From positions 224,001-288,000 of IMG/VR virus record IMGVR_UViG_3300027804_000001: 64,000 nt of DNA; one strand, written 5' to 3'. Made by a program: the position numbers and the translations under genes. The notes under the pieces were generated by a model. That model ran no database searches. It had not been told where the DNA came from and saw nothing but the letters and a program-made list of their open reading frames with translations. The stretch comes from a virus. Lineage: Duplodnaviria > Caudoviricetes. This document shows, in pieces, positions 1 to 64,000 of the stretch; within the stretch, counting starts at the first letter, position 1; each line of letters opens with the position of its first letter.

Positions 1-148
1 TCCACTCATCTTTGTCGATTTCTTCGAACCAAACAGTTAATGCATCTAAAGAATTTGCAATTTTTTCTAATGCCTTTGTTTTTCTTTGTTCAAGAATCAG
101 TAATTCTTCTTCAAATTGTTTGTTTGGTTTTTTTGTTGAGTCTGTCAT
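1..148 (-). CDS. hypothetical protein, truncated by left window edge
   Basis: Manual translation MTDSTKKPNKQFEEELLILEQRKTKALEKIANSLDALTVWFEEIDKDEW is open to base 1; ATG overlaps the upstream TGA (ATGA). Confidence 0.75.
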   Translation of the reverse strand, partial: MTDSTKKPNKQFEEELLILEQRKTKALEKIANSLDALTVWFEEIDKDEW

Positions 149-996
149 ATTGATTTTATTTTATTTATTAATTTATTCCAGTTAGAATACTCTTTATAAT
201 CACCTAATATACAATTTTTTTCGAACATAAACAAGAAATTATCGAGATTAATTTTGAATCTACTTTTTCTTAATGAATTGTACATTATTCTATACTCATC
301 AGAGAACGAATAATCTTGATTATTATCTGCAACGGACTTAATTCTTTCTATGGAAGTTGAATCCCACTTAAAATGATGTACTTGAACCTGAAAATTTGGG
401 TTTATGAGTGGGTGTGACCATCCTTGCCATCTCCATGTTGTTTGTCCTTCTATTTTGGCATAGTGTTGTCCGGAAGTAATTTCAATATACCCCTTTACAA
501 TACATATTTTATTAGGATTTGCTTGACTTAACGGGTATCTGAAAAACCCCGCGTTTGGATATTGTTCAAAAATTAATTGATTTTCTTTTAACTCCACAAA
601 TTCACCATCAGGTCCTATTCTATCAATAAAACCACCCCTAACAATTTCATATCCTTTATCATTACAGTCGTCTATGATACCAATTAAGTCATTATTAGGG
701 TATAAATGGAATTCGTCGATATCGGCAATTACCCACCAATCGTTTGGATGTTTTGATTTTATAAAATTATATAGTTGTGTTACTTTCTCCCAATCAAAAA
801 TCCTGTCTTTTATTGTTCTAACAATAGAAACATTATCGTAATCTTTAATTTGTTCCTCAACTTTTGATTTTAAATCTGGTGAGATTTGAGATTCATAAAC
901 AATTATGTTAATCTCATCAACATATTGTTTATAATGTTGTACGAAATGAGGAATTAAGTTGTGTCCGTGACCTATAACAGTTACTAATCTAATCAT
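145..996 (-). CDS. glycosyltransferase, GT-A fold (GT2-like)
   Basis: 283 aa; HFVQHY near the N-terminus and WWVIADIDEF DxD motif; coupled to neighbours. Confidence 0.75.
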   Translation of the reverse strand: MIRLVTVIGHGHNLIPHFVQHYKQYVDEINIIVYESQISPDLKSKVEEQIKDYDNVSIVRTIKDRIFDWEKVTQLYNFIKSKHPNDWWVIADIDEFHLYPNNDLIGIIDDCNDKGYEIVRGGFIDRIGPDGEFVELKENQLIFEQYPNAGFFRYPLSQANPNKICIVKGYIEITSGQHYAKIEGQTTWRWQGWSHPLINPNFQVQVHHFKWDSTSIERIKSVADNNQDYSFSDEYRIMYNSLRKSRFKINLDNFLFMFEKNCILGDYKEYSNWNKLINKIKSI

Positions 997-1733
997 TTTC
1001 TTCTATTAACCACCGTAATACCGCTTGATGACGGCTTTGTGTTTAATATACGAAAATTAAATAAATTAATCAAATTCCACTCAGTATTTTCTTGTAATTC
1101 TTTGATGAATTTTGATGGTCCGTCAAATCTATCGTGAGTTTCTTTTGTATCTTCCGAAATAATAAATGTCTCCTCATAATCATCATCTGTATCGTGTATA
1201 ATGATTATACCATTATCAGATAATAATTTGGAATATAATTCAAAATCTTTTTTAACTCCTTCATATGAATGGTCACCATCAATAAAAAGAACATCTATTT
1301 TAATATTTTGTCTAACAAAGAAATTATAATATGCTTCTTCGGATGTAGATTTAATAAATCGTGGATGGAAATGTTTTCTAAAAAAAGATTTTTTATCATC
1401 TAAATCATTTGGACCTCCAACACCATTACATGCATCAACCAAATATGTTGCACCTATCTCACCCCAATTTAAATCGGGGTTTCCTTCAAATATACTTTGA
1501 GTATGTAAATCCATTCTCGCTTGTGACATTATTCTTGGAATATAACCACCACCCGATCCAATACATACACAAACTTTTGCTCTCATATGTTGAATGATTG
1601 AGTAGACTATAAGTCCATCTCCCATATGTTCTTTAGTTGCTCCGTGTGTCCACAAATAAGGAACCAATACACCATCATTTGATGTTATGTTATTTTCAAT
1701 GTAATCCTGATTTAATAAGTTTTTATTATTCAT
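993..1733 (-). CDS. class I SAM-dependent methyltransferase (Methyltransf_24-like)
   Basis: CIGSGGG motif I and IDVLFIDGDHSYEGVKKDF...GIIIIHDT; start trimmed to ATG at 1733. Confidence 0.85.
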   Translation of the reverse strand: MNNKNLLNQDYIENNITSNDGVLVPYLWTHGATKEHMGDGLIVYSIIQHMRAKVCVCIGSGGGYIPRIMSQARMDLHTQSIFEGNPDLNWGEIGATYLVDACNGVGGPNDLDDKKSFFRKHFHPRFIKSTSEEAYYNFFVRQNIKIDVLFIDGDHSYEGVKKDFELYSKLLSDNGIIIIHDTDDDYEETFIISEDTKETHDRFDGPSKFIKELQENTEWNLINLFNFRILNTKPSSSGITVVNRRK

Positions 1734-2436
1734 AAACAATTAAGTCTTTTATTATTTCGTAAAGTTCTTCATCTTTTTGTAACGGTGTATTTGAAAAAAT
1801 CGAACTCATAGTCATTGTTATTCCTTCACCTGCACCAACTATATCTTTATTTTCTAAAACATCACAGTATTCTTTTATTATCTGTAATTTTTCATAATGT
1901 TTATAGAATTCTTTATAATCATGTTTTTTAAAAACTAAAAAATGTTCCCATATTGTTTCTTTATCCATAAAATCACTGATTTTAGAATTAACATATGCAA
2001 AATACATTTTCCAATCATTTTTAAAAATCAAGTTCATTTCACTTATAGTAAATTTATTAATTCTATGTTTGGATAAATTTTCGATATATGTTATACCATC
2101 TTTAAAATTATAGTTCTTTAGTTTTTTTAAAACTTTAAAGTCGGCATCATATTTCATATCCGCATCTATCACTATTGCAATATCCATATCCAATAATATT
2201 TCTTTTACTAAAAGTATTTTGTCATGATATGATTTTATTTCTTTTTTATAATCAATTACATTAAGTAGAAATGGTGAATATTTTGGATAAAAAAATTCAG
2301 GGTTATCAGTCAAGACATAACACTTATATCCCAACTCCATCAAATTATTTAATTTTCTAACTGTTCCTTTGAAATATTTTTCATCCCCAAAACAAAGAAT
2401 ACCAAATCCTATTTTATTTGTTTGTTCCATAAGCAT
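1726..2436 (-). CDS. putative nucleotide-sugar transferase-like protein
   Basis: 236 aa; YVLTDNP strand and IAIVIDADM DxD motif; lies inside the GT cluster. Confidence 0.5.
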   Translation of the reverse strand: MLMEQTNKIGFGILCFGDEKYFKGTVRKLNNLMELGYKCYVLTDNPEFFYPKYSPFLLNVIDYKKEIKSYHDKILLVKEILLDMDIAIVIDADMKYDADFKVLKKLKNYNFKDGITYIENLSKHRINKFTISEMNLIFKNDWKMYFAYVNSKISDFMDKETIWEHFLVFKKHDYKEFYKHYEKLQIIKEYCDVLENKDIVGAGEGITMTMSSIFSNTPLQKDEELYEIIKDLIVYE

Positions 2437-3058
2437 ATAGACCTAAATGTTTTATTTCCACACTTAATAGTGTATCTATATATACCTTGTGTCCTACATC
2501 TCTTAATTTTTTTAAAACATTAAAATCCTCACCTAACCAATCATTTGATTGTTCATTATATATAAACTCAAAATATGGTTTTTGTACTTGATTAAAAATT
2601 TCCGTTTTCATTAATAAACAACCCATCCCAACACCTTCAACTTCTATTAATTCCTCTTCGACTTTTAATGATAGAAAACTGTCCCAATCGCCCACATTCT
2701 TATATGCTACAGGTTTAATAGGATTGGTTCTTTTTAAGTAATTACATCCCACAATATCTTTATTGTGTTCTAAAAGTCTTAAAGCTGTTGTGGATGGAAA
2801 AACCATATCACTATCCAACCATAAAACATAATCTGAATTTATATTTTTTGCCTCCTCTATTAACTTTTCTCTCTGATTTAATAAAATAGTACTCGAGTCA
2901 AAAAATAAATAAGTATCAATTACCTCACTGGTTGTTTTATATAATTGAGTTAAACTATATGCAAAATGTGTATGAACGGATTCTCTTGTTGGAACTAAAA
3001 TTGATAGTTTTTTATTGTTTCCACTCCACAATGACCCGTTATATAAATTCTTTCTCAT
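2414..3058 (-). CDS. glycosyltransferase family 2-like protein
   Basis: ILVPTR start strand, YVLWLDSDMVFP DxD, VGMGCLLMK and GEDF motifs. Confidence 0.75.
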   Translation of the reverse strand: MRKNLYNGSLWSGNNKKLSILVPTRESVHTHFAYSLTQLYKTTSEVIDTYLFFDSSTILLNQREKLIEEAKNINSDYVLWLDSDMVFPSTTALRLLEHNKDIVGCNYLKRTNPIKPVAYKNVGDWDSFLSLKVEEELIEVEGVGMGCLLMKTEIFNQVQKPYFEFIYNEQSNDWLGEDFNVLKKLRDVGHKVYIDTLLSVEIKHLGLYAYGTNK

Positions 3059-3501
3059 AATCCTGGTGTGTTATTTGAAAAACTATCTTCTTGGTTTGAC
3101 ATGTTTTTAGCCAATTTGATTAATTCTTGAATTCTTTTTGAAAATAGTTGGTAGTCTTTTATTGGTAATTGACTTATTAATGAATAAGTTTCTTTAGTAA
3201 ATGTATTTGTGGTTACAATTTCAATCGCACCGATTCTTGCCCATTTCTCAATTAAAGAAATTCTTGAAATATTTTCATTGTTCTCTAAAATACCTCGTAA
3301 CCTTTCTTGATTTAGATTATTTAAAATCTCAACCAAAATTTCTCTTTCTTCTCTTGCATTTTTGGAAAAAAACGAAAGAAATTTAAGTCTTTTGATTCTT
3401 TTAATTAATCTGATTAGTTTTTCCCTATCATGATCAACTCCTGACCATATTATATAGGTTAATTCGTATTTAGATGGAAATGATTTATAACTCAAATTCA
3501 T
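3055..3501 (-). CDS. hypothetical protein
   Basis: 148 aa ORF with ATG start and 4-nt overlap with the downstream gene. Confidence 0.7.
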   Translation of the reverse strand: MNLSYKSFPSKYELTYIIWSGVDHDREKLIRLIKRIKRLKFLSFFSKNAREEREILVEILNNLNQERLRGILENNENISRISLIEKWARIGAIEIVTTNTFTKETYSLISQLPIKDYQLFSKRIQELIKLAKNMSNQEDSFSNNTPGL

Positions 3502-3540
3502 TGAGTTAATATACGAAAAAAAATTGAATTTGTGAATAAA

Positions 3541-3771
3541 TTAGATATAATCGTTAGGTGTGGTCAATCCTCCGAAATCTGATGATTCTATTGTTTGAGA
3601 TCCTGATGCAATACTAGCGATTACGGTAGTGGCCCTATTACGACCCACCCCTAAACTTGAATTTAATCCAAGATTTGTATTTGCGGCGTTTCCTGATCCC
3701 GTAATCAGTCCTAATGCTGCCGCGACTTTTCCAATACTTATTTCCGAACCGGTTGCTGGTACTAAACCCAT
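3541..3771 (-). CDS. small Gly/Ser/Ala-rich putative virion protein
   Basis: 76 aa; N-terminus P-x-x-G-x-x-IS resembles small phage fibre accessory proteins; TATTTATA motif upstream. Confidence 0.6.
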   Translation of the reverse strand: MGLVPATGSEISIGKVAAALGLITGSGNAANTNLGLNSSLGVGRNRATTVIASIASGSQTIESSDFGGLTTPNDYI

Positions 3772-3790
3772 TATCTAAAACTAGTTTTTA

Positions 3791-3798
3791 TATAAATA
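3791..3798 (-). promoter_or_regulatory. putative late promoter TATTTATA
   Basis: 19 nt upstream of ATG 3771. Confidence 0.55.
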
Positions 3799-3850
3799 CT
3801 TATAATTTTGATTTATTCTTATGTTATTAATATATGTTTTTTATTTAACA

Positions 3851-4609
3851 CTATAAACCAAATCTTTTTTTTGTGTTATTATAATTTTGTAAAACTTGAG
3901 TTGAGGTTAAAGCTGTGGAATGTACCATAAGTTGAGCCAATGTACCGTTAAAAACCGAACCATAACTATCCGTACCCACCCCATAACTATCAGAATTACA
4001 CGGTCCCCACATTGTACATATAGCACAAACGGGTCCAGTTGTGTTTGTTATTGTTTTAGTTGCATCAAGTGAACCATTTATATACATTTTCATTGAGGTG
4101 GTTGATTCTTTAACCCACACTAAATTTTTCCAACCTCCTGTATTCACCAATGTTGTTCCTAAATATGTTTGCCACGCACCGTCATAATTCCAATATTCCA
4201 TATATCCATTAACAAGTGTATATGCAATGTTTACCGGACCACCACTACAGTGAGATAAGATACCAACCCTTCCTGTAGTGGTAAATTTACACCATATAGA
4301 TACAGTACAAGTATTTCCCAAATTAAAAGAAGAAAATTTACCCCAGTCATTAGTACCATCGAATACAAATTCGTTATTTTTTCGATTTTTATTATGTGTT
4401 GGGGGGCCGGAAGTAGTTGTAGAATATGTACCACCACCAGAATTATATAAGGTTACGTCTCTTCCGTTTCCACTTAAATCTTTCCATGTTGACCCCGACC
4501 CTGAATATGAGAAACCTCTATCGGAGTCTAAAAATAATTCAATATTTGTTAATACTAAATTATTTAAGTTTTTAATTGAATCAGATTTATTATATGGTCC
4601 TACGTACAT
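3851..4609 (-). CDS. LamG/concanavalin A-like lectin domain virion protein
   Basis: LFLD...SYSGSGSTWKDLSGNG, FVFDGTNDW, MYING, ALTSTQVLQNYN. Confidence 0.8.
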   Translation of the reverse strand: MYVGPYNKSDSIKNLNNLVLTNIELFLDSDRGFSYSGSGSTWKDLSGNGRDVTLYNSGGGTYSTTTSGPPTHNKNRKNNEFVFDGTNDWGKFSSFNLGNTCTVSIWCKFTTTGRVGILSHCSGGPVNIAYTLVNGYMEYWNYDGAWQTYLGTTLVNTGGWKNLVWVKESTTSMKMYINGSLDATKTITNTTGPVCAICTMWGPCNSDSYGVGTDSYGSVFNGTLAQLMVHSTALTSTQVLQNYNNTKKRFGL

Positions 4610-4611
4610 GT

Positions 4612-4643
4612 TTTATAAATTAAATCTTTTTTTTGTTGCATTA
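4612..4643. repeat. 32-bp exact direct repeat, copy 1
   Basis: TTTATAAATTAAATCTTTTTTTTGTTGCATTA; identical copy at 5307-5338. Confidence 0.9.
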
Positions 4644-5305
4644 TAATTATTCAAAATTTCGGCGTCTGTCAATGACCTATTATACACTCTAAAAACATAT
4701 AATTTTCCCGACCAACCACTGGCAATTGTTGCTGCGGTTGTTAAATTCCATGTTGATGTTGCAGTTGAGTTTGCACCTGAGCTGACCTGTTCCACCGTAT
4801 TTTTAAACATTTGTCTATATGGTGTGGTATTTGTCCTTACCCTATAAGAAAAATGTCTAATCCCCGCAGTTAAATCAGAATCATTTGCATATTGTATTCT
4901 TTGGGTTACGTTACAACAACCATTAACGTCAAAATAAGTGTTACCATTACTATAGTATAAATGACTAAAAATTGCTCTTGTATCTGAACCAAGACTTGAG
5001 GTTGCTCTCCAATCAAAAAATGTATTCGTTGTTGCAGACGTTGTTTGAACATATGCTTCAATATAACATTCACTTGTAGATGAAAAACCGAACGTGTTAG
5101 AGGCGGGTCCTGTAAAAACACCACCACTACAATCAAAATAACCCGCAGAGTTCCAAGAAATATTTGCACCAAAACTGTAATTCCTATTACCAGTACTTAA
5201 ATCATACCATGTACTCCCTGAACCTGGATATGATCTATTTACACCCGCATCTAAATGTAAAACTAAACCATTTGTTACTATATTAGGTCCACCGTATGCT
5301 CCCAT
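4613..5305 (-). CDS. LamG-like lectin domain virion protein (paralog 2)
   Basis: NGLVLHLDAG...SYPGSGSTWYDLS and VYNRSLTDAEILNNYN termini shared with neighbours. Confidence 0.8.
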   Translation of the reverse strand: MGAYGGPNIVTNGLVLHLDAGVNRSYPGSGSTWYDLSTGNRNYSFGANISWNSAGYFDCSGGVFTGPASNTFGFSSTSECYIEAYVQTTSATTNTFFDWRATSSLGSDTRAIFSHLYYSNGNTYFDVNGCCNVTQRIQYANDSDLTAGIRHFSYRVRTNTTPYRQMFKNTVEQVSSGANSTATSTWNLTTAATIASGWSGKLYVFRVYNRSLTDAEILNNYNATKKRFNL

Positions 5306-5306
5306 G

Positions 5307-5338
5307 TTTATAAATTAAATCTTTTTTTTGTTGCATTA
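5307..5338. repeat. 32-bp exact direct repeat, copy 2
   Basis: Identical to 4612-4643; encodes the last codons of a LamG gene. Confidence 0.9.
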
Positions 5339-6009
5339 AAAATTTCACCTACTTGTGTTGATGTTAATGCTCTGTTATACATTAAAACTTTCCCAACTTT
5401 ACCATTTACATAGTACGCATTGATTCCAATATCACCACCGATAGACAAAGCACCTGTGTTATAATAATTTCCACCAGATGGTGTTGTGGTTGCAGTCTCA
5501 TCATAATTGTTTCTTATAATTGTTTGTGTATTATCCGTTCTATTTAAAATTGCAGTAAACATTGCCCACGTATTAAAAGTGTAACCGATAAAACCTGTAT
5601 CTGTTCTACTACTTGCATCGTTACCTATCATAAATCTAACACCACTTGGATTGTTAGCACCAATATAATAACCATTAGAACCACCCGACCTTTTTGCAAT
5701 CCATAAATCCCAACCATCTCCAGCAATTGAAGGGTCTGAATTTACCCAACATATTATTGTAAACGACCCACTATTTGGATTTATAGTTGAACTATTTGTA
5801 ATTGAAATATAATCATCTACACCATCAAATGAAAAAACACCACCATTAGAATTATTAAAGGTTGCACCGTTTGTTAATGTCCCGTTATTACCATTTTTAG
5901 ATATATCATAAACATTATTTCCACTACCGATATAGGATCTATATGACCCAGCATCAATAGATAATACTAATCCGTTTCTTGTAAAATTAGGCCCTCTAAA
6001 AATTCCCAT
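5308..6009 (-). CDS. LamG-like lectin domain virion protein (paralog 3)
   Basis: NGLVLSIDAG, FSFDGVDDYI, MYNRALTSTQV. Confidence 0.85.
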   Translation of the reverse strand: MGIFRGPNFTRNGLVLSIDAGSYRSYIGSGNNVYDISKNGNNGTLTNGATFNNSNGGVFSFDGVDDYISITNSSTINPNSGSFTIICWVNSDPSIAGDGWDLWIAKRSGGSNGYYIGANNPSGVRFMIGNDASSRTDTGFIGYTFNTWAMFTAILNRTDNTQTIIRNNYDETATTTPSGGNYYNTGALSIGGDIGINAYYVNGKVGKVLMYNRALTSTQVGEIFNATKKRFNL

Positions 6010-7958
6010 TATTTAATTTTTTGCTCTAACGCCTCGATACGTTTTAATAACTCTTTATTTGTTTCAATTAGTAACGCAACTAATTTTTCATATTTAACAG
6101 CTTTAAATCCATTATTTCTTGTTGTTACAATTTCGGGTAAAACTTTCTCTATTTCTTGAGCAACAACACCAATATCGTGTCCTTCATTTTCATGTATTCC
6201 TTTCATTGGTACCCAATCAAATTCATAACCACTTATTTCGTTTAATTTATCCAATGAACCTTTAATTGGTCTTATATTTGTTTTTAATCTTTCATCAGAA
6301 CCATAATATGCAATTACATCATTTGTGGCTCTTATTAAACCAACAGTTGTTGGTGTTTCGGTTCCAACTCCAAGTGCACCCGAAACATATAGATTTCCGT
6401 CGACATCAACTCTCGCAGATGCGCTTACAGATAAAATTGGTGCACCTGAAATATCACCAACACTAAAAACTGTTCCAAGTAAATCGTCTGTAACCGAAAA
6501 TAATTGACCTTGTGAACCTTGTATATCTACAACAACTGAACCCGATTTATAAATTTCTAATGAACCTGAAATAGACATTACTGTTCCTGTAAATCTTGCA
6601 TTTGATTCAACTGTTACATTTGGTGATGTACTGTTTAATGTTAATAAACCATCATTAAGTGTTCCTGATAATGTTACCGTACCACTACTACCCGATGAAC
6701 CACTACTACCGCTTGAACCCGATGTTCCTGAACTTCCACTACTTCCTGATGTACCACTACTACCAGAACTTCCTGAGGATCCACTTAAACCTGAAGAACC
6801 CGAAGAACCTGATGTTCCACTACTTCCTGATGTACCAGAAGTTCCTGAAGAACCCGATGTACCTGAAGTACCCGAACTACCTGAAGATCCCGAAGAACCT
6901 GAGGTTCCACTAGTTCCTGAAGTACCAGAACTTCCACTAGTTCCACTACTACCACTTGAACCTGAACTACCTGATGATCCACTTGTACCTGAAGTACCCG
7001 AAGAACCATTACTACCACTACTACCACTTGTACCAGAAGAACCTGAGCTTCCTGATGTTCCACTACTTCCACTTGTACCTGAAGTACCACTAGAACCTGA
7101 TGTTCCACTTGTACCATTTATACCTGACGTACCACTTGAACCACTACTACCGTTACTTCCTGATGTTCCACTTGTTCCTGAACTTCCACTAGTACCTGAA
7201 GTACCTCTAGTTCCTGAACTACCAGATGTTCCTGAGGAACCACTTGAACCTGATGTACCGCTAGAACCTGATGTACCAGAACTTCCGCTTGAGCCAGAAG
7301 AACCAGATGTTCCTGAAGAACCTGAAGTACCAGAACTTCCTGATGTTCCGCTGGTACCAGATGAACCATTACTACCACTTGTTCCACTTGTACCAGATGA
7401 ACCATTACTACCACTTGTACCAGATGAACCATTACTACCACTTGTACCAGATGTTCCTGAACTTCCAGAAGAACCTGATGTTCCCGAACTACCACTACTT
7501 CCACTTGTACCTGAAGTACCACTAGTTCCTGAAGTACCTCTAGTTCCTGAACTACCAGATGTTCCTGATGAACCTGAACTACCAGATGTTCCTGATGAAC
7601 CAGAACTTCCTGAAGAACCTGATGTTCCCGATGTTCCACTACTACCACTAGTACCTGAACTTCCAGAAGAACCTGATGTACCACTAGTACCTGAAGTACC
7701 CGATGTCGCAGCCGCAAAAGTGGTACCATTTAACACTAAACTACCAGTAACTCTTAATGAACCTGTGAAATCATGACTATCATCACTTGAATTACCAAAC
7801 TTTGTTGAACCACTGCTAAATGATGCGGTTTGATATATTACCGAAGATGAAATTATGTATTGTTGTGCGACGAGATTACCCTGTATATTTAAATCTCCTG
7901 AGATGTCCGCCGAGCCTGATACAATCAGACCATTTTTGACTTTAAATTCGTTTGCCAT
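6009..7958 (-). CDS. tail fibre with Gly-Ser/Thr-Ser repeat stalk and C-terminal intramolecular chaperone (peptidase S74-like)
   Basis: 649 aa; long GTS/GSS tract; C-terminal SDERLKTNI...GYEFDW...GVVAQE...VKYEKLVALLIE plus coiled coil. Confidence 0.85.
   Translation of the reverse strand: MANEFKVKNGLIVSGSADISGDLNIQGNLVAQQYIISSSVIYQTASFSSGSTKFGNSSDDSHDFTGSLRVTGSLVLNGTTFAAATSGTSGTSGTSGSSGSSGTSGSSGTSGTSGSSGSSGSSGTSGSSGSSGTSGSSGTRGTSGTSGTSGTSGSSGSSGTSGSSGSSGTSGTSGSNGSSGTSGSNGSSGTSGTSGSNGSSGTSGTSGSSGTSGSSGTSGSSGSSGSSGTSGSSGTSGSSGSSGTSGSSGTRGTSGTSGSSGTSGTSGSNGSSGSSGTSGINGTSGTSGSSGTSGTSGSSGTSGSSGSSGTSGSSGSNGSSGTSGTSGSSGSSGSSGSSGTSGSSGTSGTSGTSGSSGSSGSSGTSGTSGSSGTSGTSGSSGTSGSSGSSGLSGSSGSSGSSGTSGSSGSSGTSGSSGSSGSSGSSGTVTLSGTLNDGLLTLNSTSPNVTVESNARFTGTVMSISGSLEIYKSGSVVVDIQGSQGQLFSVTDDLLGTVFSVGDISGAPILSVSASARVDVDGNLYVSGALGVGTETPTTVGLIRATNDVIAYYGSDERLKTNIRPIKGSLDKLNEISGYEFDWVPMKGIHENEGHDIGVVAQEIEKVLPEIVTTRNNGFKAVKYEKLVALLIETNKELLKRIEALEQKIK
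6680..7705 (-). repeat. Gly-X-Y (GTS/GSS) coding repeat, 9-bp degenerate units
   Basis: Roughly 110 consecutive triplets in the 649 aa ORF; boundaries approximate. Confidence 0.9.
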
Positions 7959-8005
7959 TTATTCAAATTAGTTTCATTATCCACTAATGGTGTTTATGTG
8001 TTTAC

Positions 8006-8013
8006 TATAAATA
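8006..8013 (-). promoter_or_regulatory. putative late promoter TATTTATA
   Basis: Between terminator and ATG 7958. Confidence 0.6.
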
Positions 8014-8034
8014 CTAAATCAAAGATTATAAAAT

Positions 8035-8062
8035 AAAAAAGGGGAGAATAAATCTCCCCTTT
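8035..8062 (-). terminator. intrinsic terminator
   Basis: AAAGGGGAGA-TTTAT-TCTCCCCTTT plus T tract, just after the 1694 aa gene. Confidence 0.85.
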
Positions 8063-8081
8063 CATCTAATTTATTTTTATC

Positions 8082-11000
8082 TTATATTGACAACGCTCTT
8101 GCGAACATAACTACACTCCATGTTCCTGATGATGATGTTGCCGTAACCGTTCCACTATTGGAAATTGTAAACGATATTGCTGATGTGTTACCTAAGTCAG
8201 TAGTTGTGGTTTCTGTTAATTTAGATGTTGAACCATCCCATATACCTACAATACTACCTGCTCTCATATTAGAACCATTTTTCACTAAGTAATCAAGAAC
8301 TACACCATTGTAACTTGATAATGTAAACATTGTTGATGATGTACTTACAGATTGATTACTTGTTTGAACATCTACTTTACCATTCATCAAGATATCACCT
8401 GTTAATGATAATGTTGATCCACTAAATGTTAAATTGGTTTCAACCGTTGCATTTGTTCCACTACCATCATATGTTATAACACCATTGTTTGTTGAACCTG
8501 TTAATGTTACAAGTCCTGATGTACCTGATGTACCTGCTGTACCACTTGAACCGCTTGTTCCTGAAGAACCACTTGAACCGCTTGAACCTGAAGTACCAGA
8601 TGTTCCACTTGTACCAGATGAACCCGAAGTACCTGATGTTCCAGAACTTCCTGATGTTCCACTACTTCCTGAAGAACCACTTGTACCAGCAGTTCCTGAT
8701 GAACCTGAACTTCCTGATGTTCCACTACTTCCACTAGTACCTGAACTACCCGATGTTCCTGATGTTCCAGAACTTCCTGAAGAACCAGATGAACCTGATG
8801 AACCTGAGCTACCTGATGAACCAGAAGTTCCCGAAGTACCTGATGAACCAGAAGAACCTGAACTACCACTTGTTCCTGAACTACCAGAAGAACCTGAGCT
8901 TCCTGATGTTCCACTACTTCCACTTGTTCCTGAACTACCACTTGTACCGGCTGTTCCTGAAGAACCACTTGTACCAGCCGTTCCTGAACTACCTGAAGTA
9001 CCTGAGGTTCCACTTGTTCCTGATGAACCAGATGAACCCGATGTACCAGAACTTCCTGATGAACCAGATGTACCCGATGAACCACTTGTACCAGCGGTTC
9101 CTGATGAACCACTTGAACCAGATGTACCCGAAGTACCTGATGAACCACCACCACCTTCACCGAGTGTAACCGCAACTAAACCTGCTTGTGGTGATGAAAA
9201 TCCTATTTCAATATTATATAAGTCAATCGCTTCAATTGTCTGTGGTATAATTGAAAAACCATTTGTATCATAAACTTGTACAACAGGATATTTTGCACCT
9301 AAATCGTGTTGGAATGACCATGTTGTTGAAGGTGAGTTAACGGTTAATGAATTATATGCTCCCACAGTTGTACTACCTGAGCTACCGCTTGTTCCTGAAG
9401 AACCCGATGTACCAGATGTACCTGCAGTACCACTACTTCCTGAAGAACCACTAGAACCTGAAGTTCCACTTGTTCCACTACTTCCTGAACTACCACTAGA
9501 ACCTGAAGTACCTGATGTACCTGAGGTACCACTACTTCCCGAACTACCACTAGAACCTGATGTTCCTGAGGACCCTGAAGTACCAGATGTTCCACTTGTT
9601 CCTGAAGAACCAGATGAACCTGATGTACCACTAGAACCTGATGTACCACTTGAACCAGATGTACCCGAAGTACCTGATGTTCCACTTGTACCATCTGCAC
9701 CTGTAGCACCATCTAAGTTAATTGACCAAGATGAATACGTACCACTACCGATTGTTCCATTTGCATCAGGTGCAGAGAATGTTAATGTTGTACCACTATA
9801 ACTTACTACGTCTGATTCTTGATAATTGTTTACATTATAAGCAATGATGATTGATTGTCCAACTGAGTAACTTAATCCCGTAGGAACTGTAACTGAACCA
9901 CCTTGTCCTAATGTATGTGTTGAATTCGATGTTGTTTTATAAACTTCTGAAGTACCTGAAGTACCTGATGTACCAGCTGTTCCTGAAGAACCACTTGTAC
10001 CCGAAGAACCCGAAGAACCTGATGTTCCAGAAGTTCCTGAACTTCCTGATGAACCACTAGAACCTGATGTTCCTGATGTACCAGATGAACCAGAACTTCC
10101 TGAACTACCACTTGTACCTGAAGTACCCGCAGTTCCAGAACTTCCTGATGAACCACTAGAACCCGAAGTACCACTACTTCCACTTGTTCCTGAACTTCCA
10201 GATGAACCCGAACTTCCACTCGTTCCTGAAGAACCAGATGTACCACTTGTACCGGCAGTTCCACTACTTCCTGAAGAACCTGAACTTCCGCTTGTTCCTG
10301 AAGAACCGGATGTACCTGAACTTCCTGAAGAACCACTAGAACCTGATGTTCCACTTGTTCCACTACTTCCTGAACTACCACTAGAACCACTTGTACCGGC
10401 TGTTCCTGAAGAACCACTTGTACCAGATGTTCCACTACTTCCCGATGTTCCCGCAGTTCCTGAACTACCTGAAGTTCCAGATGTACCAGAAGAACCTGAT
10501 GAACCCGATGTACCCGCAGTTCCAGAACTTCCTGAAGAACCACTAGAACCTGATGTACCAGATGTTCCTGATGAACCACTTGTTCCTGAAGATCCACTTG
10601 AACCTGATGTACCAGATGTACCCGCAGTTCCACTACTACCACTACTTCCACTTGAACCTGAAGTACCAGATGTTCCTGATGAACCACTAGAACCACTTGA
10701 ACCTGAAGTACCACTTGTACCAGATGTACCTGAAGTACCATCAGCACCCGTAGCACCATCTAAGTTAATAACCCAATTAGAATATGTACCGCTACCAATT
10801 GTACCGTTAGCATCTGGAGTATCAACTGTTATTGTTGTTCCACTATATGAAACCACATGAGACTCTTGATAATTGTTGACATCATACGCTATGATAATAG
10901 ACTGACCAACAGTGTAACTTAATCCACTTGGTACAGTAAATGACCCCGAATTACCTAATGTATGTGTGGTTGTTGATATTGTTTTATAAACTTCCGAAGT

Positions 11001-13166
11001 ACCTGATGTACCCGATGTACCCGCAGTTCCACTACTTCCTGATGAACCCGAAGAACCTGATGTACCTGATGTTCCACTTGTACCAGCGGTTCCTGATGAA
11101 CCACTAGAACCTGAAGTACCTGACGTACCACTACTTCCTGATGAACCACTAGAACCCGAAGTACCAGAAGAACCTGACGTACCTGATGAACCAGAACTTC
11201 CTGAAGAACCACTTGTACCAGATGTACCACTTGTTCCTGAAGAACCCGAACTTCCTGAAGAACCAGATGTTCCACTTGTACCAGATGAGCCATCACTACC
11301 ACTAGTTCCTGAAGTACCAGATGTACCAGATGAACCTGAGGTACCAGATGTTCCTGATGAACCACTAGAACCTGATGTTCCTGAAGTACCTGAACTTCCT
11401 GAAGTACCAGATGAACCACTAGAACCTGAAGTTCCACTTGTTCCACTACTTCCTGAACTACCACTAGAACCACTTGTTCCTGAGGTACCAGATGAACCCG
11501 AGGTACCAGATGAACCTGATGTACCTGAACTTCCAGATGTTCCACTTGTACCACTTGAACCACTTGAACCCGAACTTCCGCTTGTACCAGATGTTCCGCT
11601 TGAACCCGAGGTACCGGACGAACCAGAACTTCCTGAAGAACCACTTGTACCAGATGTACCAGCCGTTCCCGAACTTCCTGAAGATCCACTAGAACCTGAT
11701 GTTCCTGAAGTTCCAGAACTTCCAGATGTACCTGAAGAACCATCTGCACCTGTTGCACCATCTAAATTGATAGTCCATGATGAATATGTACCACTACCAA
11801 TAGTACCATTAGAATCTGGTGCTGTAAACGTTAAAGTAGTACCACTATATGATACTACATCCGATTCTTGGTAGTTATTTACGTTATATGCTATTATAAT
11901 TGATTGACCAACGGTATAACTTAAACCACTCGGTACAGTTAATGAACCCGCTTGTCCTAAAGTAAATGTATCTGTTGATGTTGTTTTATAGACCTCTGAG
12001 GTACCTGATGAACCACTTGTACCAGCTGTTCCTGATGAACCACTCGTTCCCGAACTTCCTGAACTACCACTAGAACCCGATGTACCTGAAGTACCAGATG
12101 TTCCACTTGTTCCTGAACTTCCTGAACTACCACTAGAACCTGAAGTACCTGAAGTACCTGAAGTACCACTACTTCCACTTGTTCCTGCTGTTCCCGAACT
12201 TCCTGATGAACCACTAGAACCTGATGTTCCTGATGTTCCACTTGTACCACTTGAACCATCACTACCACTGGTTCCCGAACTTCCTGATGAACCACTAGAA
12301 CCTGATGTTCCTGATGTACCACTAGAACCTGATGTTCCTGAACTACCAGATGTACCCGCAGTACCACTTGTTCCTGAAGAACCGGATGTACCTGAACTTC
12401 CTGAAGATCCACTAGAACCAGAAGAACCTGATGTTCCTGAAGTACCGGCAGTACCTGAACTTCCTGAAGATCCACTTGTACCTGATGTACCAGAACTACC
12501 GCTTGTACCTGAAGTGCCTGAACTTCCTGATGTACCACTAGAACCTGAGGTACCAGCTGTTCCTGATGAACCACTAGAACCTGATGTTCCTGATGAACCA
12601 TTACTTCCCGAAGAACCACTTGAACCAGAACTACCACTTGTACCTGAAGTACCTGAGCTTCCCGATGTACCAGATGAACCTGATGTTCCTGACGTACCCG
12701 AAGTTCCAGATGAACCACTAGTACCACTAGAACCACTTGAACCCGAAGTACCTGAACTTCCTGAAGAACCAGATGTACCTGATGATCCACTTGTTCCTGA
12801 TGTACCACTAGAACCTGATGTTCCTGAAGTACCCGATGTTGCAGCCGTATATTCAGTACCATTTATTGATAACGAACCTGTAACTGAAAAAGAACCAGTA
12901 AATTGATGTGTATCGTCTAAACTATCACCAAATTTTGTGGAACCAGAAGAAAATGACGTTGTAATATAACTTACAGAAGATGAGACTATAAATTGATTGG
13001 CGGACAAATTACCACCAACAACTAAATCACCACTAATATTTTGACTACCTGAAACATTTAATGAACCTGTTACACTTAACGATCCAGATATTTGTGAGGA
13101 GCCTGTTATATTTGCTCCACCCTGGTCAACAATTAGACCATTTTTTACTATAAATTGATTTGCCAT
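8082..13166 (-). CDS. giant fibre protein with five Gly-Ser/Thr-Ser tracts separated by globular modules
   Basis: 1694 aa; three copies of an EVYKT...W.INLDG module and one WSFQHDLG..YP module; N-terminus homologous to the 649 aa fibre. Confidence 0.8.
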   Translation of the reverse strand: MANQFIVKNGLIVDQGGANITGSSQISGSLSVTGSLNVSGSQNISGDLVVGGNLSANQFIVSSSVSYITTSFSSGSTKFGDSLDDTHQFTGSFSVTGSLSINGTEYTAATSGTSGTSGSSGTSGTSGSSGTSGSSGSSGTSGSSGSSGTSGSSGTSGTSGTSGSSGTSGSSGTSGTSGSSGSSGSSGSNGSSGTSGSSGSSGTAGTSGSSGTSGSSGTSGTSGSSGTSGTSGSSGSSGTAGTSGTSGSSGSSGSSGSSGTSGSSGTSGTAGTSGSSGTSGSSGTSGTSGSSGSSGSSGTSGSDGSSGTSGTSGTSGSSGSSGSSGTAGTSGSSGTSGTSGTSGSSGSSGSSGTSGTSGTSGTSGSSGSSGSSGTSGSSGTAGTSGSSGTSEVYKTTSTDTFTLGQAGSLTVPSGLSYTVGQSIIIAYNVNNYQESDVVSYSGTTLTFTAPDSNGTIGSGTYSSWTINLDGATGADGSSGTSGSSGTSGTSGSSGSSGSSGTAGTSGTSGSSGSSGSSGTSGSSGTSGTSGSSGSSGSSGTSGTSGSSGTSGSSGTSGSSGTSGTSGSSGSSGSSGTSGTSGSSGSSGTSGSSGTSGTSGSSGSSGTSGTSGSSGTSGTSGTSGSDGSSGTSGTSGSSGSSGSSGTSGTSGTSGSSGSSGSSGTSGSSGTSGSSGSSGSSGTSGTSGSSGSSGTAGTSGTSGTSGSSGSSGSSGTAGTSGTSGTSEVYKTISTTTHTLGNSGSFTVPSGLSYTVGQSIIIAYDVNNYQESHVVSYSGTTITVDTPDANGTIGSGTYSNWVINLDGATGADGTSGTSGTSGTSGSSGSSGSSGTSGTSGSSGSSGSSGTAGTSGTSGSSGSSGTSGSSGTSGTSGSSGSSGSSGTAGTSGSSGSSGTSGTSGSSGTAGTSGSSGTSGTSGSSGTAGTSGSSGSSGSSGTSGTSGSSGSSGSSGTSGSSGTSGSSGSSGSSGTAGTSGTSGSSGTSGSSGSSGSSGTSGSSGTSGSSGSSGSSGTAGTSGTSGSSGSSGSSGTSGTSGSSGSSGSSGTSGTSGSSGSSGTSGSSGTAGTSGTSGTSEVYKTTSNSTHTLGQGGSVTVPTGLSYSVGQSIIIAYNVNNYQESDVVSYSGTTLTFSAPDANGTIGSGTYSSWSINLDGATGADGTSGTSGTSGTSGSSGTSGSSGTSGSSGSSGTSGTSGTSGSSGTSGSSGSSGSSGTSGTSGTSGSSGSSGSSGTSGTSGSSGSSGSSGTAGTSGTSGSSGTSGSSGSTTVGAYNSLTVNSPSTTWSFQHDLGAKYPVVQVYDTNGFSIIPQTIEAIDLYNIEIGFSSPQAGLVAVTLGEGGGGSSGTSGTSGSSGSSGTAGTSGSSGTSGSSGSSGTSGSSGSSGTSGTSGTSGSSGTAGTSGSSGTAGTSGSSGTSGSSGTSGSSGSSGSSGTSGSSGSSGSSGTSGTSGSSGSSGSSGSSGSSGSSGTSGTSGSSGTSGSSGTSGSSGSSGTAGTSGSSGSSGTSGSSGTSGTSGSSGTSGTSGTSGSSGSSGSSGTSGSSGTAGTSGTSGLVTLTGSTNNGVITYDGSGTNATVETNLTFSGSTLSLTGDILMNGKVDVQTSNQSVSTSSTMFTLSSYNGVVLDYLVKNGSNMRAGSIVGIWDGSTSKLTETTTTDLGNTSAISFTISNSGTVTATSSSGTWSVVMFARALSI
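8515..12835 (-). repeat. interrupted Gly-X-Y (GTS/GSS/GTA) coding repeat region
   Basis: Tracts at about 11997-12833, 10990-11757, 9950-10755, 9370-9715 and 8515-9140. Confidence 0.9.
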
Positions 13167-13200
13167 TTCTTCTTCTTTGTTTTTATTACACTAAGTCTTT

Positions 13201-13208
13201 TATAAATA
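13201..13208 (-). promoter_or_regulatory. putative late promoter TATTTATA
   Basis: Upstream of ATG 13166. Confidence 0.6.
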
Positions 13209-13253
13209 TTTCATTATTCGATTAGTTTATTACTTTTGATAAAAAACTTTTTA

Positions 13254-15482
13254 TTATAAAAATGTCGTCATTGACTTGAATGTCCAATTCGCACTTGCGT
13301 TTACTTTCAATTCAACATGACCTTCATTTGAAACCGTTACATCAAAAGATGCATCACTTGTATCTCCAATATCTGCCGTTGTTGTTTCATTAAAATTTAC
13401 ACTATTATTATTCCACACCGCAACAACTATACCCGCTCTCGCATTTGAATTATCATAAATTGTATAATTGTAAAACGCTGACGTGTATGAACCCGTTAAT
13501 GTTGACACTACAGTATTAGAACCTGGTGAAACATTTGACAATGAATTTTTTAGTTGTGCGTTGGTAACATCAATACTACCTGTAACAATTAATGATCCTG
13601 ATATGGTTGTATCATTACCTATTGTTACTATAGTTCCTGTATCAACAATAGATGAGTTTGTAACACCTGTTGCCGATTCAAATTTGACAACAGTATTTAC
13701 ATTACCATTAATTGAAACTGATGTTCCACTTGTTCCTGAAGTACCCCCACTTCCACTAGTTCCAGATGTTCCACTAGAACCTGATGTACCCGAAGTTCCA
13801 GATGATCCACTACTACCGCTAGTACCACTTGTGCCTGATGTTCCTGAAGTTCCTGCTGAACCTGAAGTACCACTACTACCACTTGTGCCCGATGTTCCTG
13901 AAGTACCGGCTGAACCCGATGTTCCACTACTACCGCTAGTACCCGAAGAACCAGAACTTCCACTTGTTCCCGAAGTACCAGAACTTCCACTTGTTCCCGA
14001 AGTACCGGCTGAACCTGATGTTCCACTACTACCAGATGAACCACTACTACCACTTGTACCAGCAGTGCCACTACTACCACTTGTACCGGCAGTACCACTA
14101 CTACCACTAGTACCTGATGAACCACCACCACCTTCACCGAGTGTTGCAACTACAATACCCGCAATTGGTTGTGAAAATGTAATTGTTGCATTGTATAAAT
14201 CAACCGCTAAAATCTCTTGAGGTATAACTTGGTAACCATATTCATCAAATACTTGAAATACGGGATATCTTGCACCTAAATCATGATTAAAATACCACAC
14301 GTCTGACGGTGTTGTAACCGTCATTGATTCATAAGCACCTACTGTTGTACTACCTGAAGAACCCGAACTACCTGATGTTCCACTAGTTCCTGAAGTACCA
14401 CTACTTCCTGAACTACCTGAAGTACCTGAGGTTCCACTAGTTCCCGATGTACCACTAGTACCGGCAGTACCACTACTACCACTTGTACCCGAAGTACCGG
14501 ATGAACCATTACCACCAATCGTTGCAATTACTGTACCTGCTGTTGGTAATGCAAAATAAACATCTAAATTATTTGCATCTAATACTTTAATTTCAGTTGG
14601 GATGATGACCCTATCACTGTTATCAAAAACATTAATTGCTGGATATTTGTAATCTAAATTGTGATTAAAAGACCATGTTGTTTGTTGTGAACTCACAACA
14701 AGTGTTCTTGTCATACCCGAAACAGGGTATGCAGAATCAACATAATTTACTAAAGAGGCCGATAATGCCGATACATTGAATGTTACTTCTTTAATGTAAC
14801 CGTTATCATTTGTATCAACCATTGATGTGGTGATTTCTAAACCACCTTCACCGATAAATTCAACAACATCTGAACCTGTTGCTCTAACTAAATCCTGACC
14901 TTCAACAAATATATCTCTAAAGTGTGAACCAATAGAAACAAATGCGGTACCATCAAAAGATTCACTAACATTTAATCCCGTACTATCGTCAAATTGTAAT
15001 TTGGTAAATTGTTTATCATATGTATTACCATCAACATCAGAACCTGAAATATGAAATGGTACATTTGTTAAACCTAAACCACTACCTGTAAATTCTGTTG
15101 CAGTAATTGAACCTGTTACAGATAAATTTACATTAACTTGTAAACCATCTTCATCAATAGATGCGGTCGCATTACCACTTGCAATTTGAGATAAGTTTAA
15201 TCCTGTGATACCACTTGCCGGAATATTATAAAGACCTTGTCCATCACCTATGAATGAACCCGTAAAAAATGATGCTGTTACATTATCTGTTAGATAAATT
15301 GAACCTGTATTAACCGTGTTTGTTGCAACTAATTCTTGTATTGAAGGACCTAACGCACCTGAAACCGCAAAAAATACTTTACCGTCAGTAGTATTAATTG
15401 ATAATTCCCCTAGTTGTAGATTAGCGTTGGTCGGTTTCCTACCCGATACAGCGCTCCTACGTAGCTTTACTATTTGTGCCAT
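13254..15482 (-). CDS. tail fibre protein with tropism-determinant-like N-terminus and Gly-Ser/Thr-Ser tracts
   Basis: 742 aa; MAQIVKLRRS...P....LQLGELSINTTDGKVF head-attachment-type N-terminus; two W.FNH.L..YP modules. Confidence 0.75.
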   Translation of the reverse strand: MAQIVKLRRSAVSGRKPTNANLQLGELSINTTDGKVFFAVSGALGPSIQELVATNTVNTGSIYLTDNVTASFFTGSFIGDGQGLYNIPASGITGLNLSQIASGNATASIDEDGLQVNVNLSVTGSITATEFTGSGLGLTNVPFHISGSDVDGNTYDKQFTKLQFDDSTGLNVSESFDGTAFVSIGSHFRDIFVEGQDLVRATGSDVVEFIGEGGLEITTSMVDTNDNGYIKEVTFNVSALSASLVNYVDSAYPVSGMTRTLVVSSQQTTWSFNHNLDYKYPAINVFDNSDRVIIPTEIKVLDANNLDVYFALPTAGTVIATIGGNGSSGTSGTSGSSGTAGTSGTSGTSGTSGTSGSSGSSGTSGTSGTSGSSGSSGSTTVGAYESMTVTTPSDVWYFNHDLGARYPVFQVFDEYGYQVIPQEILAVDLYNATITFSQPIAGIVVATLGEGGGGSSGTSGSSGTAGTSGSSGTAGTSGSSGSSGSSGTSGSAGTSGTSGSSGTSGTSGSSGSSGTSGSSGTSGSAGTSGTSGTSGSSGTSGSAGTSGTSGTSGTSGSSGSSGTSGTSGSSGTSGTSGSGGTSGTSGTSVSINGNVNTVVKFESATGVTNSSIVDTGTIVTIGNDTTISGSLIVTGSIDVTNAQLKNSLSNVSPGSNTVVSTLTGSYTSAFYNYTIYDNSNARAGIVVAVWNNNSVNFNETTTADIGDTSDASFDVTVSNEGHVELKVNASANWTFKSMTTFL

Positions 15483-15546
15483 ATATATGGTTCCCTCAAT
15501 CGAATGTGGTATGTACCACGGTTAATTAGACTTATATAAGTCTTTC

Positions 15547-15554
15547 TATAAATA
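15547..15554 (-). promoter_or_regulatory. putative late promoter TATTTATA
   Basis: Between terminator and ATG 15482. Confidence 0.6.
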
Positions 15555-15578
15555 CATAAAAATTTCGTTTGTGTAAAT

Positions 15579-15605
15579 AAAAAAAGGGAGAGTTTTTACT
15601 CTCCC
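15579..15605 (-). terminator. intrinsic terminator
   Basis: GGGAGAGT-AAAA-ACTCTCCC followed by T7. Confidence 0.85.
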
Positions 15606-15633
15606 CCTTATTTAATTTATAAATGTTATAATT

Positions 15634-17961
15634 TTAGTAAGATCCACCATCGATGACTGTTGAGAACTTCAATGAACCATCAGAATTTTTGTATCCTAAA
15701 ATACCATCAAGAACATCAGTTGTTTCGGTAGTCGAAACAAAACCAACAACGTTTGAAGAATTTCTGAACATGATTGTAGATGTTTTATTTCCGTTGTCAG
15801 TTCCTCCTGAATATGATAATGTGAAGTTACCACTTATTGATGTATCACCCGTTCCTGAATCAACTGTGAATTTATTTGTATTAAATGCTAAAGTTGTTCC
15901 AAGATAAGTCAATAAACTATCTGCTATGTGGTCATCATCAACCGCAATTGGGAAGTGACCAACTGTTAAACCTGTTTCTTCACCTAATGAACCTGTATTT
16001 TTTGGTCCCGCAATAAAACGAGCTGAAGCGTATGAGGATCCCGAAGGATTTGCATAAATCCAAACATTATTTTGTGAATCCCAAAGTAATGACCCTGTTA
16101 CACCAACATTTGATCCTGAATCATAAACATCAATTCCTGCAAATCTTTCAAATGGTGAATAGGTATTGAGTAATATTTTATTTGTTCCAATATCAACTTG
16201 AGATCCTGATAATGTAATAATTGAACCTGTACCTAAAACTTGGAAGTTTCCTGATACATACATGTTACCATGTACAGTTAAATCATTATCGAAAGCCGAA
16301 TTACCATTTACATTTAGACTACCACTTAATCTAAAATTAACATTATCTAAAGTTAAACTACCTGTATTATCTAAGAATACACTATGTGTAACATTAGATG
16401 TCACATCCCAAGTATTTAATTCAATACCTCTTTGTTCAACCAATAAATTATTGATTCCCATTTCATCATTTGCTACCGATATTGTTGTTGTACCATTAAT
16501 ATCAGCATAACTACCAGTAAATCCACCAGGTATTGTTAAATTACCATTAACATCAAAATTTAATGTTTTTGATACTCCATTATAATTTGTTATTAATGTA
16601 ATAGACTCTTCGTCACTATAGTTTCTTAATGAGAATGTATCGTTAGAGTATAATCTAAGGTCATCACCGGCAGTTATAGTTACATCGGTGTCCGCTTCAA
16701 AAGTTAAATCACTACTTGAACTAACAAATAAATCGTTACCATCCTCGGTTTTTATATTTAACGAGCCGGAGGTGATAATATCAACACCACCAACAGATTC
16801 AATACTAATTTTTGATAAACTATCATCAATTTTTAAAAAATTGGTGTCATCACCAAAGAAATTATAAGTAGCATTACCTTTAAAATGAATGTCCGAAGGC
16901 GCTGTATTATAAATTTGAAATAATCTTGAGTCGTTTTTGTCTGGTTTCAAATATAATGAACCCGTACCTTGGATATCAGTTACTTCAAGTGCTCCCGATA
17001 AGTTTAAATTACCGTTATCAAATGTTAAACCACTATAATCTGTAAGTATACCATCAGTACCAACAACAACTAATCTTTTCTCTGTTAAATCATCTAAGTA
17101 AACTGAACCAGATAATATTGTTGTTCCTGTAACTGTTAAGTCACCTGGTAATTCTAAATTTGTTGTTGAAACTTGACCGATATTAATATTTTCAATAAAC
17201 GCAGTTCCACTAACATATAAATCTTTCCATGCATTTGTTGGTGAACCTAAATCAAATAGATTTGAACCTGATGGAACAAGGGATGAACTAATTTCAGCGT
17301 TTAAGTCAATAACATCACCACCTTGATTATCACCGATGGTAATGTTACCTTTCATAGTGATTGAACCTGAGGTTCTAATATTACCTGTGTTGTTGTCAAC
17401 TTCAAATTGACCTTGACCTATATTAAATGTTGAACCATCAAATGTTAAATTTGGACTATCTTCAAGTATCCCACCTGTACCAACAAGAACTAATCTATTG
17501 TCAGTTAATCCTGTAATTGTAACATCACCATTAAAAGTTGTATCACCTGTTACATTCAAAGCGGATGCACTAACAAATGTGTCAAAAACACCTGTATTAC
17601 CTGTTAAGTTATTAATAGTAACACCACTTATAACATTACCTTCAATATTACCTGTTAAATCCATAGTAATATTTCCTACGTTACTTAAAAGATATAATGT
17701 TTGGTCAGTAGAACTATAAAAAGGTGTACCATTTAATGTTGATCCGTAACTACCTCCCGTTAAATCGGGTGCAACTGAACCTTGATATATTTTAGATAGT
17801 GTTCTAAAGGCTCCAGCTGAACCCTCGGTTTCACCAACAAAAATCCAAGGACCGTTCATGTTACCAACCGAACCGGTTGCCATTACTAATTCGCCCTTTT
17901 TAGCTGTTGCAGAAACTAAGGAGTCAATCGAACCCCTTCTGTGTTTAATTATTTGTGCCAT
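15634..17961 (-). CDS. tail fibre-like beta-rich virion protein
   Basis: 775 aa; MAQIIKHRRG...GELVMATGS N-terminus paralogous to the 742 aa gene; GSLLWDS motif shared with the next gene. Confidence 0.7.
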   Translation of the reverse strand: MAQIIKHRRGSIDSLVSATAKKGELVMATGSVGNMNGPWIFVGETEGSAGAFRTLSKIYQGSVAPDLTGGSYGSTLNGTPFYSSTDQTLYLLSNVGNITMDLTGNIEGNVISGVTINNLTGNTGVFDTFVSASALNVTGDTTFNGDVTITGLTDNRLVLVGTGGILEDSPNLTFDGSTFNIGQGQFEVDNNTGNIRTSGSITMKGNITIGDNQGGDVIDLNAEISSSLVPSGSNLFDLGSPTNAWKDLYVSGTAFIENINIGQVSTTNLELPGDLTVTGTTILSGSVYLDDLTEKRLVVVGTDGILTDYSGLTFDNGNLNLSGALEVTDIQGTGSLYLKPDKNDSRLFQIYNTAPSDIHFKGNATYNFFGDDTNFLKIDDSLSKISIESVGGVDIITSGSLNIKTEDGNDLFVSSSSDLTFEADTDVTITAGDDLRLYSNDTFSLRNYSDEESITLITNYNGVSKTLNFDVNGNLTIPGGFTGSYADINGTTTISVANDEMGINNLLVEQRGIELNTWDVTSNVTHSVFLDNTGSLTLDNVNFRLSGSLNVNGNSAFDNDLTVHGNMYVSGNFQVLGTGSIITLSGSQVDIGTNKILLNTYSPFERFAGIDVYDSGSNVGVTGSLLWDSQNNVWIYANPSGSSYASARFIAGPKNTGSLGEETGLTVGHFPIAVDDDHIADSLLTYLGTTLAFNTNKFTVDSGTGDTSISGNFTLSYSGGTDNGNKTSTIMFRNSSNVVGFVSTTETTDVLDGILGYKNSDGSLKFSTVIDGGSY

Positions 17962-17986
17962 TTTATATTATTGTTCTTTTTATTTA

Positions 17987-17994
17987 TATAAATA
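17987..17994 (-). promoter_or_regulatory. putative late promoter TATTTATA
   Basis: Upstream of ATG 17961. Confidence 0.6.
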
Positions 17995-18006
17995 CTTTAT
18001 TTTAAA

Positions 18007-18765
18007 TTAAAAAAATCCATCTCCACAGTCTATTTCCTGTAGTAAAGACCTATCTGCCAACGTCCCTAAATTTTGTATTTTCAAAGAAGCTGAAACAATT
18101 TGTGGTGTTAATTCATTTCTAACAATACTCATTGCACCTGAAACCACCAATGATTCTAAATTCTCATCAAGTGTCTGTACTAAGGTTGTCATACCCTCAA
18201 CTCTCAAATCACCTTTAATGACCATTGACCCCGTTACTTGTAAGTCATTCGTTGTTGCAAAAAATGAACCCGTTTCTCTCCAAACACCAGCATCTAAATC
18301 GGTACTTAAAATTACCTTTTGTTCACTACCACTTGGTCCCGCAATCCAATAATCATTTACAGAATCCCAAAGTAATGAACCAGATATTTTATTTGGATTT
18401 GTTGGGTCGTTAACTAACAGACCACCAAAACCTTCTTCGGTACCATTAAGTGAAATAATATTATCACCTAAGTCAATAATATTAGAATCTATTATTGTTG
18501 TTGTTCCTTTAACAGTAAGATTACCTTTGACTGTAAGATTTGAACCGGTTAATTCTATTGCTTGATTAAGTGAAGCGGTATATGCATTTAACGCATTCAC
18601 ACCACCTACTTCACCAACATAATCACTAAACTCTAAACCCGATATATAAAGATTTTCAAAATAACCAGCATGTAATGGACCCGTAAGTTTTCCAATATCT
18701 ATAATAGAACCAGAAGGTACATTTGTTGTGTCAATTTGTGTCCAGTTAATCTGTTGTAATGCCAT
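18007..18765 (-). CDS. putative virion/fibre protein
   Basis: 252 aa; GNLTVKGTTT...DNIISLN...GSLLWDS also present in the 775 aa protein. Confidence 0.65.
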   Translation of the reverse strand: MALQQINWTQIDTTNVPSGSIIDIGKLTGPLHAGYFENLYISGLEFSDYVGEVGGVNALNAYTASLNQAIELTGSNLTVKGNLTVKGTTTIIDSNIIDLGDNIISLNGTEEGFGGLLVNDPTNPNKISGSLLWDSVNDYWIAGPSGSEQKVILSTDLDAGVWRETGSFFATTNDLQVTGSMVIKGDLRVEGMTTLVQTLDENLESLVVSGAMSIVRNELTPQIVSASLKIQNLGTLADRSLLQEIDCGDGFF

Positions 18766-18815
18766 TTGGAAAGTAAAGTCTTTTACATAAATACTTTTAT
18801 AAAATTTATGTGCAT

Positions 18816-18846
18816 AAAAAAAGAGGGAAAAACCCTCTTTTTTTTT
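18816..18846. terminator. symmetric (bidirectional-looking) intrinsic terminator
   Basis: AAAAAAAGAGGG-AAAAA-CCCTCTTTTTTTTT. Confidence 0.8.
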
Positions 18847-18851
18847 ATTTT

Positions 18852-19124
18852 TTATATATGCTTTTTAATTTTTGGTATTAATTCATCAGGACTTTTAAAA
18901 TCTCTACCCGGAACAAAAACGGGTCCCGTGTCCGAACCCTTATTTTTTATAAAAATTGTTGGCAAAACATTGTGTCCTGTTTGTTCAACAACTTTATCCC
19001 ATATTTTTTGATTTGAACTTATTTCAATTTCAGTAAATGGAATAGTTTCTTCGTTCAATTTAGATTTTAAGTTTGAACAATGTACACATCCATTTAAACT
19101 AAAAACTATCAACTCTGAATTCAT
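18852..19124 (-). CDS. glutaredoxin/NrdH-like redoxin
   Basis: 90 aa; FSLNGCVHC active site and VLPTIFI cis-Pro motif. Confidence 0.85.
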   Translation of the reverse strand: MNSELIVFSLNGCVHCSNLKSKLNEETIPFTEIEISSNQKIWDKVVEQTGHNVLPTIFIKNKGSDTGPVFVPGRDFKSPDELIPKIKKHI

Positions 19125-19426
19125 AGGGTATCTAAAATCTTTGTATATATAATATCTTGATTGGCACCCGTACTTCTATCTACTAATGTTTCTCCATTAA
19201 AAATCATAACAGTTGGTACCGTTCTTATGTTTAAATCTAATGCAAAATCAACATTTTCATCCACATTAATCTTTACAAATTTAACATTTGGGTATTTTGA
19301 TTCTAAAGATTCCAAACGAGGAATTAATTGTTTACATGGTCCACACCAAGGTGCCCAAAAATCTACGAGTATCTTTTTACCCTTATTTTGTAATTCTTCT
19401 AATTCTGTTCTATTTACGTTTTCCAT
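19121..19426 (-). CDS. trxA: thioredoxin
   Basis: VDFWAPWCGPCK and IRTVPTVMIF; start trimmed to ATG at 19426. Confidence 0.95.
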   Translation of the reverse strand: MENVNRTELEELQNKGKKILVDFWAPWCGPCKQLIPRLESLESKYPNVKFVKINVDENVDFALDLNIRTVPTVMIFNGETLVDRSTGANQDIIYTKILDTL

Positions 19427-19427
19427 A

Positions 19428-20495
19428 TTAATATAATCCAATTTTACTTTTTGTTTTTGACTTATAAACTTCTACGTCTATGTTATAAATATCCGCCAAT
19501 GACATTGGTTCACTAGATATAAAGTTTTTATTTAAATGTTTTAAAAGTTTATTTGTGTCGTCTATTGATAACAATTCAAACTTATGTTCCGCAATTAATC
19601 TACCCTTTCTTAACAATGCAGAGTCTATTTTTTCTCTTTTCATGTTAAAAGTAGCCACAATCTGTATATTCAAACAATCCCCTAAAATACCGTCCGTAAG
19701 ATTAAGAATATTAGATACTCCTGCAGGTGAACCATTACCTTCTCTATCTGCAATTACCCTTTCAGCGTCCTCAATAATTAAAATTGAGTTTCTATGGTCC
19801 ATTAAGAAGGGTATAATTGACGGTTCGGATAACATTTCAGCCATAGAAGGTGGAATGAATAAAACGTCTTTATCTTTAACCAAAGATGTTAAATATTTTA
19901 TATATGAAGTCTTTCCTGTTCCAGGATCTCCATGTAAAAGTATAATCCCTTTACCATTTTGTTTATTTAATGAATCCACAATGACTTTGTGGATGTTTGA
20001 AAATTCCGAACCATAGTTTAATTTAATATCCATTTTAGGAACAGACAAATCATAATCTTCTGTATCCAAATGACCCATATCAGATCTAATTAAACTAATA
20101 TTTGATTTTTGTTTTTTCTTTTCAAATGTTTCAATTTCTTTCAAATTAATTTGATTCTTTAATTCACCATTTTTTAAAGAATATAAAATTTTAACATTAA
20201 AAAGATTATTATCTTTTGATGTTGAATTTAATTCAATTGCAAGTTGTTTTTCTTGATTAGATAATAAAACATTATAAGATAATTCACCTCTTCTATTTGA
20301 AGTGTTTAGTGAAACAATTTTATCAAATCCATTAGAGATAAAATATTCTTCAATCTTTTTATCGAAAGTTAATGATGACAACTCATATTTCGATGGTAAA
20401 TAATTAAAAGAAATTAAAAAATATTGTTCTGCAGGTATCTCGGTTCCATATGATGTCTCATATAATGCATAACCATTAGGTAGAATTTTCTCCAT
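19428..20495 (-). CDS. AAA+ ATPase
   Basis: Walker A GDPGTGKT, Walker B ILIIEDAE, SRH ALLRKGRL. Confidence 0.9.
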   Translation of the reverse strand: MEKILPNGYALYETSYGTEIPAEQYFLISFNYLPSKYELSSLTFDKKIEEYFISNGFDKIVSLNTSNRRGELSYNVLLSNQEKQLAIELNSTSKDNNLFNVKILYSLKNGELKNQINLKEIETFEKKKQKSNISLIRSDMGHLDTEDYDLSVPKMDIKLNYGSEFSNIHKVIVDSLNKQNGKGIILLHGDPGTGKTSYIKYLTSLVKDKDVLFIPPSMAEMLSEPSIIPFLMDHRNSILIIEDAERVIADREGNGSPAGVSNILNLTDGILGDCLNIQIVATFNMKREKIDSALLRKGRLIAEHKFELLSIDDTNKLLKHLNKNFISSEPMSLADIYNIDVEVYKSKTKSKIGLY

Positions 20496-20530
20496 AAAAA
20501 AATTATAGGAATTATTTTTAATAAAATAAA

Positions 20531-20803
20531 CTAATTAAGACAAATTTTGCCGAAATCTTTTAAATCAAAAAATATATTATCTTCTTTAGTTTTTGTTTTT
20601 TGTAAAGCTTCTTTTATTGATTCAAATTGATCTCTTGTTAACATCGGGTCACCTTTTTCTATAAAATTTTTTTCTGACTGTGATATTAATTCATTATAAA
20701 AATCGTTTGGATTTAGTCCATTTAAAAAATAATTATTTGCTTCTTTATTTGTTGAGAGGTAGTTTTTTATTTTTTGTAAATAAATTAAAACTTCAGATGA
20801 CAT
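20531..20803 (-). CDS. hypothetical protein
   Basis: 90 aa ATG ORF, 3 nt after the nusG stop. Confidence 0.7.
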   Translation of the reverse strand: MSSEVLIYLQKIKNYLSTNKEANNYFLNGLNPNDFYNELISQSEKNFIEKGDPMLTRDQFESIKEALQKTKTKEDNIFFDLKDFGKICLN

Positions 20804-20806
20804 CTA

Positions 20807-21331
20807 TTATATTTTTTCTATTTGACGCAAAGTTAATTCAACCGGAGTTACTCTACCAAAAATTTTCACTTCTAATGAAACTTTTTCACCGTTTATACTT
20901 GAAATAATTCCTTCAAACGTAGTGAATGGACCATCATTGATTCTAATTGATTCACCAATTGTATATTGATACTTCATGGTTGTGTTATACTCATCTAAAA
21001 TTTCATCTTTTAGAATACGTTTTATATCTGTATCTTTTAACTTAATTGGTGTTCTATCTCCCATCATTCCCATCAAACCATTCATACCTGATACGAATTT
21101 TAAATCTTCTTTGGTCAATAATTTTTCCGATTCAAAATAAAGATATCCAGTATAAAGGACCTTTTCTCTTACGATTTTTTTATTCTTTACAATTTTTAAT
21201 TCCTTTTCGGTTGGACACAGGAACCTATTAATACCTTTTAACTTTCCTTGTGTTATTTGTTTGTTGTATTCTTCTTTTAATGTTCTTTCTTTACCGGGTA
21301 AAACTTTTACCACGTACCAATGTGATTCCAT
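20807..21331 (-). CDS. nusG: transcription termination/antitermination factor NusG
   Basis: WYVVKV..GKE NGN domain, YTGYLYF, KOW domain GESIRINDGPF..FEG...VKIFGRVTPVEL. Confidence 0.95.
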   Translation of the reverse strand: MESHWYVVKVLPGKERTLKEEYNKQITQGKLKGINRFLCPTEKELKIVKNKKIVREKVLYTGYLYFESEKLLTKEDLKFVSGMNGLMGMMGDRTPIKLKDTDIKRILKDEILDEYNTTMKYQYTIGESIRINDGPFTTFEGIISSINGEKVSLEVKIFGRVTPVELTLRQIEKI

Positions 21332-21357
21332 AATCTTGATTTTTTAATAAATACGAA

Positions 21358-22194
21358 TTAATAGTTCATTATTAGTAATTCGGTCCCTTTAGTTTTCTCT
21401 TTTTTAGTGGATGCTGCTTTACTAAAGTCTTTTTGTTCCCATTTAAATTCTTCTTTAGGGAACCATTCTAATAATTGTGGGAATTCATAATATGATAAAC
21501 CAAACTTCCCTTTGATACTTTTAATACAATTAGCCAGACGAATATGGTCTTCAGAATCAAATTCATGATTTGAATAATAATTTTCAGTTTTCCAATATGG
21601 TGGGTCCATATAGAAATATGTTGTTGGTGAATCATATTTTTCAACCACTTCTTGGAAATCGGAATTTTCTATAAACGTGATTTTATCAAAATGTTCACGG
21701 TATTTTGGATTCTTTAGTTTATCCATAAACACCAAAACTTTACAACGATATTTTCCTTTATAATCCATATATGACGCCTTTTCTGGTTTTGAACCAGAGA
21801 ACACTTGTCCTAAAACATAAACATATTTACATGCGATTTCTAAACTGTTTTCATCGGTTATAATAAGTTTAGGATTAAACAACTCTTGTTGGTAACGATT
21901 AAACATTTCACCATATTCAGGTGGAGTATCAACCACCCCTAGTTGTTGACATGGGTAATGTGACAACGCTTCCCATAAAACGTCATATTGTTTACTCCAT
22001 TTCATTAGATTATAATTTAATCTATTATAATCATTATATACTACGGTTTTTAAATTAGGGAACTTACTAAGATCCATATTAAAAAAAACCCAAAACATAC
22101 CAGAGAATCCTTCTACGTATGTCTCAATATCATTTGGAATTTGTGGAACTATCCATTTACCAATTGTTGCTTTTCCGCCAATATAAGATATCAT
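21358..22194 (-). CDS. dam: DNA adenine methyltransferase (Dam/D12 class)
   Basis: ISYIGGK, YVEGFSG, YNDYN, catalytic FYMDPPY, ELLIMNY. Confidence 0.85.
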   Translation of the reverse strand: MISYIGGKATIGKWIVPQIPNDIETYVEGFSGMFWVFFNMDLSKFPNLKTVVYNDYNRLNYNLMKWSKQYDVLWEALSHYPCQQLGVVDTPPEYGEMFNRYQQELFNPKLIITDENSLEIACKYVYVLGQVFSGSKPEKASYMDYKGKYRCKVLVFMDKLKNPKYREHFDKITFIENSDFQEVVEKYDSPTTYFYMDPPYWKTENYYSNHEFDSEDHIRLANCIKSIKGKFGLSYYEFPQLLEWFPKEEFKWEQKDFSKAASTKKEKTKGTELLIMNY

Positions 22195-22268
22195 TATTTA
22201 TCAATAAAGTTTATTAAAATATAACCTTTAAAATTGAAAAAAAGAAATAAAATCCTTATATTTTTATT

Positions 22269-22421
22269 ATGTCATGTACAAAATGTAAACAAAAAAATGA
22301 ATTTAGAGAAGAGATAGAAAAAACAACTGGATTCATAAATAAAGGTGCAATATGGTTTGTTGTTATTTGGTCGATGCTTGCACTATATGGTCTTTATTCT
22401 CTTATTAGTAAATTTTTATGA
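22269..22421 (+). CDS. 50 aa small membrane protein with N-terminal CxxC (not in ORF track)
   Basis: MSCTKCKQKNEFREEIEKTTGFINKGAIWFVVIWSMLALYGLYSLISKFL; ATGA coupling to the next gene. Confidence 0.7.
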   Translation: MSCTKCKQKNEFREEIEKTTGFINKGAIWFVVIWSMLALYGLYSLISKFL

Positions 22422-23056
22422 AAAATGGTAAGTATTTTATAGTCTTGTTCTGTAATAAGAAAAAAATTAAAATATTATATAAGTGTATGAAAAGAACCAC
22501 TATTACTGAATATTGGCACGAATTTAAGACACAGAAAAAACCAGATTTTGTTAAGATTCAAGGTGGTAAAAGAAATCAAGAACAAATCTTTGAATTAGCT
22601 TTAATTTTTCCCAATACAAGGTGGTCGACCAACCCTTGGGTTAAAGATAGTTTAGGTAGAAATATAGAAGCCAAAATAGAAGATGATAAATTTCGTATCA
22701 AAGAGATTATACCCTATTGGAAAGAAGAACTGATTTATGATTTTCAAACCAAGAAAAGAATTAGGTTTCATGAAATGATGGAAAAAATATATCTCGTTAG
22801 TGAAATTGCACAAATATTCACATTAAATAATAAACTATTTGTACAGGTTGAAAATGATGTTTGGTTGTACGGAAACAAAAATTTAAACGATGCAGAAAGA
22901 CTGTTTGAATTGGTAAGGGAAAATTTAACAAAAAAGAAAAGAGGTAATTTTATCTTTGTTAAAGATATTACCACACACCAAAGAAAACAACTATATAATT
23001 TACTTGAGTCTAAGGGATTTAAAAGAAGGGAATTGTTTAGACATTATTCGTACTAA
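22418..23056 (+). CDS. hypothetical protein
   Basis: 212 aa; the only long plus-strand ORF without a competing minus-strand gene. Confidence 0.8.
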   Translation: MKNGKYFIVLFCNKKKIKILYKCMKRTTITEYWHEFKTQKKPDFVKIQGGKRNQEQIFELALIFPNTRWSTNPWVKDSLGRNIEAKIEDDKFRIKEIIPYWKEELIYDFQTKKRIRFHEMMEKIYLVSEIAQIFTLNNKLFVQVENDVWLYGNKNLNDAERLFELVRENLTKKKRGNFIFVKDITTHQRKQLYNLLESKGFKRRELFRHYSY

Positions 23057-23270
23057 AAACTATATCAACGTTACCAATTGTGATTGTAAATCTATCTTTT
23101 GGTTTATCACTTTTTCTGTTATACTTTTTTTCAATGTACTCGAAAATATTATCAAATTCATTTTTTGAAACTTCAAAAACTAATGTATTTGATTTTATAT
23201 TTGCATTAACTTTTTCAATTAAATCCGATATTATTGCTAGTTGGTTTAGTAAATCACCTTTTTTTTCCAT
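23037..23270 (-). CDS. hypothetical protein
   Basis: 77 aa ORF convergent with the plus-strand gene. Confidence 0.65.
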   Translation of the reverse strand: MEKKGDLLNQLAIISDLIEKVNANIKSNTLVFEVSKNEFDNIFEYIEKKYNRKSDKPKDRFTITIGNVDIVFSTNNV

Positions 23271-23457
23271 ATCCTAATATCATAAGTATTTTACTTACTA
23301 TAGATATTTTCTTTTTAGGTTTTTGGATAAACATTTTAGATTTATCCCAATTTTTTATTTCATCAATCATCAGATTCTTGTGATTCTGAATCTCCGTCTT
23401 GTCCTTCTCCATCTCCCTGTTCAACCAATCCGATGCTTGTTGTATCCTCTTGTCCAT
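23254..23457 (-). CDS. hypothetical protein
   Basis: 67 aa; start uncertain (95-nt overlap with the upstream gene if the first ATG is used). Confidence 0.6.
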   Translation of the reverse strand: MDKRIQQASDWLNREMEKDKTEIQNHKNLMIDEIKNWDKSKMFIQKPKKKISIVSKILMILGYGKKR

Positions 23458-23818
23458 CTTTGTTCAATAGGTTTATATCTTTCAATTTATCTAAACTTTG
23501 ATTTTTAAATAACTCTTCAAGTTCTTTTACTTTTTGTTGGAATAATTTTTGTTTCTCTTCTTCCTCTTTGTTTAATTTTATAATTTCAGAAGCACATGCA
23601 AATACCACATCATAACCATTTTGTGTTGCACCACCAATTAATGAAACCAATGTGAATTTATCATTCTTGTCTTGGATTTTTACTTTTATTGTACGGTATG
23701 GTTTTACGATATCTTCATACAACCAAGTCAATGGTAATTTAATATCTAAACTTACATTATTTTCAATTTCTCTTAAAGAGAAAAAATATGGTTTCAATGA
23801 CTTTATTACTTCAAACAC
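23363..23818 (-). CDS. hypothetical protein with coiled coil and acidic tail
   Basis: 151 aa, GTG start. Confidence 0.7.
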   Translation of the reverse strand: MFEVIKSLKPYFFSLREIENNVSLDIKLPLTWLYEDIVKPYRTIKVKIQDKNDKFTLVSLIGGATQNGYDVVFACASEIIKLNKEEEEKQKLFQQKVKELEELFKNQSLDKLKDINLLNKDGQEDTTSIGLVEQGDGEGQDGDSESQESDD

Positions 23819-23843
23819 AAATTCAAATTAAAATATAGGTTAT

Positions 23844-24002
23844 TATATACGAAACGGCAAAATACAAAAAGATTTTTTCCGTCTCTTTCAGTTTTAATTG
23901 TTCAGGATTTTCTCTTGTTAATTCATAAACGAATTGAAAAATAAATCTTAAAACAAATACGATACTAAGAACAAAAATGAAAAGTTTAATTTCGTTAATC
24001 AT
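23844..24002 (-). CDS. 52 aa small membrane protein (not in ORF track; possible frameshift near 3' end)
   Basis: MINEIKLFIFVLSIVFVLRFIFQFVYELTRENPEQLKLKETEKIFCILPFRI; overlaps the Hc1 gene stop. Confidence 0.6.
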
Positions 24003-24174
24003 GTTTTTTTGTTTCTTCTAAAATTTCTTTACGATAAATCGCAATTAGGAGTTTAATTTCTTGAGCATATTTTCTTGCTCGTATTGATGCACTTCGATTT
24101 CCCTTCTCGTAAACTTTCTGGGTGTCTACTGACATCTTCTCAACCAACTCCTTAATTTTTCTTAAGGTTTCCAT
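23995..24174 (-). CDS. histone H1-like protein, Hc1 family (59 aa, not in ORF track)
   Basis: METLRKIKELVEKMSVDTQKVYEKGNRSASIRARKYAQEIKLLIAIYRKEILEETKKHD fits the Hc1 pattern KGNK.A..R.RK...E......YRK. Confidence 0.75.
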   Translation of the reverse strand: METLRKIKELVEKMSVDTQKVYEKGNRSASIRARKYAQEIKLLIAIYRKEILEETKKHD

Positions 24175-24212
24175 ATTATTTCGGTTTTTAATACTAATAT
24201 ATGGAAAAATAT

Positions 24213-24668
24213 CTACTTTTTCAAGTTTTGATCTAACAATTTGTAAATTTCGGTTAACATGTCTAATTCAGGCCTGGATTTCTTATGTTGAAATGTGAAT
24301 AACTTGTTGAAATATTCTTTAATTTTGGGTGTTCCTCCCTCCAAATTGATGATATAAAATGCTTCAATATAGAAGTTAAAAAAATATTCCTTATGTCTTC
24401 CTGATTCTTTAAATACTATTCTTTCTTTTGAGAAGTTTTCAATGGTTTTATTCCAACACCATGTAAAATGACCCATCTGGTCTTTTTCATATTCAAAAAC
24501 ATCGGGTCCTAAATAAGTGTTCTCTATTAACTCATGTAATGAAATGAGAAAGTCGTGAAAAAGTTCAATTTTCTCACGACTTATATTGTAAGCCCTATAC
24601 CAAACATCAATTTGATTTTTGTAACTCTCAGATGAGATAAACTCTAAATAACTCTCTTTATTTTCCAT
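24213..24668 (-). CDS. hypothetical protein
   Basis: 151 aa ATG ORF preceded by a TATATT element. Confidence 0.75.
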   Translation of the reverse strand: MENKESYLEFISSESYKNQIDVWYRAYNISREKIELFHDFLISLHELIENTYLGPDVFEYEKDQMGHFTWCWNKTIENFSKERIVFKESGRHKEYFFNFYIEAFYIINLEGGTPKIKEYFNKLFTFQHKKSRPELDMLTEIYKLLDQNLKK

Positions 24669-24717
24669 ACCCTATTATTGTTATAATATAAGGATAAAAG
24701 AAAAGAAAAAGAAAAAA

Positions 24718-27219
24718 TTACTGAGTTTTCTCGTTATAAGATGCCATTTTTTTGATCTTTTCGATTTCTTCTTTCAATACTGTAGAAGTTTTCTCTTCAG
24801 ATTCGTTGACATTTTTTGTTGGTTGAGTATCCTTGTTATACATTGGAGCCTCTTCTTCTTTTTTCTCTTTTCTTTCAGCCTTTTTTGCTAATTTTTTACC
24901 TAAATCACTTTTTACTACATTTGCAGCATCTTGTGAATTACCCATTTTAGTACTACCTTCTAAAGCATCTCTTAATCTTTCAGTAAACTTTTTAGAAGGT
25001 ACATGGTCGTAATCCAAATTTAATAACGTTCCACCTCTGTTATCATCAACATATTCATCCTCCTCATCATCATTCTGTCTTGCAACTTTTGTTCCACTAT
25101 TATTTTGATGAGGAAAATCTGGATTATCACCACCAGGAATTGTTGTAGCCGCTTTTATTTTATCACCCACTTCTTTAGCATTTGCCTCATTATCTTTTTT
25201 AGATTGTGCTTGTGCCGCCCTAGTAACTGTTTGACCAGGTACCGATTCAGCAACAATCTTCTTTATCATTTCAGTCATTTGTGATTCTGTTAAACGTATT
25301 ACCCTTTTCTTTTTAGTGGATTCTTTCATCATACCACACTCACTACACATACCTTCTTCATTCAACATTGAACCACATTCATTACAAGTACCCATACCTT
25401 CTTCTTTCATATCTCTTAGTTTTTTGAAATCGTCGGCATCTATTTCACCATTTTTATTGGTGTCTATTTTATCTTGGTTACCTGTTAATTCTTCTTCCAT
25501 TGATGAATCACCACATTCTTTACATTCTTCCTCGTCCCACTCTCCTATGGCCTCATCTTCTTCTAATTGTTTCCAACATTCTTCAACGTCATGTGTTTTT
25601 CCACCATGTTTAAATGTTTTTTCACCTTTTTGTTTAGCCTTTAATACTGCATGTGCGAAGGAATTACCTTCCATTGGTTCTTGGTTTTCCATATTTTGAT
25701 TTTCTTTTTCTTCTAATTCTTGACCCATCTGATCCATTTTTTCAATCATATCAGAATATGATTCGTATGTTTCGGGTTCTATTATAAGTTCACCTTTATG
25801 TTTTTCTTGATATTTTGGAAGTGCTTCTTCAGCTTCTTCTTTTGAGTTAAATGTTTCAACAGGTTCACCATCTACTTTTATATGGAAAACTTGTTTTTTA
25901 GACTCTTCAGACTCAGAAATTATAGTTTTTCTGACTTCTTCAGATGCCACACTCTCAATCAAATTATTTAAATCAGATAAGTTCATGTCTATAAATATCT
26001 TATTTATCTCATTTAATACGATTTTTTCCATTTCTTTATATGGAATTCCGTATTTATCTGAGATTTCTTTAATATCGTTCTCAATTTCAAGTAATTCTAT
26101 TGCATTTATATCACCTTGATTACAATATGGGAACTTTTTACACTTTTCTTTTATTTTAATAAAAATACCTTTAGGTCCACCCCATTTAGGAAATTTTTTA
26201 TCTTTTACCGCTCTACTTTTTTTAACACTGTCAGGACCATTAATTTTCAAAGGATTTTTACCACCATCACCAAAAGGTACATCATATTGACCAGATGAAG
26301 ACGCGTCTGTAACCTCATTAATTTCTTCTTTATCTGAATTGTATTTCTTAAAATTCTTTGGTTTATATAAGTCTTTTTTCTTTATTACGTTACTAAACGC
26401 AGGTCCTTCAAATGAACCAGATGCATCTGCACCCATAGATTCTTTAGTTTCCATTTTCTTTAATTTGCTGTAATAACTTGGGTCTTCCCATAAATGATCT
26501 AATGCAATCTCTCTTGCTTTATCTTTATTATCGGTATGTTCCATCTCCACCTCAAGTCCCATTTCAAGTTGTTTTTTCAAAGATGATACCATATTAGTAA
26601 TATGATAATAACCTTTACTATCATGTTTCTTTGCAATTTGTATTAGGGATTTATTATCCGCTAAACCACCCTTTAATTCTTCAGATTCGTTTGTTTTCTT
26701 TTTTCTCCCTTGACAATGTGCTCTTTGACTAAACCCTTTAGGGTTATTACAGTCTATTGAACGTTTATATTTTTCTGACCATTTTTCGTTTAATTCAGAA
26801 TCCACATTAATATTTGCGATGAATACTTTAGGATTCACTCCCATGGCAGCGGCGGTACAAAGTCTTGTATTACCCGCAACTAAAATATACCTTTCACCCA
26901 ATTTAACAATTAAAGGTCTACTATAGTCACCTTTCTCAATTGAAATCTTTAATTTTTTTGGGTTTGTTTTTTTATATTTCTTTGCAATATTCATAACCGA
27001 ATCCCAATCACCTTTCTCAATTTCATTTGACTCGGTATTCTCTAAGTTAATCCAAACATCATTACTTAATGTTTGTTCTTCTGATTCTTGAAATGCTTTA
27101 ACTAAATCATCAACCGAAACGTCAATATCCTCATCACGTTTTAAATCTTGTGACAATCTTTGAAGTTCATCCATTTCGCCTTCAATATTCGGTCTTATAT
27201 GATTTTCTTTATTTAACAT
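24718..27219 (-). CDS. mosaic acidic protein (ParB-like N-terminal domain, DUF5661-like module, EF-hand-like loop, Zn knuckle); probable head-internal/scaffold-type polyprotein
   Basis: 833 aa; RPLIV...YILVAGNTRL; MGLEVEMEHT...IALDHLWEDPSYYSKL; DTNKNGEIDADDF; CNEC...CSEC. Confidence 0.6.
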   Translation of the reverse strand: MLNKENHIRPNIEGEMDELQRLSQDLKRDEDIDVSVDDLVKAFQESEEQTLSNDVWINLENTESNEIEKGDWDSVMNIAKKYKKTNPKKLKISIEKGDYSRPLIVKLGERYILVAGNTRLCTAAAMGVNPKVFIANINVDSELNEKWSEKYKRSIDCNNPKGFSQRAHCQGRKKKTNESEELKGGLADNKSLIQIAKKHDSKGYYHITNMVSSLKKQLEMGLEVEMEHTDNKDKAREIALDHLWEDPSYYSKLKKMETKESMGADASGSFEGPAFSNVIKKKDLYKPKNFKKYNSDKEEINEVTDASSSGQYDVPFGDGGKNPLKINGPDSVKKSRAVKDKKFPKWGGPKGIFIKIKEKCKKFPYCNQGDINAIELLEIENDIKEISDKYGIPYKEMEKIVLNEINKIFIDMNLSDLNNLIESVASEEVRKTIISESEESKKQVFHIKVDGEPVETFNSKEEAEEALPKYQEKHKGELIIEPETYESYSDMIEKMDQMGQELEEKENQNMENQEPMEGNSFAHAVLKAKQKGEKTFKHGGKTHDVEECWKQLEEDEAIGEWDEEECKECGDSSMEEELTGNQDKIDTNKNGEIDADDFKKLRDMKEEGMGTCNECGSMLNEEGMCSECGMMKESTKKKRVIRLTESQMTEMIKKIVAESVPGQTVTRAAQAQSKKDNEANAKEVGDKIKAATTIPGGDNPDFPHQNNSGTKVARQNDDEEDEYVDDNRGGTLLNLDYDHVPSKKFTERLRDALEGSTKMGNSQDAANVVKSDLGKKLAKKAERKEKKEEEAPMYNKDTQPTKNVNESEEKTSTVLKEEIEKIKKMASYNEKTQ
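25990..25997 (-). promoter_or_regulatory. putative internal late promoter TATTTATA
   Basis: 3 nt upstream of the in-frame ATG at 25986 inside the 833 aa ORF. Confidence 0.45.
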
Positions 27220-27448
27220 TTTTTAATGATGTTTCCCAAAACGATTTTCTTTGCCATAATGTCTTGAATAGTTCAACCACCACTTTGGTAGATAAATCGA
27301 TAACTTTATCATTAATATCTCTAGTACCCATTTCTTTCTTAACCATGTCAATAACAACCTTATGGGCTTGTGTTGAGTCCATAAAGTTCTTAATTTCCTT
27401 TTTAGTTATTCTTTCTATTTCTTGTTTATCTTGACTAGTTAGGGCCAT
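27209..27448 (-). CDS. hypothetical protein
   Basis: 79 aa, coupled on both sides. Confidence 0.7.
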   Translation of the reverse strand: MALTSQDKQEIERITKKEIKNFMDSTQAHKVVIDMVKKEMGTRDINDKVIDLSTKVVVELFKTLWQRKSFWETSLKNVK

Positions 27449-27951
27449 TAGTTATTATTTCTTTCTCTTATTATTGGGTTCACCGCATCCTCAAATGCTA
27501 AATGAAATTTAATTAATTTTTGAATCGTATTTAAAGTTTCGTCCTCAACTTTTAACATATCTGCATTTATATAAAATCCAGATTCTTCTCCTGATATCAA
27601 TACAAAATTAATATCAACATCGGGAATCGACCCATCTAATCTAATTTGGTTCATGTTTATTGTGAAACCAGGTTCTAAATTAGCAAGTTGTGATACCTGT
27701 TCTCTGAAGGAATCAACCAATCCAGATAACGTGTTTTTCTGATTATCGGTTAATTTCATATCCTGATTGTCAGAAGACAACATTTTAACATCAACATCGT
27801 TAATAACGTCGATATTATCGTCTATTTTATCTGTTTGAGGTAATTCCTCTTCTTTTAGGATTTTAGTGTTTCTTGTTGACTCTGTGAGATTCCTCATAAT
27901 GTTTAACATCTTTTTGGTCTCATCGTATCCTATATTTTTTCTATTTGTCAT
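27448..27951 (-). CDS. hypothetical protein
   Basis: 167 aa; TATTTATA motif 43 nt upstream. Confidence 0.75.
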   Translation of the reverse strand: MTNRKNIGYDETKKMLNIMRNLTESTRNTKILKEEELPQTDKIDDNIDVINDVDVKMLSSDNQDMKLTDNQKNTLSGLVDSFREQVSQLANLEPGFTINMNQIRLDGSIPDVDINFVLISGEESGFYINADMLKVEDETLNTIQKLIKFHLAFEDAVNPIIRERNNN

Positions 27952-28546
27952 GATTAAATAATATTCTAAAATTGAATGATGGGTTTATATCTGTATAAAT
28001 ATTTGAAAAGTTCGATTTACATACAATACCGTTAAATTTGGAGATATTTTCCAAATAACCTTGTGATGGGACGTGTTGTTTGAATATTTCGTGTTTTTCA
28101 CACAACATATCACATAGTTCTGAAACCTTCTCTATTTGTATTTCGTTATATTTGTCCCAATAGTAGTAGTTCCTCCAATTTTTTATAAAAGGTTCGGATC
28201 TATATGGGTCTCCAACCCAATTTGTATATATACCATTTATTGTATTTTTATTTAACCAACCGAGATTTTCAATTGCAATCTTAATCTGTTTTTTATCTAC
28301 CTTGGGTTCATTGAATGTGACGGAACTATGGTTGGTATCAAAAATTTGAAAAACCATACCTAACTTATTTACAATAAAATGTGGGATATCTTCGTAATTT
28401 CCGTTCTTACGATATTTTAATTTTTGAACAAAATCATCTACCCTTCTTTGAGTGTCATAAAGTAAAATTTGAGTTTTTTTACTTTTCCTTCTGGTGATGT
28501 TTAATTTGTCCTTATCTAATACGTCTACGTCTTGAATTACCAACAT
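27941..28546 (-). CDS. N-acetylmuramoyl-L-alanine amidase-like protein (Amidase_2 fold, degenerate Zn site)
   Basis: IPHFIVNKLGMVFQ, IKIAIENLGW and TDINPSFNF match the fold; expected HxT reads YDT. Confidence 0.65.
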   Translation of the reverse strand: MLVIQDVDVLDKDKLNITRRKSKKTQILLYDTQRRVDDFVQKLKYRKNGNYEDIPHFIVNKLGMVFQIFDTNHSSVTFNEPKVDKKQIKIAIENLGWLNKNTINGIYTNWVGDPYRSEPFIKNWRNYYYWDKYNEIQIEKVSELCDMLCEKHEIFKQHVPSQGYLENISKFNGIVCKSNFSNIYTDINPSFNFRILFNHDK

Positions 28547-28775
28547 TTCTAGAAACTATTTTTTTTATTATTGGTTGTTCGGTAGGTGTTGGTGTTGTTG
28601 TAATTTCTTCTTCTGACGGAATGATAGTTTCGTTATTGTCTAAATCATAGATAACATGATTGGGATTTATATCGTCTGATTCCCAATATAATTCATCAGG
28701 TGTTAATGTTGGGGTTGGTACCGCCAAATCTAAGGATGGAAAATCTTCCGTGTCTAAGGGGTTGTTTTCCAACAC
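28512..28775 (-). CDS. acidic Pro/Thr-rich ORF with basic tail; probably the -1 frame extension of the upstream membrane protein
   Basis: Frame is open back to the A10 run at 28803-28812; only a GTG start; composition continues the upstream acidic tail. Confidence 0.6.
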   Translation of the reverse strand: MLENNPLDTEDFPSLDLAVPTPTLTPDELYWESDDINPNHVIYDLDNNETIIPSEEEITTTPTPTEQPIIKKIVSRNVGNSRRRRIR

Positions 28776-28795
28776 CTCTAAGGGGTCTTCCTCCG

Positions 28796-30007
28796 TTAGG
28801 AATTTTTTTTTTCAACCTCTTCGTTTGGAACTACTGGGGTTGCGGTTACGTTAGTTTGTAACTCTATTTCTTCTGGTGTTGCAAATGGTTCGGGTACCTG
28901 TTCATCCCAAAATTGTTGTTCCAATTCTTCAGTCCACCCATCTTCTTCATCTTGGAAAATATTCTCTGAAATTGGTTCTATAGTGGAAAAATTTTCATTT
29001 TCTTCCTCTTGTGTTGGTTCTATAGTGGAAAAATTTTCATTTTCTTCCTCTTCGACCATATCAAATTTTCTTTCGGGTTCAGTTTCTTCTTGAATAGGTT
29101 CAAACACGACTTGTTTCAATTCTAACTTTTTTTCTTCAATAGATATCGGTGTATCGTTTATAATTTCTTTATTTATGTTAGGGATTTCGTCATCACCGAT
29201 TAATTCCTCTTCAACTTCTTTATGAGATTGGGGTTGTTCTACTGCTTTAACTTCAACCTCAAAATCATTAATATGAACATGTTTTTCTTTTATTTTTTCA
29301 CTGTATCTTTTAGCGGCCTCTTTTAATTTTTCATTAGGTAATGGAGGATTTAATAAAACCTCTTCTAATATTTTTAAATCTTCTTCACTTAATCTCAATC
29401 TAGATGTTTCACCAACTAAATCACTCGCTTCTATTTTATTTAATTCTTGTTCTTTTTTATAATTTTCAATTGCATTATTAATTAATTCATCATCTATAAT
29501 GTGTTTTTTTCCTTCTTCGATTGATATTTCTTCTTTTTTTCTATCTTCTTCAGTAAACTTAACTAACATGTGAAGGAATGAAAGAGAGATAATTGGTAAC
29601 ATACCTCCCGCGAAAAAGGCTAAAAATCTCTTGTGACCAACAAAATCAGTTGATTCGACACCCATAAAAGAAACTAAGGGTGAGACTAAATCAACCCAAT
29701 CTTTAAATGATTGAGAATTAATATCAATATAAGAGTAGGCAAAAAATATGTTACCTATAAATTGAACGACTGTTACAATTGCAAATGGAAAATAAACTTT
29801 CTTACCCATGTCCGCCGAAATTGCAGCCAATGCGGATAGTGCTGCAATCTCAATACCAATTGATAGGTAAATCGACCAACTTACAGGATTAGAAATTCCA
29901 TACCACTTTGTTACGTGTGATATCGAAACAATTGCCACCGTTATGATTGGTATCAAAAACGCGGCAATGATTAGTGTTTTAAAATTATTGTTTATCCAAT
30001 GTTTCAT
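28796..30007 (-). CDS. multi-pass membrane protein with long acidic disordered tail
   Basis: About four hydrophobic helices in the first 150 aa, then a Glu-rich tail; start trimmed to ATG at 30007. Confidence 0.75.
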   Translation of the reverse strand: MKHWINNNFKTLIIAAFLIPIITVAIVSISHVTKWYGISNPVSWSIYLSIGIEIAALSALAAISADMGKKVYFPFAIVTVVQFIGNIFFAYSYIDINSQSFKDWVDLVSPLVSFMGVESTDFVGHKRFLAFFAGGMLPIISLSFLHMLVKFTEEDRKKEEISIEEGKKHIIDDELINNAIENYKKEQELNKIEASDLVGETSRLRLSEEDLKILEEVLLNPPLPNEKLKEAAKRYSEKIKEKHVHINDFEVEVKAVEQPQSHKEVEEELIGDDEIPNINKEIINDTPISIEEKKLELKQVVFEPIQEETEPERKFDMVEEEENENFSTIEPTQEEENENFSTIEPISENIFQDEEDGWTEELEQQFWDEQVPEPFATPEEIELQTNVTATPVVPNEEVEKKNS

Positions 30008-30008
30008 A

Positions 30009-30302
30009 TTACCACTTAGTGACCTCTTTTTGTAATTTAGATATTTCTTCATCTATTTGTGTTTGACGTTGAACATCTAAAATTTTACGGTCAGTCGCCT
30101 GTATCATCCTTTTTTCGGATTTTAACCCCTCCACTTGTAAAATAATGGTTAATTCCCTTTTATTATATGTGGAATCTTTAATTTGTTTTATTTCGTTTTT
30201 AATTTTGGTTATTTCTCTACTATCTGAACATCCTTTAAAAAATGTTAATAGTACCACAACCAATACAATAATTGTAAAATTATTTTCAATAAACTTTTTC
30301 AT
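30009..30302 (-). CDS. putative lipoprotein with coiled coil
   Basis: MKK + hydrophobic core + FKGC lipobox-like site, then heptad-rich helix. Confidence 0.65.
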   Translation of the reverse strand: MKKFIENNFTIIVLVVVLLTFFKGCSDSREITKIKNEIKQIKDSTYNKRELTIILQVEGLKSEKRMIQATDRKILDVQRQTQIDEEISKLQKEVTKW

Positions 30303-30317
30303 ACGATATTTTTACTT

Positions 30318-31127
30318 TTATAAATAGTTTAATAGCTCAAAACTTTCGTTTCTTAGCTTCTTTATTGCTTTATCTTTCAATTGTCTAATCCTTTCTTTAG
30401 TACAACCAAACTCTTCTCCAAGGTCTTCCAAGTTAGATTCTACACCTGTTAATCCAAAATATTTTGTTACAATAATACGTTCTCTTTCATCTAAAATACC
30501 TAACATTAATTGTACTTTCTTTTTGATTTCTTCATTTGAATTCAAAATTTGTTCGGGTGATTCTGCGTTATTATTAGGTATCACATCTAAAAGAGTGTCA
30601 CCATCTTCATTTATTTGACTGAACAAACCAACACAATATGGTAAGTTATTACTAAACGGGACTTCATCGGTACTTGAAAACTTATCTTCTTCAGGTACCT
30701 CATCTTTTCTTTTATTCTTTTGTGCCTCTTGTACTAAATTTGAGGGGATTCTAATTGTTCGTGCGTTTTCATTTAGTGATGCCATTATGGATTGTCTTAC
30801 CCACCAAACTGCATACGAAATAAATTTAAGTCCACTGGTAGGATCAAATTTTTCTGATGCTTTCATTAATCCAATGTTACCTTCAGATATTAAATCCATG
30901 ATATCTAATCCCTGATTTTGATACATCTTAGCAACAGATATAACGAATCTCAAATTTCCAACAACTAATTCATTGTAAAGAGATGTCCTTTCATTCTTAG
31001 ATAAATTCTTATTTCGTAATTCTTCAAAAATAACTTCTTGTCTTTCGTGTGTAATGACAGGAATTTTACGAATGTCTTTGATGTACTGTTGGATTTCTTC
31101 GGTGGAGATAATAACAGACTTTTTCAT
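30318..31127 (-). CDS. RNA polymerase sigma-70 family factor (Bacteroidota primary-sigma-like)
   Basis: NLRFVISVAKMYQNQG..DLISEGNIGL...KFISYAVWWVRQSI (region 2); LEDLGEEFGCTKERIRQL (region 4.2). Confidence 0.92.
   Translation of the reverse strand: MKKSVIISTEEIQQYIKDIRKIPVITHERQEVIFEELRNKNLSKNERTSLYNELVVGNLRFVISVAKMYQNQGLDIMDLISEGNIGLMKASEKFDPTSGLKFISYAVWWVRQSIMASLNENARTIRIPSNLVQEAQKNKRKDEVPEEDKFSSTDEVPFSNNLPYCVGLFSQINEDGDTLLDVIPNNNAESPEQILNSNEEIKKKVQLMLGILDERERIIVTKYFGLTGVESNLEDLGEEFGCTKERIRQLKDKAIKKLRNESFELLNYL
30319..30326 (-). promoter_or_regulatory. putative late promoter TATTTATA
   Basis: Overlaps the sigma gene stop; 16 nt upstream of ATG 30302. Confidence 0.55.
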
Positions 31128-31177
31128 AATGGGATTAGTTTAGTTTTGTTTATAGAATTAAAAATAACTAAAAAAAA

Positions 31178-31627
31178 TCACTTATCAAAATTATCCAAGA
31201 ATTTTTTTTCGTCATCCGTTAAACTATCTAATCCGGCCTTTTCAATCTTTTCTAAAACCTCATCTAAATCAAAATTCTTTTTACTAGGTTTTATATATTC
31301 AACCCTAATATTCATTGAGTTTTCTTGTGGTTTGAAAATGAAATCTTTAAGTTTCTGTGGTAAATGTGCTGTAACTATTGTATCTGTTGGGAATAATAAA
31401 TAAAACTTTATAGTGTCATTTGTCATAATTGATAATAACTCTGTGGACAAATTGACTGGTGGATAATCAGAATCAAATATAACAATTATATTGTTATTAC
31501 TTTCTATGACGTATCGTAAAGTTTTAATTGCGGGTGAATCCAATAGAATATCCATACAAAAAAACTCTACTTCTTCATGGTCTTCAAATGTACCATAAAT
31601 AAAAAGAGTATATGATTTTAAATCCAT
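31178..31627 (-). CDS. hypothetical protein with C-terminal DUF6576-like motif
   Basis: LDEVLEKIEKAGLDSLTDDEKKFL; start trimmed to ATG at 31627. Confidence 0.65.
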   Translation of the reverse strand: MDLKSYTLFIYGTFEDHEEVEFFCMDILLDSPAIKTLRYVIESNNNIIVIFDSDYPPVNLSTELLSIMTNDTIKFYLLFPTDTIVTAHLPQKLKDFIFKPQENSMNIRVEYIKPSKKNFDLDEVLEKIEKAGLDSLTDDEKKFLDNFDK

Positions 31628-31628
31628 A

Positions 31629-32276
31629 TTAGTAACGATTACCCTTAGATCGAATTTTCCAATAGACTCCACCACCAACGTATGGTGAAAGTTTACCTAT
31701 TGTATTATCAAAAACTCTATTATTTAACCCTACATCAACTCTAAAAATTTTATCCGACTTAGTTTTCATCATTGCACCAACACCTAAAGAATTAACAAAA
31801 TCTTGTTGATTCATACTAAAATTGAATCCGTAATAAAATTTATTTTTTGGTTCTTCGGGTATTCTTAATGTGTCAAGAACTATTTGTTTTTTAATTTTTG
31901 AATTAGAAATATTTCTTTCAATTACTTTATTCTCACTAACAACTTCATCCAATACTAATGTTCCCACATTGTTGGGTAAAGTCAACGTTTCTGAAATTTT
32001 ATTCTTAGCAAAATAAACTTTTAAAATATTGGCAGTGTCAACTGGTTGTATTATTTGAACCTCGACAGGAACCTTAACCTCAATAGGGACTTCAACCGGT
32101 ACTTCTACTTCAACTTCCACCTCCACACTATCATGTACAGGGTATGGTATTGAATCAACAATTCTAGTATATTCTACTCTATTTGGCATTATACCCTTAG
32201 GATTACAATACTCCAATACCGCAATTAATAATAAGATTAAAATTATTATATTTCTTAATTCAAATATTTTTTTCAT
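31629..32276 (-). CDS. envelope protein: N-terminal TM helix, VEVPV linker, C-terminal amphipathic beta-strands
   Basis: IIILILLLIAVLEYC anchor; ends FYYGFNF...PYVGGGVYWKI; start trimmed to ATG at 32276. Confidence 0.65.
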   Translation of the reverse strand: MKKIFELRNIIILILLLIAVLEYCNPKGIMPNRVEYTRIVDSIPYPVHDSVEVEVEVEVPVEVPIEVKVPVEVQIIQPVDTANILKVYFAKNKISETLTLPNNVGTLVLDEVVSENKVIERNISNSKIKKQIVLDTLRIPEEPKNKFYYGFNFSMNQQDFVNSLGVGAMMKTKSDKIFRVDVGLNNRVFDNTIGKLSPYVGGGVYWKIRSKGNRY

Positions 32277-32277
32277 T

Positions 32278-32706
32278 TTATTTAACAAGTAAAACCGATG
32301 TGGCAATCACACCAACGAAAGTTCCAACTTTATAAAGAAAGGTCTTTCTTCTTTGTCCTTTTAGTTCTTTTAATAAACTATTAGACTTTTCTCTTTCAAG
32401 TGAAAATTGTTCGTCTTTTTTTATTATTATCGTTTCTAAGTTTGCAATCTTTTGATCTTTAAGGGTGTCTTTTTGTTTTAAAAGAGATATTTGTTCGTCT
32501 TTTAATTTTATAACATTACCCAATTCTTTAACTTCGGATATTGCTCCGTCACCCTTAATTAAATCTTTGATAACCAACTTAGCGATTGGAACTTTTAGTG
32601 GTACTATCGTGTCCTGAGCCACCGATTTCTCGTCCTTCGTAACGGTCTGAGAAAAACTTAGCAAGGTCACTAAAAGTAAACTCGTTAACAGCATCAACTT
32701 TTTCAT
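32278..32706 (-). CDS. secreted coiled-coil protein with C-terminal hydrophobic anchor (spanin-like)
   Basis: Signal peptide MKKLMLLTSLLLVTLLSFS-Q; C-terminal FLYKVGTFVGVIATSVLLV. Confidence 0.65.
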   Translation of the reverse strand: MKKLMLLTSLLLVTLLSFSQTVTKDEKSVAQDTIVPLKVPIAKLVIKDLIKGDGAISEVKELGNVIKLKDEQISLLKQKDTLKDQKIANLETIIIKKDEQFSLEREKSNSLLKELKGQRRKTFLYKVGTFVGVIATSVLLVK

Positions 32707-32968
32707 TTGTGTTATTTTTAATAATTGTTATGTTTTTTGTTACCTTATCGATGTCACCATCAATGTTATTAATTTCTTTATCTATTGTTATAATTTTATC
32801 GGTTATTTTTTCATTTAAAACGTATACCGAATCTATTTCTTTTTGAATAGAGTCAATCTTGGTATTATACCCATTTATGTCGGTTTTTATACCTTTCATC
32901 TGAAAAATGGAATAACCTGCTAAAACTACAATTAACAATAAAAGAACGTCTTGTTTATTTAGTTTCAT
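32579..32968 (-). CDS. N-anchored coiled-coil protein (i-spanin-like)
   Basis: VLLLLIVVLAGYSIF TM then a long heptad repeat; 128-nt overlap with the next gene. Confidence 0.65.
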   Translation of the reverse strand: MKLNKQDVLLLLIVVLAGYSIFQMKGIKTDINGYNTKIDSIQKEIDSVYVLNEKITDKIITIDKEINNIDGDIDKVTKNITIIKNNTNEKVDAVNEFTFSDLAKFFSDRYEGREIGGSGHDSTTKSSNR

Positions 32969-32983
32969 AATGATAGATTTATA

Positions 32984-32991
32984 TATAAATA
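32984..32991 (-). promoter_or_regulatory. putative late promoter TATTTATA
   Basis: Between the clpP terminator and ATG 32968. Confidence 0.6.
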
Positions 32992-32995
32992 GTTT

Positions 32996-33025
32996 AAAAA
33001 AAATAAGGGGATTAAAAATCCCCTC
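32996..33025 (-). terminator. intrinsic terminator after clpP
   Basis: GAGGGGATT-TTT-AATCCCCTT followed by ATTTTTTTT. Confidence 0.8.
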
Positions 33026-33051
33026 ATTTATTTCTACCCATTTTACCTATC

Positions 33052-33723
33052 TTACTTCTTTCTAACAATTTCATCAATAATACCGTATTTGACTCCGTCC
33101 TCAGCAGATAACCAAAAGTCCCTTGTTGCGTCTCTCATAACCTCTTCTGCGGGTTTTCCACAATACCCACCTAAAAGTTCAAACAATCTATCGTTTTTCT
33201 TTTTCCACCATTTCATGGTAATTTCTGCATCTTGGATATTACCCACGGCCCCACCTGATGATTGGTGTAACATGATTTCTGAATCCTCCAACGCCCCTCT
33301 TTTACCTTTAGTACCTGCACCTAACAATACAGAACCCATAGACGCAGCCATACCGGTACAAATTGTACGAATGTCAGATTTGATATATTCCATTACATTG
33401 ACCATAGATAGTCCTGACTTTACAGAACCACCCGGACTGTCAATGTGCATAGTAATATCATTATAATCCAAACTATCAAGAAACATCAATTGGGCTTGAA
33501 CAATTGTGGACATGTGGTCATTTACCTCACCAGCAACCCAAATAATTCTTTCCATCATTAATCTACTGAAAACATCCATAACTGTAACATTCATCTGTCT
33601 TTCTTCAAGAATGTATGGTGTTAAACTGTTTTCAATAAGGTTGTTATACTGATGTAATTTTAAAGAACCAATTCCTTTGTCTCTTGCATAAAGATTAAAA
33701 TCTTTAATATCTTTTAATTCCAT
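33052..33723 (-). CDS. clpP: ATP-dependent Clp protease proteolytic subunit
   Basis: DVFSRLMMERII, IDSPGGSV, GMAASMG (Ser), IMLHQ (His), RDFWLSAED; start trimmed to ATG at 33723. Confidence 0.95.
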   Translation of the reverse strand: MELKDIKDFNLYARDKGIGSLKLHQYNNLIENSLTPYILEERQMNVTVMDVFSRLMMERIIWVAGEVNDHMSTIVQAQLMFLDSLDYNDITMHIDSPGGSVKSGLSMVNVMEYIKSDIRTICTGMAASMGSVLLGAGTKGKRGALEDSEIMLHQSSGGAVGNIQDAEITMKWWKKKNDRLFELLGGYCGKPAEEVMRDATRDFWLSAEDGVKYGIIDEIVRKK

Positions 33724-33744
33724 ATAAGTATGTTTTGTTTTTAA

Positions 33745-33776
33745 CAAATATAAACCAAAAAAAACCAAAAACCAAA
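33745..33776 (-). promoter_or_regulatory. Bacteroidota-type sigma promoter upstream of clpP
   Basis: TTTG-N20-TATATTTG, an exact match to the -33 TTTG / -7 TAnnTTTG consensus. Confidence 0.7.
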
Positions 33777-33777
33777 A

Positions 33778-36120
33778 CTAAGATATTTTTGTGGTAATAA
33801 AATCTATTGAGGAAATATTATCGTCCTTTTTAATCATAATAATATTATCCGACCAATTACGAATTAGAGAGTTGTGAGAAATAACTAATATATGTTCAAA
33901 ATAATTTTTGATTTTCTTGAAAAATTCACCTACCATATCCAAATTCTCATCCGCAATCTTACCAAAAACTTCGTCCATTACCACAATATTTGGTTTAGGT
34001 AATGACGATATTTTAGTCAAAACACTACGAAGTGCCAATGATGATATTGTTCTTTCATAACCCGAACCAGCATTTAATGGTTTAACTACCCTCGTTTCCG
34101 TATCAATCATGACAAATTCAACTTCATTCTTATCATTCACATTTAACTCTAAAATAAAGTGACAACTATCAACCAACAAACGATATAATTCTTGATTTAA
34201 CAATGGTATCATGTTTTTCATGATAACTTTTGAAATCCCATTTTTACCATATATTGTCAGATAAATTTTAAACACATTCAATAACTCTTCTTCTGATTTA
34301 ATTTTCTTTATTAAATCATCGTTTGTTAATATTTTAGTTTTCATAACCTCAATATTTGTGTTATGTTTTTCAATTGTTGTATTTGCAACTCTTATGTCGG
34401 CGTTTGCGGTTTCAATCTTAGATCTTAATGCAATTATTTCCGCATCGATTTTTTGATTATGTTCTAATTTCTTTTTATTATTTTCATAATTGTTTAATTT
34501 ACCTTGTTTGGTGTCAATCTCTAATTGTTTTTGTTCAACCTCTAATTCGTATCTTGCCTTACGAAGTTTATTTTTTTCGTAAGTATCAAATTGAGTTTTT
34601 AGATTTTCAAATGATTCTGATTGTTCTTTTAATTTATCAAAATCTTTTTGATTCTCTTCTTTATCTTTTAGAATATTTTCTATTTCTTTTTTTAATTCTT
34701 CAATTTCATCAGTGTGGTCAACTTCATCCAATGCTCTTTTACATGTTGGACAAATTGTACCTTCTGTTAATTGTTTAATTAATTTTTCTTTTTCAGTCTT
34801 TTCGTAATTACACACAACATCAAACCCTTGAAGTTCTGCCATTTGTCCTTTTAATTCCTTATGGTCATCTTCATTATAGTATTGAGTTGGTTCTGCCACA
34901 TCAATCCCATCTGCGTTTTTTTGACTCAGATTTCTTTGTGAAATTAAATCATCAATCTCACGTTGTAAAAGTGTCGGGTTTGTTTTTATTAATTCTTGGT
35001 CGACATCATTATTTTTAGAACTAAGAACTTGTTCTTTTTTCTCTTCTAATTTTTTTAAATTTTTATCTAGTTTACCAAGTTCATTTGTAAGTCTTTCTAT
35101 TTCATTTTCAGAATTGGTGATTGAATCTTTATAATTTGTATTATCAATTTCTAATTGAGTTATGTTGTATGTATTAGATACAAGTTTCCTACTCCAATCA
35201 TTGTACAAGTTTTTTGCAACTTCTTCTTTCGCCCTTAAACTTTCTAAACCCATAAATTTAGTTAGAATTTGACCTCTGGCAGTTGGTTTGGACTCTATTA
35301 ATTGTTCTAAATTGTTTCCCGTTGTCATGATTGTTGATAGGAAATCTTCTTCACTACCGATTGCAGACGAAATAAATGATTCGGTTTCTCTTCTCTGTTC
35401 TCCTGTTAAATTTTCTACTGCACCGTCTTCTTTTCTTTTATAGAACTCAAGTTTGTTAGTGACATTGTATTCACCCGATTTACTTTTTTTACGAGTAAGT
35501 TTTCTTTCAATAACATAATCTTCACCATCAATTGTTATTTCACCTTTAACTAACACCTCATCTTTGTCAGTAAATTTATTGAAAATTTCACCGGCGGTTT
35601 TAGTCTTTGTTGTGGAATTAAAAAATAAAAACATCAACAAATCAACAGATGAAGTTGATTTACCACCAAAGTTTTTTGGTGTTGATTCTATAACGGTAAT
35701 ACCATCTAATGTAGTATAATCAATTTCGTTGTTATCCCCAAATGATAAGAAATTTGAGAATTCTATCCTCTTTACAAACCATTTATTATATCGAACTTTA
35801 TTTTGATTTGTTTTATCAATCTCACCATTTACTTTATTGTCAAGTCTATCTACTAACTCCCATTTTGTTTGGATACTGTTTTCCTTAATGAAATCCTTCA
35901 TTAATTTTTTTTGGTATTCATGGTCTAAAATATTGTCAGATGCCTCTAAAGATTCTAATACAATATCTGATTTATTAGTAAGACTTTTAGTAATAACCTG
36001 AATAGATTTGGTTTTATATTTGTCCTGAAAATATGATTTAACTCTTCTGATTTTTTCAGGAGTAAAATTTTCAGGTGTATCTTCCCAAGTTACTTTTATA
36101 AATGGATTATTATATTTCAT
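33778..36120 (-). CDS. sbcC: SbcC/Rad50-like recombination ATPase (T4 gp46-like)
   Basis: NFLSFG, Walker A FGGKST, CPTC hook, signature SGYE, Walker B VVMDEVFG, LVISHN. Confidence 0.92.
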   Translation of the reverse strand: MKYNNPFIKVTWEDTPENFTPEKIRRVKSYFQDKYKTKSIQVITKSLTNKSDIVLESLEASDNILDHEYQKKLMKDFIKENSIQTKWELVDRLDNKVNGEIDKTNQNKVRYNKWFVKRIEFSNFLSFGDNNEIDYTTLDGITVIESTPKNFGGKSTSSVDLLMFLFFNSTTKTKTAGEIFNKFTDKDEVLVKGEITIDGEDYVIERKLTRKKSKSGEYNVTNKLEFYKRKEDGAVENLTGEQRRETESFISSAIGSEEDFLSTIMTTGNNLEQLIESKPTARGQILTKFMGLESLRAKEEVAKNLYNDWSRKLVSNTYNITQLEIDNTNYKDSITNSENEIERLTNELGKLDKNLKKLEEKKEQVLSSKNNDVDQELIKTNPTLLQREIDDLISQRNLSQKNADGIDVAEPTQYYNEDDHKELKGQMAELQGFDVVCNYEKTEKEKLIKQLTEGTICPTCKRALDEVDHTDEIEELKKEIENILKDKEENQKDFDKLKEQSESFENLKTQFDTYEKNKLRKARYELEVEQKQLEIDTKQGKLNNYENNKKKLEHNQKIDAEIIALRSKIETANADIRVANTTIEKHNTNIEVMKTKILTNDDLIKKIKSEEELLNVFKIYLTIYGKNGISKVIMKNMIPLLNQELYRLLVDSCHFILELNVNDKNEVEFVMIDTETRVVKPLNAGSGYERTISSLALRSVLTKISSLPKPNIVVMDEVFGKIADENLDMVGEFFKKIKNYFEHILVISHNSLIRNWSDNIIMIKKDDNISSIDFITTKIS

Positions 36121-36643
36121 ATGAATTCTCGAGTTCCCAAACTTCGTTAATTAAATTGTAGGTTTCTACATGTTCTCTTTTAAATGATAACCAATCTTCA
36201 AGTTCATCACTATTATTTGGTTGAAATCTTGTTCTATATACTTTATCTGGATTACGTATTGTGTCAGGCCTAACTACAATCATCTGTGTAAAATCTTTAT
36301 TTGACCTAACGTATGTGTTAATTTTTGCCGATGGGTTCTCTCTTAATTTATTATAAAAATAATATTCCTCTAACCAATATTTTTCTTTTCTTATTGGTAT
36401 GTTTAAAGTTTTAAATGATAAACCTGAAATTAAAGAATACTTTTCATTAGACCAAAAATCACCATTCCAACCACCTCGTTCAACTTCTACACCCAAAAGA
36501 GTTTCAGTTGCACCTGTCAAATCGATTACTCTCATTTCTGGTGGGGTTTCATTCAATTGAATTTTAAAATGTGTTTTATAAAAATCAATAACGGCATTTC
36601 TAACTGGTTCATCATTGTAACTTGTTCCTCTTAAATTTGGCAT
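36110..36643 (-). CDS. putative PD-(D/E)xK endonuclease-like protein
   Basis: 177 aa; IDL...GVEVERG and NIPIRKEKYW. Confidence 0.45.
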   Translation of the reverse strand: MPNLRGTSYNDEPVRNAVIDFYKTHFKIQLNETPPEMRVIDLTGATETLLGVEVERGGWNGDFWSNEKYSLISGLSFKTLNIPIRKEKYWLEEYYFYNKLRENPSAKINTYVRSNKDFTQMIVVRPDTIRNPDKVYRTRFQPNNSDELEDWLSFKREHVETYNLINEVWELENSYEI

Positions 36644-36648
36644 TAAAC

Positions 36649-36960
36649 TTATTTTAATCTACTCTCCTCAAAAAACTCTATTATGGCATTTAATGCCCAA
36701 ACTGAACCGGCGGTAAACATTCCATCAAAGAAAATACCTAAAGTCCAGTGTACGTTAAGAACCGGACTTGTTACACCACCTAAAACGATTGACATAAAGA
36801 AACCAACCCATGTTGATGTACACAACGTGCAACTAATTAAATCACCAAAAAATTTAGAATGTTTTTTAATAAATTCTCTCGTAGATTCAAAAATGGTACC
36901 CCAAACAAGTATTGATGTCATACCATACGCAATCATAATCCATAAAAATAATATATCCAT
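36649..36960 (-). CDS. small membrane protein, DUF1360-like
   Basis: Three hydrophobic segments and LISCTLCTSTWVG motif. Confidence 0.65.
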   Translation of the reverse strand: MDILFLWIMIAYGMTSILVWGTIFESTREFIKKHSKFFGDLISCTLCTSTWVGFFMSIVLGGVTSPVLNVHWTLGIFFDGMFTAGSVWALNAIIEFFEESRLK

Positions 36961-36977
36961 AATGATTAAATTTTACT

Positions 36978-37009
36978 AGAATATAAGGAAAAAAATTTAC
37001 AAAGACAAA
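36978..37009 (-). promoter_or_regulatory. Bacteroidota-like promoter
   Basis: TTTG-N20-TATATTCT, 17 nt upstream of the ATG at 36960. Confidence 0.55.
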
Positions 37010-37552
37010 CTATTCAGAATAAAGACTTCCTAAATCACTATTCTTCATGTATTTTGCTTTACTAAACTTATCTAAAGATTGATTTATCTTATCGAGTTCT
37101 TTTTTTAATTTTTCGTTTTCTTTTTTAAGTTCATCAATTTCTTTGGTGTCAACAACTTCTTTAATTGTTGGTACTTCTATCTTAACTTCTTTGATTACTT
37201 CTTTTGTTATTATTTGTGTATCTCCCTTAATTTGAACGGGTACCTCTTTAATAACCTCAACAATTTTTTCTACCGGTACTTCTTTAATGACCTCTTTAAT
37301 CACCACTTTCTCAACGGGTACTTCCTTTATTACCTCTACTATTTTTTCTACGGGTACCTCTTTTATTACTTCTTTTTCAATAATTTTTTCTTTGGTTGAT
37401 TTAATAGGGGTATCAGGATATTTTAAAAATGAGAATCCTCTATTGAATGTTTCTTTCGCAAGTTTTTCAACGTCATCAATATTATTTAATTGACAATATT
37501 GTATAAATTCATCATCTAAATTAAGTGTCTTCTTTTTTTTGAAATTACTCAC
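37010..37552 (-). CDS. protein with EVIKEVPVEK (alveolin/articulin-like) repeats and coiled coil
   Basis: About six imperfect EV(I/V)KEVPVEK units; GTG start. Confidence 0.7.
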   Translation of the reverse strand: MSNFKKKKTLNLDDEFIQYCQLNNIDDVEKLAKETFNRGFSFLKYPDTPIKSTKEKIIEKEVIKEVPVEKIVEVIKEVPVEKVVIKEVIKEVPVEKIVEVIKEVPVQIKGDTQIITKEVIKEVKIEVPTIKEVVDTKEIDELKKENEKLKKELDKINQSLDKFSKAKYMKNSDLGSLYSE

Positions 37553-38243
37553 TTTCTGTTTGTTTACTCAAATAATCTCTAATAAGTCTAAGATCCGTCA
37601 TTCTTTCGTTGTGCTTTTCTTCAGTAAAAAAACTAAAGTATGCTATAAAGTTTTTATCGGGATGTGATTCAATTGTTATTTCATCTTGAATAAATTCTCT
37701 TTCATGAAAAATTTGTATATCGTCTTCATATATCGATATATTTAAATCATTACTAATTAACTGAACCCAACTATCACAAGCACCACTATTTGACCATCTA
37801 CCTGTGACATCTATCCATTTTTTAGGGATTATTGGAAATAACATTTGATTGTCTTTTCTACAATAATCTGTTTGATTGGTTACTAACGGATTAACAACTA
37901 CAAATTTATTTTTGTATTTATCCATTACCAAATCATAATCTTTTGATGTCATCATACAATCATCATTCCACAATAGTAAAAACTCACCTGTGGCATCTTT
38001 TGATGTTGCATTAACATATAAATTTAGGTTTCTATAAAAATGTCTCTCAGATACATACAACTTAATAAATGGTTTATCTGTAATGTATTCTTTTGTTTTT
38101 TGAACAGTTTCAACATCGTCATCATCCATTGCAACCAATATTTCTAAATTATTTAAATCTGAACAATTTTCAATTAGGCTGTTTGTAGATTTAACAAACA
38201 AATCATATCTTTTTCTTGTTGGGAATATTATACTTATTTTCAT
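37545..38243 (-). CDS. glycosyltransferase family 2-like protein
   Basis: KISIIFPTRKR, ILVAMDDDD, FLLLWNDD. Confidence 0.8.
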   Translation of the reverse strand: MKISIIFPTRKRYDLFVKSTNSLIENCSDLNNLEILVAMDDDDVETVQKTKEYITDKPFIKLYVSERHFYRNLNLYVNATSKDATGEFLLLWNDDCMMTSKDYDLVMDKYKNKFVVVNPLVTNQTDYCRKDNQMLFPIIPKKWIDVTGRWSNSGACDSWVQLISNDLNISIYEDDIQIFHEREFIQDEITIESHPDKNFIAYFSFFTEEKHNERMTDLRLIRDYLSKQTESE

Positions 38244-38244
38244 A

Positions 38245-39063
38245 TTATCCTAAATTTAATAATTCTTCTTTTTCATTTTCAATATCTGTTATATCATCAA
38301 TTGAGAAATGTAAAAACGGTTGTTCATTTTGCAAATCGTGAAAAGTATATTCATCGGATTTGATATCATAAATACCATATCCATGATGTTTTACGGTTTC
38401 ACCAAAATTCTGTTGGATTAAAGAACCAACCATTATTCCTTTACCTCCACCAGGTAATTTAAATTGTTGTCTTTTGTGAATATCACCACAAAGAAGTAAA
38501 TCCAAATCAACAAAATTTAATCTATCATAACCATCTTCAAATTGATATCCTATATCGGTTGACATTCCTTGGATTACTCCGTGAAATAAACCAATATGGA
38601 ATTGACCTTCTTCTTTTTTAAAGTCAGGTCTTTCATTATGTTGGTACAATGAATAAACAACCCAATTTATATTATCATCTTTATAAACACCACTATCTTT
38701 TAGATAGGTGATGTTTTTATTGTCAAGTAATTCAACTATTGGTGTTATACTATCTATACGTTGTGTGTTGTTCTCTAAAAAATCATGATTACCTGGAATT
38801 ATAATTGTCTTACCATAACTTGATAATTGATTCAAAAACCAACTTGTTAATAACAACTGTTCGTTTGAAATATTAATCTTTTGGTGTGCAATGTCACCAG
38901 CAATAACAATACGAATTTCATCCCATCTAATACCTTCAGATGTCCATTTTGCACTATGTTCTTTAATCTCTTCAATTAATTTTTCAAATTGTTTTTTGTA
39001 CAGTTCGTGTAATTGAATTGTTCTGATATGGATATCAGCGATATGTATAAGTTTTTTTACCAT
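38245..39063 (-). CDS. sbcD: SbcD/Mre11-like metallophosphoesterase nuclease (T4 gp47-like)
   Basis: IADIH, AGDIAH, PGNHD, FHG, GDIH motifs. Confidence 0.92.
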   Translation of the reverse strand: MVKKLIHIADIHIRTIQLHELYKKQFEKLIEEIKEHSAKWTSEGIRWDEIRIVIAGDIAHQKINISNEQLLLTSWFLNQLSSYGKTIIIPGNHDFLENNTQRIDSITPIVELLDNKNITYLKDSGVYKDDNINWVVYSLYQHNERPDFKKEEGQFHIGLFHGVIQGMSTDIGYQFEDGYDRLNFVDLDLLLCGDIHKRQQFKLPGGGKGIMVGSLIQQNFGETVKHHGYGIYDIKSDEYTFHDLQNEQPFLHFSIDDITDIENEKEELLNLG

Positions 39064-39916
39064 AATTAATATATTTTGAAAGGTCTAAATCCATTACAAT
39101 TTTATTTACTTTTTGTGGTACTTTATATTCCACATATGAACCATCTTCTTTCAATAAGACAATCACACACCCTAATAATTTTAGGTTTTCATATTTGGTA
39201 CCTTTTAACATCTTTAATAACAATCTCGCATACAATGGTAATTGTAAATAATAATGACCTAATGCCGTATCGTGATATTCATTAAATGGTGAGAACATTT
39301 TACCCGTGTAATGTTGTACTTCAAAGTTCTTTGGTTGATTTGTTTTCCAATCTGTAATTACCAAACCAAAATCGGTTTGTTCTTTATTTAACATCAACCA
39401 ACATTTATCGGGTTGTCCTGTGTAACCCAATTCATTATCACCAAGAACAATTTCGGTATCAAGTAAAACCGCACCTCTTTCTTCCATTAATGTTAAAAAT
39501 TCTTTACCGGCTTTAATCATGTTATTACTCCTGGTCAACTGAGTTTCATCACATTCGAAAATTGGTTGTCTCACATCTTTGTAATTACCATTTCTATTAA
39601 CGGCTTCAGTCTCAAGTTCAAAGTGAACTCTACTACCCATGTTTGTAGCATAACTACCTGCTTGTCTCCATTGTTCTTGTAATTCGGCGGCGGCTTCAGG
39701 GTCACCATTGGACATTCTCAATGAGGTTCCTTCCGCATCAAACGCTTTATGAAATTTCTTGATTAATTTGGAAACAGATGGAAATGTTTTTCTAAGAACA
39801 CCATCAATATCTCTCATATAATAAATGTGTTCTTCCTCCACAAATGTTATATCAAGTTCATTTCTTCTTTTTTCTAATAATTCATTTATCTCTTTTGAGA
39901 TTTCTACTAAATTCAT
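39035..39916 (-). CDS. PD-(D/E)xK exonuclease (RecB-like superfamily)
   Basis: FPSVSK, GSRVH..LE, GQPD, ITDWKT, YLQLPLY. Confidence 0.85.
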   Translation of the reverse strand: MNLVEISKEINELLEKRRNELDITFVEEEHIYYMRDIDGVLRKTFPSVSKLIKKFHKAFDAEGTSLRMSNGDPEAAAELQEQWRQAGSYATNMGSRVHFELETEAVNRNGNYKDVRQPIFECDETQLTRSNNMIKAGKEFLTLMEERGAVLLDTEIVLGDNELGYTGQPDKCWLMLNKEQTDFGLVITDWKTNQPKNFEVQHYTGKMFSPFNEYHDTALGHYYLQLPLYARLLLKMLKGTKYENLKLLGCVIVLLKEDGSYVEYKVPQKVNKIVMDLDLSKYINYGKKTYTYR

Positions 39917-40854
39917 TAATCTAATTGTTTTATTTTATATTCACTTAAATCACCTTTCAAATCGGCAATATCTTTATCTCCTTCTAATTTTACTATCCAT
40001 ACTTTACCCATTAATTTACCACAATTTAACTTGTGGAATAATTTTTCAGCATCAGACCAAGCATCAGGATCCAAGACTATAATAATCTTTTTAGCAGAAT
40101 TATAAAGTCTATTGAATAAATTTTGAGTCATATATTTTCCCAACATTGGTATTGAGTTGTCAAGAAATATGGAATCAAACGCACCTTCAACAATATAAAT
40201 TGGTTCATCCCAATTTATTAAATGTTCATTCCACAATAAACTTTCCTTATCAATTTCAGGATTTTTATACTTCATTTTGGTTCTTGTAAGAAAAGAACGA
40301 GCAATAAAATAATTTAAGTTTTTATTTATATCATAAGATGGAATGATAATTCTATTTTCATATAATCCTTGGTAACAAAATCCAATATTATATTTCTCAA
40401 TCATTTCATCTGTTATGTTTCTACTTTTTATATAATTCCAAGCCTGTTTAAATTGTGGTGTCAATTTAAGTCCAAGACTTACATTTTTAAAAGGAATAAA
40501 TTCTTTTGGTAATCTTACTTGTTTATAAACCCTTTTTGGTGAATCAAAATCTTCGGGTTTTAATAATTGATATTTTTTTAATTGTTTAGGGGTTCCGTAT
40601 TTTTTAATTAGTTTAAATAAAGATCCGTGTGTTTCATGTGTTTCCGCACAAACCCAACATTTAAAAACATTTTGTTTATAGTTTACCTCAAGATTTCCCT
40701 TTCCATCTCCGTGGTCTAAACCTTTTATATCGTAAGAACAAACAGGACAGTCAAAAGACATCTGTCCTCGGTAATCATTGTGCATTTTATAATCACCTAG
40801 AATATCTTCTAGTATTTCAATTACACCCGAAAAGTCTACCTCTTGTTCAGTCAT
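39916..40854 (-). CDS. DNA primase (Zn finger plus TOPRIM)
   Basis: CPVC...CWVC, RIIIP, VEGAFD, LDPD; start trimmed to ATG at 40854. Confidence 0.9.
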   Translation of the reverse strand: MTEQEVDFSGVIEILEDILGDYKMHNDYRGQMSFDCPVCSYDIKGLDHGDGKGNLEVNYKQNVFKCWVCAETHETHGSLFKLIKKYGTPKQLKKYQLLKPEDFDSPKRVYKQVRLPKEFIPFKNVSLGLKLTPQFKQAWNYIKSRNITDEMIEKYNIGFCYQGLYENRIIIPSYDINKNLNYFIARSFLTRTKMKYKNPEIDKESLLWNEHLINWDEPIYIVEGAFDSIFLDNSIPMLGKYMTQNLFNRLYNSAKKIIIVLDPDAWSDAEKLFHKLNCGKLMGKVWIVKLEGDKDIADLKGDLSEYKIKQLD

Positions 40855-40885
40855 AGTTAGAAATAATATAACCAAAAATTTTTGC

Positions 40886-40960
40886 AAAAAAAAATCCCCC
40901 AGAGACACCACCCTCCAGGGGAACCAACTAAACATGTATTTCTACACGTCCCGTCCTACT
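40886..40960 (-). ncRNA. candidate small structured RNA
   Basis: TATTTAT motif upstream; hairpin ACGTGTA-GAAA-TACATGT; then terminator TCCCCTGGAG-N8-CTCTGGGGGA-T9; GC-rich island between ruvC and primase. Confidence 0.5.
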
Positions 40961-40998
40961 TTAATAAATATATCCTATTCTACTTTATAAAAAAAATA

Positions 40999-41616
40999 TC
41001 AGTTGCCGGATTTTTCTGATTTAATCATATTGATGTATCCAATCACTGCGGTTGCCGCATCCGCCATATCGTAATTCTCTTTTTTAAGGTTACCAGTTTT
41101 ACCATATAACCAATTTACATCAGAACAAACGGCGTTAACATGTTCCCATATTACGTGTTTCTTATCGATATCTTTTGGATAACCACCAAACAATACGTTT
41201 CTATTTTTATCGTTCTTTCCGACTAAATCAGGAAACGCAAATTTTCTTGCATTATAAGTTGAAATGAAGGTTGGTATAATACCTAAAATATCATAACAAT
41301 TTTTCAAAATCAAAGTGTTATATCTTAATAGGGTTCCCACTGTATAAATGTTATTAGATTGTAATAATGGTTCTTCTATTATTACACGAGTAATCCCCAT
41401 ATCTTTATAACCCTCAAGATGTTTCTTGAACGCATCAGCCTTTTTTATTAATTCCTCTATTTTGTCTTCAGGCTGAGGTTTTATTTTTGGTGAGAAATGA
41501 GTTAACTCTAATAATTTGGATCCTGTTATATCAAACAGTGCCCACCCAATTGTTTTGGTTGAAATATCCAATCCCAAAATTTTTGGCTTGTTCTTAAATT
41601 TAATATCTATACTCAT
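40999..41616 (-). CDS. RuvC-like Holliday junction resolvase
   Basis: ILGLDISTKTIGW, VIIEEP, DMADA acidic tetrad pattern. Confidence 0.85.
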   Translation of the reverse strand: MSIDIKFKNKPKILGLDISTKTIGWALFDITGSKLLELTHFSPKIKPQPEDKIEELIKKADAFKKHLEGYKDMGITRVIIEEPLLQSNNIYTVGTLLRYNTLILKNCYDILGIIPTFISTYNARKFAFPDLVGKNDKNRNVLFGGYPKDIDKKHVIWEHVNAVCSDVNWLYGKTGNLKKENYDMADAATAVIGYINMIKSEKSGN

Positions 41617-41654
41617 ATCAAAATATATAAGTAATATTTTTTGATAAGTAAATA

Positions 41655-43832
41655 TTAAAAATCTAATCTAATAGAAAAAACTTGTGTACCACTTCTTTTT
41701 ACGGGAACCGCTGTTTTGGTTTTAACTAACACATCTTTATTTGAGTCCAATAAAGCAATTTCTGTAATGTATTTGTTACCTGAAGTATATGATGGGTTTT
41801 GTGTTTCAGTAAATTGTGTTGCGGGTAAGTTTACTAAGAAGTTCATTTCTTCAACATCACTTGCTCTTACTAATCTAACACTACCAGGGAATGGTTGTTC
41901 GTCACCAAATTGTGCCTCAGTTGTTGCACCTGTGGTTAACAAATAATCATTACCCATAAAACTTTCTAAATCAAATAAACTTGCACTTGTAATATCGGAT
42001 TTAGTAATTGTAAATGTGGTTCCGGTTAAATTTGCTGCGGTTAAATAAGATGTTCCGTTTCCACCTGCTTGTGTTGTATAATCAATAATCTTCCACAATT
42101 CAGGATTAGGTAAACCGTCTAAATCTTGTGTGGTTTCTTGTATTAAAACATAAAAACGTTTTGGTTTGAATTGTGTTAAGAAACCATCTGCAGTCAAATA
42201 GTTAAATGTATTACCACTAAATTTAACATTTATATTAGAAGGATATGTAACCGTTTGATATTTTGTATCACCCGTATTATTAACTGATAACTTTACATAA
42301 TAGTTACTTGGCAACGTATTAAGTGGTGATGTTGTTCCGTTTGTTTCTGACAACATGTACGTCACATAAAATGTTTGACCTGTTGTTCCTGATATGATTG
42401 AATTTGATACCACATCATTGCTTGGAACCGCGGTAACTTTCGGTGCACCTAAAGTAAATTTTCTATTACTTCTATAATCTAAAATTGCAACAAGTTCTTG
42501 GTCATCAAAAACTACAATTTTATTTTTAGGAAATACTTTACCAACTTTATTACCTGATTCATCAATCAAATATCTAAATAACAATTCATGTCTTTCACTT
42601 TTGGTTGATTTCACATAATAATCAGTTGTGTCCATATAGAAAATGGCACCATATGTTGTACCTGTGTTTCTATGATAATAAATAAATGGAATATAAACCT
42701 CAAAATATTGAGTATCACTTATCCCTTCATCATCTCTATCGTATGCTATTGAGATATCATCACCGGTTGTTCCTGTTTTATAACTGATGTAATCATCATA
42801 CTTATAAAATCTTTCAGGGTCGTTAATTAAATCACCTAATTCTGAATAATGTATTATTGCAACACATCTTTGTTCTTTTGGTGATACTTCAATTAATTCG
42901 TTAAATGAGTTTAAAAATCCTGTACCAATTTTTGTTGAACTAAAACTACCGATTGTTCCGCCTGTTAAGTTTTCGAATGTCTGTCCTGTTGATGTATACC
43001 CTAAAAATTCTTTTGTTGAAACGAATCTATTACTTGTGTATCCAGATAAACTTTCATCTAATGCTCCAACATCTGCACCAATTGGTTTTTTGTCCCATAC
43101 CGTATTCAATGTCCAAGCATTTTGTTGGTCCATTGGGTCAATCGGATTTGGTATACATGAACCGTTAACTTCGTTTGGATATTCTAATTCACAATTATTA
43201 CAAATTACTTGTATGTTTCCAGACAAAGCACTAAAATTCGGTGTCTTTCTATCTAAATTAATTGTGTTTCCTGATATACTTTCAATTCTATAAATTAAAC
43301 TACTTGAATTTCCAGTAACTGTTGGGGGGATACCACAAAATTCATCAAACACAATTGTTATAAATTCACAATTATTAAAACTGTCACCAGTTAAAACTTG
43401 TATTGAGGTTCCTCCTGTTAATGATGTTACACTAATTGATTGTGTTTCACATTGTATTGTTGTAGATTTAATACCAGGGTCCCCTGTACAATCCTCAAAT
43501 TCGTTGTACTCTGAAATGAATCCAGCAGGACCCATTACATTTCTAATTGTATCAGTTGAAGATTGTTCTATTGGTGTGCCATATGTGGTTCCACTTGTCG
43601 ACGCATCTATTTTGTATGGATATTTTATACCAGTTTCTTTATCAAATGGAGCTAATACTTTTTGATGAGTTGTCTGACCAGTTAATGATGAATAAATGGA
43701 ATTATAGTCAAATTCAGAATCTCCAATTTGAAAATACTCAATATTGAAATTACCTTTAGCAATAGAGTTTCTACCCTTTTGGGTTATTCTTGCTGATAAA
43801 AATTCCGAATTGTTACTATCTAAAAAACTCAT
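41655..43832 (-). CDS. virion structural protein, baseplate/tail-collar-like
   Basis: 725 aa; ARITQKGR...FQIGDSE N-terminus and YITEIALLD...K..VP..R...RLDF C-terminus resemble phage tail-collar-type domains. Confidence 0.55.
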   Translation of the reverse strand: MSFLDSNNSEFLSARITQKGRNSIAKGNFNIEYFQIGDSEFDYNSIYSSLTGQTTHQKVLAPFDKETGIKYPYKIDASTSGTTYGTPIEQSSTDTIRNVMGPAGFISEYNEFEDCTGDPGIKSTTIQCETQSISVTSLTGGTSIQVLTGDSFNNCEFITIVFDEFCGIPPTVTGNSSSLIYRIESISGNTINLDRKTPNFSALSGNIQVICNNCELEYPNEVNGSCIPNPIDPMDQQNAWTLNTVWDKKPIGADVGALDESLSGYTSNRFVSTKEFLGYTSTGQTFENLTGGTIGSFSSTKIGTGFLNSFNELIEVSPKEQRCVAIIHYSELGDLINDPERFYKYDDYISYKTGTTGDDISIAYDRDDEGISDTQYFEVYIPFIYYHRNTGTTYGAIFYMDTTDYYVKSTKSERHELLFRYLIDESGNKVGKVFPKNKIVVFDDQELVAILDYRSNRKFTLGAPKVTAVPSNDVVSNSIISGTTGQTFYVTYMLSETNGTTSPLNTLPSNYYVKLSVNNTGDTKYQTVTYPSNINVKFSGNTFNYLTADGFLTQFKPKRFYVLIQETTQDLDGLPNPELWKIIDYTTQAGGNGTSYLTAANLTGTTFTITKSDITSASLFDLESFMGNDYLLTTGATTEAQFGDEQPFPGSVRLVRASDVEEMNFLVNLPATQFTETQNPSYTSGNKYITEIALLDSNKDVLVKTKTAVPVKRSGTQVFSIRLDF

Positions 43833-43855
43833 ATATTTTTAATAATTTAAACTGA

Positions 43856-45145
43856 TTAAGCACTACCTCCTCCTCCAGAACAATTAGTAATATATTGAAC
43901 GTCATCAACACCGCCGAAATCATTTACAAGTATTGCGTAATATGGTGGATTATTTGTATTAAATGTATTATCGGATGAAACGGCGTAATATTGATCACCT
44001 CCCTGCCATACCGTATATTCGGTATCAATATAAACCGTTGTATTTAACATATTTGAAATCGTACTAGAGGTACTATAGAATTGTGCACTTGTTACCTGAT
44101 TCTGATTACAATGACCATTACTTAAAGCCGCAGGATTAGATCGGAAAAATCCATATAAAGGTGGTGTTGGTGTTTGTGTCATCGTTGGCGTTATGGTTGG
44201 TGTTGGTGTTATTGCATTACATTGAACTACGTTATTAATATAACCTGTAGGTCCAATTGTCATTGCATATTTTGTACTGTTAGCCAATACCGCATAATAT
44301 GTTCCGTCTCCAACAAATGTTGTTACACAAAGATTTGAATCGTATGCATAATCACCATTTGCAGGTATTGTATGACCACTTAAATAAAGAGTTACACTAT
44401 TTGTTGCAATTTCAGATTCATACATTGCACAAGGTGCTGCTGTTCCACCAAATGTTGATCCGGTGTGTACTAACATTGAAATTCCTGGTGTTGGTGGCGG
44501 TGGTGGTGGAACAATTACATAATCTTCACATGTACCTGTTACTATTGTACCATCTAGTTTATTAGAACAATCACCTGTTCCTGGATCATTTGCAACATCA
44601 TTAGTATTCCAATAACTTCCCATTGTGTAATAATTTCCACCTGAAGACCAGAATATTTTTCCAACATTTGCCGCTCCACCCTCAATAGGTACGGAATAAC
44701 ATATAGTTGCATCATCACATCTTAATAACTCATACCAATATTGGAAATTTGGTGTAATTGTTGGTGTGACTGTAGGTGTTGGTGTTGGATCTCCCGGTGT
44801 TAATGTTGGTGTTATTGTAAATGTTGGTGTTATTGTAAATGTTGGTGTAATAGTTGGTGTAATAGTGTTAGTTATAGTAGGGGTTGGGGTTGCACCTCCA
44901 CCACCTGTTATAGTGATACATTGAGTTGTTCCTGCACAACTTCCACCATCAACCTTAACAAATAATGAAACAACATTATCAGGAATTCCTGTTATTACTT
45001 TTGGAAATCCGGATACTGCTTGTGAGGTTACTAAACTTGAGCAACCACTACCACAAGACGCACCCGTACAACCAGATATTGATACGGTTTGACCTGTTAT
45101 ATCTGAACCAACTGTTCCTAAATCTACTGTAGCGTTAAATGCCAT
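43856..45145 (-). CDS. Cys-rich virion fibre/decoration protein with Thr-Pro linkers
   Basis: 429 aa; two TP tracts and two related G...YYAV...Y.I...G..V..C domains. Confidence 0.65.
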   Translation of the reverse strand: MAFNATVDLGTVGSDITGQTVSISGCTGASCGSGCSSLVTSQAVSGFPKVITGIPDNVVSLFVKVDGGSCAGTTQCITITGGGGATPTPTITNTITPTITPTFTITPTFTITPTLTPGDPTPTPTVTPTITPNFQYWYELLRCDDATICYSVPIEGGAANVGKIFWSSGGNYYTMGSYWNTNDVANDPGTGDCSNKLDGTIVTGTCEDYVIVPPPPPPTPGISMLVHTGSTFGGTAAPCAMYESEIATNSVTLYLSGHTIPANGDYAYDSNLCVTTFVGDGTYYAVLANSTKYAMTIGPTGYINNVVQCNAITPTPTITPTMTQTPTPPLYGFFRSNPAALSNGHCNQNQVTSAQFYSTSSTISNMLNTTVYIDTEYTVWQGGDQYYAVSSDNTFNTNNPPYYAILVNDFGGVDDVQYITNCSGGGGSA

Positions 45146-45149
45146 ATTC

Positions 45150-45157
45150 TATAAATA
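45150..45157 (-). promoter_or_regulatory. putative late promoter TATTTATA
   Basis: 4 nt upstream of ATG 45145. Confidence 0.6.
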
Positions 45158-45175
45158 TTAATTCTTTTATTTTTA

Positions 45176-46078
45176 TTATACAGAACACATTAATAATGGT
45201 GATAATGGTACTTGAGAGTGTAATGCAACACTAGCTTCTGTTGGAGTTGGGTCCATTAGATATAATTCTTCTGAATTATAGTTAAATCCATTATCTATAA
45301 TTGGGCTTGTATAAATTTCACCTATTACAGATATTCCACAAATTCTAAATTGAAGTGTGTTTCCACTACCTCCTGTCCATCTACCTTTTATCGTGTAAGG
45401 ACAATTTGATACTAATATATCGATATATCCAGATTTTGCAGTTGAAGTTGTTAGTTCATCTAACAAATCACCCTCAACGCCTCCGTTACTTGTTACTAAC
45501 AATTGACCACCTGTTTTATTATTTGTTGACCAATATAATCTTACTGTTGGTTCTCCAGTTGGTGTTATGGTTGGAGTATATGTTGGTGTTATTGTAAATG
45601 TTGGAGTAATAGTTGGGGTTGGTGTTGGAGTCGTGTTAGTTTGTACCGCAGAACCACCACTAAAATTACAAATAGGTGTATGAGTTGGTGTAATCGTTGG
45701 TGTTGGTGTAAGATTTGAAATAGCAGAACCACCACTAAAATTACAAATAGGTGTGTAAGTTGGAGTAACTGTTGGAGTTGGGGTAAAACATTTGGTATAG
45801 AAATCTAATTCATGTATATAAATGTTTTCAATAATATAACTATTGGTTACCGTGTCCAATATTTTAAACCAATATTGTTTTCCGTATGGGTTTGGGTCTA
45901 CTTCTACATCAAAATCAATTGTGATTGAGGATGTTCCACCAGCAAAAACACTACCATATTGGGCACCCCAAGTTGGATTTTCTTGTTCAGATACCGAACC
46001 CGGTGTTCTACCGTTTTGATAGAATAATTTAAAATTATTTGGTGAAACTATATTTTTTATCTCAATTACTAGACCCAT
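45176..46078 (-). CDS. virion fibre/decoration protein with Thr-Pro linkers
   Basis: 300 aa; TP tracts and a duplicated PICNFSGGSA. Confidence 0.65.
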   Translation of the reverse strand: MGLVIEIKNIVSPNNFKLFYQNGRTPGSVSEQENPTWGAQYGSVFAGGTSSITIDFDVEVDPNPYGKQYWFKILDTVTNSYIIENIYIHELDFYTKCFTPTPTVTPTYTPICNFSGGSAISNLTPTPTITPTHTPICNFSGGSAVQTNTTPTPTPTITPTFTITPTYTPTITPTGEPTVRLYWSTNNKTGGQLLVTSNGGVEGDLLDELTTSTAKSGYIDILVSNCPYTIKGRWTGGSGNTLQFRICGISVIGEIYTSPIIDNGFNYNSEELYLMDPTPTEASVALHSQVPLSPLLMCSV

Positions 46079-46083
46079 ACCTA

Positions 46084-46091
46084 TATAAATA
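46084..46091 (-). promoter_or_regulatory. putative late promoter TATTTATA
   Basis: Between terminator and ATG 46078. Confidence 0.6.
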
Positions 46092-46111
46092 CCAATAATA
46101 AAAATTTAAAT

Positions 46112-46136
46112 AAAAAACCCCTTTAAATAAAGGGGT
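46112..46136 (-). terminator. intrinsic terminator
   Basis: ACCCCTTT-ATTT-AAAGGGGT followed by T tract. Confidence 0.8.
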
Positions 46137-46164
46137 CTTTTAATAATTAAAAAATCTTTATTTG

Positions 46165-46704
46165 TTATGGAGCAAAACCACTATTAATTGTGATTGCTAC
46201 AGTATCAGGTGAAGTACTACCAATTGTTGTTGTATAAGTTGTTGCACTTCCAGATGAATTTGGACAAGTAGTTGTATTATCGGCGCCATTCATAACATAA
46301 CTTTGTGCTGTTGAGAAGGTTACTGTGTCCCCCTCCGTTAATCCTGTAATTGCACCTAAATCGGAACATATATTTTCATTAGTATTGTAGAAGTTGAAAT
46401 TTCCACCACCATTTATATTGTATATAAGCATTATTGAACCACCGTTAACATCTTTAGCAAAAACACTCAAGGCTATTGTTGGTTTAGTCCAAGGTTGTGA
46501 GGTGGTACATGTTCCTATACTTGCTACCGTCCCACCTGTTATGTTACTATTTGGAATTGTTACTTCATAACCCGCTTCTAATGTTGCTTTTGCAACACCA
46601 GATTCAATTAATGTTGTAATACCTCCGCTAGTTGTTCCCGAGATGTCAAAAGGTCCGGTATCTGATCCGGCCCCTGAAACTGTGAAAATTACGTTATATG
46701 CCAT
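46165..46704 (-). CDS. two-domain virion protein (stalk-less paralog of the 718 aa fibre)
   Basis: C-terminal Y.INGG...C...G.ITGL..D.VTF.T...Y.M.G...C shared with 46769-48925. Confidence 0.7.
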   Translation of the reverse strand: MAYNVIFTVSGAGSDTGPFDISGTTSGGITTLIESGVAKATLEAGYEVTIPNSNITGGTVASIGTCTTSQPWTKPTIALSVFAKDVNGGSIMLIYNINGGGNFNFYNTNENICSDLGAITGLTEGDTVTFSTAQSYVMNGADNTTTCPNSSGSATTYTTTIGSTSPDTVAITINSGFAP

Positions 46705-46727
46705 TGTTTTTTATTTTTATCTTTTTA

Positions 46728-46735
46728 TATAAATA
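46728..46735 (-). promoter_or_regulatory. putative late promoter TATTTATA
   Basis: Upstream of ATG 46704. Confidence 0.6.
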
Positions 46736-46768
46736 TATCATTATTCAAAACAAATCTGTAGTTTATTT

Positions 46769-48925
46769 TTATGGTATGGCACCCGTGTCAATTCCTAAAT
46801 AGACATAATCATTACCAGAACTTATTCCTATGGTATGTACATAATTAACATTTCCACTAGGTGCGGTACAATTAGAACTAGAACCCGTCATTGAATACCC
46901 AATGTTGGTACCGAATGTAACTTGGTCGGACTGACTTAAACCTGTTATTTGTCCATAATAATCACAATTTCCATTTAATGGTCCATTATAAAAAGTATTA
47001 TATGAACCACCATTTATTTGATAGGTTATTTCAATTGAGTTGTATGAATTATCATAATCCTGTGCATTTACATAAAGTGTAACATAATTTGCAACACTTA
47101 CTATTTCTGTTACACCACTATTTGTAACACAACCATTCGCATCTGTTACCTCAACACAATATCCACCCGCACATAGAGTACCTACTGATTGTGTTGCTGT
47201 TGATTCAGTTACTCCTGTTATTGTTGTCACCAACGTGCCTCCACATGTTGTATATGGTGCTGTTGAGTCGAGATATAATTTATAAGTTTTTGGCCATACA
47301 CCACCAGTTGAACTCATATCAAGAGTACCATTACAACCACCTGTATCATTTGCTGTAATCGTAATTGAAGCTGATTGTGCACTTGGTTGAGTTATTGTAA
47401 CAGAAATTCCTTTTACTGCACCATTACTAGCTTTAACATTAAGGGTATAACCTGTTGCAATTAAACTACTAAATGTCTTAGGTAATGCAAAATAATTTAC
47501 ACCATCCAACGATACCGTATAAGCTCCACCTGAACCACCTGATGCACTATTAACTGTTAATGAACCGTCTGAACCACCATTACATGATACATTTGTTTGT
47601 GTATAACTAGCACTAATCTCAGTATAAGTTGGTGTCACCGTTGGTGTGAACGTCGGTGTTATTGTAAACGTCGGCGTTATTGTTGGTGTAATTGTATAAG
47701 TAGGTGTTATAGTTGGTGTAAACGTAGGCGTTATTGTTGGTGTAATAGTAAACGTAGGTGTAATAGTTGGTGTAATAGTTCTAGTTGGTGTAATGGTAAA
47801 TGTTGGCGTTATTGTAAACGTCGGTGTTATTGTAAACGTAGGTGTTATAGTTGGTGTAATTGTTTTAGTTGGAGTAATAGTTGGGGTAGGAGTTGGTGCA
47901 ACATAAGTTGTACTTACTGTGAAGTTACAAGCCGGTGTTGGTGTTGGTGTAATAGTAAATGTTGGTGTAATTGTTGGTGTAACAGTTCTAGTTGGTGTTA
48001 ATGTAAACGTTGGTGTAATTGTATAAGTCGGAGTTATAGTTGGTGTAATAGTTGGTGTAAATGTAGGTGTGATAGTTGGTGTTATAGTTTGACTTACTGT
48101 TTGAGTAGGTGTAATAGTATAAGTTGGTGTAATAGTATAAGTTGGTGTAATAGTCTGACTTACAGTTTGTGTAGGTGTAATAGTATAAGTTGGTGTAATA
48201 GTTGGAGTAGGTGTAGGTGCCACATAAGCAGTGCTCACTGTGAAATCACAATCCGGAGTTAACGTTGGTGTAACTGTATAAGTTGGAGTAATAGTTGGTG
48301 TTATAGTATAAGTTGGTGTAATAGTAAATGTCGGTGTGATAGTAAACGTTGGGGTTACTGTTACTGTTGGAGTGATTGTAAGTGTAGGTGTAATAGTTGG
48401 TGATAACGTTTGTGTTGGTGTAATAGTATAAGTTGGTGTTATGGTATATGTAGGAGTAACTGTCGGTGTAGGTGTTGGTGCAACATAAGTTGCATTAACA
48501 ACAAAGTCACAAGCCGGAGTTAACGTTGGTGTTATTGTATATGTTGGTGTTAAAGTTTGTGTGAACGTCGGTGTTATTGTAAACGTCGGCGTTATTGTAT
48601 AAGTCGGTGTTATTGTTGTTGTAGGTGTAATTGTGTATGTTGGTGTAACTGTTAACGTTGGTGTTAAAGTTGGTGTTGGGGTTGGTGCGTAGAATGTCTC
48701 ATTAGTAAAACATGATTCATTGTAAAGAATCACATTTACTGTACTATCAGGTACATAAACATCAACACCCGGATTTGTTGTTAAGTCGTTATAAGTAATT
48801 CCTGTTGCATTATCATTTGTACTAACTCTTGTGGCATAATTAGATGGATTTACATCATCATAGTAAACCGAATATGGTCCTGGTGATGTTCCTCCTGTTA
48901 TTAATATGTGAAAATATCTTGCCAT
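46769..48925 (-). CDS. fibre protein: Thr-Pro stalk, two SprB-like repeats and a tip domain
   Basis: 718 aa; [15 protein letters not shown]...SGG...YTVSLDG and [16 protein letters not shown]. Confidence 0.75.
47625..48685 (-). repeat. T-[IVL]-T-P-T-[YF] hexapeptide coding repeat (18-bp degenerate units)
   Basis: Continuous in the 718 aa ORF, punctuated by three CxFxVxxxYVAP modules. Confidence 0.9.
48468..48562. repeat. 95-bp exact repeat, copy 1
   Basis: Identical to 51252-51346 in the neighbouring gene. Confidence 0.85.
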
Positions 48926-48937
48926 TTATATTAATTA

Positions 48938-51900
48938 TTATACCGTATTAAAACCTAATTCAACTTGATAGTAAGAATTCACATGATATAACGCATCATT
49001 TGTTGTAAACTCAATTCTCAATGTATGTACAGAGTTCGCCGCTAATAAGTATGGTGACGGTACTGTAAATGTTTTTATCACAGGTCCCATTGCACATCCC
49101 TGATTTAAATCTTGTGATGTTGCTCTGGCGATTTCTGTTCCATTTAATTTAAATTTAATGTTCTCAAAATTAGTATCTTGTAACTCCGCAAGACCACTAA
49201 AGTCTAAAGACATATTCGTATTTTGTGGTCCAACTGTTATAGTTGCTTCCGCCCAACCAATTTGTGTTTGATTACAAGTTCCATTAGGACAATTTGACGA
49301 ATTCGAAACATTAAATCTAACTGTTTGATTCAAGTTTGAAATTGCCCATCCAGCATTAATTCTATTTTGTGCTGAAACTGTTGGGTCAACATATAAACAT
49401 TGTGAAAAACCTGTAACATTAGTATATGTCGTCCATGTTAATCCTGAAACAGGTAGTGGTGTTGGTGTTATTGTCATTGTTGGTGTAATAGTTGGTGTTG
49501 TTGTAACTGAAGGTACATACTCACTAAATGATGCCGCAAATGAACAATCAATTGTTGGAGTAATTGTTAATGTCGGTGTAATAGTTGGTGATACTGTTAC
49601 TGTTGGTGTAATAGTAAATGTTGGTGTTATTGTAAACGTTGGTGTAATTGTAGGAGTAGGAGTAGGTGCTACGTATGTCGTACTAACCGTGAAATCACAA
49701 GCCGGAGTTAATGTTGGAGTAATTGTATAAGTTGGGGTAATAGTTGGTGAAACTGTTACTGTTGGCGTAATAGTATATGTTGGAGTAATTGTTAATGTCG
49801 GTGTGATTGTTAAAGTTGGTGTAATCGTCTGACTTACAGTTTGTGTAGGTGTAATAGTAAATGTTGGTGTAATTGTATAGGTTGGTGTAATAGTCGGTGT
49901 AATTGTATAAGTCGGAGTTATTGTATACGTTGGAGTTACGGTTGGTGTTGGGGTTGGTGCAACATAGGTTGTATCAACATTGAAATCACACGCTGGTGTC
50001 AATGTAGGTGTAATTGTATAAGTTGGTGTAATAGTTGGTGTAACCGTTAATGTTGGTGTAATTGTTTGAGTTGGTGTAATAGTAAATGTTGGCGTTATTG
50101 TTAACGTCGGAGTAATAGTTGGTGATAATGTTTGTGTAGGTGTTATTGTATACGTTGGAGTAATTGTATAAGTCGGAGTTATAGTTGGTGTAATAGTAAA
50201 CGTAGGTGTAATAGTATAAGTTGGAGTAACTGTCGGTGTAGGTGTTGGTGCTACATATGTAGTAGTAACCGTAAATTCACAAGCCGGTGTTAGAGTTGGT
50301 GTAACTGTAAATGTTGGGGTTATAGTTGGTGTAACAGTTAATGTAGGTGTAATTGTATAAGTTGGGGTAATAGTTGGTGTTGGTGTTATGGGTAAAATAA
50401 CAACATTAACACAATCACATTGTGGTGTAACTGAATTTACAGTAAATCCGCTAACACATTCACCAGGTAATAAACCCGCACCTATATTAAATCCGTGTGT
50501 ATGGTCGTTGTATGCAATTGTTTCTGTTCCATTAAATACGGTACCCAAGTCACCATACGCAGTACCCGAAACAATATAATCACAAATTGCATTTGCATTA
50601 TCTGTTAAATCAGGATTATTGAATAATTGGATGTCAAAGTTTGAACATCCTAATAATCTAACTCTTAAGTATTGTGTTACAAATGGATCACATGTTTGTG
50701 TTGGTGTGATTGTATAAGTTGGGGTTACTGTAAACGTTGGTGTAACGGTTTGTGTTGGTGTAATTGTATATGTTGGAGTTACAGTTGGAGTAGGAGTTGG
50801 TGCAACATAGGTTGTGTCAACATTAAAATCACAAGCCGGTGTAAAAGTTGGTGTAATAGTCGGCGTAATTGTGAATGTTGGCGTTATAGTATAAGTTGGT
50901 GTTATAGTATAAGTTGGTGTTATAGTTGGTGTAATAGTATAAGTTGGTGTTATAGTATAAGTTGGAGTTACTGTTTCTGTTGGTGTAATAGTAAACGTTG
51001 GCGTTATTGTTAACGTCGGAGTAATAGTGGGAGTTATACTTTGAGTTGGGGTAGGTGTAGGTGCAACATAAGTTGTACTAACTATAAATTGACAATCTGG
51101 TGTCAATGTTGGTGTGATAGTATAAGTTGGTGTTATAGTTGGTGTAAATGTTGGTGTTATTGTAAATGTAGGTGTAACAGTTTGTGTTGGTGTTATTGTT
51201 AACGTCGGAGTTAAAGTTGGGGTAATTGTATGAGTAGGTGTGACTGTTGGGGTAGGTGTTGGTGCAACATAAGTTGCATTAACAACAAAGTCACAAGCCG
51301 GAGTTAACGTTGGTGTTATTGTATATGTTGGTGTTAAAGTTTGTGTTATAGTAGGTGTTATTGTATAAGTTGGTGTAATAGTAAATGTTGGAGTAATGGT
51401 AAATGTAGGTGTTACTGTTGGTGTTGGTGTGGCCGCAACATAAGTTGTATCAACAATAAACTCACAATCAGGAGTTAACGTAGGTGTTATTGTATATGTT
51501 GGTGTTAAAGTTTGTGTGTAAGTTGGTGTAATTGTTGGTGTAACAGTGAATGTTGGTGTGATAGTTGGTGTAATAGTAAACGTAGGTGTTGGAGTTGGTG
51601 TCGGTGTCTCAGGACAATAAATTAATTTCCAACAATTTCCATCACATGGTGCGTATTCATATCCACTTGGGCAAGTATAACCAGATGAAAGATAATTACC
51701 ATTTATATCTTTAATAACAGGAATTGTTTGACCAATAAAATCTGAAGATGAGAATATTACATTTAAATCATTTATTGATGTTGCACCAGTTAATTGAGGT
51801 AATGTGTTATCATAAATTTCACAACCAAATGACGCAGGGTTTGTTTGATTACCTGTTAAATTATATCCATATAAACCAATAATGTGATCACCTGCCGTTA

Positions 51901-54900
51901 ATGTTATTGGGTAAACGTGCCATGTTCTAAATTTCGATAATTCATTAAGACCTGAATTAGCAAACGTATCTAAAATAACATTACCATCAATCTCCAATCT
52001 AAATTCATTATCAGCACCAATACCGATATAGTAATCACCACCTGTTATACCTGTGATACAAACATTAAATCCTAACCAAGTTTGTAATGGATTATCCACG
52101 TTGTCATTTACACCATCATTTGCCCACAAACCTGTTCTATTTAATGGTCCATTACCGGGGTTGAATATATTATAACCAGTTGTATTTTTCCATAAATCTG
52201 CGGTGTTTAGATGTATCTCTTCTGTCCCTGTTCCGTTTATATTCCAACCTAATTGATAAACAGTTGTTCCACTCATACTATATTCAAAGTATGTTCTTCC
52301 ACTTGCGGTGTAAGGTGTTGTTGGTGCGGTCGCGGAAACAATATCAATTGCCGTACAATAACCTCCATCTATTGGTGTCCATGTATATCCTGAAGGACAA
52401 TCCACACAAGGAATTGCTGTAGGTGTAATAGTATTTGTTGGTGTTATCGTTAACGTTGGTGTTACTGTTTCTGTTGGTGTAATTGTATAAGTCGGTGTAA
52501 TAGTTTGAGTATACGTCGGAGTAATAGTTGGTGTTATCGTTAACGTTGGTGTTATAGTTTGTGTTAGTGTAAACGTCGGCGTTATTGTAAACGTCGGTGT
52601 AATAGTTGTTGTTGGTGTTATTGTATATGTTGGTGTAACAGTTAACGTAGGAGTTACTGTTGGAGTAATTGTAGGAGTTGGTGTTGGTGTTGGGTATGCA
52701 GAATTACAATCTCGATAAGGAGTTATTTCACAATCAACATAACCAGTTGTGTCTCTTTCACTTGATGTTTGTGTGATATCTTGACACAATCCACCATCAT
52801 AATATTGAATAATATATTCATCTAATGTTTTGAACTCGTCATAAACATGTTGTAATAATATTTGGTGATTTGAGTTACCATTAAATGCAATTAAATTTGT
52901 TGGTGTTGTTCCCGATAAATTTAAATTAAAATATAAATCAGATTCACAATACTCTAAATTAACTGAAATAACTTCAATAAGTCTACCACTTTCAGTGATT
53001 AAATAATCACCATGTTCATAATAATCATTTGAATAATCACAACATGGTTCCTCTTGTATTGGTTTTATTTGTAAATGTTCAGGAAATCTTTCAGTAAAGA
53101 AAAATCTTTTTAAATCTATTACTTCATCTGTAGACTCGTCAACATACTTTCTCGTGTAAACTTTAACTTTTGTTGTTTGTAAAATTTCAAACACCTCAAC
53201 ATCTCCATCCTTAGTTGTACCTGTTATGTGATATTTTTTAATTGTTCCCAAACAATCTTTTGCGGTTACTTTTTTGGGTGTGTAATCAAAAACAAATGTG
53301 AAATCATCATTTGTTAAACCATCTACTAATGATTGATTTGATAATTCACTACAATCATTAAATGTTGCCGAAAGAATTGTATCACCTGAAACAATATCTT
53401 TTACATATGTTTTAGTATAACTTGTTAATGTTGTTTGACTACCACCTGTATATTTTAAAACATACGAATTACCACCCAATCCATAATTGAAAGAATTTCT
53501 ATATTGGATTTTAGGTACTAATTTGTAAAGAACTTCATCATCAACCGGTGATGGTGTTAAACCACTATAACCAATCCATTGAATGTTTATACCTTCAAAT
53601 TTTACTTTGGTGTCGCAGTTGGCTGCGTCGGTAAATAAGAAATCAATTTCATCTGTTTCTTTAACATTCGACACCACCCAAACACATTCGTATCCACCAG
53701 GAATATCCATAGTAGAACCATGAACCGTATAACCTGTTGTTTCATTTACACCATATTCACAATTTCTATATACAAATAACGGCCAATTCTTAACTCTATT
53801 TTTCTGAATTATATTGTTAGTATCTCCCGTGATTTTTATTTTTAAATCACCATTTAAAATACATTCAGGTCCATTAGGATAATTTATATCATCACCTGCA
53901 AATAGTCTATTTGGGTCTTCGTCGTCATCCGGGCAATCAAAAGAAAAATCAAGTTCTAATGTACAATCAGCAGGTGTTGTTGCACCGTTTGAAGCAACAA
54001 ATCTGTAATCAAGATATTCTTCAACAGAACAATCATTTGGTCCGTACTTTATAGATGTGAATGTAACTTGTTCGATACCATTTTCATCTGTAAAAAATGA
54101 ATAGGATATTTTTGGTTTTGGAACTTGGGTACATGTACTGCTACTTGTTGCTGCTGTATATGGTGCATATGTATCAATACAACCCGGAGTGTTCATTGTG
54201 TCTTCCGAATTGATTGAATCGATTAAACCAATTAACGCATCAACCCATAAATCTTTAATTGCATTAACATCAGGTTCCAAATAATCTTTATAATCACATA
54301 TTAATGGTAAATGTGTTGATGAGGATGTCGTTCCTGTACAATTATCAATTGGAAATGAGTTAAATAATTTTGCGCTTACTCCTGGTATTGATGTGTTGCC
54401 ACTCACAATAACTTCAAATCCTGATTCAGGCCCACCATATTGAATACCATCAATTTCTATTAATGGATAATAAGTAACGCCAGTTGCATTAATTAAACCT
54501 CTAAAATAATTTTCATGATGACTACCTAATAATTTTTCAAAATCTTCTTCGATTGCCTCTTCAAAACTTGGATAAAGGCTTTCTGTAAAAGTCTTTGGTT
54601 GACAACCGTATCTATATTTGTATTTTGGTCTACCGAAAATATTATTTTCAATTAAATTACCACCAGTCCATAACGTTGTTGATGGTATAACTTGATCTAA
54701 TACTTGAGTCCAATATGGACTCATCTTATTGATAAATTCGTTTAAATCCGGTATAGTATATGGTACAAAATCAGTTGAACTTACATAATCTTGATAAATG
54801 TCTTCAAGTTTTATGTAATTCTTTTTGTATTTGATAATGTGTGAGTTTTTAATTTGTGTACTCAACATTTTATCAACATATTCCGCAAATGTAACACCTG

Positions 54901-56923
54901 TTTGTGGTTCTAATGTTGCACTACCAAATGATATCTCTAACTCTCTTGACTTTCTCCATATATCATAGTTGATAGCATTTGCAGAAGAAAGATACACTTC
55001 AATATTTTTTCTATTGAATATAAATGAAGAATATTCGTCAGCTATTTGTCTTTGTCTGTTATCTAATTTACTAACAATTTCGTAACCAGTGTCTAAACCG
55101 GGTAAACTTCTATAGATATCAAAATAATCTTCACCATAAGTAAAAGATTTATTTTTTGTTTTAATTGTTTTGGTTCTTCCCGTTAAATTAGACTTATCAC
55201 CATCAATTATGTCTATTGATCTGTGATCTAATGTTATATCATACCAACCCGCACCTTTTTGGAAAAACGTGTTAGATGATTCGTCAAACGCCGTTTTTGG
55301 TATTTTAGTACCTTCAACAATTGGGTACGTTTCGGATGTGAAAGTTGTTGATGCCTTAGTTGAAGATATTGAATAGGTATAACCACTCGGAATAAATTCT
55401 GCAACATTGTATGTTTTTGTTCCTGCAATAACATCATAGATATCACTATCTAAATCAAATGATTTTGGTAATGAGGTTATTTGATAAACAAATTCATTAA
55501 TTTTAATCATTGGTTCAGGTGCACCTAAGAACTTTAAGAAAAATTCTATTGATGAACGTGTACCTTTTGATTTATATATGTGAGATAGATTAACTAATAA
55601 TCTTCTATAAAATTCGTTTTCTGCGTCAACAACGTTTTTACCAATTGTTAGACCGATATATTGTGTGTCTTGTCTTGTGTATAATAAATCTTCTAATTTA
55701 TTTTCATCAAATAAATTTACAGTAGATAAACCTAAGGTGTTTGATAAATTTTTTAATAATATATCGGGTAAGTTATTAATACCATCATAACTTACATTTC
55801 TCATGTAAGCAATGTTTTCAATATATTTTTTTACTTTATCGAAACTATGTCCATATAATTGGAAAATCGCTTCAGCCTTCTTGTCATCAGTATCAAACTC
55901 AAATAACTGTGGAGAAGACATAAATCTAACAAATAAATTAGATTTATAATCATCTATTTCGTCAGCCAAATTTGATAATTGTTCGATATATAAATCATAA
56001 TCAATACCAACAATTTTAACGTTCCAATTATCTTTTGAAAGTGGCCATGTTACTTCAACATCACTAAGTACTGTGTTTGAACTATCTATACTATCTTTTG
56101 GTACACTAAATGTTGCGGTGTATTTTGGATTTGTATCTCTATCAATTAAACATTGTTCTAATTCATCTAAATTAGAAAAGAAGTCTTCAACCAAACCATT
56201 ATTTGGTCTTATTAATATGTTCTCACTATAATTTGTGTTAGTTCCAAATGGTTTACCCTTAACCTTTAATACGATTTTATAATCGGTACTAGGTTCGGTA
56301 TAATTTATAATGTCATAAGTGATACCACTTATTTCTATAACATACTTTGTATATGAAGAATAAAAATTTCTTAATGTGTTTGTGGTGTTTGGGTCGACTT
56401 GACTATTTGGTGTTACAAATATTACATCGAGTGGATTGTATAATCTACCAAAGTCAACCTCGAATTGTGTGGTGTTTAAATTAATGTCATAAACAACATT
56501 ATCTACAGTATAATCTGATGACCTTACTGAACTGTTTTTATCAATTAAAACACCAGCCGGAAACTTTTCAATTATATTTCCTAATGTTGCACCAATTCTA
56601 CTTTTTAATGAACCAAATAATGATTTACCCGCATCATTTTTTGATGACCTAAATTTTACCTCTTTATTTTCATTTGAAGTACCATTTGGGTTATTTTGGT
56701 CATTTGACTTATATTTTTCTTCTTTTAAATCGTCTAAGGTTAGAAAATCAGAAAATTGTCCAGAACGAAATGTTTTCACATCTCTTTCAGGGATAGATCT
56801 GTCAATAGCGAAGTTAGTATTAGTCAATTGACTAGTACCATCGGTAATTTGTCTACCGACTAAACTATCACTAAACGTTTCAGACCCATTCGCCGCCTGA
56901 CTTGGAACTTTTCTTCTTGCCAT
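48938..56923 (-). CDS. giant baseplate-wedge-like protein with Cys-rich domains, PA14-like domain and Thr-Pro stalks
   Basis: 2661 aa; LPDILL...LSNTLG and IYKSKGTRSSIEFFLKFLG wedge-type motif; ADNEFRLEIDG...LTAGDHII; long TP tracts. Confidence 0.65.
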   Translation of the reverse strand: MARRKVPSQAANGSETFSDSLVGRQITDGTSQLTNTNFAIDRSIPERDVKTFRSGQFSDFLTLDDLKEEKYKSNDQNNPNGTSNENKEVKFRSSKNDAGKSLFGSLKSRIGATLGNIIEKFPAGVLIDKNSSVRSSDYTVDNVVYDINLNTTQFEVDFGRLYNPLDVIFVTPNSQVDPNTTNTLRNFYSSYTKYVIEISGITYDIINYTEPSTDYKIVLKVKGKPFGTNTNYSENILIRPNNGLVEDFFSNLDELEQCLIDRDTNPKYTATFSVPKDSIDSSNTVLSDVEVTWPLSKDNWNVKIVGIDYDLYIEQLSNLADEIDDYKSNLFVRFMSSPQLFEFDTDDKKAEAIFQLYGHSFDKVKKYIENIAYMRNVSYDGINNLPDILLKNLSNTLGLSTVNLFDENKLEDLLYTRQDTQYIGLTIGKNVVDAENEFYRRLLVNLSHIYKSKGTRSSIEFFLKFLGAPEPMIKINEFVYQITSLPKSFDLDSDIYDVIAGTKTYNVAEFIPSGYTYSISSTKASTTFTSETYPIVEGTKIPKTAFDESSNTFFQKGAGWYDITLDHRSIDIIDGDKSNLTGRTKTIKTKNKSFTYGEDYFDIYRSLPGLDTGYEIVSKLDNRQRQIADEYSSFIFNRKNIEVYLSSANAINYDIWRKSRELEISFGSATLEPQTGVTFAEYVDKMLSTQIKNSHIIKYKKNYIKLEDIYQDYVSSTDFVPYTIPDLNEFINKMSPYWTQVLDQVIPSTTLWTGGNLIENNIFGRPKYKYRYGCQPKTFTESLYPSFEEAIEEDFEKLLGSHHENYFRGLINATGVTYYPLIEIDGIQYGGPESGFEVIVSGNTSIPGVSAKLFNSFPIDNCTGTTSSSTHLPLICDYKDYLEPDVNAIKDLWVDALIGLIDSINSEDTMNTPGCIDTYAPYTAATSSSTCTQVPKPKISYSFFTDENGIEQVTFTSIKYGPNDCSVEEYLDYRFVASNGATTPADCTLELDFSFDCPDDDEDPNRLFAGDDINYPNGPECILNGDLKIKITGDTNNIIQKNRVKNWPLFVYRNCEYGVNETTGYTVHGSTMDIPGGYECVWVVSNVKETDEIDFLFTDAANCDTKVKFEGINIQWIGYSGLTPSPVDDEVLYKLVPKIQYRNSFNYGLGGNSYVLKYTGGSQTTLTSYTKTYVKDIVSGDTILSATFNDCSELSNQSLVDGLTNDDFTFVFDYTPKKVTAKDCLGTIKKYHITGTTKDGDVEVFEILQTTKVKVYTRKYVDESTDEVIDLKRFFFTERFPEHLQIKPIQEEPCCDYSNDYYEHGDYLITESGRLIEVISVNLEYCESDLYFNLNLSGTTPTNLIAFNGNSNHQILLQHVYDEFKTLDEYIIQYYDGGLCQDITQTSSERDTTGYVDCEITPYRDCNSAYPTPTPTPTITPTVTPTLTVTPTYTITPTTTITPTFTITPTFTLTQTITPTLTITPTITPTYTQTITPTYTITPTETVTPTLTITPTNTITPTAIPCVDCPSGYTWTPIDGGYCTAIDIVSATAPTTPYTASGRTYFEYSMSGTTVYQLGWNINGTGTEEIHLNTADLWKNTTGYNIFNPGNGPLNRTGLWANDGVNDNVDNPLQTWLGFNVCITGITGGDYYIGIGADNEFRLEIDGNVILDTFANSGLNELSKFRTWHVYPITLTAGDHIIGLYGYNLTGNQTNPASFGCEIYDNTLPQLTGATSINDLNVIFSSSDFIGQTIPVIKDINGNYLSSGYTCPSGYEYAPCDGNCWKLIYCPETPTPTPTPTFTITPTITPTFTVTPTITPTYTQTLTPTYTITPTLTPDCEFIVDTTYVAATPTPTVTPTFTITPTFTITPTYTITPTITQTLTPTYTITPTLTPACDFVVNATYVAPTPTPTVTPTHTITPTLTPTLTITPTQTVTPTFTITPTFTPTITPTYTITPTLTPDCQFIVSTTYVAPTPTPTQSITPTITPTLTITPTFTITPTETVTPTYTITPTYTITPTITPTYTITPTYTITPTFTITPTITPTFTPACDFNVDTTYVAPTPTPTVTPTYTITPTQTVTPTFTVTPTYTITPTQTCDPFVTQYLRVRLLGCSNFDIQLFNNPDLTDNANAICDYIVSGTAYGDLGTVFNGTETIAYNDHTHGFNIGAGLLPGECVSGFTVNSVTPQCDCVNVVILPITPTPTITPTYTITPTLTVTPTITPTFTVTPTLTPACEFTVTTTYVAPTPTPTVTPTYTITPTFTITPTITPTYTITPTYTITPTQTLSPTITPTLTITPTFTITPTQTITPTLTVTPTITPTYTITPTLTPACDFNVDTTYVAPTPTPTVTPTYTITPTYTITPTITPTYTITPTFTITPTQTVSQTITPTLTITPTLTITPTYTITPTVTVSPTITPTYTITPTLTPACDFTVSTTYVAPTPTPTITPTFTITPTFTITPTVTVSPTITPTLTITPTIDCSFAASFSEYVPSVTTTPTITPTMTITPTPLPVSGLTWTTYTNVTGFSQCLYVDPTVSAQNRINAGWAISNLNQTVRFNVSNSSNCPNGTCNQTQIGWAEATITVGPQNTNMSLDFSGLAELQDTNFENIKFKLNGTEIARATSQDLNQGCAMGPVIKTFTVPSPYLLAANSVHTLRIEFTTNDALYHVNSYYQVELGFNTV
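49460..52695 (-). repeat. interrupted T-[IVL]-T-P-T-[YF] coding repeat region
   Basis: Tracts at about 52420-52695, 50690-51605 and 49460-50390. Confidence 0.9.
51252..51346. repeat. 95-bp exact repeat, copy 2
   Basis: Identical to 48468-48562. Confidence 0.85.
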
Positions 56924-57840
56924 TATTGGGTAATATCATCGAAATTTAGTGTCTCGTCAATATCAGTTTTTTCTTCCCTAACTTCATAAAGGGTTTCGTT
57001 AAACTCATCCTTAACTTCGTATAGGTTGTATTGTTTGTAGATACTGTTATTGTTGTTATTATCGTAAATGGTGTAGATACCAGAAGAAACTGCTTTAGTT
57101 TGGTTACCATAAAGTGCGTGTGCCAATGTAGACGCATCATGTTCAACCATTTCAATTTCTATGGTAGTAGGATTAAAAAATGTATTTGTTAATATAATAT
57201 TTTGAGCGGGTTGACCTATAAAAGGTACAACATTTGGTCTACTACCCGGTGCAGAAGATGGTGTAACAGTCAAAAACATTAAGTTTGTTGCACTGTTACT
57301 ATATTGATATCTTATTGCTTTTTGTGTTGTACTCGTTAAGTTTGAAACAACGGGAGTACAATAAAATGATGACGTAACAATTCTATAAAAATTTGTAAGT
57401 TTTGTTCCATCATTATTCAAATATTCAATTCTATAACCTATTAAACCTTGTGGTGTAAATTTACCTCTATCATCATCAGAAACGTTTGATAAATCAATTA
57501 CCAAACCTCTTACAGAGGGTAAAGAAGCCAAAATACCACAATCCGTGATTGAGGTTCTTATTTGTTTTGGTCTGATGTGAAGTGTATACACTCCTAAATC
57601 AGAAAAATCAGTAGAACTTAGTTTTAAATTATAAAGACCACCCAAAATTTCTGTACCTGTTTGGGCGTTTGTATCTGTATCAGAATTATGATATATTGGT
57701 GTTAAAATTTCCTGAGATGATAACTTCGTTAAAGTTACCTCCGCGGTTGACAACCTATTTGGTGCATAATGAAGAAATATATCCACATCTGCTGGAGACA
57801 CATCTGCTGGTCTTATTGTTCCGTAACTACCTACTGCCAT
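56923..57840 (-). CDS. putative virion structural protein
   Basis: 305 aa in the structural block, with an upstream TATTTAT motif. Confidence 0.7.
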   Translation of the reverse strand: MAVGSYGTIRPADVSPADVDIFLHYAPNRLSTAEVTLTKLSSQEILTPIYHNSDTDTNAQTGTEILGGLYNLKLSSTDFSDLGVYTLHIRPKQIRTSITDCGILASLPSVRGLVIDLSNVSDDDRGKFTPQGLIGYRIEYLNNDGTKLTNFYRIVTSSFYCTPVVSNLTSTTQKAIRYQYSNSATNLMFLTVTPSSAPGSRPNVVPFIGQPAQNIILTNTFFNPTTIEIEMVEHDASTLAHALYGNQTKAVSSGIYTIYDNNNNNSIYKQYNLYEVKDEFNETLYEVREEKTDIDETLNFDDITQ

Positions 57841-57865
57841 ATCTTTTTATTAATAAATATAATTT

Positions 57866-58843
57866 TTATTGTTTCCTAACGTTAAAATATCCATTTCCAT
57901 ACACAGATAATTCTCCCATGTTATCGATTTCTCCTAATCTTAATGTTTTTTCCAAAACCCCTTGTTTTCCTCTCTCCACAAAAATGTCAGAATAAATTGT
58001 TGGGTCTTCAACAAAACCCAAAAAATGTTCATTTCTGGTTATCATTTCATTTATGATTTCCTCTTTAGTAAATCCTGTGGTGTTTCCTGTAATAAGAGTT
58101 GTTCCATCCTCATAATCTCTATAATAAACTGTGGTCGTTCCTGTTGTATTTCCCGTATATGTGAAACTATATCCCGTATAATTTCCAACATCATCTGTAC
58201 CCGATGTTGTACCTGAATAAGATGTTGATCCATATTTTCTTTTCTCTTCTATTCTACTACCACCAATACCCAAATAATTAAACGTTGTGTTTCCTGTTGG
58301 GGGATTAAATTCCTCATCAGATAAATAATTTTGTGTTCTACCACTTTCTAAATAATATTCTGTTGGTGTTATGTTATAATATGGTAAACTTGTACCTGTA
58401 TATACGAATATACCCAATGGGTCGGCTACCGAAATATCTTTTGGTATTGTTACTTGTTTACTTAATTTTTGTGTGGCCCAAGGAGCATCTAAAGTAATTG
58501 ATATTGTATACCCACTTGATGTTGAGTATGTATGAGATATTGTTGGAAAGTTTGTTCCAACTACTCCACTATTAACAGTTAAACCTGATATGTTTCCATC
58601 CCCCCAATTAATTGTAAATGTTTGTTCAACTATTTTTCTTAGTTTATCGGGATTAACAGTATTATATACTTGTATTGTACTTCCTGTTTGTGTATACGAA
58701 AAATTACATAGTTGTTCCACTTGTTCAATGTCACCATCAAACCCCACCATAACACCCATTTCATCAACCAAAGATTCTAAAAATATTGGTAGACTGTAAG
58801 TTGTACCTGTTTGTTTTAATATTTCGTATCTATTCTTATTCAT
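57866..58843 (-). CDS. putative virion structural protein with PKD-like motif
   Basis: 325 aa; INWGDG...SHTYSTSSGYTISIT. Confidence 0.7.
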   Translation of the reverse strand: MNKNRYEILKQTGTTYSLPIFLESLVDEMGVMVGFDGDIEQVEQLCNFSYTQTGSTIQVYNTVNPDKLRKIVEQTFTINWGDGNISGLTVNSGVVGTNFPTISHTYSTSSGYTISITLDAPWATQKLSKQVTIPKDISVADPLGIFVYTGTSLPYYNITPTEYYLESGRTQNYLSDEEFNPPTGNTTFNYLGIGGSRIEEKRKYGSTSYSGTTSGTDDVGNYTGYSFTYTGNTTGTTTVYYRDYEDGTTLITGNTTGFTKEEIINEMITRNEHFLGFVEDPTIYSDIFVERGKQGVLEKTLRLGEIDNMGELSVYGNGYFNVRKQ

Positions 58844-58850
58844 TTATAAA

Positions 58851-59693
58851 TTACTTTGTTGCCGTTCCGTCATTAAAATTGCAATCACTACAACCAATCT
58901 GATAAACATAACCGTATTCTGTATCTTCTTTATTGATTTGAACACAGTAATACATATCATCACTCTCATTCACTTCATTTCCACCTGTTATACCTTTTTG
59001 AAAAAACAAAATAGGATTCATAGATGTGCCGATTCTTTGAGATGGGTCTGTTCCTGATAGTGTTATCATGTTTTTATTTGTAAAATCCACAATAGACCCA
59101 TCTTCCGCATTAAAAAATTTTGCGGTCATATAAAAAGTATTTCCTTTTAGTAACTCTTCACTAAAAACGGAATCATCTGCAAACCAAAACAAATACATGT
59201 TTTCTTTATTTCTGTAATTTGAACCCATAAAAACAGGTTTAAAAATGTAATCATTTAATGTTGTATAAAAATATTTTTCACCTAATGGTAATGCTAAGTT
59301 TTTAGTAAAAACTAGTTTTCTATTAGATCTACTGGGTTCATCGTTGTTTGGTGTTTTGTAAAACTCAAGTCTAAAAAAACTTTCAGTAGTTTGTCTTAAC
59401 ATTTGTGCGTTTTCGTTAGCACTTAAACCAGTTGGTTCATAGTCTTGAACATATGTTGAACCGCTGATGAAATGAAATTTAAACCATATATCTGATTGTA
59501 ATAAACCTAGATTAGATGTGTAGGGTTTGTGAATATATCTTATTGTTTCATAATTTTGAGTGGGATTAATTATAGTTTTTAATGTTTCCTTTTCCATTTC
59601 CTCAGCATTATCCTGCCATCCAAGGTCAGTTTTGAAAACATCCTCAACATTTAAAATTATTTTTTGGTCAATATCTTTTCTTAATATTTTCAT
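58851..59693 (-). CDS. putative virion structural protein
   Basis: TAATG overlap with the upstream gene; start trimmed to ATG at 59693. Confidence 0.7.
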   Translation of the reverse strand: MKILRKDIDQKIILNVEDVFKTDLGWQDNAEEMEKETLKTIINPTQNYETIRYIHKPYTSNLGLLQSDIWFKFHFISGSTYVQDYEPTGLSANENAQMLRQTTESFFRLEFYKTPNNDEPSRSNRKLVFTKNLALPLGEKYFYTTLNDYIFKPVFMGSNYRNKENMYLFWFADDSVFSEELLKGNTFYMTAKFFNAEDGSIVDFTNKNMITLSGTDPSQRIGTSMNPILFFQKGITGGNEVNESDDMYYCVQINKEDTEYGYVYQIGCSDCNFNDGTATK

Positions 59694-61450
59694 TAACAAA
59701 TATTATTTTTGTCAAACTTTTTAATTCCGTTAGTTTTATTTACATAATCCTTATCACTTCTTAAATAGAAATTTATATCATTTTTTATATAATGAATGTT
59801 GTTTATAAATGGATAATTTGTTCCGTACCCATCTTGGTCAACAAATCCTTGGTCATATAAGTCTCTCCATTTCCAAAGTCCCTCTTTTTCAAAATATTTT
59901 ACATTCTCAGGTAAATCAAGAATTTCATCTGTGTCAGATGTTTCTACATAAGGAGATAGTTGTCTTACTTTAACTCTATAGAATGGTTGATAATACCAAC
60001 CCACCAAATTGTTATTTGATGAACCAGAATAAACTGCACCACTGTTTTGTCCAAAATTGAACACTGACATTGGGCAACTGAATTTGTGAAATGCTTCACT
60101 TATTATTCTCTCCTTTAATTCACTTTCGTTATATTCAACAAAGGCACCTGTCAAACCTGTTGTTCCTATTGACAGGGGTTCTCCAACAGTAAAAGTTTCA
60201 GGACCACTATTACTGGTTAATGTTGATGTTGGAATTCCTAATTGTTGTGATGTTGTTCCACTAAAGTGACTATCAGCCCAACTATCATGAAAATTAAATT
60301 TCCAACCAACTTTAGGTGGGTATGTAAAATATCCATTACCATTTCTTAATAATATTGTAACATATAAATCTGTTGGTGTGTAATCATGATTATTTGTAAT
60401 ACCTGTTAAGGTATATGGATTAACAAAGTCATATACAACAGATTCCATTCTATTTCTTTCTACCACTACATCATTATCACCCACATTATTTTCAAAAAGA
60501 ACTTTTTTTTCTTCTTCCCAAATTGGAGTTTCAAATCCAACTTTGTCCATAATATAATCTTTACTTGTTGTTAAGATTTTATGTTTATGAACATAATATT
60601 GTGATGTTGTTCCTGATATATTATTTTTATCTAAACATCTTTTACCTAATACAACTGTATTGTTTGATAACGTCAAACCTGTGGGTACATCATTATTTAA
60701 AATGTTAATTACATATTTTTCAGAATCATAAATTTCGTCACCAAGTTCGGTTATGAAAATTGCTTTATCGTTTATAACAATATATTCACCTTTAGACATT
60801 CCATGTTCTACTGGTGAAGTTAATGTTGTATATGTTGCACCTGTTAATACCCTAAATGGTATACCTTCACCAGAATTAAAACAATACGTTTTTCCGTCTC
60901 CACATCCACTTGTTGTACCTGATAATGTATATTTTATTGGATGATTACTATCGTGTCCATAAACATAACTTAAATAAATGTTCCAATTATGATAAGGAGC
61001 TTCGATTGGTGTGATACTTGTATGTCCTGTATAACCAGTCGTAATTATTGATGGTGAATATGATGATAATGATGAACCTGTAATAGATAAAGGGTTAATT
61101 ATTTCTCTAACAACATCGTTTCTTAAAAGTGCAAATTCATTATAAGGTAAAAATCCTGTTGGGTCTCCGTCGGAACCATCACCCACTAAATAAAGATATT
61201 TGTTTAGTGGGTCATATGATGAAACACCTGAATATGTGTTTTTAAAAATCATTCTTATTTTACCATGTATTTTATAATTTTTACTTTCGTTTCTTTCTTT
61301 GTAAAAGAGTTCATTTATATCTAAAATAATGTTTCTCTCACCTTCACGTAAAAGATTTTTCTGTTCGTCTAAATTTAAACGAATATCAATATCTTCCGCA
61401 TCCGCATTAGCAAATCTTTTTGTTGGTAATATGATTTTCTTTTTTTCCAT
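59693..61450 (-). CDS. putative virion structural protein
   Basis: 585 aa, coupled on both sides. Confidence 0.75.
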   Translation of the reverse strand: MEKKKIILPTKRFANADAEDIDIRLNLDEQKNLLREGERNIILDINELFYKERNESKNYKIHGKIRMIFKNTYSGVSSYDPLNKYLYLVGDGSDGDPTGFLPYNEFALLRNDVVREIINPLSITGSSLSSYSPSIITTGYTGHTSITPIEAPYHNWNIYLSYVYGHDSNHPIKYTLSGTTSGCGDGKTYCFNSGEGIPFRVLTGATYTTLTSPVEHGMSKGEYIVINDKAIFITELGDEIYDSEKYVINILNNDVPTGLTLSNNTVVLGKRCLDKNNISGTTSQYYVHKHKILTTSKDYIMDKVGFETPIWEEEKKVLFENNVGDNDVVVERNRMESVVYDFVNPYTLTGITNNHDYTPTDLYVTILLRNGNGYFTYPPKVGWKFNFHDSWADSHFSGTTSQQLGIPTSTLTSNSGPETFTVGEPLSIGTTGLTGAFVEYNESELKERIISEAFHKFSCPMSVFNFGQNSGAVYSGSSNNNLVGWYYQPFYRVKVRQLSPYVETSDTDEILDLPENVKYFEKEGLWKWRDLYDQGFVDQDGYGTNYPFINNIHYIKNDINFYLRSDKDYVNKTNGIKKFDKNNIC

Positions 61451-64000
61451 TATTCTGCTGTTGTAAATGCTCCTTTATCTCCAAACATTTCAATAAATTT
61501 ATCCATACCAGTTTTACCAGCTTTTAATCCAAAGTAAAACATAAATGGTGTTGACAAAATTTGATATCTACTCGTATAATAATCAATTGTTGGTCTTATT
61601 ATGAAGTCATCGGTATTGTTCCAAGCTTGTGAATGCCATCCATTCGTTATTGTTATTCCTTGATACGTTGTATTTCCCGATACAGGTCCAACTCTTGTAT
61701 GTAATGTTCCCGATGTTGGTGTTATTGTGTCACTATTAGAACTAACTAACACAGTAAAACCAGGGTATTCCGTATCATGTATTGTATGTGATGTTCCATA
61801 CGGTAAAATAGAATCAAAAATTAAATCGTTTGTTGCATTACCCGTATCTATTGTTAAACCACTAAACGTATAAGTCATAGGTAATAATAGATATTGATCT
61901 GAAGTATCATTCGGTGCGGATGTATATGCATAACCATATGTCATTCCCTGAAGTGGTTGTATTTGTGGATTACTGTAATCCCACGATTGGTTATCCACGG
62001 TTATATCATTATAGGGTCCAAATCCTGTACCTTTTTTATCCCACAAAAAGAATGGTACCTTTTGAGATGATTCTGTTAATCTTCCGGGCTCGTTTAAACA
62101 AGCTCTAACCCTTTCTCCATCTTCATCTAAATAAAGAGTAACTGGTAATGGTCCATATGTTGTTCCATTACTAAATACATTTTTTGTAGCTGGATCATCT
62201 GGATCTAAGAACTGATACGAATAACCCAAATATTTTGCATTTTGCAAATCAAATTCTTCAATACCCACTTCATTGTTTATTGAAATTAATTGCATAATAT
62301 CACCATCAAAAATCTTTTGGTTTGGTAAATTGAATCCACCATTATCAAAAAATCCATTAATACTAAAATCGTTATTACTAACATCAAGTCTGTAATTTAT
62401 TGCAAGACCTAATAACTCACCAAAACTTTGGAATGATGTTGGTCCTATTGCTCTACTTACTGAACAGTTAGGGTCTAATGATGGGTCTACACAAATTTCT
62501 TTTATAAACTCATCTCTTGGTCCTAAATCAACCATTGTGGTTGGTCTACCTAAGTATCTTGTTGGTTTAGAACTACCTTGCCATGATGTTAAACCCCAAG
62601 TGGAACCATTAAATCGAGATGATCTATAGTAAAACACACCTTGACTATTTGAATATCTAATTACATCTTCACAATATTTTCCTTTCTTTTCTTTGAATAA
62701 GAAAAAATATAACGAACCCGACAACCAGTTGTCTATATAAGAATAATTAACAATACCACCACAGAATAATTTAGATACTCTTTTTCTTCTTCTATATTCC
62801 TTTAATATTTTAAAAAGTTGTTGATTTGTTTGAGAACCAGGAACAATTACAAATACACCGTTTTTAAATTCAGATTGACCACTTGCTGTTTTTCTAATAT
62901 GTATGTCCCCCTCAAATGATTCCGCTAATTGGTATATATCGTTTCCATTGGTTTTATCACCATAAAAATACAACGTTTCGGTTATATCACTACCTTCGTC
63001 ATCTCTAGTTGGATTAAAGTTTGATGCTGAACCGTCTGCGTTTGATATATTTGTTGAAATAACATCCATACCAAGTGTGTAACTTGCAGGTGCAACTTTA
63101 ATTATAGTTGAACCGGATTTAACATTGTAATATGTAATTAGTGATTCATCATAAGGTGTGTCAAATAATTCACAACCACCTTCTATTTCAACTGTTGTTC
63201 CTGATGATGCAACATAATATTGTATATCAAAATTATATTGTCCATAATATTGACCGGTATAATCAACTAGTTCTAATTGTGTCGTATCACCAGTACTTAC
63301 TTGAAAAAATATAGATCCTGGTACTAAATTAACATATTCTAATGTGTCAGTACTTTGTAAAAAATAATCAAACTGATTTGCCACAAAGAACTCATTTTGT
63401 TCTTCAATTGTGGCACCATCTATTAAAACAGGTGGGGGTGTACATGTTGATGTTGATAAATAAGTCGGTGTACTTGGGTTTGAATTCGCTCCAATTATTG
63501 GAAATAATAATGAAATACTACCAACAGAACAATAAGATATATTTGCTTCTCCTGATGCAGGGACCTCACCAAATTCTAATTCATTACCATTCTCATCAGT
63601 GTTACAACTTTCACATTCAGGATAACTTATGAGATATAATTCTCTTTGATTATCTTCTTGTATGTTATAAGCAATTCTTTTTATCTCTCTACCAACTTTT
63701 CTAACCGGCCACACATCTGTTCTTCTACCTAATGCAAACATAAATCTTGTTATTGTATTAATAATTAAAATTGATATTAGATTTGCAATATGTTCAAACA
63801 ACAGTAAAACATCTGCAGCCAATAATTGGAATGTAAAATTTTTCGTTCCATAATTTACAGGTGGAGTTAAATTTTCTGAACAATCTTCTTCCTCTGTTGG
63901 GACTAACTCTTTTAAACCGATATATCTATCATTTCTAAATGATTCACTATCATAGTACATACTTTGAAAAGACGACACAGTGTAAACTTTGTTATATGTT
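61450..64000 (-). CDS. large putative virion structural protein, 5' end beyond the window
   Basis: Frame stays open from 63978 to the right edge (TYNKVYTVSSFQS...). Confidence 0.75.
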   Translation of the reverse strand, partial: TYNKVYTVSSFQSMYYDSESFRNDRYIGLKELVPTEEEDCSENLTPPVNYGTKNFTFQLLAADVLLLFEHIANLISILIINTITRFMFALGRRTDVWPVRKVGREIKRIAYNIQEDNQRELYLISYPECESCNTDENGNELEFGEVPASGEANISYCSVGSISLLFPIIGANSNPSTPTYLSTSTCTPPPVLIDGATIEEQNEFFVANQFDYFLQSTDTLEYVNLVPGSIFFQVSTGDTTQLELVDYTGQYYGQYNFDIQYYVASSGTTVEIEGGCELFDTPYDESLITYYNVKSGSTIIKVAPASYTLGMDVISTNISNADGSASNFNPTRDDEGSDITETLYFYGDKTNGNDIYQLAESFEGDIHIRKTASGQSEFKNGVFVIVPGSQTNQQLFKILKEYRRRKRVSKLFCGGIVNYSYIDNWLSGSLYFFLFKEKKGKYCEDVIRYSNSQGVFYYRSSRFNGSTWGLTSWQGSSKPTRYLGRPTTMVDLGPRDEFIKEICVDPSLDPNCSVSRAIGPTSFQSFGELLGLAINYRLDVSNNDFSINGFFDNGGFNLPNQKIFDGDIMQLISINNEVGIEEFDLQNAKYLGYSYQFLDPDDPATKNVFSNGTTYGPLPVTLYLDEDGERVRACLNEPGRLTESSQKVPFFLWDKKGTGFGPYNDITVDNQSWDYSNPQIQPLQGMTYGYAYTSAPNDTSDQYLLLPMTYTFSGLTIDTGNATNDLIFDSILPYGTSHTIHDTEYPGFTVLVSSNSDTITPTSGTLHTRVGPVSGNTTYQGITITNGWHSQAWNNTDDFIIRPTIDYYTSRYQILSTPFMFYFGLKAGKTGMDKFIEMFGDKGAFTTAE

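Follow-up and report, generated by a model that had tools for sequence, protein, structure and literature searches.

A three-gene envelope cassette without a lipobox in a huge freshwater phage is a candidate module for outer-membrane disruption

Results

Three tightly coupled genes for putative envelope proteins

We analysed a 64,000-nucleotide stretch (the window; positions 224,001 to 288,000 of IMG/VR record IMGVR_UViG_3300027804_000001) of a phage of roughly 330 kb. On its minus strand lie three adjacent genes, here denoted g1, g2 and g3, followed by a fourth coupled gene (Table 1). The first-pass annotation, made from the sequence alone, had described these as a cassette behind one late-type motif, comprising a protein with an N-terminal TM and a long coiled coil, an ORF overlapping it by 128 nt with a cleavable signal peptide, a coiled coil, a C-terminal hydrophobic anchor and no lipobox Cys, and a protein with an N-terminal TM, an extended linker and about four amphipathic strands ending GVYWKI. 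Our analysis confirmed this observation, with two corrections: g3 of the window does contain one Cys (C24), although it is not conserved in its clade, where the motif is LEF[VI]NPKG, and a fourth coupled gene follows g3 after 1 nt.

Table 1. Features of the cassette and its surroundings (positions in the window)
Position	Strand	Feature	Description
33001..33029	-	Terminator-like hairpin	Intrinsic-terminator-like, 13 pairs plus a T run; ends the upstream ClpP unit
32984..32991	-	TATTTATA	Late-type promoter-like motif, 23 nt upstream of the g1 ATG
32579..32968	-	g1	129 aa, bitopic; N-terminal TM (9-27), roughly 100-aa coiled-coil-like periplasmic part; architecture like an i-spanin
32579..32706	-	g1/g2 overlap	128 nt, dual-coded: g1 C-terminus and, in the +1 frame, g2 signal peptide
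32278..32706	-	g2	142 aa; SPI-type signal peptide (..SFSQ/T), short N-terminal region, 89-residue continuous helix running into a C-terminal TM (123-141); no Cys
31629..32276	-	g3	215 aa; N-terminal signal-anchor, NPKG motif, VEVEVPVEV linker, helix plus three-strand subdomain (81-128), four-strand amphipathic beta meander (146-205) with a G-x-x-aromatic-x-hydrophobic end, basic tail; large unannotated family linked to lysis cassettes
31178..31627	-	Fourth coupled gene	149 aa, cytoplasmic, C-terminal DUF6576 motif; ATG 1 nt after the g3 stop
30009..30302	-	p97	Small protein with a signal or TM, a conserved Cys (F-K-G-C) and a coiled coil, behind its own TATTTATA at 30326
27941..28546	-	Amidase_2-like protein	23.5 bits, below the cut-off of 26; nearest candidate wall hydrolase

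Apart from its TM-like segment, g1 gave only sub-threshold matches to coiled-coil families in Pfam and coiled-coil noise in PHROGs (E>=1.7e-4). In g2, hydrophobic segments were detected at residues 4-22 and 123-141, and the N-terminus MKKLMLLTSLLLVTLLSFSQT looks like an SPI signal; no Cys was found in any of 30 aligned homologues. The AF2 model of g2 has a signal helix at 2-19 and one continuous helix at 53-141 (mean pLDDT 79.6). Neither g2 nor g3 gave a significant match in Pfam or PHROGs. Homologues of g3 show that its true start is the ATG at 32276 and not the TTG at 32306. The fourth gene follows g3 also in relatives that lack g1 and g2. A DNA search of the phage collection found only short ClpP matches.

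The overlap of g1 and g2 is dual-coding

To examine whether the overlap is real, we compared the locus with its relatives, because a chance open +1 frame of 25 codons is not rare in this genome (about 0.11-0.15) and the overlap could therefore not be accepted on length. In nine distinct loci the g2 ATG lies at nt 263 of g1, in the +1 frame, with overlaps of 74-128 nt, and the g2 stop abuts the g3 ATG (TAAATG, TAAAATG or TAATG). The mean pairwise identity at g1 third codon positions is 0.47-0.50 outside the overlap and 0.80 inside it, which is the signature of selection on the second frame.

The cassette shares a late-type motif with tail-fibre-like genes

TATTTATA occurs 13 times in sense and 2 times in antisense in the window. 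Twelve of the 13 sense copies lie 12-72 nt upstream of an ORF start, including three tail-fibre-like genes (13254-15482, 6009-7958 and 8082-13166), suggesting that the cassette belongs to the late class. The copy preceding g1 lies just after the terminator hairpin. Freshwater RNA-library contigs from two studies cover the cassette, and one 983-nt contig with 0 mismatches spans g1, g2 and part of g3. Contigs over ClpP begin at 33023 and 33036, and contigs from two studies end at 32953 and 32965, at the g1 start; these are weak hints only, as contigs cannot show strand, level or true ends and cannot exclude DNA carry-over. No cover was seen at 31213-31613.

g3 belongs to a large family without annotation

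A search with g3 gave 777 hits, and the family comprises at least 1352 clusters (50% identity, E<=1e-3), with no Pfam or PHROG match above threshold. A tblastn search of five family members against 50,697 phage records found only MW202828.1, and no cultured phage. A search for loci related to the proteins P0224 and P0256 found nothing. A scan of genome contigs gave only a 1.8-kb contig binned to a Bacteroidetes MAG, a weak hint of the host.

g3 has one N-terminal TM (4-22) and a low-confidence linker, and its AF2 model has the helix plus three strands and four long strands ending GGGVYWKI plus the basic tail. Across 48 diverse homologues the four strands keep a strict alternation of a hydrophobic face and a Gly/Tyr/Asn/Lys face, and W206 is invariant. 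A G-x-x-aromatic-x-hydrophobic end occurs in 77 of 129 family representatives, followed by 1-6 or more basic residues; such a basic tail is unusual for outer-membrane proteins. The hydrophobic face of the sheet could equally be the core of a soluble sandwich. In profile searches, two of 48 members gave weak hits to OMP_b-brl (PF13505; best E 7e-4), and one of 48 matched DUF6808 (PF20647) at E 0.0045, a family that look-alike clusters in the Atlas carry in 12-30% of members; DUF6808 is undescribed, and no paper mentioning it was found. No YadA_anchor match was found in 41 and 48 members at E<=1 and E<=0.01, respectively.

A PDB sequence-profile search with the g3 alignment gave one chance-level row, and Foldseek against the PDB found nothing at E<=0.001. 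VIA-align matched residues 144-209 weakly to the membrane anchors of trimeric autotransporters (AtaA, Z 5.2, rmsd 2.6, 56 aligned; Hia, Z 4.9, rmsd 2.7, 56 aligned, 21% identity; YadA, Z 4.4, rmsd 2.3, 55 aligned). Its top rows were pore hairpins (RCD-1, Z 5.9, rmsd 6.6, 82 aligned; gasdermin B, Z 5.8, rmsd 5.6, 73 aligned). All matches are below Z 6, the range that the tool calls common.

To learn whether g3 might self-associate, we predicted three copies of residues 75-215. The prediction scored ipSAE 0.47, against 0.00 for the best of 3 controls, although one of three runs scored 0.02. In calibration this mark was reached by 20 of 30 proteins solved as pairs of one chain and by 1 of 23 proteins solved as single chains, counts that hold only roughly here because our own alignment and three copies were used. 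The runs agree in at least 81% of contacts, and the partner's pLDDT is at least 59. Strand 146-159 is predicted to pair with strand 197-208 of the next copy, but copy 1 strand 4 and copy 2 strand 1 were not confidently in contact, hence the ring was not confidently closed and its size is not fixed by the model. The model supports binding but does not show it.

Relatives of g3 lie beside holins and endolysins

Synteny with endolysins in relatives had been proposed beforehand as a check on the lysis reading, and it proved positive for g3. In many small phage contigs the family lies next to holins and to endolysins of six different families, often with a single-pass coiled-coil partner. The arrangements, which come from independent lineages (L numbers denote individual loci of the family), are [Phage_holin_4_1][g3-like][Peptidase_M15_3] in MW202828.1, [holin_4_1][g3-like][Peptidase_M15_4] in L109, [N-TM coiled coil][2-TM][g3-like][Amidase_2] in L102-L108, [g3-like][2-TM][Amidase_3] in L112, [g3-like][2-3-TM][GH19] in L120, [N-TM coiled coil][g3-like][2-TM][Phage_lysozyme] in L125-L132, and [N-TM coiled coil][2-TM][g3-like][M15_4] in L014. 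Of 113 neighbour proteins from 21 loci, 11 matched peptidoglycan-hydrolase families. g1 shows no similarity to the N-TM coiled-coil protein of L014, indicating that the partners share architecture but not detectable homology.

In the window itself the cassette is not adjacent to a holin or an endolysin. The Amidase_2-like gene is about 3 kb away and has Asp where a related protein has the His of the H-x-T motif; a phmmer search of this protein against the PDB gave no match. In the jumbo relatives L116/L130, g3-like lies two genes after a homologue of it (39% identity). Furthermore, in large clades g3-like lies directly upstream of a T4-type terminase gene with no lysis gene in view (80 loci, and also L115, L118, L119, L121, L123 and L124), and relatives exist that carry g3 without g1 and g2, indicating that the trio is not an obligate unit.

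To examine whether a lipoprotein gene is hidden nearby, we scanned five cassette regions (33100-27400 of the window, L020, L104, L109 and L128) with a regular expression and found no canonical lipobox ORF. g3 therefore occupies the slot where an outer-membrane disruptor is expected.

Discussion

With moderate confidence, we read g1-g2-g3, together with the coupled DUF6576 gene, as a late operon of a freshwater phage, probably of a Bacteroidota host, encoding a spanin-equivalent envelope complex for the last step of lysis, the breaching of the outer membrane. In this view g3 is the core: it would be held in the inner membrane by an uncleaved N-terminal anchor, and a roughly 55-residue extended linker would carry its C-terminal domain across the periplasm, where the four amphipathic strands would join edge to edge with those of other copies into a beta-barrel-like oligomer in or on the outer membrane. 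g1 and, after signal cleavage, g2 would be inner-membrane-anchored helical stalks of 10-15 nm, made in fixed proportion through the overlap and the stop-start junctions, and would probably dock on g3. Once the endolysin removes the wall, the complex is proposed to be free to collapse or cluster and to rupture or fuse the outer membrane, as spanins do. Our data demonstrate the gene structure, the dual coding, the conservation, the shared late-type motif, the lysis-cassette context of the g3 family and the predicted self-association, whereas localisation, partners (including the roles of g1 and g2), the requirement for outer-membrane disruption and the rupture mechanism are inferred, the function from context only.

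The interpretation in the first-pass annotation, disruption of the outer membrane by an atypical topology with gene 3 bridging the inner membrane to an oligomeric outer-membrane barrel, is thus supported in part. The lysis context of g3, the shared motif and the absence of a canonical lipobox ORF in the regions scanned support it, but the specific topology is only weakly supported: the structural matches are low, the three-copy ring is not confidently closed, and three family representatives have cleavable signals in place of an anchor, so bridging is not universal.

The cassette is not a member of any spanin family. It resembles the overlapped two-component spanins (lambda Rz/Rz1 family; P2 LysB/LysC type; PMC6139136) in that the first gene encodes an N-terminal-TM protein with a periplasmic coiled coil, a feature conserved in the nine loci, the second starts inside it in the +1 frame and runs past its end, expression appears to be of the late class, and relatives of the third gene sit in holin-endolysin cassettes. 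This is a match of architecture only. The overlapped gene g2 has an SPI-type signal, no Cys and a C-terminal TM, and hence is not an outer-membrane lipoprotein; g1 and g2 have no periplasmic Cys, a third, larger beta-rich protein is the conserved core, and there is no sequence similarity to any spanin family in Pfam or PHROGs. With the unimolecular spanin (T1 gp11 type) g2 shares its size and linear layout of N-terminal export signal, periplasmic domain and C-terminal TM, but gp11 reaches the outer membrane through a lipoylated Cys, which g2 lacks. g3, which has no C-terminal TM, could link both membranes within one chain, but would be the mirror image, with an inner-membrane anchor at the N-terminus and an outer-membrane element at the C-terminus, and would use beta strands rather than a lipid.

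The anchors of trimeric autotransporter adhesins (YadA, Hia, AtaA), which form a 12-strand barrel as a trimer, likewise have a C-terminal unit of four long amphipathic strands with a Gly-rich inner face, and the predicted pairing of strand 1 with strand 4 between copies is similar. However, no coiled-coil stalk enters the strands of g3, as the model has a linker and no helix before strand 146, and a basic tail follows the last strand. Disruptin (phiKT gp28), the known non-spanin outer-membrane disruptor, is, by the title of the preprint, a cationic antimicrobial peptide (bioRxiv 10.1101/515445). g3 is proposed to act at the same step, in phages without a recognisable spanin, and ends in a cationic amphipathic stretch (W-K-I-K-L-K-K). 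Disruptin is small and is not known to carry an export signal, whereas g3 is a 215-aa protein predicted to be exported and folded.

Among the alternatives, the one that survives best, although we consider it unlikely, is that the cassette is lysis-related but acts at another step: g3 would form pores in the outer membrane by itself, as a gasdermin- or haemolysin-like sheet of hairpins, or g1, g2 and g3 would regulate the holin as an antiholin or lysis-timing sensor. The lysis-cassette context fits this equally, the top structural rows are pore hairpins, the open head-to-tail sheet of the three-copy model fits a larger ring, and members with cleavable signals need no inner-membrane anchor. Single-TM proteins with periplasmic domains serve as holin and antiholin in T4. 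However, those cassettes already hold a recognisable holin (Phage_holin_4_1 or small 2-TM proteins), and the pore-hairpin alignments have high rmsd. Nothing in our data distinguishes a pore from a fusion mechanism.

Less likely still is a superinfection-exclusion or receptor-masking device, in which envelope proteins made late would block entry of other phages or stop progeny from adsorbing to debris, like T5 Llp or lambdoid Cor. All three proteins carry predicted export signals or membrane anchors, the position of g3-like varies between clades (after ClpP, before the terminase, or in lysis cassettes), and a study of huge freshwater phages of possibly the same group suggests surface remodelling against superinfection (PMC9723584). 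On the other hand, the gene holds a fixed syntenic position over 45-100% identity within clades and is placed repeatedly between holin and endolysin, with six endolysin families swapped around it, whereas exclusion genes are usually sporadic accessory genes.

A lipoprotein reading of the g3-like proteins is very doubtful. A Cys directly follows the N-terminal hydrophobic stretch in 79 of 129 family representatives, the window's g3 has C24, and a single-pass coiled-coil partner often accompanies g3-like, but position -2 is R, Q or K in 62 of the 79 and position -1 is S, G or A in only 36 of the 79, which does not fit the L-[AS]-[GAS]-C lipobox. That the proteins are virion or assembly components, which the first-pass annotation had named as the refuting case, is highly improbable: despite the motif shared with tail-fibre genes, the terminase and portal genes next to g3-like in some clades and the weak g1 matches to coiled-coil virion PHROGs, the Sec-type signals and membrane anchors on all three proteins argue against cytoplasmic virion assembly. 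TonB-like and FtsB/FtsL/FtsQ-like readings of the trio were dropped because no profile or fold match supports them.

The spanin census lists 91 of 677 phages of Gram-negative hosts with no spanin found, and its table of spanin-less phages includes phages of Bacteroides and Croceibacter (PMC6139136). Only one alternative, disruptin, has been described. The g3 family, with more than a thousand clusters and no annotation, sits where the missing component should be, beside interchangeable holins and endolysins, and a cassette of holin, g3-like and M15 peptidase is small enough to make the question accessible to synthesis and assay. It is possible, though we put this only tentatively, that the family is a new, widespread class of outer-membrane-disruption protein, a non-lipoprotein whose C-terminal four-strand units assemble into an oligomeric barrel in the outer membrane while its N-terminus, or coiled-coil partners such as g1 and g2, holds the inner membrane; it would then replace lipoprotein spanins in many freshwater Bacteroidota phages, from 40-kb podoviruses to 330-kb jumbo phages. 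If g3 inserts into the outer membrane while anchored in the inner membrane, this would also be an unusual topology for membrane-protein biogenesis. In practice, annotation pipelines that require a lipobox miss these genes, and gene callers truncate g2 to avoid the overlap, giving forms of 113-126 aa.

Organization of the g1-g2-g3 cassette

Downstream of clpP we noticed a terminator hairpin of 13 bp, followed by the motif TATTTATA and by three genes, denoted g1, g2 and g3. The genes of this region lie on the minus strand. This confirms the observation of a three-gene envelope cassette made in the first-pass annotation. The protein encoded by g1 has one TM-like segment (residues 9-27), whereas the rest of it matches only coiled-coil families, below threshold. 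g2 starts 128 nt before the g1 stop, in the +1 frame, and encodes a protein with an SPI-type signal (..LLSFSQT), no Cys and a hydrophobic C-terminus at residues 123-141. An AlphaFold2 model of g2 built with 30 homologues gives a signal helix at 2-19, a low-confidence stretch at 20-38 and one continuous helix at 53-141, with pLDDT above 90 over most of it. g3 starts at an ATG 1 nt after the g2 stop. It has an N-terminal anchor (4-22), a conserved NPKG motif and a VEVEVPVEV linker of low confidence; the model then shows a helix plus three strands (81-128) and four long strands at 146-205, ending GGGVYWKI and a basic tail. A fourth gene, encoding a cytoplasmic DUF6576 protein without TM, starts 1 nt after the g3 stop. 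It is translationally coupled to g3 and travels with g3-like genes in three jumbo clades (represented by the loci L001, L017 and L126). Its C-terminal motif (LD..L.KI...G..SLT.EEK.FL) resembles short oligomerisation or anchor motifs.

Coordinates of the cassette and of the neighboring and motif-associated features in the window
Feature	Position	Strand	Size or remark
ClpP gene	33768-33052	minus	
Terminator hairpin	33029-33001		13 bp
TATTTATA upstream of g1	32991-32984		
g1	32968-32579	minus	129 aa
g2	32706-32278	minus	142 aa
g3	start (ATG) at 32276	minus	215 aa
DUF6576 protein gene	31627-31178	minus	
Phage sigma factor gene	30318-31127		
p97	30009-30302	minus	97 aa; own TATTTATA at 30326
Amidase_2-like protein gene	27941-28546		
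Tail-fibre-like gene	13254-15482		tail-fibre PHROG match, E 4e-22
Tail-fibre-like gene	6009-7958		tail-fibre PHROG match, E 1e-47
Gene between the two tail-fibre-like genes			1694 aa

The g1/g2 overlap is conserved in both reading frames

To examine whether the overlap could have arisen by chance, we estimated the frequency of open +1 frames. An open +1 frame of 25 codons is not rare here (about 0.11-0.15), indicating that length alone proves nothing. Conservation, however, does. In nine distinct loci, with g3 identity down to 42-50%, the g2 ATG lies at nt 263 of g1, the overlap is 74-128 nt, the signal peptide is kept (MKKLILL..S[FY]SQT) and the g2 stop abuts the g3 ATG. Mean pairwise identity at g1 third codon positions is 0.47-0.50 outside the overlap and 0.80 inside it, while first positions, which are third positions of g2, fall to 0.65. 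This is the expected signature of two frames under selection. g2 is the most conserved of the three genes, with 1901 hits, mostly above 70% identity, although automatic gene callers often shorten it to 113-126 aa, which removes the signal.

A strand-specific promoter-like motif precedes the cassette and tail-fibre genes

The motif, in the form [AG]TATTTATA, occurs 13 times in sense and twice in antisense in the window (e.g. at 46735, 46091, 45157, 32991, 30326, 17994, 15554, 13208, 8013 and 3798). Twelve of the 13 sense copies lie 12-72 nt upstream of an ORF start, and among these ORFs are the two tail-fibre-like genes and the gene between them. The motif is promoter-like and probably defines the late class, read with the phage sigma factor. 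It also precedes the next envelope cluster (p97).

Two freshwater RNA libraries from different studies contain the region. One contig of 983 nt with no mismatch runs from 31971 to 32953, covering part of g3, all of g2 and nearly all of g1. Contigs end at 32953 and 32965, while contigs over ClpP begin at 33023 and 33036, which fits a transcript that starts just after the motif. As contigs show neither strand nor true ends, and DNA carry-over is possible, we consider this a weak hint only. One RNA-library contig (depth 9.1) lacks one base at 27944, inside the 11-nt overlap between the end of the amidase-like gene and the start of the next gene, reflecting a strain variant or an assembly error.

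g3 belongs to a large unannotated family

A word-indexed search with g3 gave 777 homologues, all about 211-217 aa, on contigs of up to 333 kb. A profile search of 1.84 billion representatives gave 1352 clusters at E<=1e-3 and 421 at E<=1e-10. Neither Pfam nor PHROGs annotates the family; of 48 diverse members, two touch OMP_b-brl at 7e-4 and one touches DUF6808. The ESM Atlas lists only viral look-alike clusters, and no cultured phage in a collection of 50,697 phage records carries the family.

g3-like genes lie beside holins and endolysins in small phage contigs

To learn about the context of g3, we compared the loci of its relatives (numbered with the prefix L). Within the jumbo clade the order is fixed: SbcD, SbcC-like, ClpP, g1, g2, g3, DUF6576, sigma factor, p97, a multi-TM protein and the Amidase_2-like protein. 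A sister jumbo clade (L017, positions 1058-4673, and L018) has ClpP followed directly by g3-like (with Cys, LLDRC), then DUF6576, the sigma factor, a p97-like gene and a multi-TM protein, with no g1/g2, indicating that the coiled-coil pair was gained or lost as a unit. Another jumbo clade (L116/L130) places g3-like two genes after a homologue of the window's amidase-like protein (39% identity). The window's protein reads LLYDT where this relative (L116, 1664-2257) reads ILTHT, and it scores 23.5 against Pfam's cut-off of 26. It may be a non-catalytic or metal-variant wall-binding protein, so that the true endolysin may lie elsewhere in the genome.

The decisive context comes from small phage contigs, where g3-like genes lie beside wall hydrolases of six families. 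Six unrelated wall hydrolases swapped around one constant gene is the mosaic pattern of lysis cassettes. Among 113 neighbor proteins from 21 loci, the commonest Pfam family was Amidase_2 (5), followed by Phage_lysozyme (3), holin_4_1 (2), and Amidase_3, M15_4 and GH19 (1 each). A regular-expression scan found no canonical lipobox ORF in the window region or in four of these cassettes (L020, L104, L109 and L128). Not every context fits, however. In a large T4-like clade (80 loci, L022-L101, of 100-250-kb phages, e.g. L074 at 3995-4642) and several others (L016, L115, L118, L119, L123 and L124), g3-like lies directly upstream of the T4-type large terminase gene. In the T4-like clade it abuts the start of this gene, a 222-aa Cys-rich protein lies upstream, the portal gene lies two genes further on, and no lysis gene is in view.

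Gene order around g3-like genes in small phage contigs
Locus	Gene order	Remark
MW202828.1	[Phage_holin_4_1][g3-like][Peptidase_M15_3]	60.8 kb; holin 36 bits, peptidase 56 bits
L109	[holin_4_1][g3-like][Peptidase_M15_4]	opposite-strand genes on both sides
L102-L108	[N-TM coiled-coil protein][2-TM protein][g3-like][Amidase_2]	Amidase_2 with an intact HHT motif
L112	[g3-like][2-TM protein][Amidase_3]	
L120	[g3-like][2-3-TM protein][GH19]	
L125-L132	[N-TM coiled-coil protein][g3-like][2-TM protein][Phage_lysozyme]	
L014	[N-TM coiled-coil protein][2-TM protein][g3-like][M15_4]	

Predicted structure and self-association of the g3 C-terminus

Across 48 diverse members the four C-terminal strands keep a strict alternation, in which one face is V/I/L/F and the other is Gly/Tyr/Asn/Lys. 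G150 and W206 are invariant, and K207 is nearly so (47 of 48). The end fits G-x-x-aromatic-x-hydrophobic in 77 of 129 representatives, resembling the beta-signal of outer-membrane proteins, and is followed by 1-6 or more basic residues. Structural alignment with VIA-align against 48,161 chains placed residues 144-209 on the anchors of trimeric autotransporters: AtaA (Z 5.2, rmsd 2.6, 56 aligned), Hia (Z 4.9, rmsd 2.7, 56 aligned, 21% identity) and YadA (Z 4.4, rmsd 2.3, 55 aligned). It also placed them on pore hairpins and on 8-strand barrels, and all these scores are in the range that the program classes as common. A Foldseek search found nothing.

To examine whether g3 may associate with itself, we modelled three copies of residues 75-215. 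The prediction gave ipSAE 0.47 (runs 0.48, 0.02 and 0.47), against 0.00 for the best of three controls. In calibration the mark was reached by 20 of 30 proteins solved as pairs of one chain and by 1 of 23 solved as single chains, counts that hold only roughly here. The runs agree in at least 81% of contacts and the partner's pLDDT is at least 59. In this model strand 146-159 of one copy pairs antiparallel with strand 197-208 of the next, but the ring is not confidently closed with three copies. The model supports self-association; it does not show it.

The N-terminal Cys of the g3 family is not part of a lipobox

We noticed that 79 of 129 representatives have a Cys just after the hydrophobic stretch. 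Position -2 is R/Q/K in 62 of these and position -1 is S/G/A in only 36, indicating that this is not a lipobox. Three representatives have cleavable ALAQK-type signals. In the window's clade the motif is LEF[VI]NPKG without Cys, and the window's own C24 is sporadic.

A Cys is also found in p97, which has an N-terminal hydrophobic stretch, a conserved Cys in F-K-G-C / L-K-S-C and a coiled coil, and which overlaps the start of a 418-aa four-TM protein. p97 is kept in relatives that lack g1/g2 (L017) and could be a lipoprotein-like (o-spanin-like) lysis component or another anchored stalk. Two unrelated exported phage proteins, g3-like and p97, share a juxtamembrane [KRQ]-[SGA..]-C motif that does not fit the classical lipobox. 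It could be a disulfide-forming Cys, or a phage- or Bacteroidota-specific processing site.

A putative role at the outer-membrane step of lysis

The family is exported, judging by its sequence, is built like an outer-membrane beta protein at its C-terminus, and occupies the third slot of holin-endolysin cassettes in hosts that have an outer membrane. The most economical reading is that it performs the outer-membrane step of lysis. In this view, g3 of the window's phage keeps an inner-membrane anchor and a linker long enough to cross the periplasm (we estimate that about 55 extended residues span roughly 19 nm), and would be joined by two inner-membrane helical stalks, g1 and g2, made in fixed ratio. 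Small-phage cassettes often carry one such single-pass coiled-coil partner, although we detected no homology to g1 for that of L014. Rupture may be by fusion, as for spanins, or by a large pore, and the present data favor neither.

The gene arrangement, the conservation of both frames and the lysis-cassette context of g3-like genes are results of this analysis, whereas the location of the proteins, their partnership and their activity at the outer membrane are inferred. We are highly confident that the cassette is real, late and exported, and it is likely that g3 is a lysis-cassette component. That it acts at the outer-membrane step is about as likely as not, and the bridging-barrel mechanism is tentative. 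The spanin-equivalent interpretation of the first-pass annotation is partly supported, by strong context evidence for gene 3, while the topology it proposed, with gene 3 bridging the inner membrane to an oligomeric outer-membrane barrel, is plausible but unproven.

The system would work like a spanin system and copies the overlapped gene architecture (PMC6139136). The step, outer-membrane disruption, is a known one; the variation here is that the cassette lacks the defining feature of o-spanins and u-spanins, the lipoylated Cys, and shares no detectable homology with them. Literature searches found no description of a beta-barrel-type disruptor. A 2025 survey states that Bacteroidetes phages use only unimolecular spanins, under a pipeline that requires a lipobox and a TM region (PMC12596118); such a pipeline would miss, or mislabel, this family.

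What the first reader, a model, noticed from the sequence alone, without database searches (positions are those of the whole stretch)
40886..40970. Candidate ~75-nt small RNA with its own promoter, GNRA hairpin and terminator, between ruvC and primase
Seen (minus strand): TATTTATT, then GTAGGACGGG, a 7-bp stem with a GAAA tetraloop, an 8-nt linker, a 10-bp GC-rich stem with G-U pairs and T9; it is the most GC-rich intergenic stretch seen. It is the only TATTTAT site not followed by a plausible CDS, since the in-frame ATG at 40935 runs into the terminator. Inference: a late-expressed sRNA, packaging/replication RNA or antitoxin-like decoy; it also insulates the primase operon.
Basis: partly seen in the sequence, partly recalled or inferred. 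Interest (0 to 1): 0.7.

Follow-up and report, generated by a model that had tools for sequence, protein, structure and literature searches.

The report
Conserved small RNA before phage primase
A stretch of about 70 bases just upstream of the primase gene of an uncultured freshwater jumbo phage encodes a previously unclassified, structurally conserved small RNA with its own promoter-like box and terminator, found once per genome in about 190 related phage contigs; what it does is still unknown.

Summary
On the minus strand a TATTTAT box (40970-40964) is followed by a GAAA-capped hairpin, a GC-rich terminator hairpin and nine T's, and none of it is coding. It is a real conserved element. Relatives found through the primase protein (80 loci) and through a DNA pattern (110 contigs) carry the same element 97-120 nt before the primase start. 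Both helices covary strongly: 94.5% of cells are paired against 64% in shuffles, and 18 of 20 pairs show compensatory changes. The lower part of hairpin 1 and the UGGUG core of the terminator loop stay almost invariant. Near-invariant G-U pairs place the fold on the gene-sense strand, so it is RNA. No Rfam family matches, and the strict-pattern hits in 185,579 prokaryotic species genomes were all chance. There is one copy in each of two roughly 330-kb genomes. I found no conserved antiterminator, so a riboswitch or attenuator is unlikely. The best reading is an independently transcribed RNA of about 70 nt whose terminator also insulates the primase promoter. Its partner is unknown, and I found no phage mRNA target. 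This is a new family of a known kind, of moderate interest. The scan had noted this same stretch once before, in an overlapping window of the same genome, and not on other DNA.

The parts
41002..41007 (-). Conserved upstream box GGCAAC, exactly 31 nt before TATTTAT. In the window it overlaps the last codons of ruvC.
   Evidence: The 31-nt spacing is the same in the window and in L014, L026, L060 and L071. The box lies outside any ORF in L026, L040-type and L136/L276 loci. It is not found at the other 100 intergenic TATTTAT sites of relative G001.
40964..40970 (-). Promoter-like box TATTTAT (extended form TATATTTATT, 40972-40963).
   Evidence: It is conserved as TATAYTTWN at a fixed 5-8 nt before the RNA's conserved 5' segment. 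In G001, 78 of 100 intergenic TATTTAT sites lie within 80 nt upstream of a same-strand start, most often 4-5 nt before the ATG. Promoter activity is inferred, not shown.
40887..40959 (-). Predicted small RNA of about 70 nt. The 5' end is inferred and the 3' end lies within the U-tract.
   Evidence: The covariance model R1 hits 40958-40887 at 91.6 bits, E 2e-23, and this is the only significant hit in the window. The 5' end is placed 5-7 nt after the box by analogy with the box-to-ATG distance of other genes.
40926..40955 (-). Hairpin P1. The lower stem is conserved in sequence and holds two G-U pairs and a 1x1 G-purine internal loop. The upper stem covaries and is capped by a GAAA tetraloop (40942-40939).
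   Evidence: 97% of cells are paired, and 8 of 10 pairs have changes on both sides. The same hairpin is the minimum-energy fold in nearly all of the 37 distinct sequences.
40895..40922 (-). Hairpin P2, an intrinsic terminator stem. Its 8-nt loop at 40912-40905 contains an invariant UGGUG at 40910-40906.
   Evidence: All 10 pairs have compensatory changes. The loop core is invariant in all 37 distinct sequences, including the most divergent ones. It is the top-ranked terminator-like site of the region.
40886..40894 (-). U-tract of nine T's. It also serves as the T-rich upstream part of the primase promoter-like region.
40863..40870 (-). Second promoter-like box (TATATT type), 9 nt before the primase ATG at 40854.
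   Evidence: A T-run followed by TATATT-like sequence and then 8-16 nt to the ATG is conserved in nearly all relatives. This includes L059, L069 and L072, which lack the RNA.
39916..40854 (-). DnaG-type primase gene, 312 aa.
   Evidence: Pfam DNAG_N, E 6.5e-7. tblastn gives 33% identity to annotated Flavobacterium phage primases.
40999..41616 (-). RuvC-like resolvase gene, 205 aa. Its mRNA has no terminator of its own before the element.
   Evidence: PHROG 159, E 2.8e-8. Sequence.

Best explanation
This is a phage gene for a structured small RNA of about 70 nt.

Inferred steps:
- Transcription starts a few bases after the TATTTAT box.
- The RNA folds into a long irregular hairpin (P1) followed by a terminator hairpin (P2) and ends in the U-tract.
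- ruvC has no terminator of its own, so the same sequence should also form the 3' end of ruvC transcripts. The arrangement resembles 3'-UTR small RNAs that have their own promoter.

Shown by sequence comparison:
- The sequence-invariant parts are the lower P1 stem, with its G-U pairs and G-purine mismatch, and the UGGUG core of the P2 loop.
- The helices around them change freely but stay paired.

Inferred from this: the invariant parts are contact surfaces for a specific partner, either a protein or an RNA containing CACCA, that acts in trans. As a second role, P2 stops transcription coming from ruvC and the late fibre genes directly in front of the primase operon's own promoter-like box.
For: 1. 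The element is conserved. It is present upstream of primase in about 76 of 80 loci found through the primase protein (primase identity 63-90%). It is also present in 110 contigs found by a DNA pattern. Of these, 105 had primase in the fetched flank, always 97-120 nt downstream; four were cut off before primase, and one (L207) was a chance match that failed the covariance model.

2. The structure is under selection. 94.5% of cells are paired against 63.9% in shuffles. The covariation score is 0.78 against 0.21 in shuffles and 0.08-0.25 in slid controls. 18 of 20 pairs have double changes. An independent MAFFT/RNAalifold run shows compensation at 15 of 18 pairs.

3. It is RNA on the sense strand. 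Two near-invariant G-U pairs in P1 (33 and 34 of 37 sequences) and frequent U-G pairs in P2 would be A-C mismatches on the other strand.

4. It looks like its own transcription unit. The box sits at a fixed distance from the RNA. It belongs to a motif class that is 64% intergenic in a genome that is 7.2% intergenic, and that lies directly before gene starts. In several contigs (L060, L136 and L276 read directly; the same geometry in others) a 274-aa gene has been inserted between ruvC and the element, and the upstream boxes stayed with the RNA.

5. It is not a leader switch. When the 37 sequences are truncated before the 3' strand of P2, they still fold into P1, and the 5' strand of P2 has no conserved alternative partner. 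Primase keeps its own promoter-like box, even in relatives without the RNA.

6. Sequence conservation goes beyond what termination needs. The UGGUG loop core is invariant, whereas the loops of other terminators in the window are unrelated.

7. There is one copy in each of two roughly 330-kb genomes.
Against: - There is no transcript evidence.
- No target was found. The complement of the P2 loop is not enriched in two complete relatives (17 and 18 hits against 19 and 19 for the control), and no copy lies near a start codon.
- The perfect linkage to primase could point to a function in cis.
- The promoter class is ambiguous. Some relatives carry TATACTTAT or TATATTTAA, which depart from TATTTAT.
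- The window's own subclade lacks the T-rich TTTAC box seen 19 nt upstream in other relatives.
Confidence: 0.55

Rival explanations
1. It is a cis-acting leader. Transcripts from the TATTTAT box, and from ruvC upstream, normally stop at P2. A phage or host factor that recognises P1 and/or the P2 loop lets the polymerase read through into the primase, exonuclease and SbcCD-like operon. This would be control of the nut, put or RAT type.
For: The order is promoter, structured RNA, terminator, gene. Linkage to primase was complete wherever the flank was long enough (105 contigs), at a constant 97-120 nt. The unit stays together when genes are inserted upstream. A GNRA-capped hairpin in front of a terminator recalls boxB. 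Earlier notes of this scan report attenuators elsewhere in this genome (not tested here).
Against: There is no conserved alternative (antiterminator) pairing. P1 and P2 do not overlap. Primase has its own conserved promoter-like box between the terminator and the ATG, and relatives lacking the RNA keep this box. The GAAA loop is replaced by larger loops in seven lineages. No factor has been identified.
Confidence: 0.2
2. It is only the terminator of the ruvC and late-gene transcription unit together with adjacent promoter DNA, and the RNA has no function of its own.
For: P2 with nine U's is a textbook intrinsic terminator and the top-ranked one in 18 kb. The usual order in this phage is terminator, then promoter box, then gene. 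Relatives L059, L069 and L072 have just a terminator here.
Against: Termination does not require a second covarying hairpin, a sequence-invariant lower stem or an invariant loop core across primase divergence down to 63%. A promoter-like box upstream of the terminator is the reverse of the usual order.
Confidence: 0.12
3. It acts at the DNA level, as a replication origin or primase-loading site, or as a transcript that primes replication. Examples would be single-strand hairpins or R-loop formation next to the primase gene.
For: It is always adjacent to primase. It has tandem promoter-like boxes, a G-rich transcript and an AT-rich tract downstream, which recalls the transcription-dependent origins of T7 and T4 (from general knowledge, not tested here).
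Against: The near-invariant tandem G-U pairs would be weak G-T pairs in DNA and A-C mismatches on the other strand. There is no GC-skew extremum or gene-strand switch at the homologous position in G001: the element lies at 204.7 kb, and all called genes from 160 to 260 kb but one lie on one strand. A hairpin followed by a U-tract is the RNA terminator signature.
Confidence: 0.06

Closest known systems
Phage small RNAs with their own promoter and terminator (lambda OOP, P22 Sar), and short promoter-proximal terminated transcripts (lambda 6S from pR' to tR'; StxS of Shiga-toxin phages). Named from general knowledge.
   Same: They are about 70-80 nt long, are made from a dedicated promoter, end at an intrinsic terminator, and are encoded between phage genes.
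   Different: OOP and Sar are antisense to a neighbouring gene. Here nothing is encoded on the opposite strand, and no complementary phage target was found. 6S and StxS lie in front of operons controlled by the antiterminator Q. Here the downstream gene has its own promoter-like box. There is no sequence or Rfam relationship.
3'-UTR small RNAs with an internal promoter that share the mRNA's terminator (the DapZ or MicL type in enterobacteria). Named from general knowledge.
   Same: The RNA lies directly after the ruvC stop codon, ruvC has no other terminator, and the promoter-like region overlaps the end of the upstream gene.
   Different: Those RNAs depend on Hfq and have defined seed regions and targets. 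Here the host is unknown, probably of Bacteroidota type judging by the promoter geometry (an inference), and no seed-target pair is known. The element follows primase, not ruvC, when genes are inserted.
5'-UTR-derived and 3'-UTR-derived non-coding RNA candidates mapped in Pseudomonas phages, including jumbo phage phiKZ (PMC10914365).
   Same: They are short non-coding phage transcripts delimited by a start site and an early terminator. That paper lists 29 candidates, 17 of them in phiKZ.
   Different: Those were found by transcript mapping in single phages and lack covariation support. This one rests on covariation across about 190 contigs and lacks transcript data. There is no sequence relationship.
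Lambda nut boxB and HK022 put antitermination RNAs. Named from general knowledge.
   Same: They are promoter-proximal hairpins, one with a GNRA-like loop, or a two-hairpin RNA of about 70 nt, placed upstream of genes that lie behind terminators.
   Different: The second hairpin here is itself the terminator with a U-tract. There is no boxA, the GAAA loop is not universal, and no N-like factor is known.
T-box antiterminator bulge (UGGN pairing with the tRNA NCCA end). Named from general knowledge.
   Same: The invariant UGGUG is complementary to the most common tRNA 3' end, CACCA.
   Different: It sits in the loop of the terminator, not in an antiterminator bulge. There is no specifier loop, no T-box sequence and no alternative fold. 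No T-box family was among the Rfam matches, even at E up to 10.

Membership tests
Any Rfam 15 family | A covariance-model score at or above the family's gathering threshold | tested here: not met
   There were no hits at gathering thresholds in the whole window. At E up to 10 on 40800-41050, the best hit was NsiR1 at 21.5 bits against a threshold of 39, aligned essentially to the terminator only.
Intrinsic (Rho-independent) terminator | A GC-rich hairpin immediately followed by a U-tract on the transcribed strand | tested here: met
   An 11-bp stem with 6 G-C pairs is followed by nine T's, and it is the top-ranked site in 32-50 kb. The stem is maintained by compensatory changes at all 10 pairs. 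Termination itself was not assayed.
Independent sRNA gene | Its own promoter, giving a defined 5' end | tested here: inconclusive
   A conserved promoter-like box lies at a fixed distance. It belongs to a motif class positioned directly before genes, and it stays with the element after an upstream insertion.
Independent sRNA gene | Non-coding, with a structure under selection | tested here: met
   Element length varies from 68 to 77 nt in steps that are not multiples of three. The ATG at 40935 is absent in most relatives. Covariation is strong.
Base-pairing trans-acting sRNA | A conserved single-stranded seed with complementary target sites | tested here: inconclusive
   A candidate seed exists, the invariant loop core. 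Its complement is not enriched in two complete related genomes, and no copy lies within -60 to +40 of a start codon. Host transcripts could not be searched because the host is unknown.
Riboswitch or transcription attenuator | Mutually exclusive terminator and antiterminator folds | tested here: not met
   Truncated folds of the 37 sequences keep P1, and the 5' strand of P2 has no conserved upstream partner. Both polarities of the P2 stem occur (C-rich strand first or G-rich strand first) without any third covarying segment.
Leader-peptide attenuator | A short translated ORF that overlaps the alternative structures | tested here: not met
   The only ATG (40935) lies inside P1 and is lost in most relatives.
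T-box leader | Stem I with a specifier loop, the 14-nt T-box sequence, and an antiterminator bulge | tested here: not met
   The RNA is about 70 nt with only two hairpins, and no T-box family was among the Rfam matches, even at E up to 10.
Chi-like recombination hotspot (the GGTGGTG word) | Over-representation that is independent of reading frame, with a strand bias | tested here: not met
   The word occurs 25 times against 5 expected. However, 19 of the 21 minus-strand copies inside genes are in frame 0 as GGT-GGT-G (Gly-Gly), and GGT is the dominant Gly codon at 1131 against 26 for GGC.
tRNA or tmRNA | A cloverleaf or tRNA-like domain detected by ARAGORN | tested here: not met
   ARAGORN finds no tRNA or tmRNA gene in the window.

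The most novel reading that the evidence does not exclude
The invariant UGGUG in the terminator loop, possibly together with the UUGG at the junction, pairs with the universal CACCA 3' end of tRNAs or tmRNA. The RNA would then be a phage-made sensor, decoy or shield for tRNA ends, a trans-acting counterpart of the T-box contact. It would occur in a phage lineage that invests in translation control: relative G001 carries a tmRNA and tRNA genes, and earlier notes of this scan report tRNA attenuators in this genome (not tested here).
Probability: 0.05. Interest if true: 0.85.

Novelty: new member of a known kind. Interest (0 to 1): 0.5.

Why it matters
Small RNAs of virulent and jumbo phages are poorly known, and almost none has comparative support for a structure. 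This one has a clean two-helix fold and about 190 natural variants. Its invariant surfaces, including a conserved loop inside a terminator, point to a specific partner. It offers three things: a ready covariance model for annotating a widespread clade of freshwater jumbo phages, a defined candidate for RNA-partner pull-downs, and a test case for how these phages separate late from replication transcription. If the partner turns out to be tRNA ends or a host RNA-binding protein, it would reveal a new route by which phages manipulate their hosts.

Tried and rejected
- **Rfam.** There were no hits at gathering thresholds, and only sub-threshold terminator look-alikes at permissive E-values.
- **DNA similarity to GenBank phages.** blastn in distant mode found nothing.
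- **Loose DNA pattern in IMG/VR.** It returned mostly chance matches, and only 9 of 80 loci passed the model. It was replaced by a stricter pattern.
- **Host or prophage copies.** The strict pattern in 185,579 species genomes gave 4 hits, none of which passed the model.
- **Own genome.** None is held for this window. Two near-complete relatives were used instead.
- **Chi-site idea for GGTGGTG.** Rejected as a Gly-Gly codon artefact.
- **Target search.** A scan that allowed G-U pairs was too noisy to interpret. The exact complement of the loop was not enriched and no copy lay near a start codon.
- **Kissing interaction between the hairpin-1 apex and the primase leader.** The 8 nt at 40944-40937 are perfectly complementary to 40865-40858. 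This holds only in some subclades. It is absent in the L040, L052 and L061 group and does not covary where the loop differs. It also overlaps the second promoter-like box. Rejected.
- **Antiterminator search.** Truncated folds gave none.
- **Origin of replication.** There is no skew extremum or strand switch at the homologous position in G001.
- **tmRNA mimicry.** The 5' heptamer GACGGGA resembles the conserved GACGGG of tmRNA 5' ends, and G001's own tmRNA has GACGGGC. The model does not hit that tmRNA. I treat this as coincidence.
- **RbpB lead.** The published in vitro motif (bioRxiv 10.1101/2021.04.27.441718) shares six bases with the window's 5' end. The match is not conserved in relatives, so the lead is weak.
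- **CRISPR-repeat mimic (RNA anti-CRISPR).** Considered but not testable without the host. The variable stems with conserved loops argue against it.

Full report
**1. What is in the sequence**

Read on the minus strand, the 144-nt spacer between a RuvC-like gene and a DnaG-type primase contains the following, in order:
- The RuvC-like gene is at 40999-41616 (PHROG 159, E 2.8e-8).
- The primase is at 39916-40854 (Pfam DNAG_N, E 6.5e-7; 33% identity to annotated Flavobacterium phage primases).
- TATTTAT lies at 40970-40964.
- A G-rich segment follows.
- A 7-bp stem closed by GAAA spans 40949-40932.
- A terminator hairpin spans 40922-40895, followed by nine T's.
- A TATATT-type box at 40870-40863 lies 9 nt before the primase ATG.

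The terminator is the top-ranked terminator-like site in 32-50 kb. The 96-nt stretch folds at -28.8 kcal/mol, z = -3.2. The window looks like a phage: about 30% GC, with almost all genes on the minus strand.

**2. Context inside the window**

Listing all spacers shows that TATTTAT(A) recurs in about a dozen of them. The usual order is terminator, then box, then ATG, in front of fibre and other large structural genes. Here the order is reversed: box, then hairpin, then terminator.

Replication-type genes (primase, ruvC and the genes starting at 24668 and 36960) are instead preceded by a TTATATT-like box. The frame that opens at the ATG of 40935 starts inside hairpin 1 and is not conserved.

**3. 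Relatives**

The primase protein retrieved 80 loci from IMG/VR at 63-90% identity, on contigs of up to 335 kb. These are uncultured jumbo phages. No cultured phage is close: blastn found nothing, and the best tblastn match was 33%.

About 76 of the 80 loci carry the same element just upstream of primase. A strict DNA pattern then found 110 contigs:
- 105 had primase in the fetched flank, always starting 97-120 nt after the element.
- Four were cut off before primase.
- One (L207) was a chance match that failed the covariance model.

In several contigs a 274-aa gene lies between ruvC and the element. The RNA and its upstream boxes stayed next to primase. The element therefore belongs with primase and is not simply the 3' end of ruvC.

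L059, L069 and L072 lack the element. They keep a plain terminator and the second box.

**4. Structure**

MAFFT plus RNAalifold on 35 distinct sequences predicts two helices, with compensatory changes at 15 of 18 pairs. I built covariance model R1 and realigned 37 distinct sequences to it. Counting pairs on that alignment gives:

| Measure | Observed | Shuffled controls | Slid controls |
|---|---|---|---|
| Cells paired | 94.5% | 63.9% | not compared here |
| Covariation score | 0.78 | 0.21 | 0.08-0.25 |
| Shuffles reaching the observed value | 0 of 500 for these two measures | | |

18 of 20 pairs have changes on both sides. Because this alignment is fitted to the model it leans towards the structure, but the independent run agrees.

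Two G-U pairs in P1 are nearly invariant, and U-G pairs are common in P2. The fold therefore exists only on the sense strand, which points to RNA.

The 'linker' pairs with the G-rich 5' segment, giving about 12 bp with a 1x1 G-purine internal loop.

**5. What is conserved in sequence**

From the consensus:
- The lower P1 stem is nearly invariant.
- The GAAA loop is usual, but seven lineages have larger A-rich loops instead.
- The core UGGUG of the P2 loop is invariant in all 37 sequences, including the most divergent.
- The P2 stem is almost free in sequence and even switches polarity (C-rich strand first or G-rich strand first).

Other terminators of the window have unrelated loops. This pattern is what is expected of an RNA that presents defined surfaces to a partner. 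A bare terminator would not need it.

**6. Promoter evidence (indirect)**

The box sits 5-8 nt before the conserved 5' segment in all relatives, as TATAYTTWN.

I fetched a complete relative, G001 (335,630 bp), and analysed it:
- TATTTATA is 64% intergenic, while only 7.2% of the genome is intergenic.
- 78 of 100 intergenic TATTTAT sites lie within 80 nt upstream of a same-strand start.
- The most common distance is 4-5 nt before the ATG.

It is therefore a genuine, positioned expression signal, and many mRNAs may be nearly leaderless. By analogy, the RNA would start around 40959-40957.

Unlike the generic sites, this locus has two extra conserved boxes upstream:
- A T-rich TTTAC box 19 nt before the TA of the main box, a geometry like the Bacteroidota -33/-7 promoter (an inference).
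- GGCAAC, exactly 31 nt before TATTTAT.

Both are retained where they are non-coding, and they are absent from the other 100 sites. The timing of expression remains unknown.

**7. Known families**

No Rfam family matches. The strict-pattern hits in 185,579 species genomes were all chance. There is one copy in each of the two near-complete genomes and one in the window.

**8. Mechanism**

The data favour a discrete small RNA. It probably also exists as the 3' end of ruvC mRNA, and its terminator insulates the primase promoter-like box.

Tests of the alternatives:
- **Switch:** truncated folds show no conserved antiterminator, and primase keeps its own box.
- **Phage mRNA target:** the loop complement is not enriched and no copy lies near a start codon.
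- **Kissing with the primase leader:** the complementarity seen in the window is not conserved.
- **Chi-like reading of GGTGGTG:** it is a Gly-Gly codon artefact.
- **Origin of replication:** there is no skew or strand signal at the homologous position.

The partner is therefore unknown. The complementarity of UGGUG to tRNA CACCA ends is a speculation only.

**9. Limits**

The host is unknown. The 5' end, the promoter activity and any trans action are all inferences.

**10. Verdict**

This is a real, well-supported new RNA family of a familiar kind, a phage small RNA with its own terminator. It is restricted to a clade of freshwater jumbo phages and its function is unknown. Published transcript maps show that short terminated non-coding transcripts are common in other phages, including phiKZ (PMC10914365). 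The kind is therefore not new, but this family and its conserved terminator loop are.

Noticed in passing
G001 (L305-L321) genome-wide; window spacers at 45146-45175, 46079-46164 and 57841-57865: The TATTTAT(A) box most often lies only 4-5 nt before the ATG (39 of 78 sites are within 8 nt). This suggests leaderless or near-leaderless late mRNAs. No other position in the 60 nt upstream is conserved, which recalls the promoter logic of T4 late genes.
   Followed up: partly
G001 at 46808(+), 66409(+), 83685(+) and 109670(-), held in L307, L308, L309 and L310: There are further units of a TATTTAT box followed within 70-110 nt by a hairpin and a T-run, with no ORF of 20 codons or more starting nearby. 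These are possible additional small RNAs of this phage clade.
   Followed up: no
G001:C1:86275-86679 (-), and 90452-91590 (-): ARAGORN predicts a phage-encoded tmRNA (tag ATSTVAVA) and four tRNA genes (Glu, Ser, Met, Thr) in this complete relative. None of the tRNA genes encodes the CCA end.
   Followed up: no
L136, L276 and L060, upstream of the element (the same geometry occurs in several more contigs, such as L176, L239, L242 and L255): In one subclade a 274-aa gene is inserted between ruvC and the RNA. The insertion point lies upstream of the GGCAAC box.
   Followed up: partly
window, all minus-strand genes: Glycine codon usage is extremely biased: GGT 1131, GGA 590, GGG 62, GGC 26. This makes GGTGGTG five times more frequent than dinucleotide shuffles predict.
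   Followed up: yes
window 40937-40944 and 40858-40865: An 8-nt inverted repeat brackets the terminator. One arm is the hairpin-1 apex and the other is the primase promoter-like box. It is present in several subclades but not in all.
   Followed up: partly
window 3541-3771 (-): An unlisted 76-aa ORF begins 20 nt after a TATTTAT box inside the 349-nt 'spacer' 3502-3850. It is probably a real small gene.
   Followed up: no
G001:C1:106556-106623 (-) and 36169-36239 (-): Two weak R1 hits have identical scores (17.8 bits). They look like two copies of one repeated terminator-like element elsewhere in the genome.
   Followed up: no

Follow-up and report, generated by a model that had tools for sequence, protein, structure and literature searches.

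Four neighbouring genes of an uncultured freshwater giant phage, all on the minus strand, encode fibre-like proteins with Thr-alternating stalks, and the locus raises the question of whether such stalks have a defined structure or are mere linkers. The stretch analysed here, hereafter the window, is 64,000 nucleotides long. Open reading frames and their translations define a fibre protein of 2661 residues (48938-56923, minus strand), a second one of 718 residues (46769-48925, minus strand) and two smaller proteins of 300 residues (45176-46078, minus strand) and 429 residues (43856-45145, minus strand). A 179-residue protein devoid of a stalk is encoded at 46165-46704 (minus strand). The range singled out by the first-pass annotation, 44165-52695, is bounded by two tracts: the last one of the 429-residue gene (44162-44209) and the first one of the 2661-residue gene, which ends at 52690. 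The GenBank phage collection contained no match to the region at the DNA or protein level. In the literature on Thr-Pro or mucin-like phage fibres, an architecture made of a Thr-alternating stalk and nodes was not found described. Elsewhere in the 64-kb window, Pro-free collagen-like fibre genes are located at 6009-15482, about 28 kb downstream of the stalk-gene cluster. GT-family genes occur at 145-996, 2414-3058 and 37545-38243, and no tie between them and the fibre proteins was found.

The 2661-residue protein comprises an N-terminal anchor region (residues 1-1411; 52691-56923, minus strand), a stalk region (residues 1412-2489; 49457-52690, minus strand) with 15 Thr-alternating tracts, eight nodes and two inserted globular domains, and a C-terminal head (residues 2490-2661; 48941-49456, minus strand) showing 84% identity to the C-terminus of the homologue from the related locus L017. 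The 718-residue protein is made of an 81-residue N-terminal plug, a 355-residue stalk (residues 82-436; 47618-48682, minus strand) with three canonical nodes and a degenerate one, and a head carrying an SprB repeat. In the 300-residue protein, short TP tracts are found at 45554-45790 (minus strand), together with a single-Cys node of its own type. The short TP tracts of the 429-residue protein (44750-44890 and 44162-44209, minus strand) lie between Cys-containing domains.

Residues 1 to about 960 of the big protein form a conserved core shared by at least 500 database proteins, whose contigs reach 351 kb. Some of these relatives are only 958-990 residues long. With the anchor, no Pfam, PHROG or NCBIfam match was obtained, and sequence and profile searches of the PDB were empty. 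A weak match to gp7 domain V of T4 (PF21427, 4.9e-4) was observed in one of 12 relatives and none for the window protein itself. Comparison with Pfam, PHROGs and NCBIfam, which covered the entire proteins, the anchor and six genes nearby, yielded only phrog_15511 (function unassigned), SprB and sub-threshold leads. The first inserted domain (residues 1504-1772; 51608-52414, minus strand) has a homologue in locus L060 (32% identity). As its matches to PF07691 (E 0.064, below cut-off) and to PDB entry 8j3y (E 0.071) suggest, it may be weakly PA14-like or polysaccharide-binding-like, which is to be taken as a lead only. The second inserted domain (residues 2078-2179; 50387-50692, minus strand) contains six cysteines and sits within a node interval of 184 residues. 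Its counterparts in L013, L071 and L079 have about 60% identity and are inserted at the corresponding point, and the Pfam scan gave no family match. Pfam leads for the C-terminal head of the big protein were weak. The head of the 718-residue protein matched the SprB repeat PF13573 with 30.1 bits as compared to a cut-off of 28 (E 3.8e-7), and the ESM Atlas clusters nearest to this protein bear SprB. These repeats hint at a host among the Bacteroidota. A similar domain ends the 179-residue protein (38% identity over 107 residues, E 5e-10). Finally, the 81-residue plug recurs at 15 related loci, where 20 translated ORFs carry it with 38-90% identity. Gene neighbourhood and domain types suggest that the fibre proteins belong to the virion. 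Against this placement, the anchor is named by no family library.

The alternation of Thr reported by the first-pass annotation is strong in the 2661- and 718-residue proteins, weaker in the 300- and 429-residue ones, and far above chance. Strict [T/S]-x runs of 12-92 residues make up 15 tracts (604 residues) in the big protein, and seven strict tracts (316 residues) are present in the 718-residue protein. The longest runs reach 92 and 94 residues. In 1000 shuffles matched for composition, the longest run averaged 12.5-13.5 residues, its maximum being 22-34. The two-residue alternation is thus strict. However, the fixed hexapeptide unit that had been proposed does not hold, since TPTx units of four residues are mixed with TPTxT[IV] units of six residues, occasional units of 8-12 residues being also found. 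At x positions, 41% of the residues are Pro, 52% are ILVFYM and 1% are charged. Such residues favour beta or PPII conformations. All these lengths are taken from metagenomes assembled from short reads. In four public runs, contigs match parts of the stalk region identically, though with the repeats fragmented, and none covers a whole tract. Apparent joints in these contigs are repeat cross-matches, and no length polymorphism can be read from the fragments.

At Thr positions, pN/pS was 0.02-0.10 for a pS of 0.55-0.59. These positions are under strong purifying selection with synonymous sites near saturation, so that the tracts do not result from recent DNA slippage. Adjacent hexamer units are only 72% identical at the DNA level and no exact 40-mer occurs twice within the big gene, showing that the alternation is held at the protein level. 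Tandem Repeats Finder (TRF) periods of 12, 18, 24, 30, 36, 48 and 66 nt were detected, and a 75-nt tandem repeat is present at 45648-45786 in the 300-residue gene. The big gene and the 718-residue gene share a stretch of 95 nt with perfect identity, while their other repeats have diverged. This shows a recent exchange between the two genes at that position.

The first-pass annotation had also set the tracts well above ordinary PT linkers in regularity. This description had to be abandoned, as slip-free Thr/Ser alternation reaches 374 residues in metagenomic proteins. Tracts alternating Thr/Ser with Pro, aliphatic and aromatic residues were retrieved from 2591 database proteins at E<=1e-3, including GH8/GH9+CBM3 cellulases and T9SS proteins. 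The window tracts are just the most hydrophobic end of this class. In close relatives, TPTN- or TPTQTE-type tracts replace the hydrophobic pattern.

Between the tracts, the CxFxVxxxYV module, first counted about 11 times, occurs in the 2661- and 718-residue proteins as ten canonical C-x-F-x-V-x-x-x-Y-V-A-P nodes and two degenerate ones, all encoded on the minus strand. In the big protein, the canonical nodes are C1820 (CEFIVDTTYVAA; 51431-51466), C1877 (51260-51295), on which the 95-nt stretch identical to the 718-residue gene is centred, C1944 (51059-51094), C2031 (50798-50833), C2215 (50246-50281), C2312 (49955-49990) and C2409 (49664-49699). The degenerate node C2460 (CSFAASFSEYVP; 49511-49546) is also found in L013 and L017. 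The 718-residue protein contains nodes C139 (48476-48511), C226 (48215-48250) and C333 (47894-47929), as well as the degenerate C72 (48677-48712). The node of the 300-residue protein, TPICNFSGGSA, is present in two copies. Among relatives that had not been selected by their nodes, 181 of the 193 Pro-free hydrophobic interruptions between tracts contain exactly one Cys, at the same position in 151 cases out of these 181. Even between diverged node families, the single Cys and its fixed position are conserved in the protein sequence. Both the alternation and the single-Cys modules are confirmed, and selection acts on both. Total Cys and node numbers per protein are odd in some members and even in others, so that purely intrachain pairing cannot hold in every member. 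Intrachain node-to-node disulfide pairs were thus ruled out as a general scheme.

The spacing of the nodes follows a rule. In node family A, the Cys-to-Cys distance is 27+10n residues (7 mod 10) in 52 of 64 distinct intervals and in 21 of the 33 clusters formed at 75% identity (Bonferroni-corrected P=3e-7), with the reservation that interval counts are not phylogenetically independent. All 10-residue steps between 27 and 127 are filled. Family B shows two series with 10-residue steps, 35-105 and 31-61, and no 10-residue rule was observed in family C. Intervals of equal length are built from differing arrangements of the four- and six-residue units. Pro occupies every even phase of 10-residue frames and shows no 10-, 20- or 30-residue periodicity, with little autocorrelation at lags of 20 and 30 residues. 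Therefore, it is the total length that is kept, rather than a decamer repeat. The out-of-class interval of 91 residues has the youngest-looking units, with 90% DNA identity. A beta-hairpin or decamer-meander origin of the step was discarded, as hairpins predict steps of four and Pro lacks the 10/20/30 periodicity. The observation that extra hexamers come in fives was also dropped as separate evidence, being arithmetically identical to length mod 10. Overall, the interpretation given by the first-pass annotation is upheld in part, and the node spacing in 10-residue steps gives indirect backing to a regular stalk other than a random coil.

Conversely, the tracts could be ordinary flexible, probably O-glycosylated PT-type linkers, in which nodes are sticky or redox elements or conserved recombination segments and the steps come from mutation of 30-nt repeats. 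Many bacterial secreted enzymes use similar tracts between domains, and the recent exchange at the 95-nt identity took place around a node. A mutational bias toward 30-nt changes may be the source of the spacing steps: a 30-nt TRF period is present, and short intervals are made of decamer-like TPTx+TPTxTI blocks. However, TRF also detects the other periods listed above, and long intervals, in which hexamer runs predominate, nonetheless have totals of a single class. The length class is maintained even where the interiors of orthologous intervals cannot be aligned, as in the 107 residues of the window as compared to 117 in L017. In addition, x positions that are 52% hydrophobic with scarcely any charge are atypical of disordered linkers, and the single Cys remains fixed in position across diverged node families. 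We therefore consider a flexible linker rather unlikely, although every structure predictor used gave low confidence.

Indeed, AF2 modelling of residues 1760-2100 of the big protein gave a pLDDT of 36. For the 718-residue protein, the pLDDT of the ESM Atlas model is 0.49. Multimer prediction with three copies of a node-57 residues-node segment and an 11-row alignment resulted in a score of 0.01 and a fold pLDDT <50, which speaks neither for oligomers nor against them. For a relative with nodes 25-41 residues apart (P0005:1478-1672), AF2 returned a beta-solenoid with one rung per node, at low confidence (pLDDT 56, pTM 0.50). The modelled fold can be superimposed on beta-helices of the SufB/SufD type over 164-172 of its 195 residues (Z 10.8-12.6, rmsd about 3 A), and the weak Foldseek rows are all beta-solenoids. 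This solenoid model, with the low scores for the window's own stalks, counts against an extended stalk. It raises the alternative of compact beta-solenoid or cross-beta rods, about 10 times shorter than the contour, in which node and Thr strands would be stacked as rungs with hydrophobic residues inside and Thr ladders outside. The in/out alternation required by a strand is provided by Thr and hydrophobic residues, and the shortest family-A spacing, 27 residues, is a typical rung length. However, the low-confidence model comes from a relative with short tracts and a different node type, family C, to which the 10-residue rule does not apply, whereas the stalk of the window itself reached only the pLDDT of 36. 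Pro at all even phases without 10/20/30 periodicity fits poorly to fixed corners. Solenoids normally shift phase at arcs, and an alternation of 90 residues with no phase slip would be unusual. On balance, we judge a compact solenoid to be an improbable description of these stalks.

A solenoid would also display flat Thr arrays, and the first-pass annotation had suggested that the Thr faces bind ice, in an antifreeze or ice-adhesion role. In insect and spider antifreeze proteins, the faces that bind ice are indeed formed by TxT, TxTxTxT and longer motifs (PMC13080227), and the phage is of freshwater origin. However, the known faces are two-dimensional arrays on rigid beta-solenoids (PMC13080227), whereas the pLDDT is 36 for the window stalk and the solenoid model was obtained only for a relative (pLDDT 56). 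Kindred tracts are found in cellulases, proteases and T9SS cargo of many habitats, that is, in enzymes unrelated to ice. The hydrophobic pattern is substituted by TPTN- or TPTQTE-type tracts in close relatives, and Thr glycosylation, if present, would cover the face. Ice binding thus finds no support here and is very improbable indeed.

Our preferred reading, to which we give slightly less than an even chance, is that these are modular adhesin-type fibre proteins of a freshwater jumbo phage, with an anchor, an ordered extended stalk and a head, the nodes pairing chains. The N-terminal core of about 960 residues, or the 81-residue plug, would fix the chain to the particle. Distal heads (SprB Ig-like repeats, possibly a lectin-like domain, other beta domains) would bind surfaces. 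The Thr-alternating tracts would serve as an ordered extended spacer with Thr on one side and Pro, Ile/Val/Leu and Phe/Tyr on the other. Nodes are the sole Pro-free stretches, each being a predicted amphipathic beta-strand of 10-12 residues that begins with one Cys. Sister chains or stacked segments may pair there through beta-sheet hydrogen bonds and, once outside the cell, may also become linked through thiols. Nodes a whole number of 10-residue steps apart are what would be expected of a torsionally stiff, helix-like rod that repeats its orientation every 10 residues. What the sequences establish is the anatomy, the selection, the single-Cys rule and the spacing rule, whereas a virion location, an extended conformation, pairing at the nodes, disulfides and glycosylation are inferred. 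Hydrophobic residues make up about a quarter of the tracts. In a lone extended chain they would be exposed to solvent, unless shielded by glycans or by association between chains. A stronger version, which is speculative and has perhaps a modest chance of being right, is that tracts and nodes constitute an undescribed ordered fibre fold. In this fold, one chain or perhaps several would wind into a stiff super-helical rod with a 10-residue repeat (about 3.3 nm), which would be clamped at its nodes, change in length only by 10-residue quanta and thereby serve phage adhesins as a tunable molecular ruler.

Thr/Pro regions of low complexity tend to be dismissed as floppy linkers. The 27+10n spacing kept despite interior turnover, together with the fixed single Cys, argues for a defined structure in at least one class of such regions. 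If so, a testable model is obtained for very long, length-adjustable giant-phage appendages, with contour lengths of about 100 nm and about 200 nm for the two main proteins, and the comparable tracts that thousands of bacterial secreted enzymes carry deserve a second look. If the spacing instead turns out to be an artefact of mutation, what remains is an ordinary mucin-like stalk.

As compared to known systems, the proteins resemble modular phage receptor-binding proteins by their conserved anchor, variable distal parts, head-sharing paralogues and recent gene exchange. They differ in the shaft, which is a low-complexity Thr-alternating tract with nodes instead of a coiled coil, triple beta-helix or collagen. 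With Pro/Thr linkers (PF04886; GH8/GH9+CBM3 cellulases, T9SS cargo), the stalks share the residue alphabet, the strict alternation and a position between globular domains. TPTx and TPTxTI units between domains correspond to the description of PT linkers, with close matches to those of cellulases and T9SS proteins. In contrast, cellulase and T9SS linkers have no nodes, and 12-51% of their x positions are hydrophobic as compared to 52-53% in the phage. PF04886 itself gave no match in Pfam scans, which covered whole proteins and isolated domains; composition-bias filters may be responsible. It is precomputed for just one relative. In gel-forming mucins, PTS regions are interrupted by CysD domains thought to cross-link chains. 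CysD is a domain of about 110 residues with many cysteines, and mucin PTS regions lack both alternation and hydrophobic residues. The phage stalks likewise have long Thr/Pro-rich stretches with Cys-bearing elements at intervals. However, these elements have 12 residues and one Cys, and the lone Cys-rich insert (residues 2078-2179) matches no Pfam family.

The beta-solenoid antifreeze proteins of Tenebrio, spruce budworm, Rhagium and Clubiona (PMC13080227) have in common with the stalks Thr at alternate beta-strand positions. In these proteins, a short motif per coil of a compact solenoid builds a two-dimensional lattice of 6.4-7.0 A by 4.6-5.0 A (PMC13080227), whereas the phage tracts are continuous runs of 12-94 residues containing Pro, and no solenoid was obtained for the stalk of the window. 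The Fap1/GspB serine-rich repeat adhesins (SRRP) of Gram-positive cocci contain about 2000 residues of S(V/I/E) dipeptide repeats, and in a model of the Fap1 stalk, an extended super-helix that repeats every 6.5 nm exposes its Ser for O-glycosylation and projects the binding domains (PMC2952246). Ten extended residues measure about 3.2-3.4 nm, half of the Fap1 repeat; this is numerology and a lead only. As in Fap1/GspB, the phage stalks have a hydroxyl residue at every second position with aliphatics between, over hundreds of residues, and project a globular binding region. They differ by Thr in place of Ser, Pro every 4-6 residues, single-Cys beta-strand nodes, a putative glycosylation and a phage origin, with no signal peptide, LPXTG, accessory Sec or GtfA/B context found in the phage genome. 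Serine-rich repeat adhesins are thus an analogue of the phage stalks, which are not members of that family.

Five adjacent minus-strand genes encode proteins of 2661 (48938-56923), 718 (46769-48925), 179 (46165-46704), 300 (45176-46078) and 429 residues (43856-45145). The first 960 or so residues of the 2661-residue protein, here called the anchor, have counterparts in at least 500 proteins (48-80% identity), encoded on contigs of up to 351 kb. Searches of Pfam, PHROG, NCBIfam and PDB gave no match for the anchor (within 52691-56923); one of its relatives weakly matched domain V of T4 gp7 (4.9e-4). Some relatives total only 958-990 residues and the remainder of the 2661-residue protein is therefore a variable extension. 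This extension contains the stalks, a domain weakly resembling PA14 (E 0.064, below the family cut-off), a six-cysteine domain inserted into one interval of the stalk and a C-terminal head. The 718-residue protein is built of an 81-residue N-terminal domain, a stalk and a head in which an SprB repeat scored as significant. Counterparts of its N-terminal domain, 38-90% identical, occur in 20 translated ORFs of 15 related loci. The 179-residue protein has no stalk and matches the last head domain of the 718-residue protein (46772-47080; 38% over 107 residues, E 5e-10), of which it is a stalk-less paralogue.

G+C content in the window is about 30%. Of the ORFs with 100 or more residues, the great majority are on the minus strand. 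It also encodes enzymes of DNA metabolism (an SbcCD-like nuclease, an exonuclease, a primase and RuvC) as well as ClpP, a sigma factor, NusG, a Dam methylase and an amidase. Some 28 kb downstream from the stalk genes are giant fibre genes of a Pro-free, collagen-like (G-S/T-S)n type (8082-13166, 13254-15482 and 6009-7958, the last carrying a T4-type long-tail-fibre tip). They are adjoined by two Laminin_G_3 lectin-like genes (3851-4609, 5308-6009) and lie beside glycosyltransferase and methyltransferase genes (145-3058). Three genes of the window belong to glycosyltransferase families (145-996, 2414-3058, 37545-38243). DNA of the window was found in freshwater and river metagenomes of 16 studies; a search of the GenBank phage collection gave no relative.

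In the stalks, threonine, rarely serine, occupies each second position of long tracts. The 2661-residue protein has 15 tracts totalling 604 residues and the 718-residue protein seven, totalling 316 residues; those of the 300- and 429-residue proteins are short. The longest unbroken alternations reach 92 and 94 residues, while in 1000 shuffled versions of these regions the maxima were 22 and 34. The other tract positions are 41% proline, 52-53% Ile, Val, Leu, Phe, Tyr or Met and 1-3% charged residues. A first-pass annotation had described a (T-[IVL]-T-P-T-[YF])n hexapeptide. The strict two-residue threonine alternation holds, but the unit is not fixed, since TPTx and TPTxT[IV] are freely mixed, with proline-to-proline distances of 4, 6 and occasionally 8-12 residues. 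Opposite the stalks, plus-strand ORFs of 80-134 residues (47597-48001, 50672-51013 and 52180-52422) are by-products of repeat composition, antisense to ACN and CCN codons; GC skew at these stretches is up to +0.37 to +0.42.

Tandem-repeat analysis of the stalk DNA returned many overlapping periods of 12-84 nt with only 60-80% matches. Neighbouring hexamer units share a mean DNA identity of 72%, and no exact 40-mer is repeated within the 2661-residue protein gene. When same-length intervals of the window and its relatives were compared, threonine positions showed a pS of 0.55-0.59 and a pN of 0.01-0.06, that is, a pN/pS of 0.02-0.10. Strong and long-lasting purifying selection therefore keeps the threonine alternation. 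The in-between positions gave a pN/pS of 0.27-0.55 and the nodes described below 0.32-0.59. Judged from these sequence comparisons, the tract pattern is a product of selection, and slippage is not its source.

Alternation of this kind is not peculiar to the window. Searching with the stalk of the 718-residue protein gave 2591 proteins at E<=1e-3 among 8000 candidates scored, including GH8 and GH9 cellulases with CBM3, a T9SS subtilase, FGE-domain proteins and many phage proteins. Each of the 120 matches listed has Thr/Ser-alternating runs, slip-free over up to 374 residues, and a hydrophobic share of 12-51% at the in-between positions. Such linkers, up to 374 residues in length, are a common feature of multidomain enzymes secreted by bacteria (database proteins P0131-P0244). 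The earlier view that the tracts by far exceed ordinary PT linkers in regularity thus does not hold, because widespread linkers show equally strict alternation. The tracts of the window are rather the hydrophobic, uncharged extreme of a widespread linker class, for which no structural description was found in the literature. Among 124 proteins (120 anchor-family matches and four proteins of the window), 55 have at least 40 tract residues.

The tracts are interrupted by short single-cysteine nodes, the sole Pro-free stretches within the stalk. Their consensus, TP-[A/D]-C-[D/E/Q/N]-F-x-V-x-[T/A]-[T/A]-Y-V-A-P-TPTPT, is present in seven copies in the 2661-residue protein and three in the 718-residue protein, each protein having one further degenerate copy; the CxFxVxxxYV module noticed at first, and its count of about 11, were correct. 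A hydrophobic face (C1, F3, V/I5, A/T/V7, Y9, A11) opposes a polar one, as in an amphipathic beta-strand. The alternation of the preceding tract runs on through the node, with a one-residue phase slip at the closing A-P. Only a narrow clade has this node type (seven IMG/VR contigs and 18 stretches from JGI metagenomes), relatives carrying other versions such as C-x-F-G-[VI]-x-V-x-V and C-x-F-D-V-D-V. Sequences fetched without regard to nodes contained 193 distinct hydrophobic, Pro-free interruptions flanked by tracts on both sides. Of these, 181 had exactly one cysteine, which in 151 cases was at the same position. One cysteine at the strand start is a rule across the family. Complete proteins have 7, 12, 12, 15, 16, 19, 24, 28 or 48 cysteines in total; such totals, odd as well as even, exclude all-intrachain pairing as a general scheme. 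Disulfides in the released particle are plausible candidates.

The nodes are also the longest conserved DNA words. A stretch of 95 nt with a node at its centre is identical in the 718-residue (48468-48562) and 2661-residue (51252-51346) protein genes, while the surrounding repeats have diverged; the next-longest exact word common to both genes is 38 nt. This identity suggests that gene conversion or recombination took place recently at the node, and nodes would therefore be crossover points for the swapping of stalk cassettes. In the 300-residue protein a different node type, TP-I-C-N-F-S-G-G-S-A, occurs in two copies. Both lie within a 75-nt tandem repeat (45648-45786; 89% matches), a duplication much younger than the other stalk repeats.

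Cysteine-to-cysteine distances between neighbouring nodes follow ten-residue steps. With lengths derived from short-read assemblies, 52 of 61 pure-tract intervals in a first survey, and 52 of 64 distinct intervals of the window node type over all loci, equal 7 modulo 10; parts of the window are confirmed by contigs of public runs, none of which spans a whole tract. Each ten-residue step from 27 to 127 is occupied, and the exceptions (35, 41, 43, 55, 69, 73, 91, 95, 151 and 181) are rare, none being represented by more than two sequences. When intervals were clustered at 75% identity, this class kept 21 of the 33 clusters (Bonferroni-corrected P=3e-7), the expected share being one fifth because parity already restricts lengths to odd values. 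The C-x-F-G-[VI]-x-V-x-V family (loci L032, L044, L047, L056 and L087-L110; proteins P0125-P0158) has two ten-step series, 35-105 and 31-61, with 20 of 50 clusters in the top length class (P=5e-3). The rule is absent from the C-x-F-D-V-D-V family (spacing 23-59).

A decamer repeat was rejected as the source of this spacing. Four- and six-residue units are ordered differently in intervals of the same length, hexamers dominate the long intervals, and proline autocorrelation peaks at 6, 10-12, 16, 22 and 28 and is low at 20 and 30. Moreover, orthologous intervals of the window and the related locus L017 have interiors that do not align, yet their lengths, 107 and 117 residues, both follow the rule. 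The out-of-class 91-residue interval shows the highest similarity of neighbouring units (90% DNA identity), as expected after a recent 18-nt slip. Our reading is that selection acts on total tract length modulo 10. Overall, the one-cysteine rule is robust and the ten-residue quantum is unexplained; both set these stalks apart from related types.

Ten-residue steps would be meaningless to a random coil, but would matter to a stiff extended chain if its orientation repeated each ten residues. One example geometry would be a twisted strand that makes a turn about every 2.5 residues, together with the dipeptide chemistry; pairing of sister chains would require nodes on the same side of the stalk. 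At calculated full extension, the tracts would span about 190-200 nm in the 2661-residue protein and 100-105 nm in the 718-residue protein. The proposed rigidity thereby gains indirect support from node spacing. In structure prediction, the window's stalk gave a pLDDT of 36. For P0005, the closest database relative (anchor 80% identical), an AF2 model of residues 1478-1672, with six nodes 25-41 residues apart, was of low confidence (pLDDT 56, pTM 0.50). It places one beta-solenoid rung per node and short tract and aligns to SufB/SufD-type beta-helices (Z 10.8-12.6); a Foldseek search with it gave no significant match. A compact beta-solenoid, with hydrophobic residues inside and threonine ladders outside, is therefore a live alternative to the extended chain, but proline at every phase fits it poorly.

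The initial observation is confirmed and its interpretation upheld in part: the stalks are a Thr-alternating, node-punctuated variant of mucin-like or PT-type stalks, whose ten-residue length quantum merits structural attention. The suggestion of ice binding finds no support. The TxT ice-binding faces known so far form two-dimensional arrays, at fixed lattice spacings, on solenoids (PMC13080227). The tract class of the window also occurs in unrelated enzymes, and close relatives have tracts of the TPTN or TPTQTE type. Among analogues, the stalk of Fap1, a streptococcal adhesin, is the best known. It is made of S(V/I/E) dipeptides, and a microscopy-based model proposes an extended super-helix with a 6.5-nm repeat, exposing serine for O-glycosylation and projecting the binding domains (PMC2952246).
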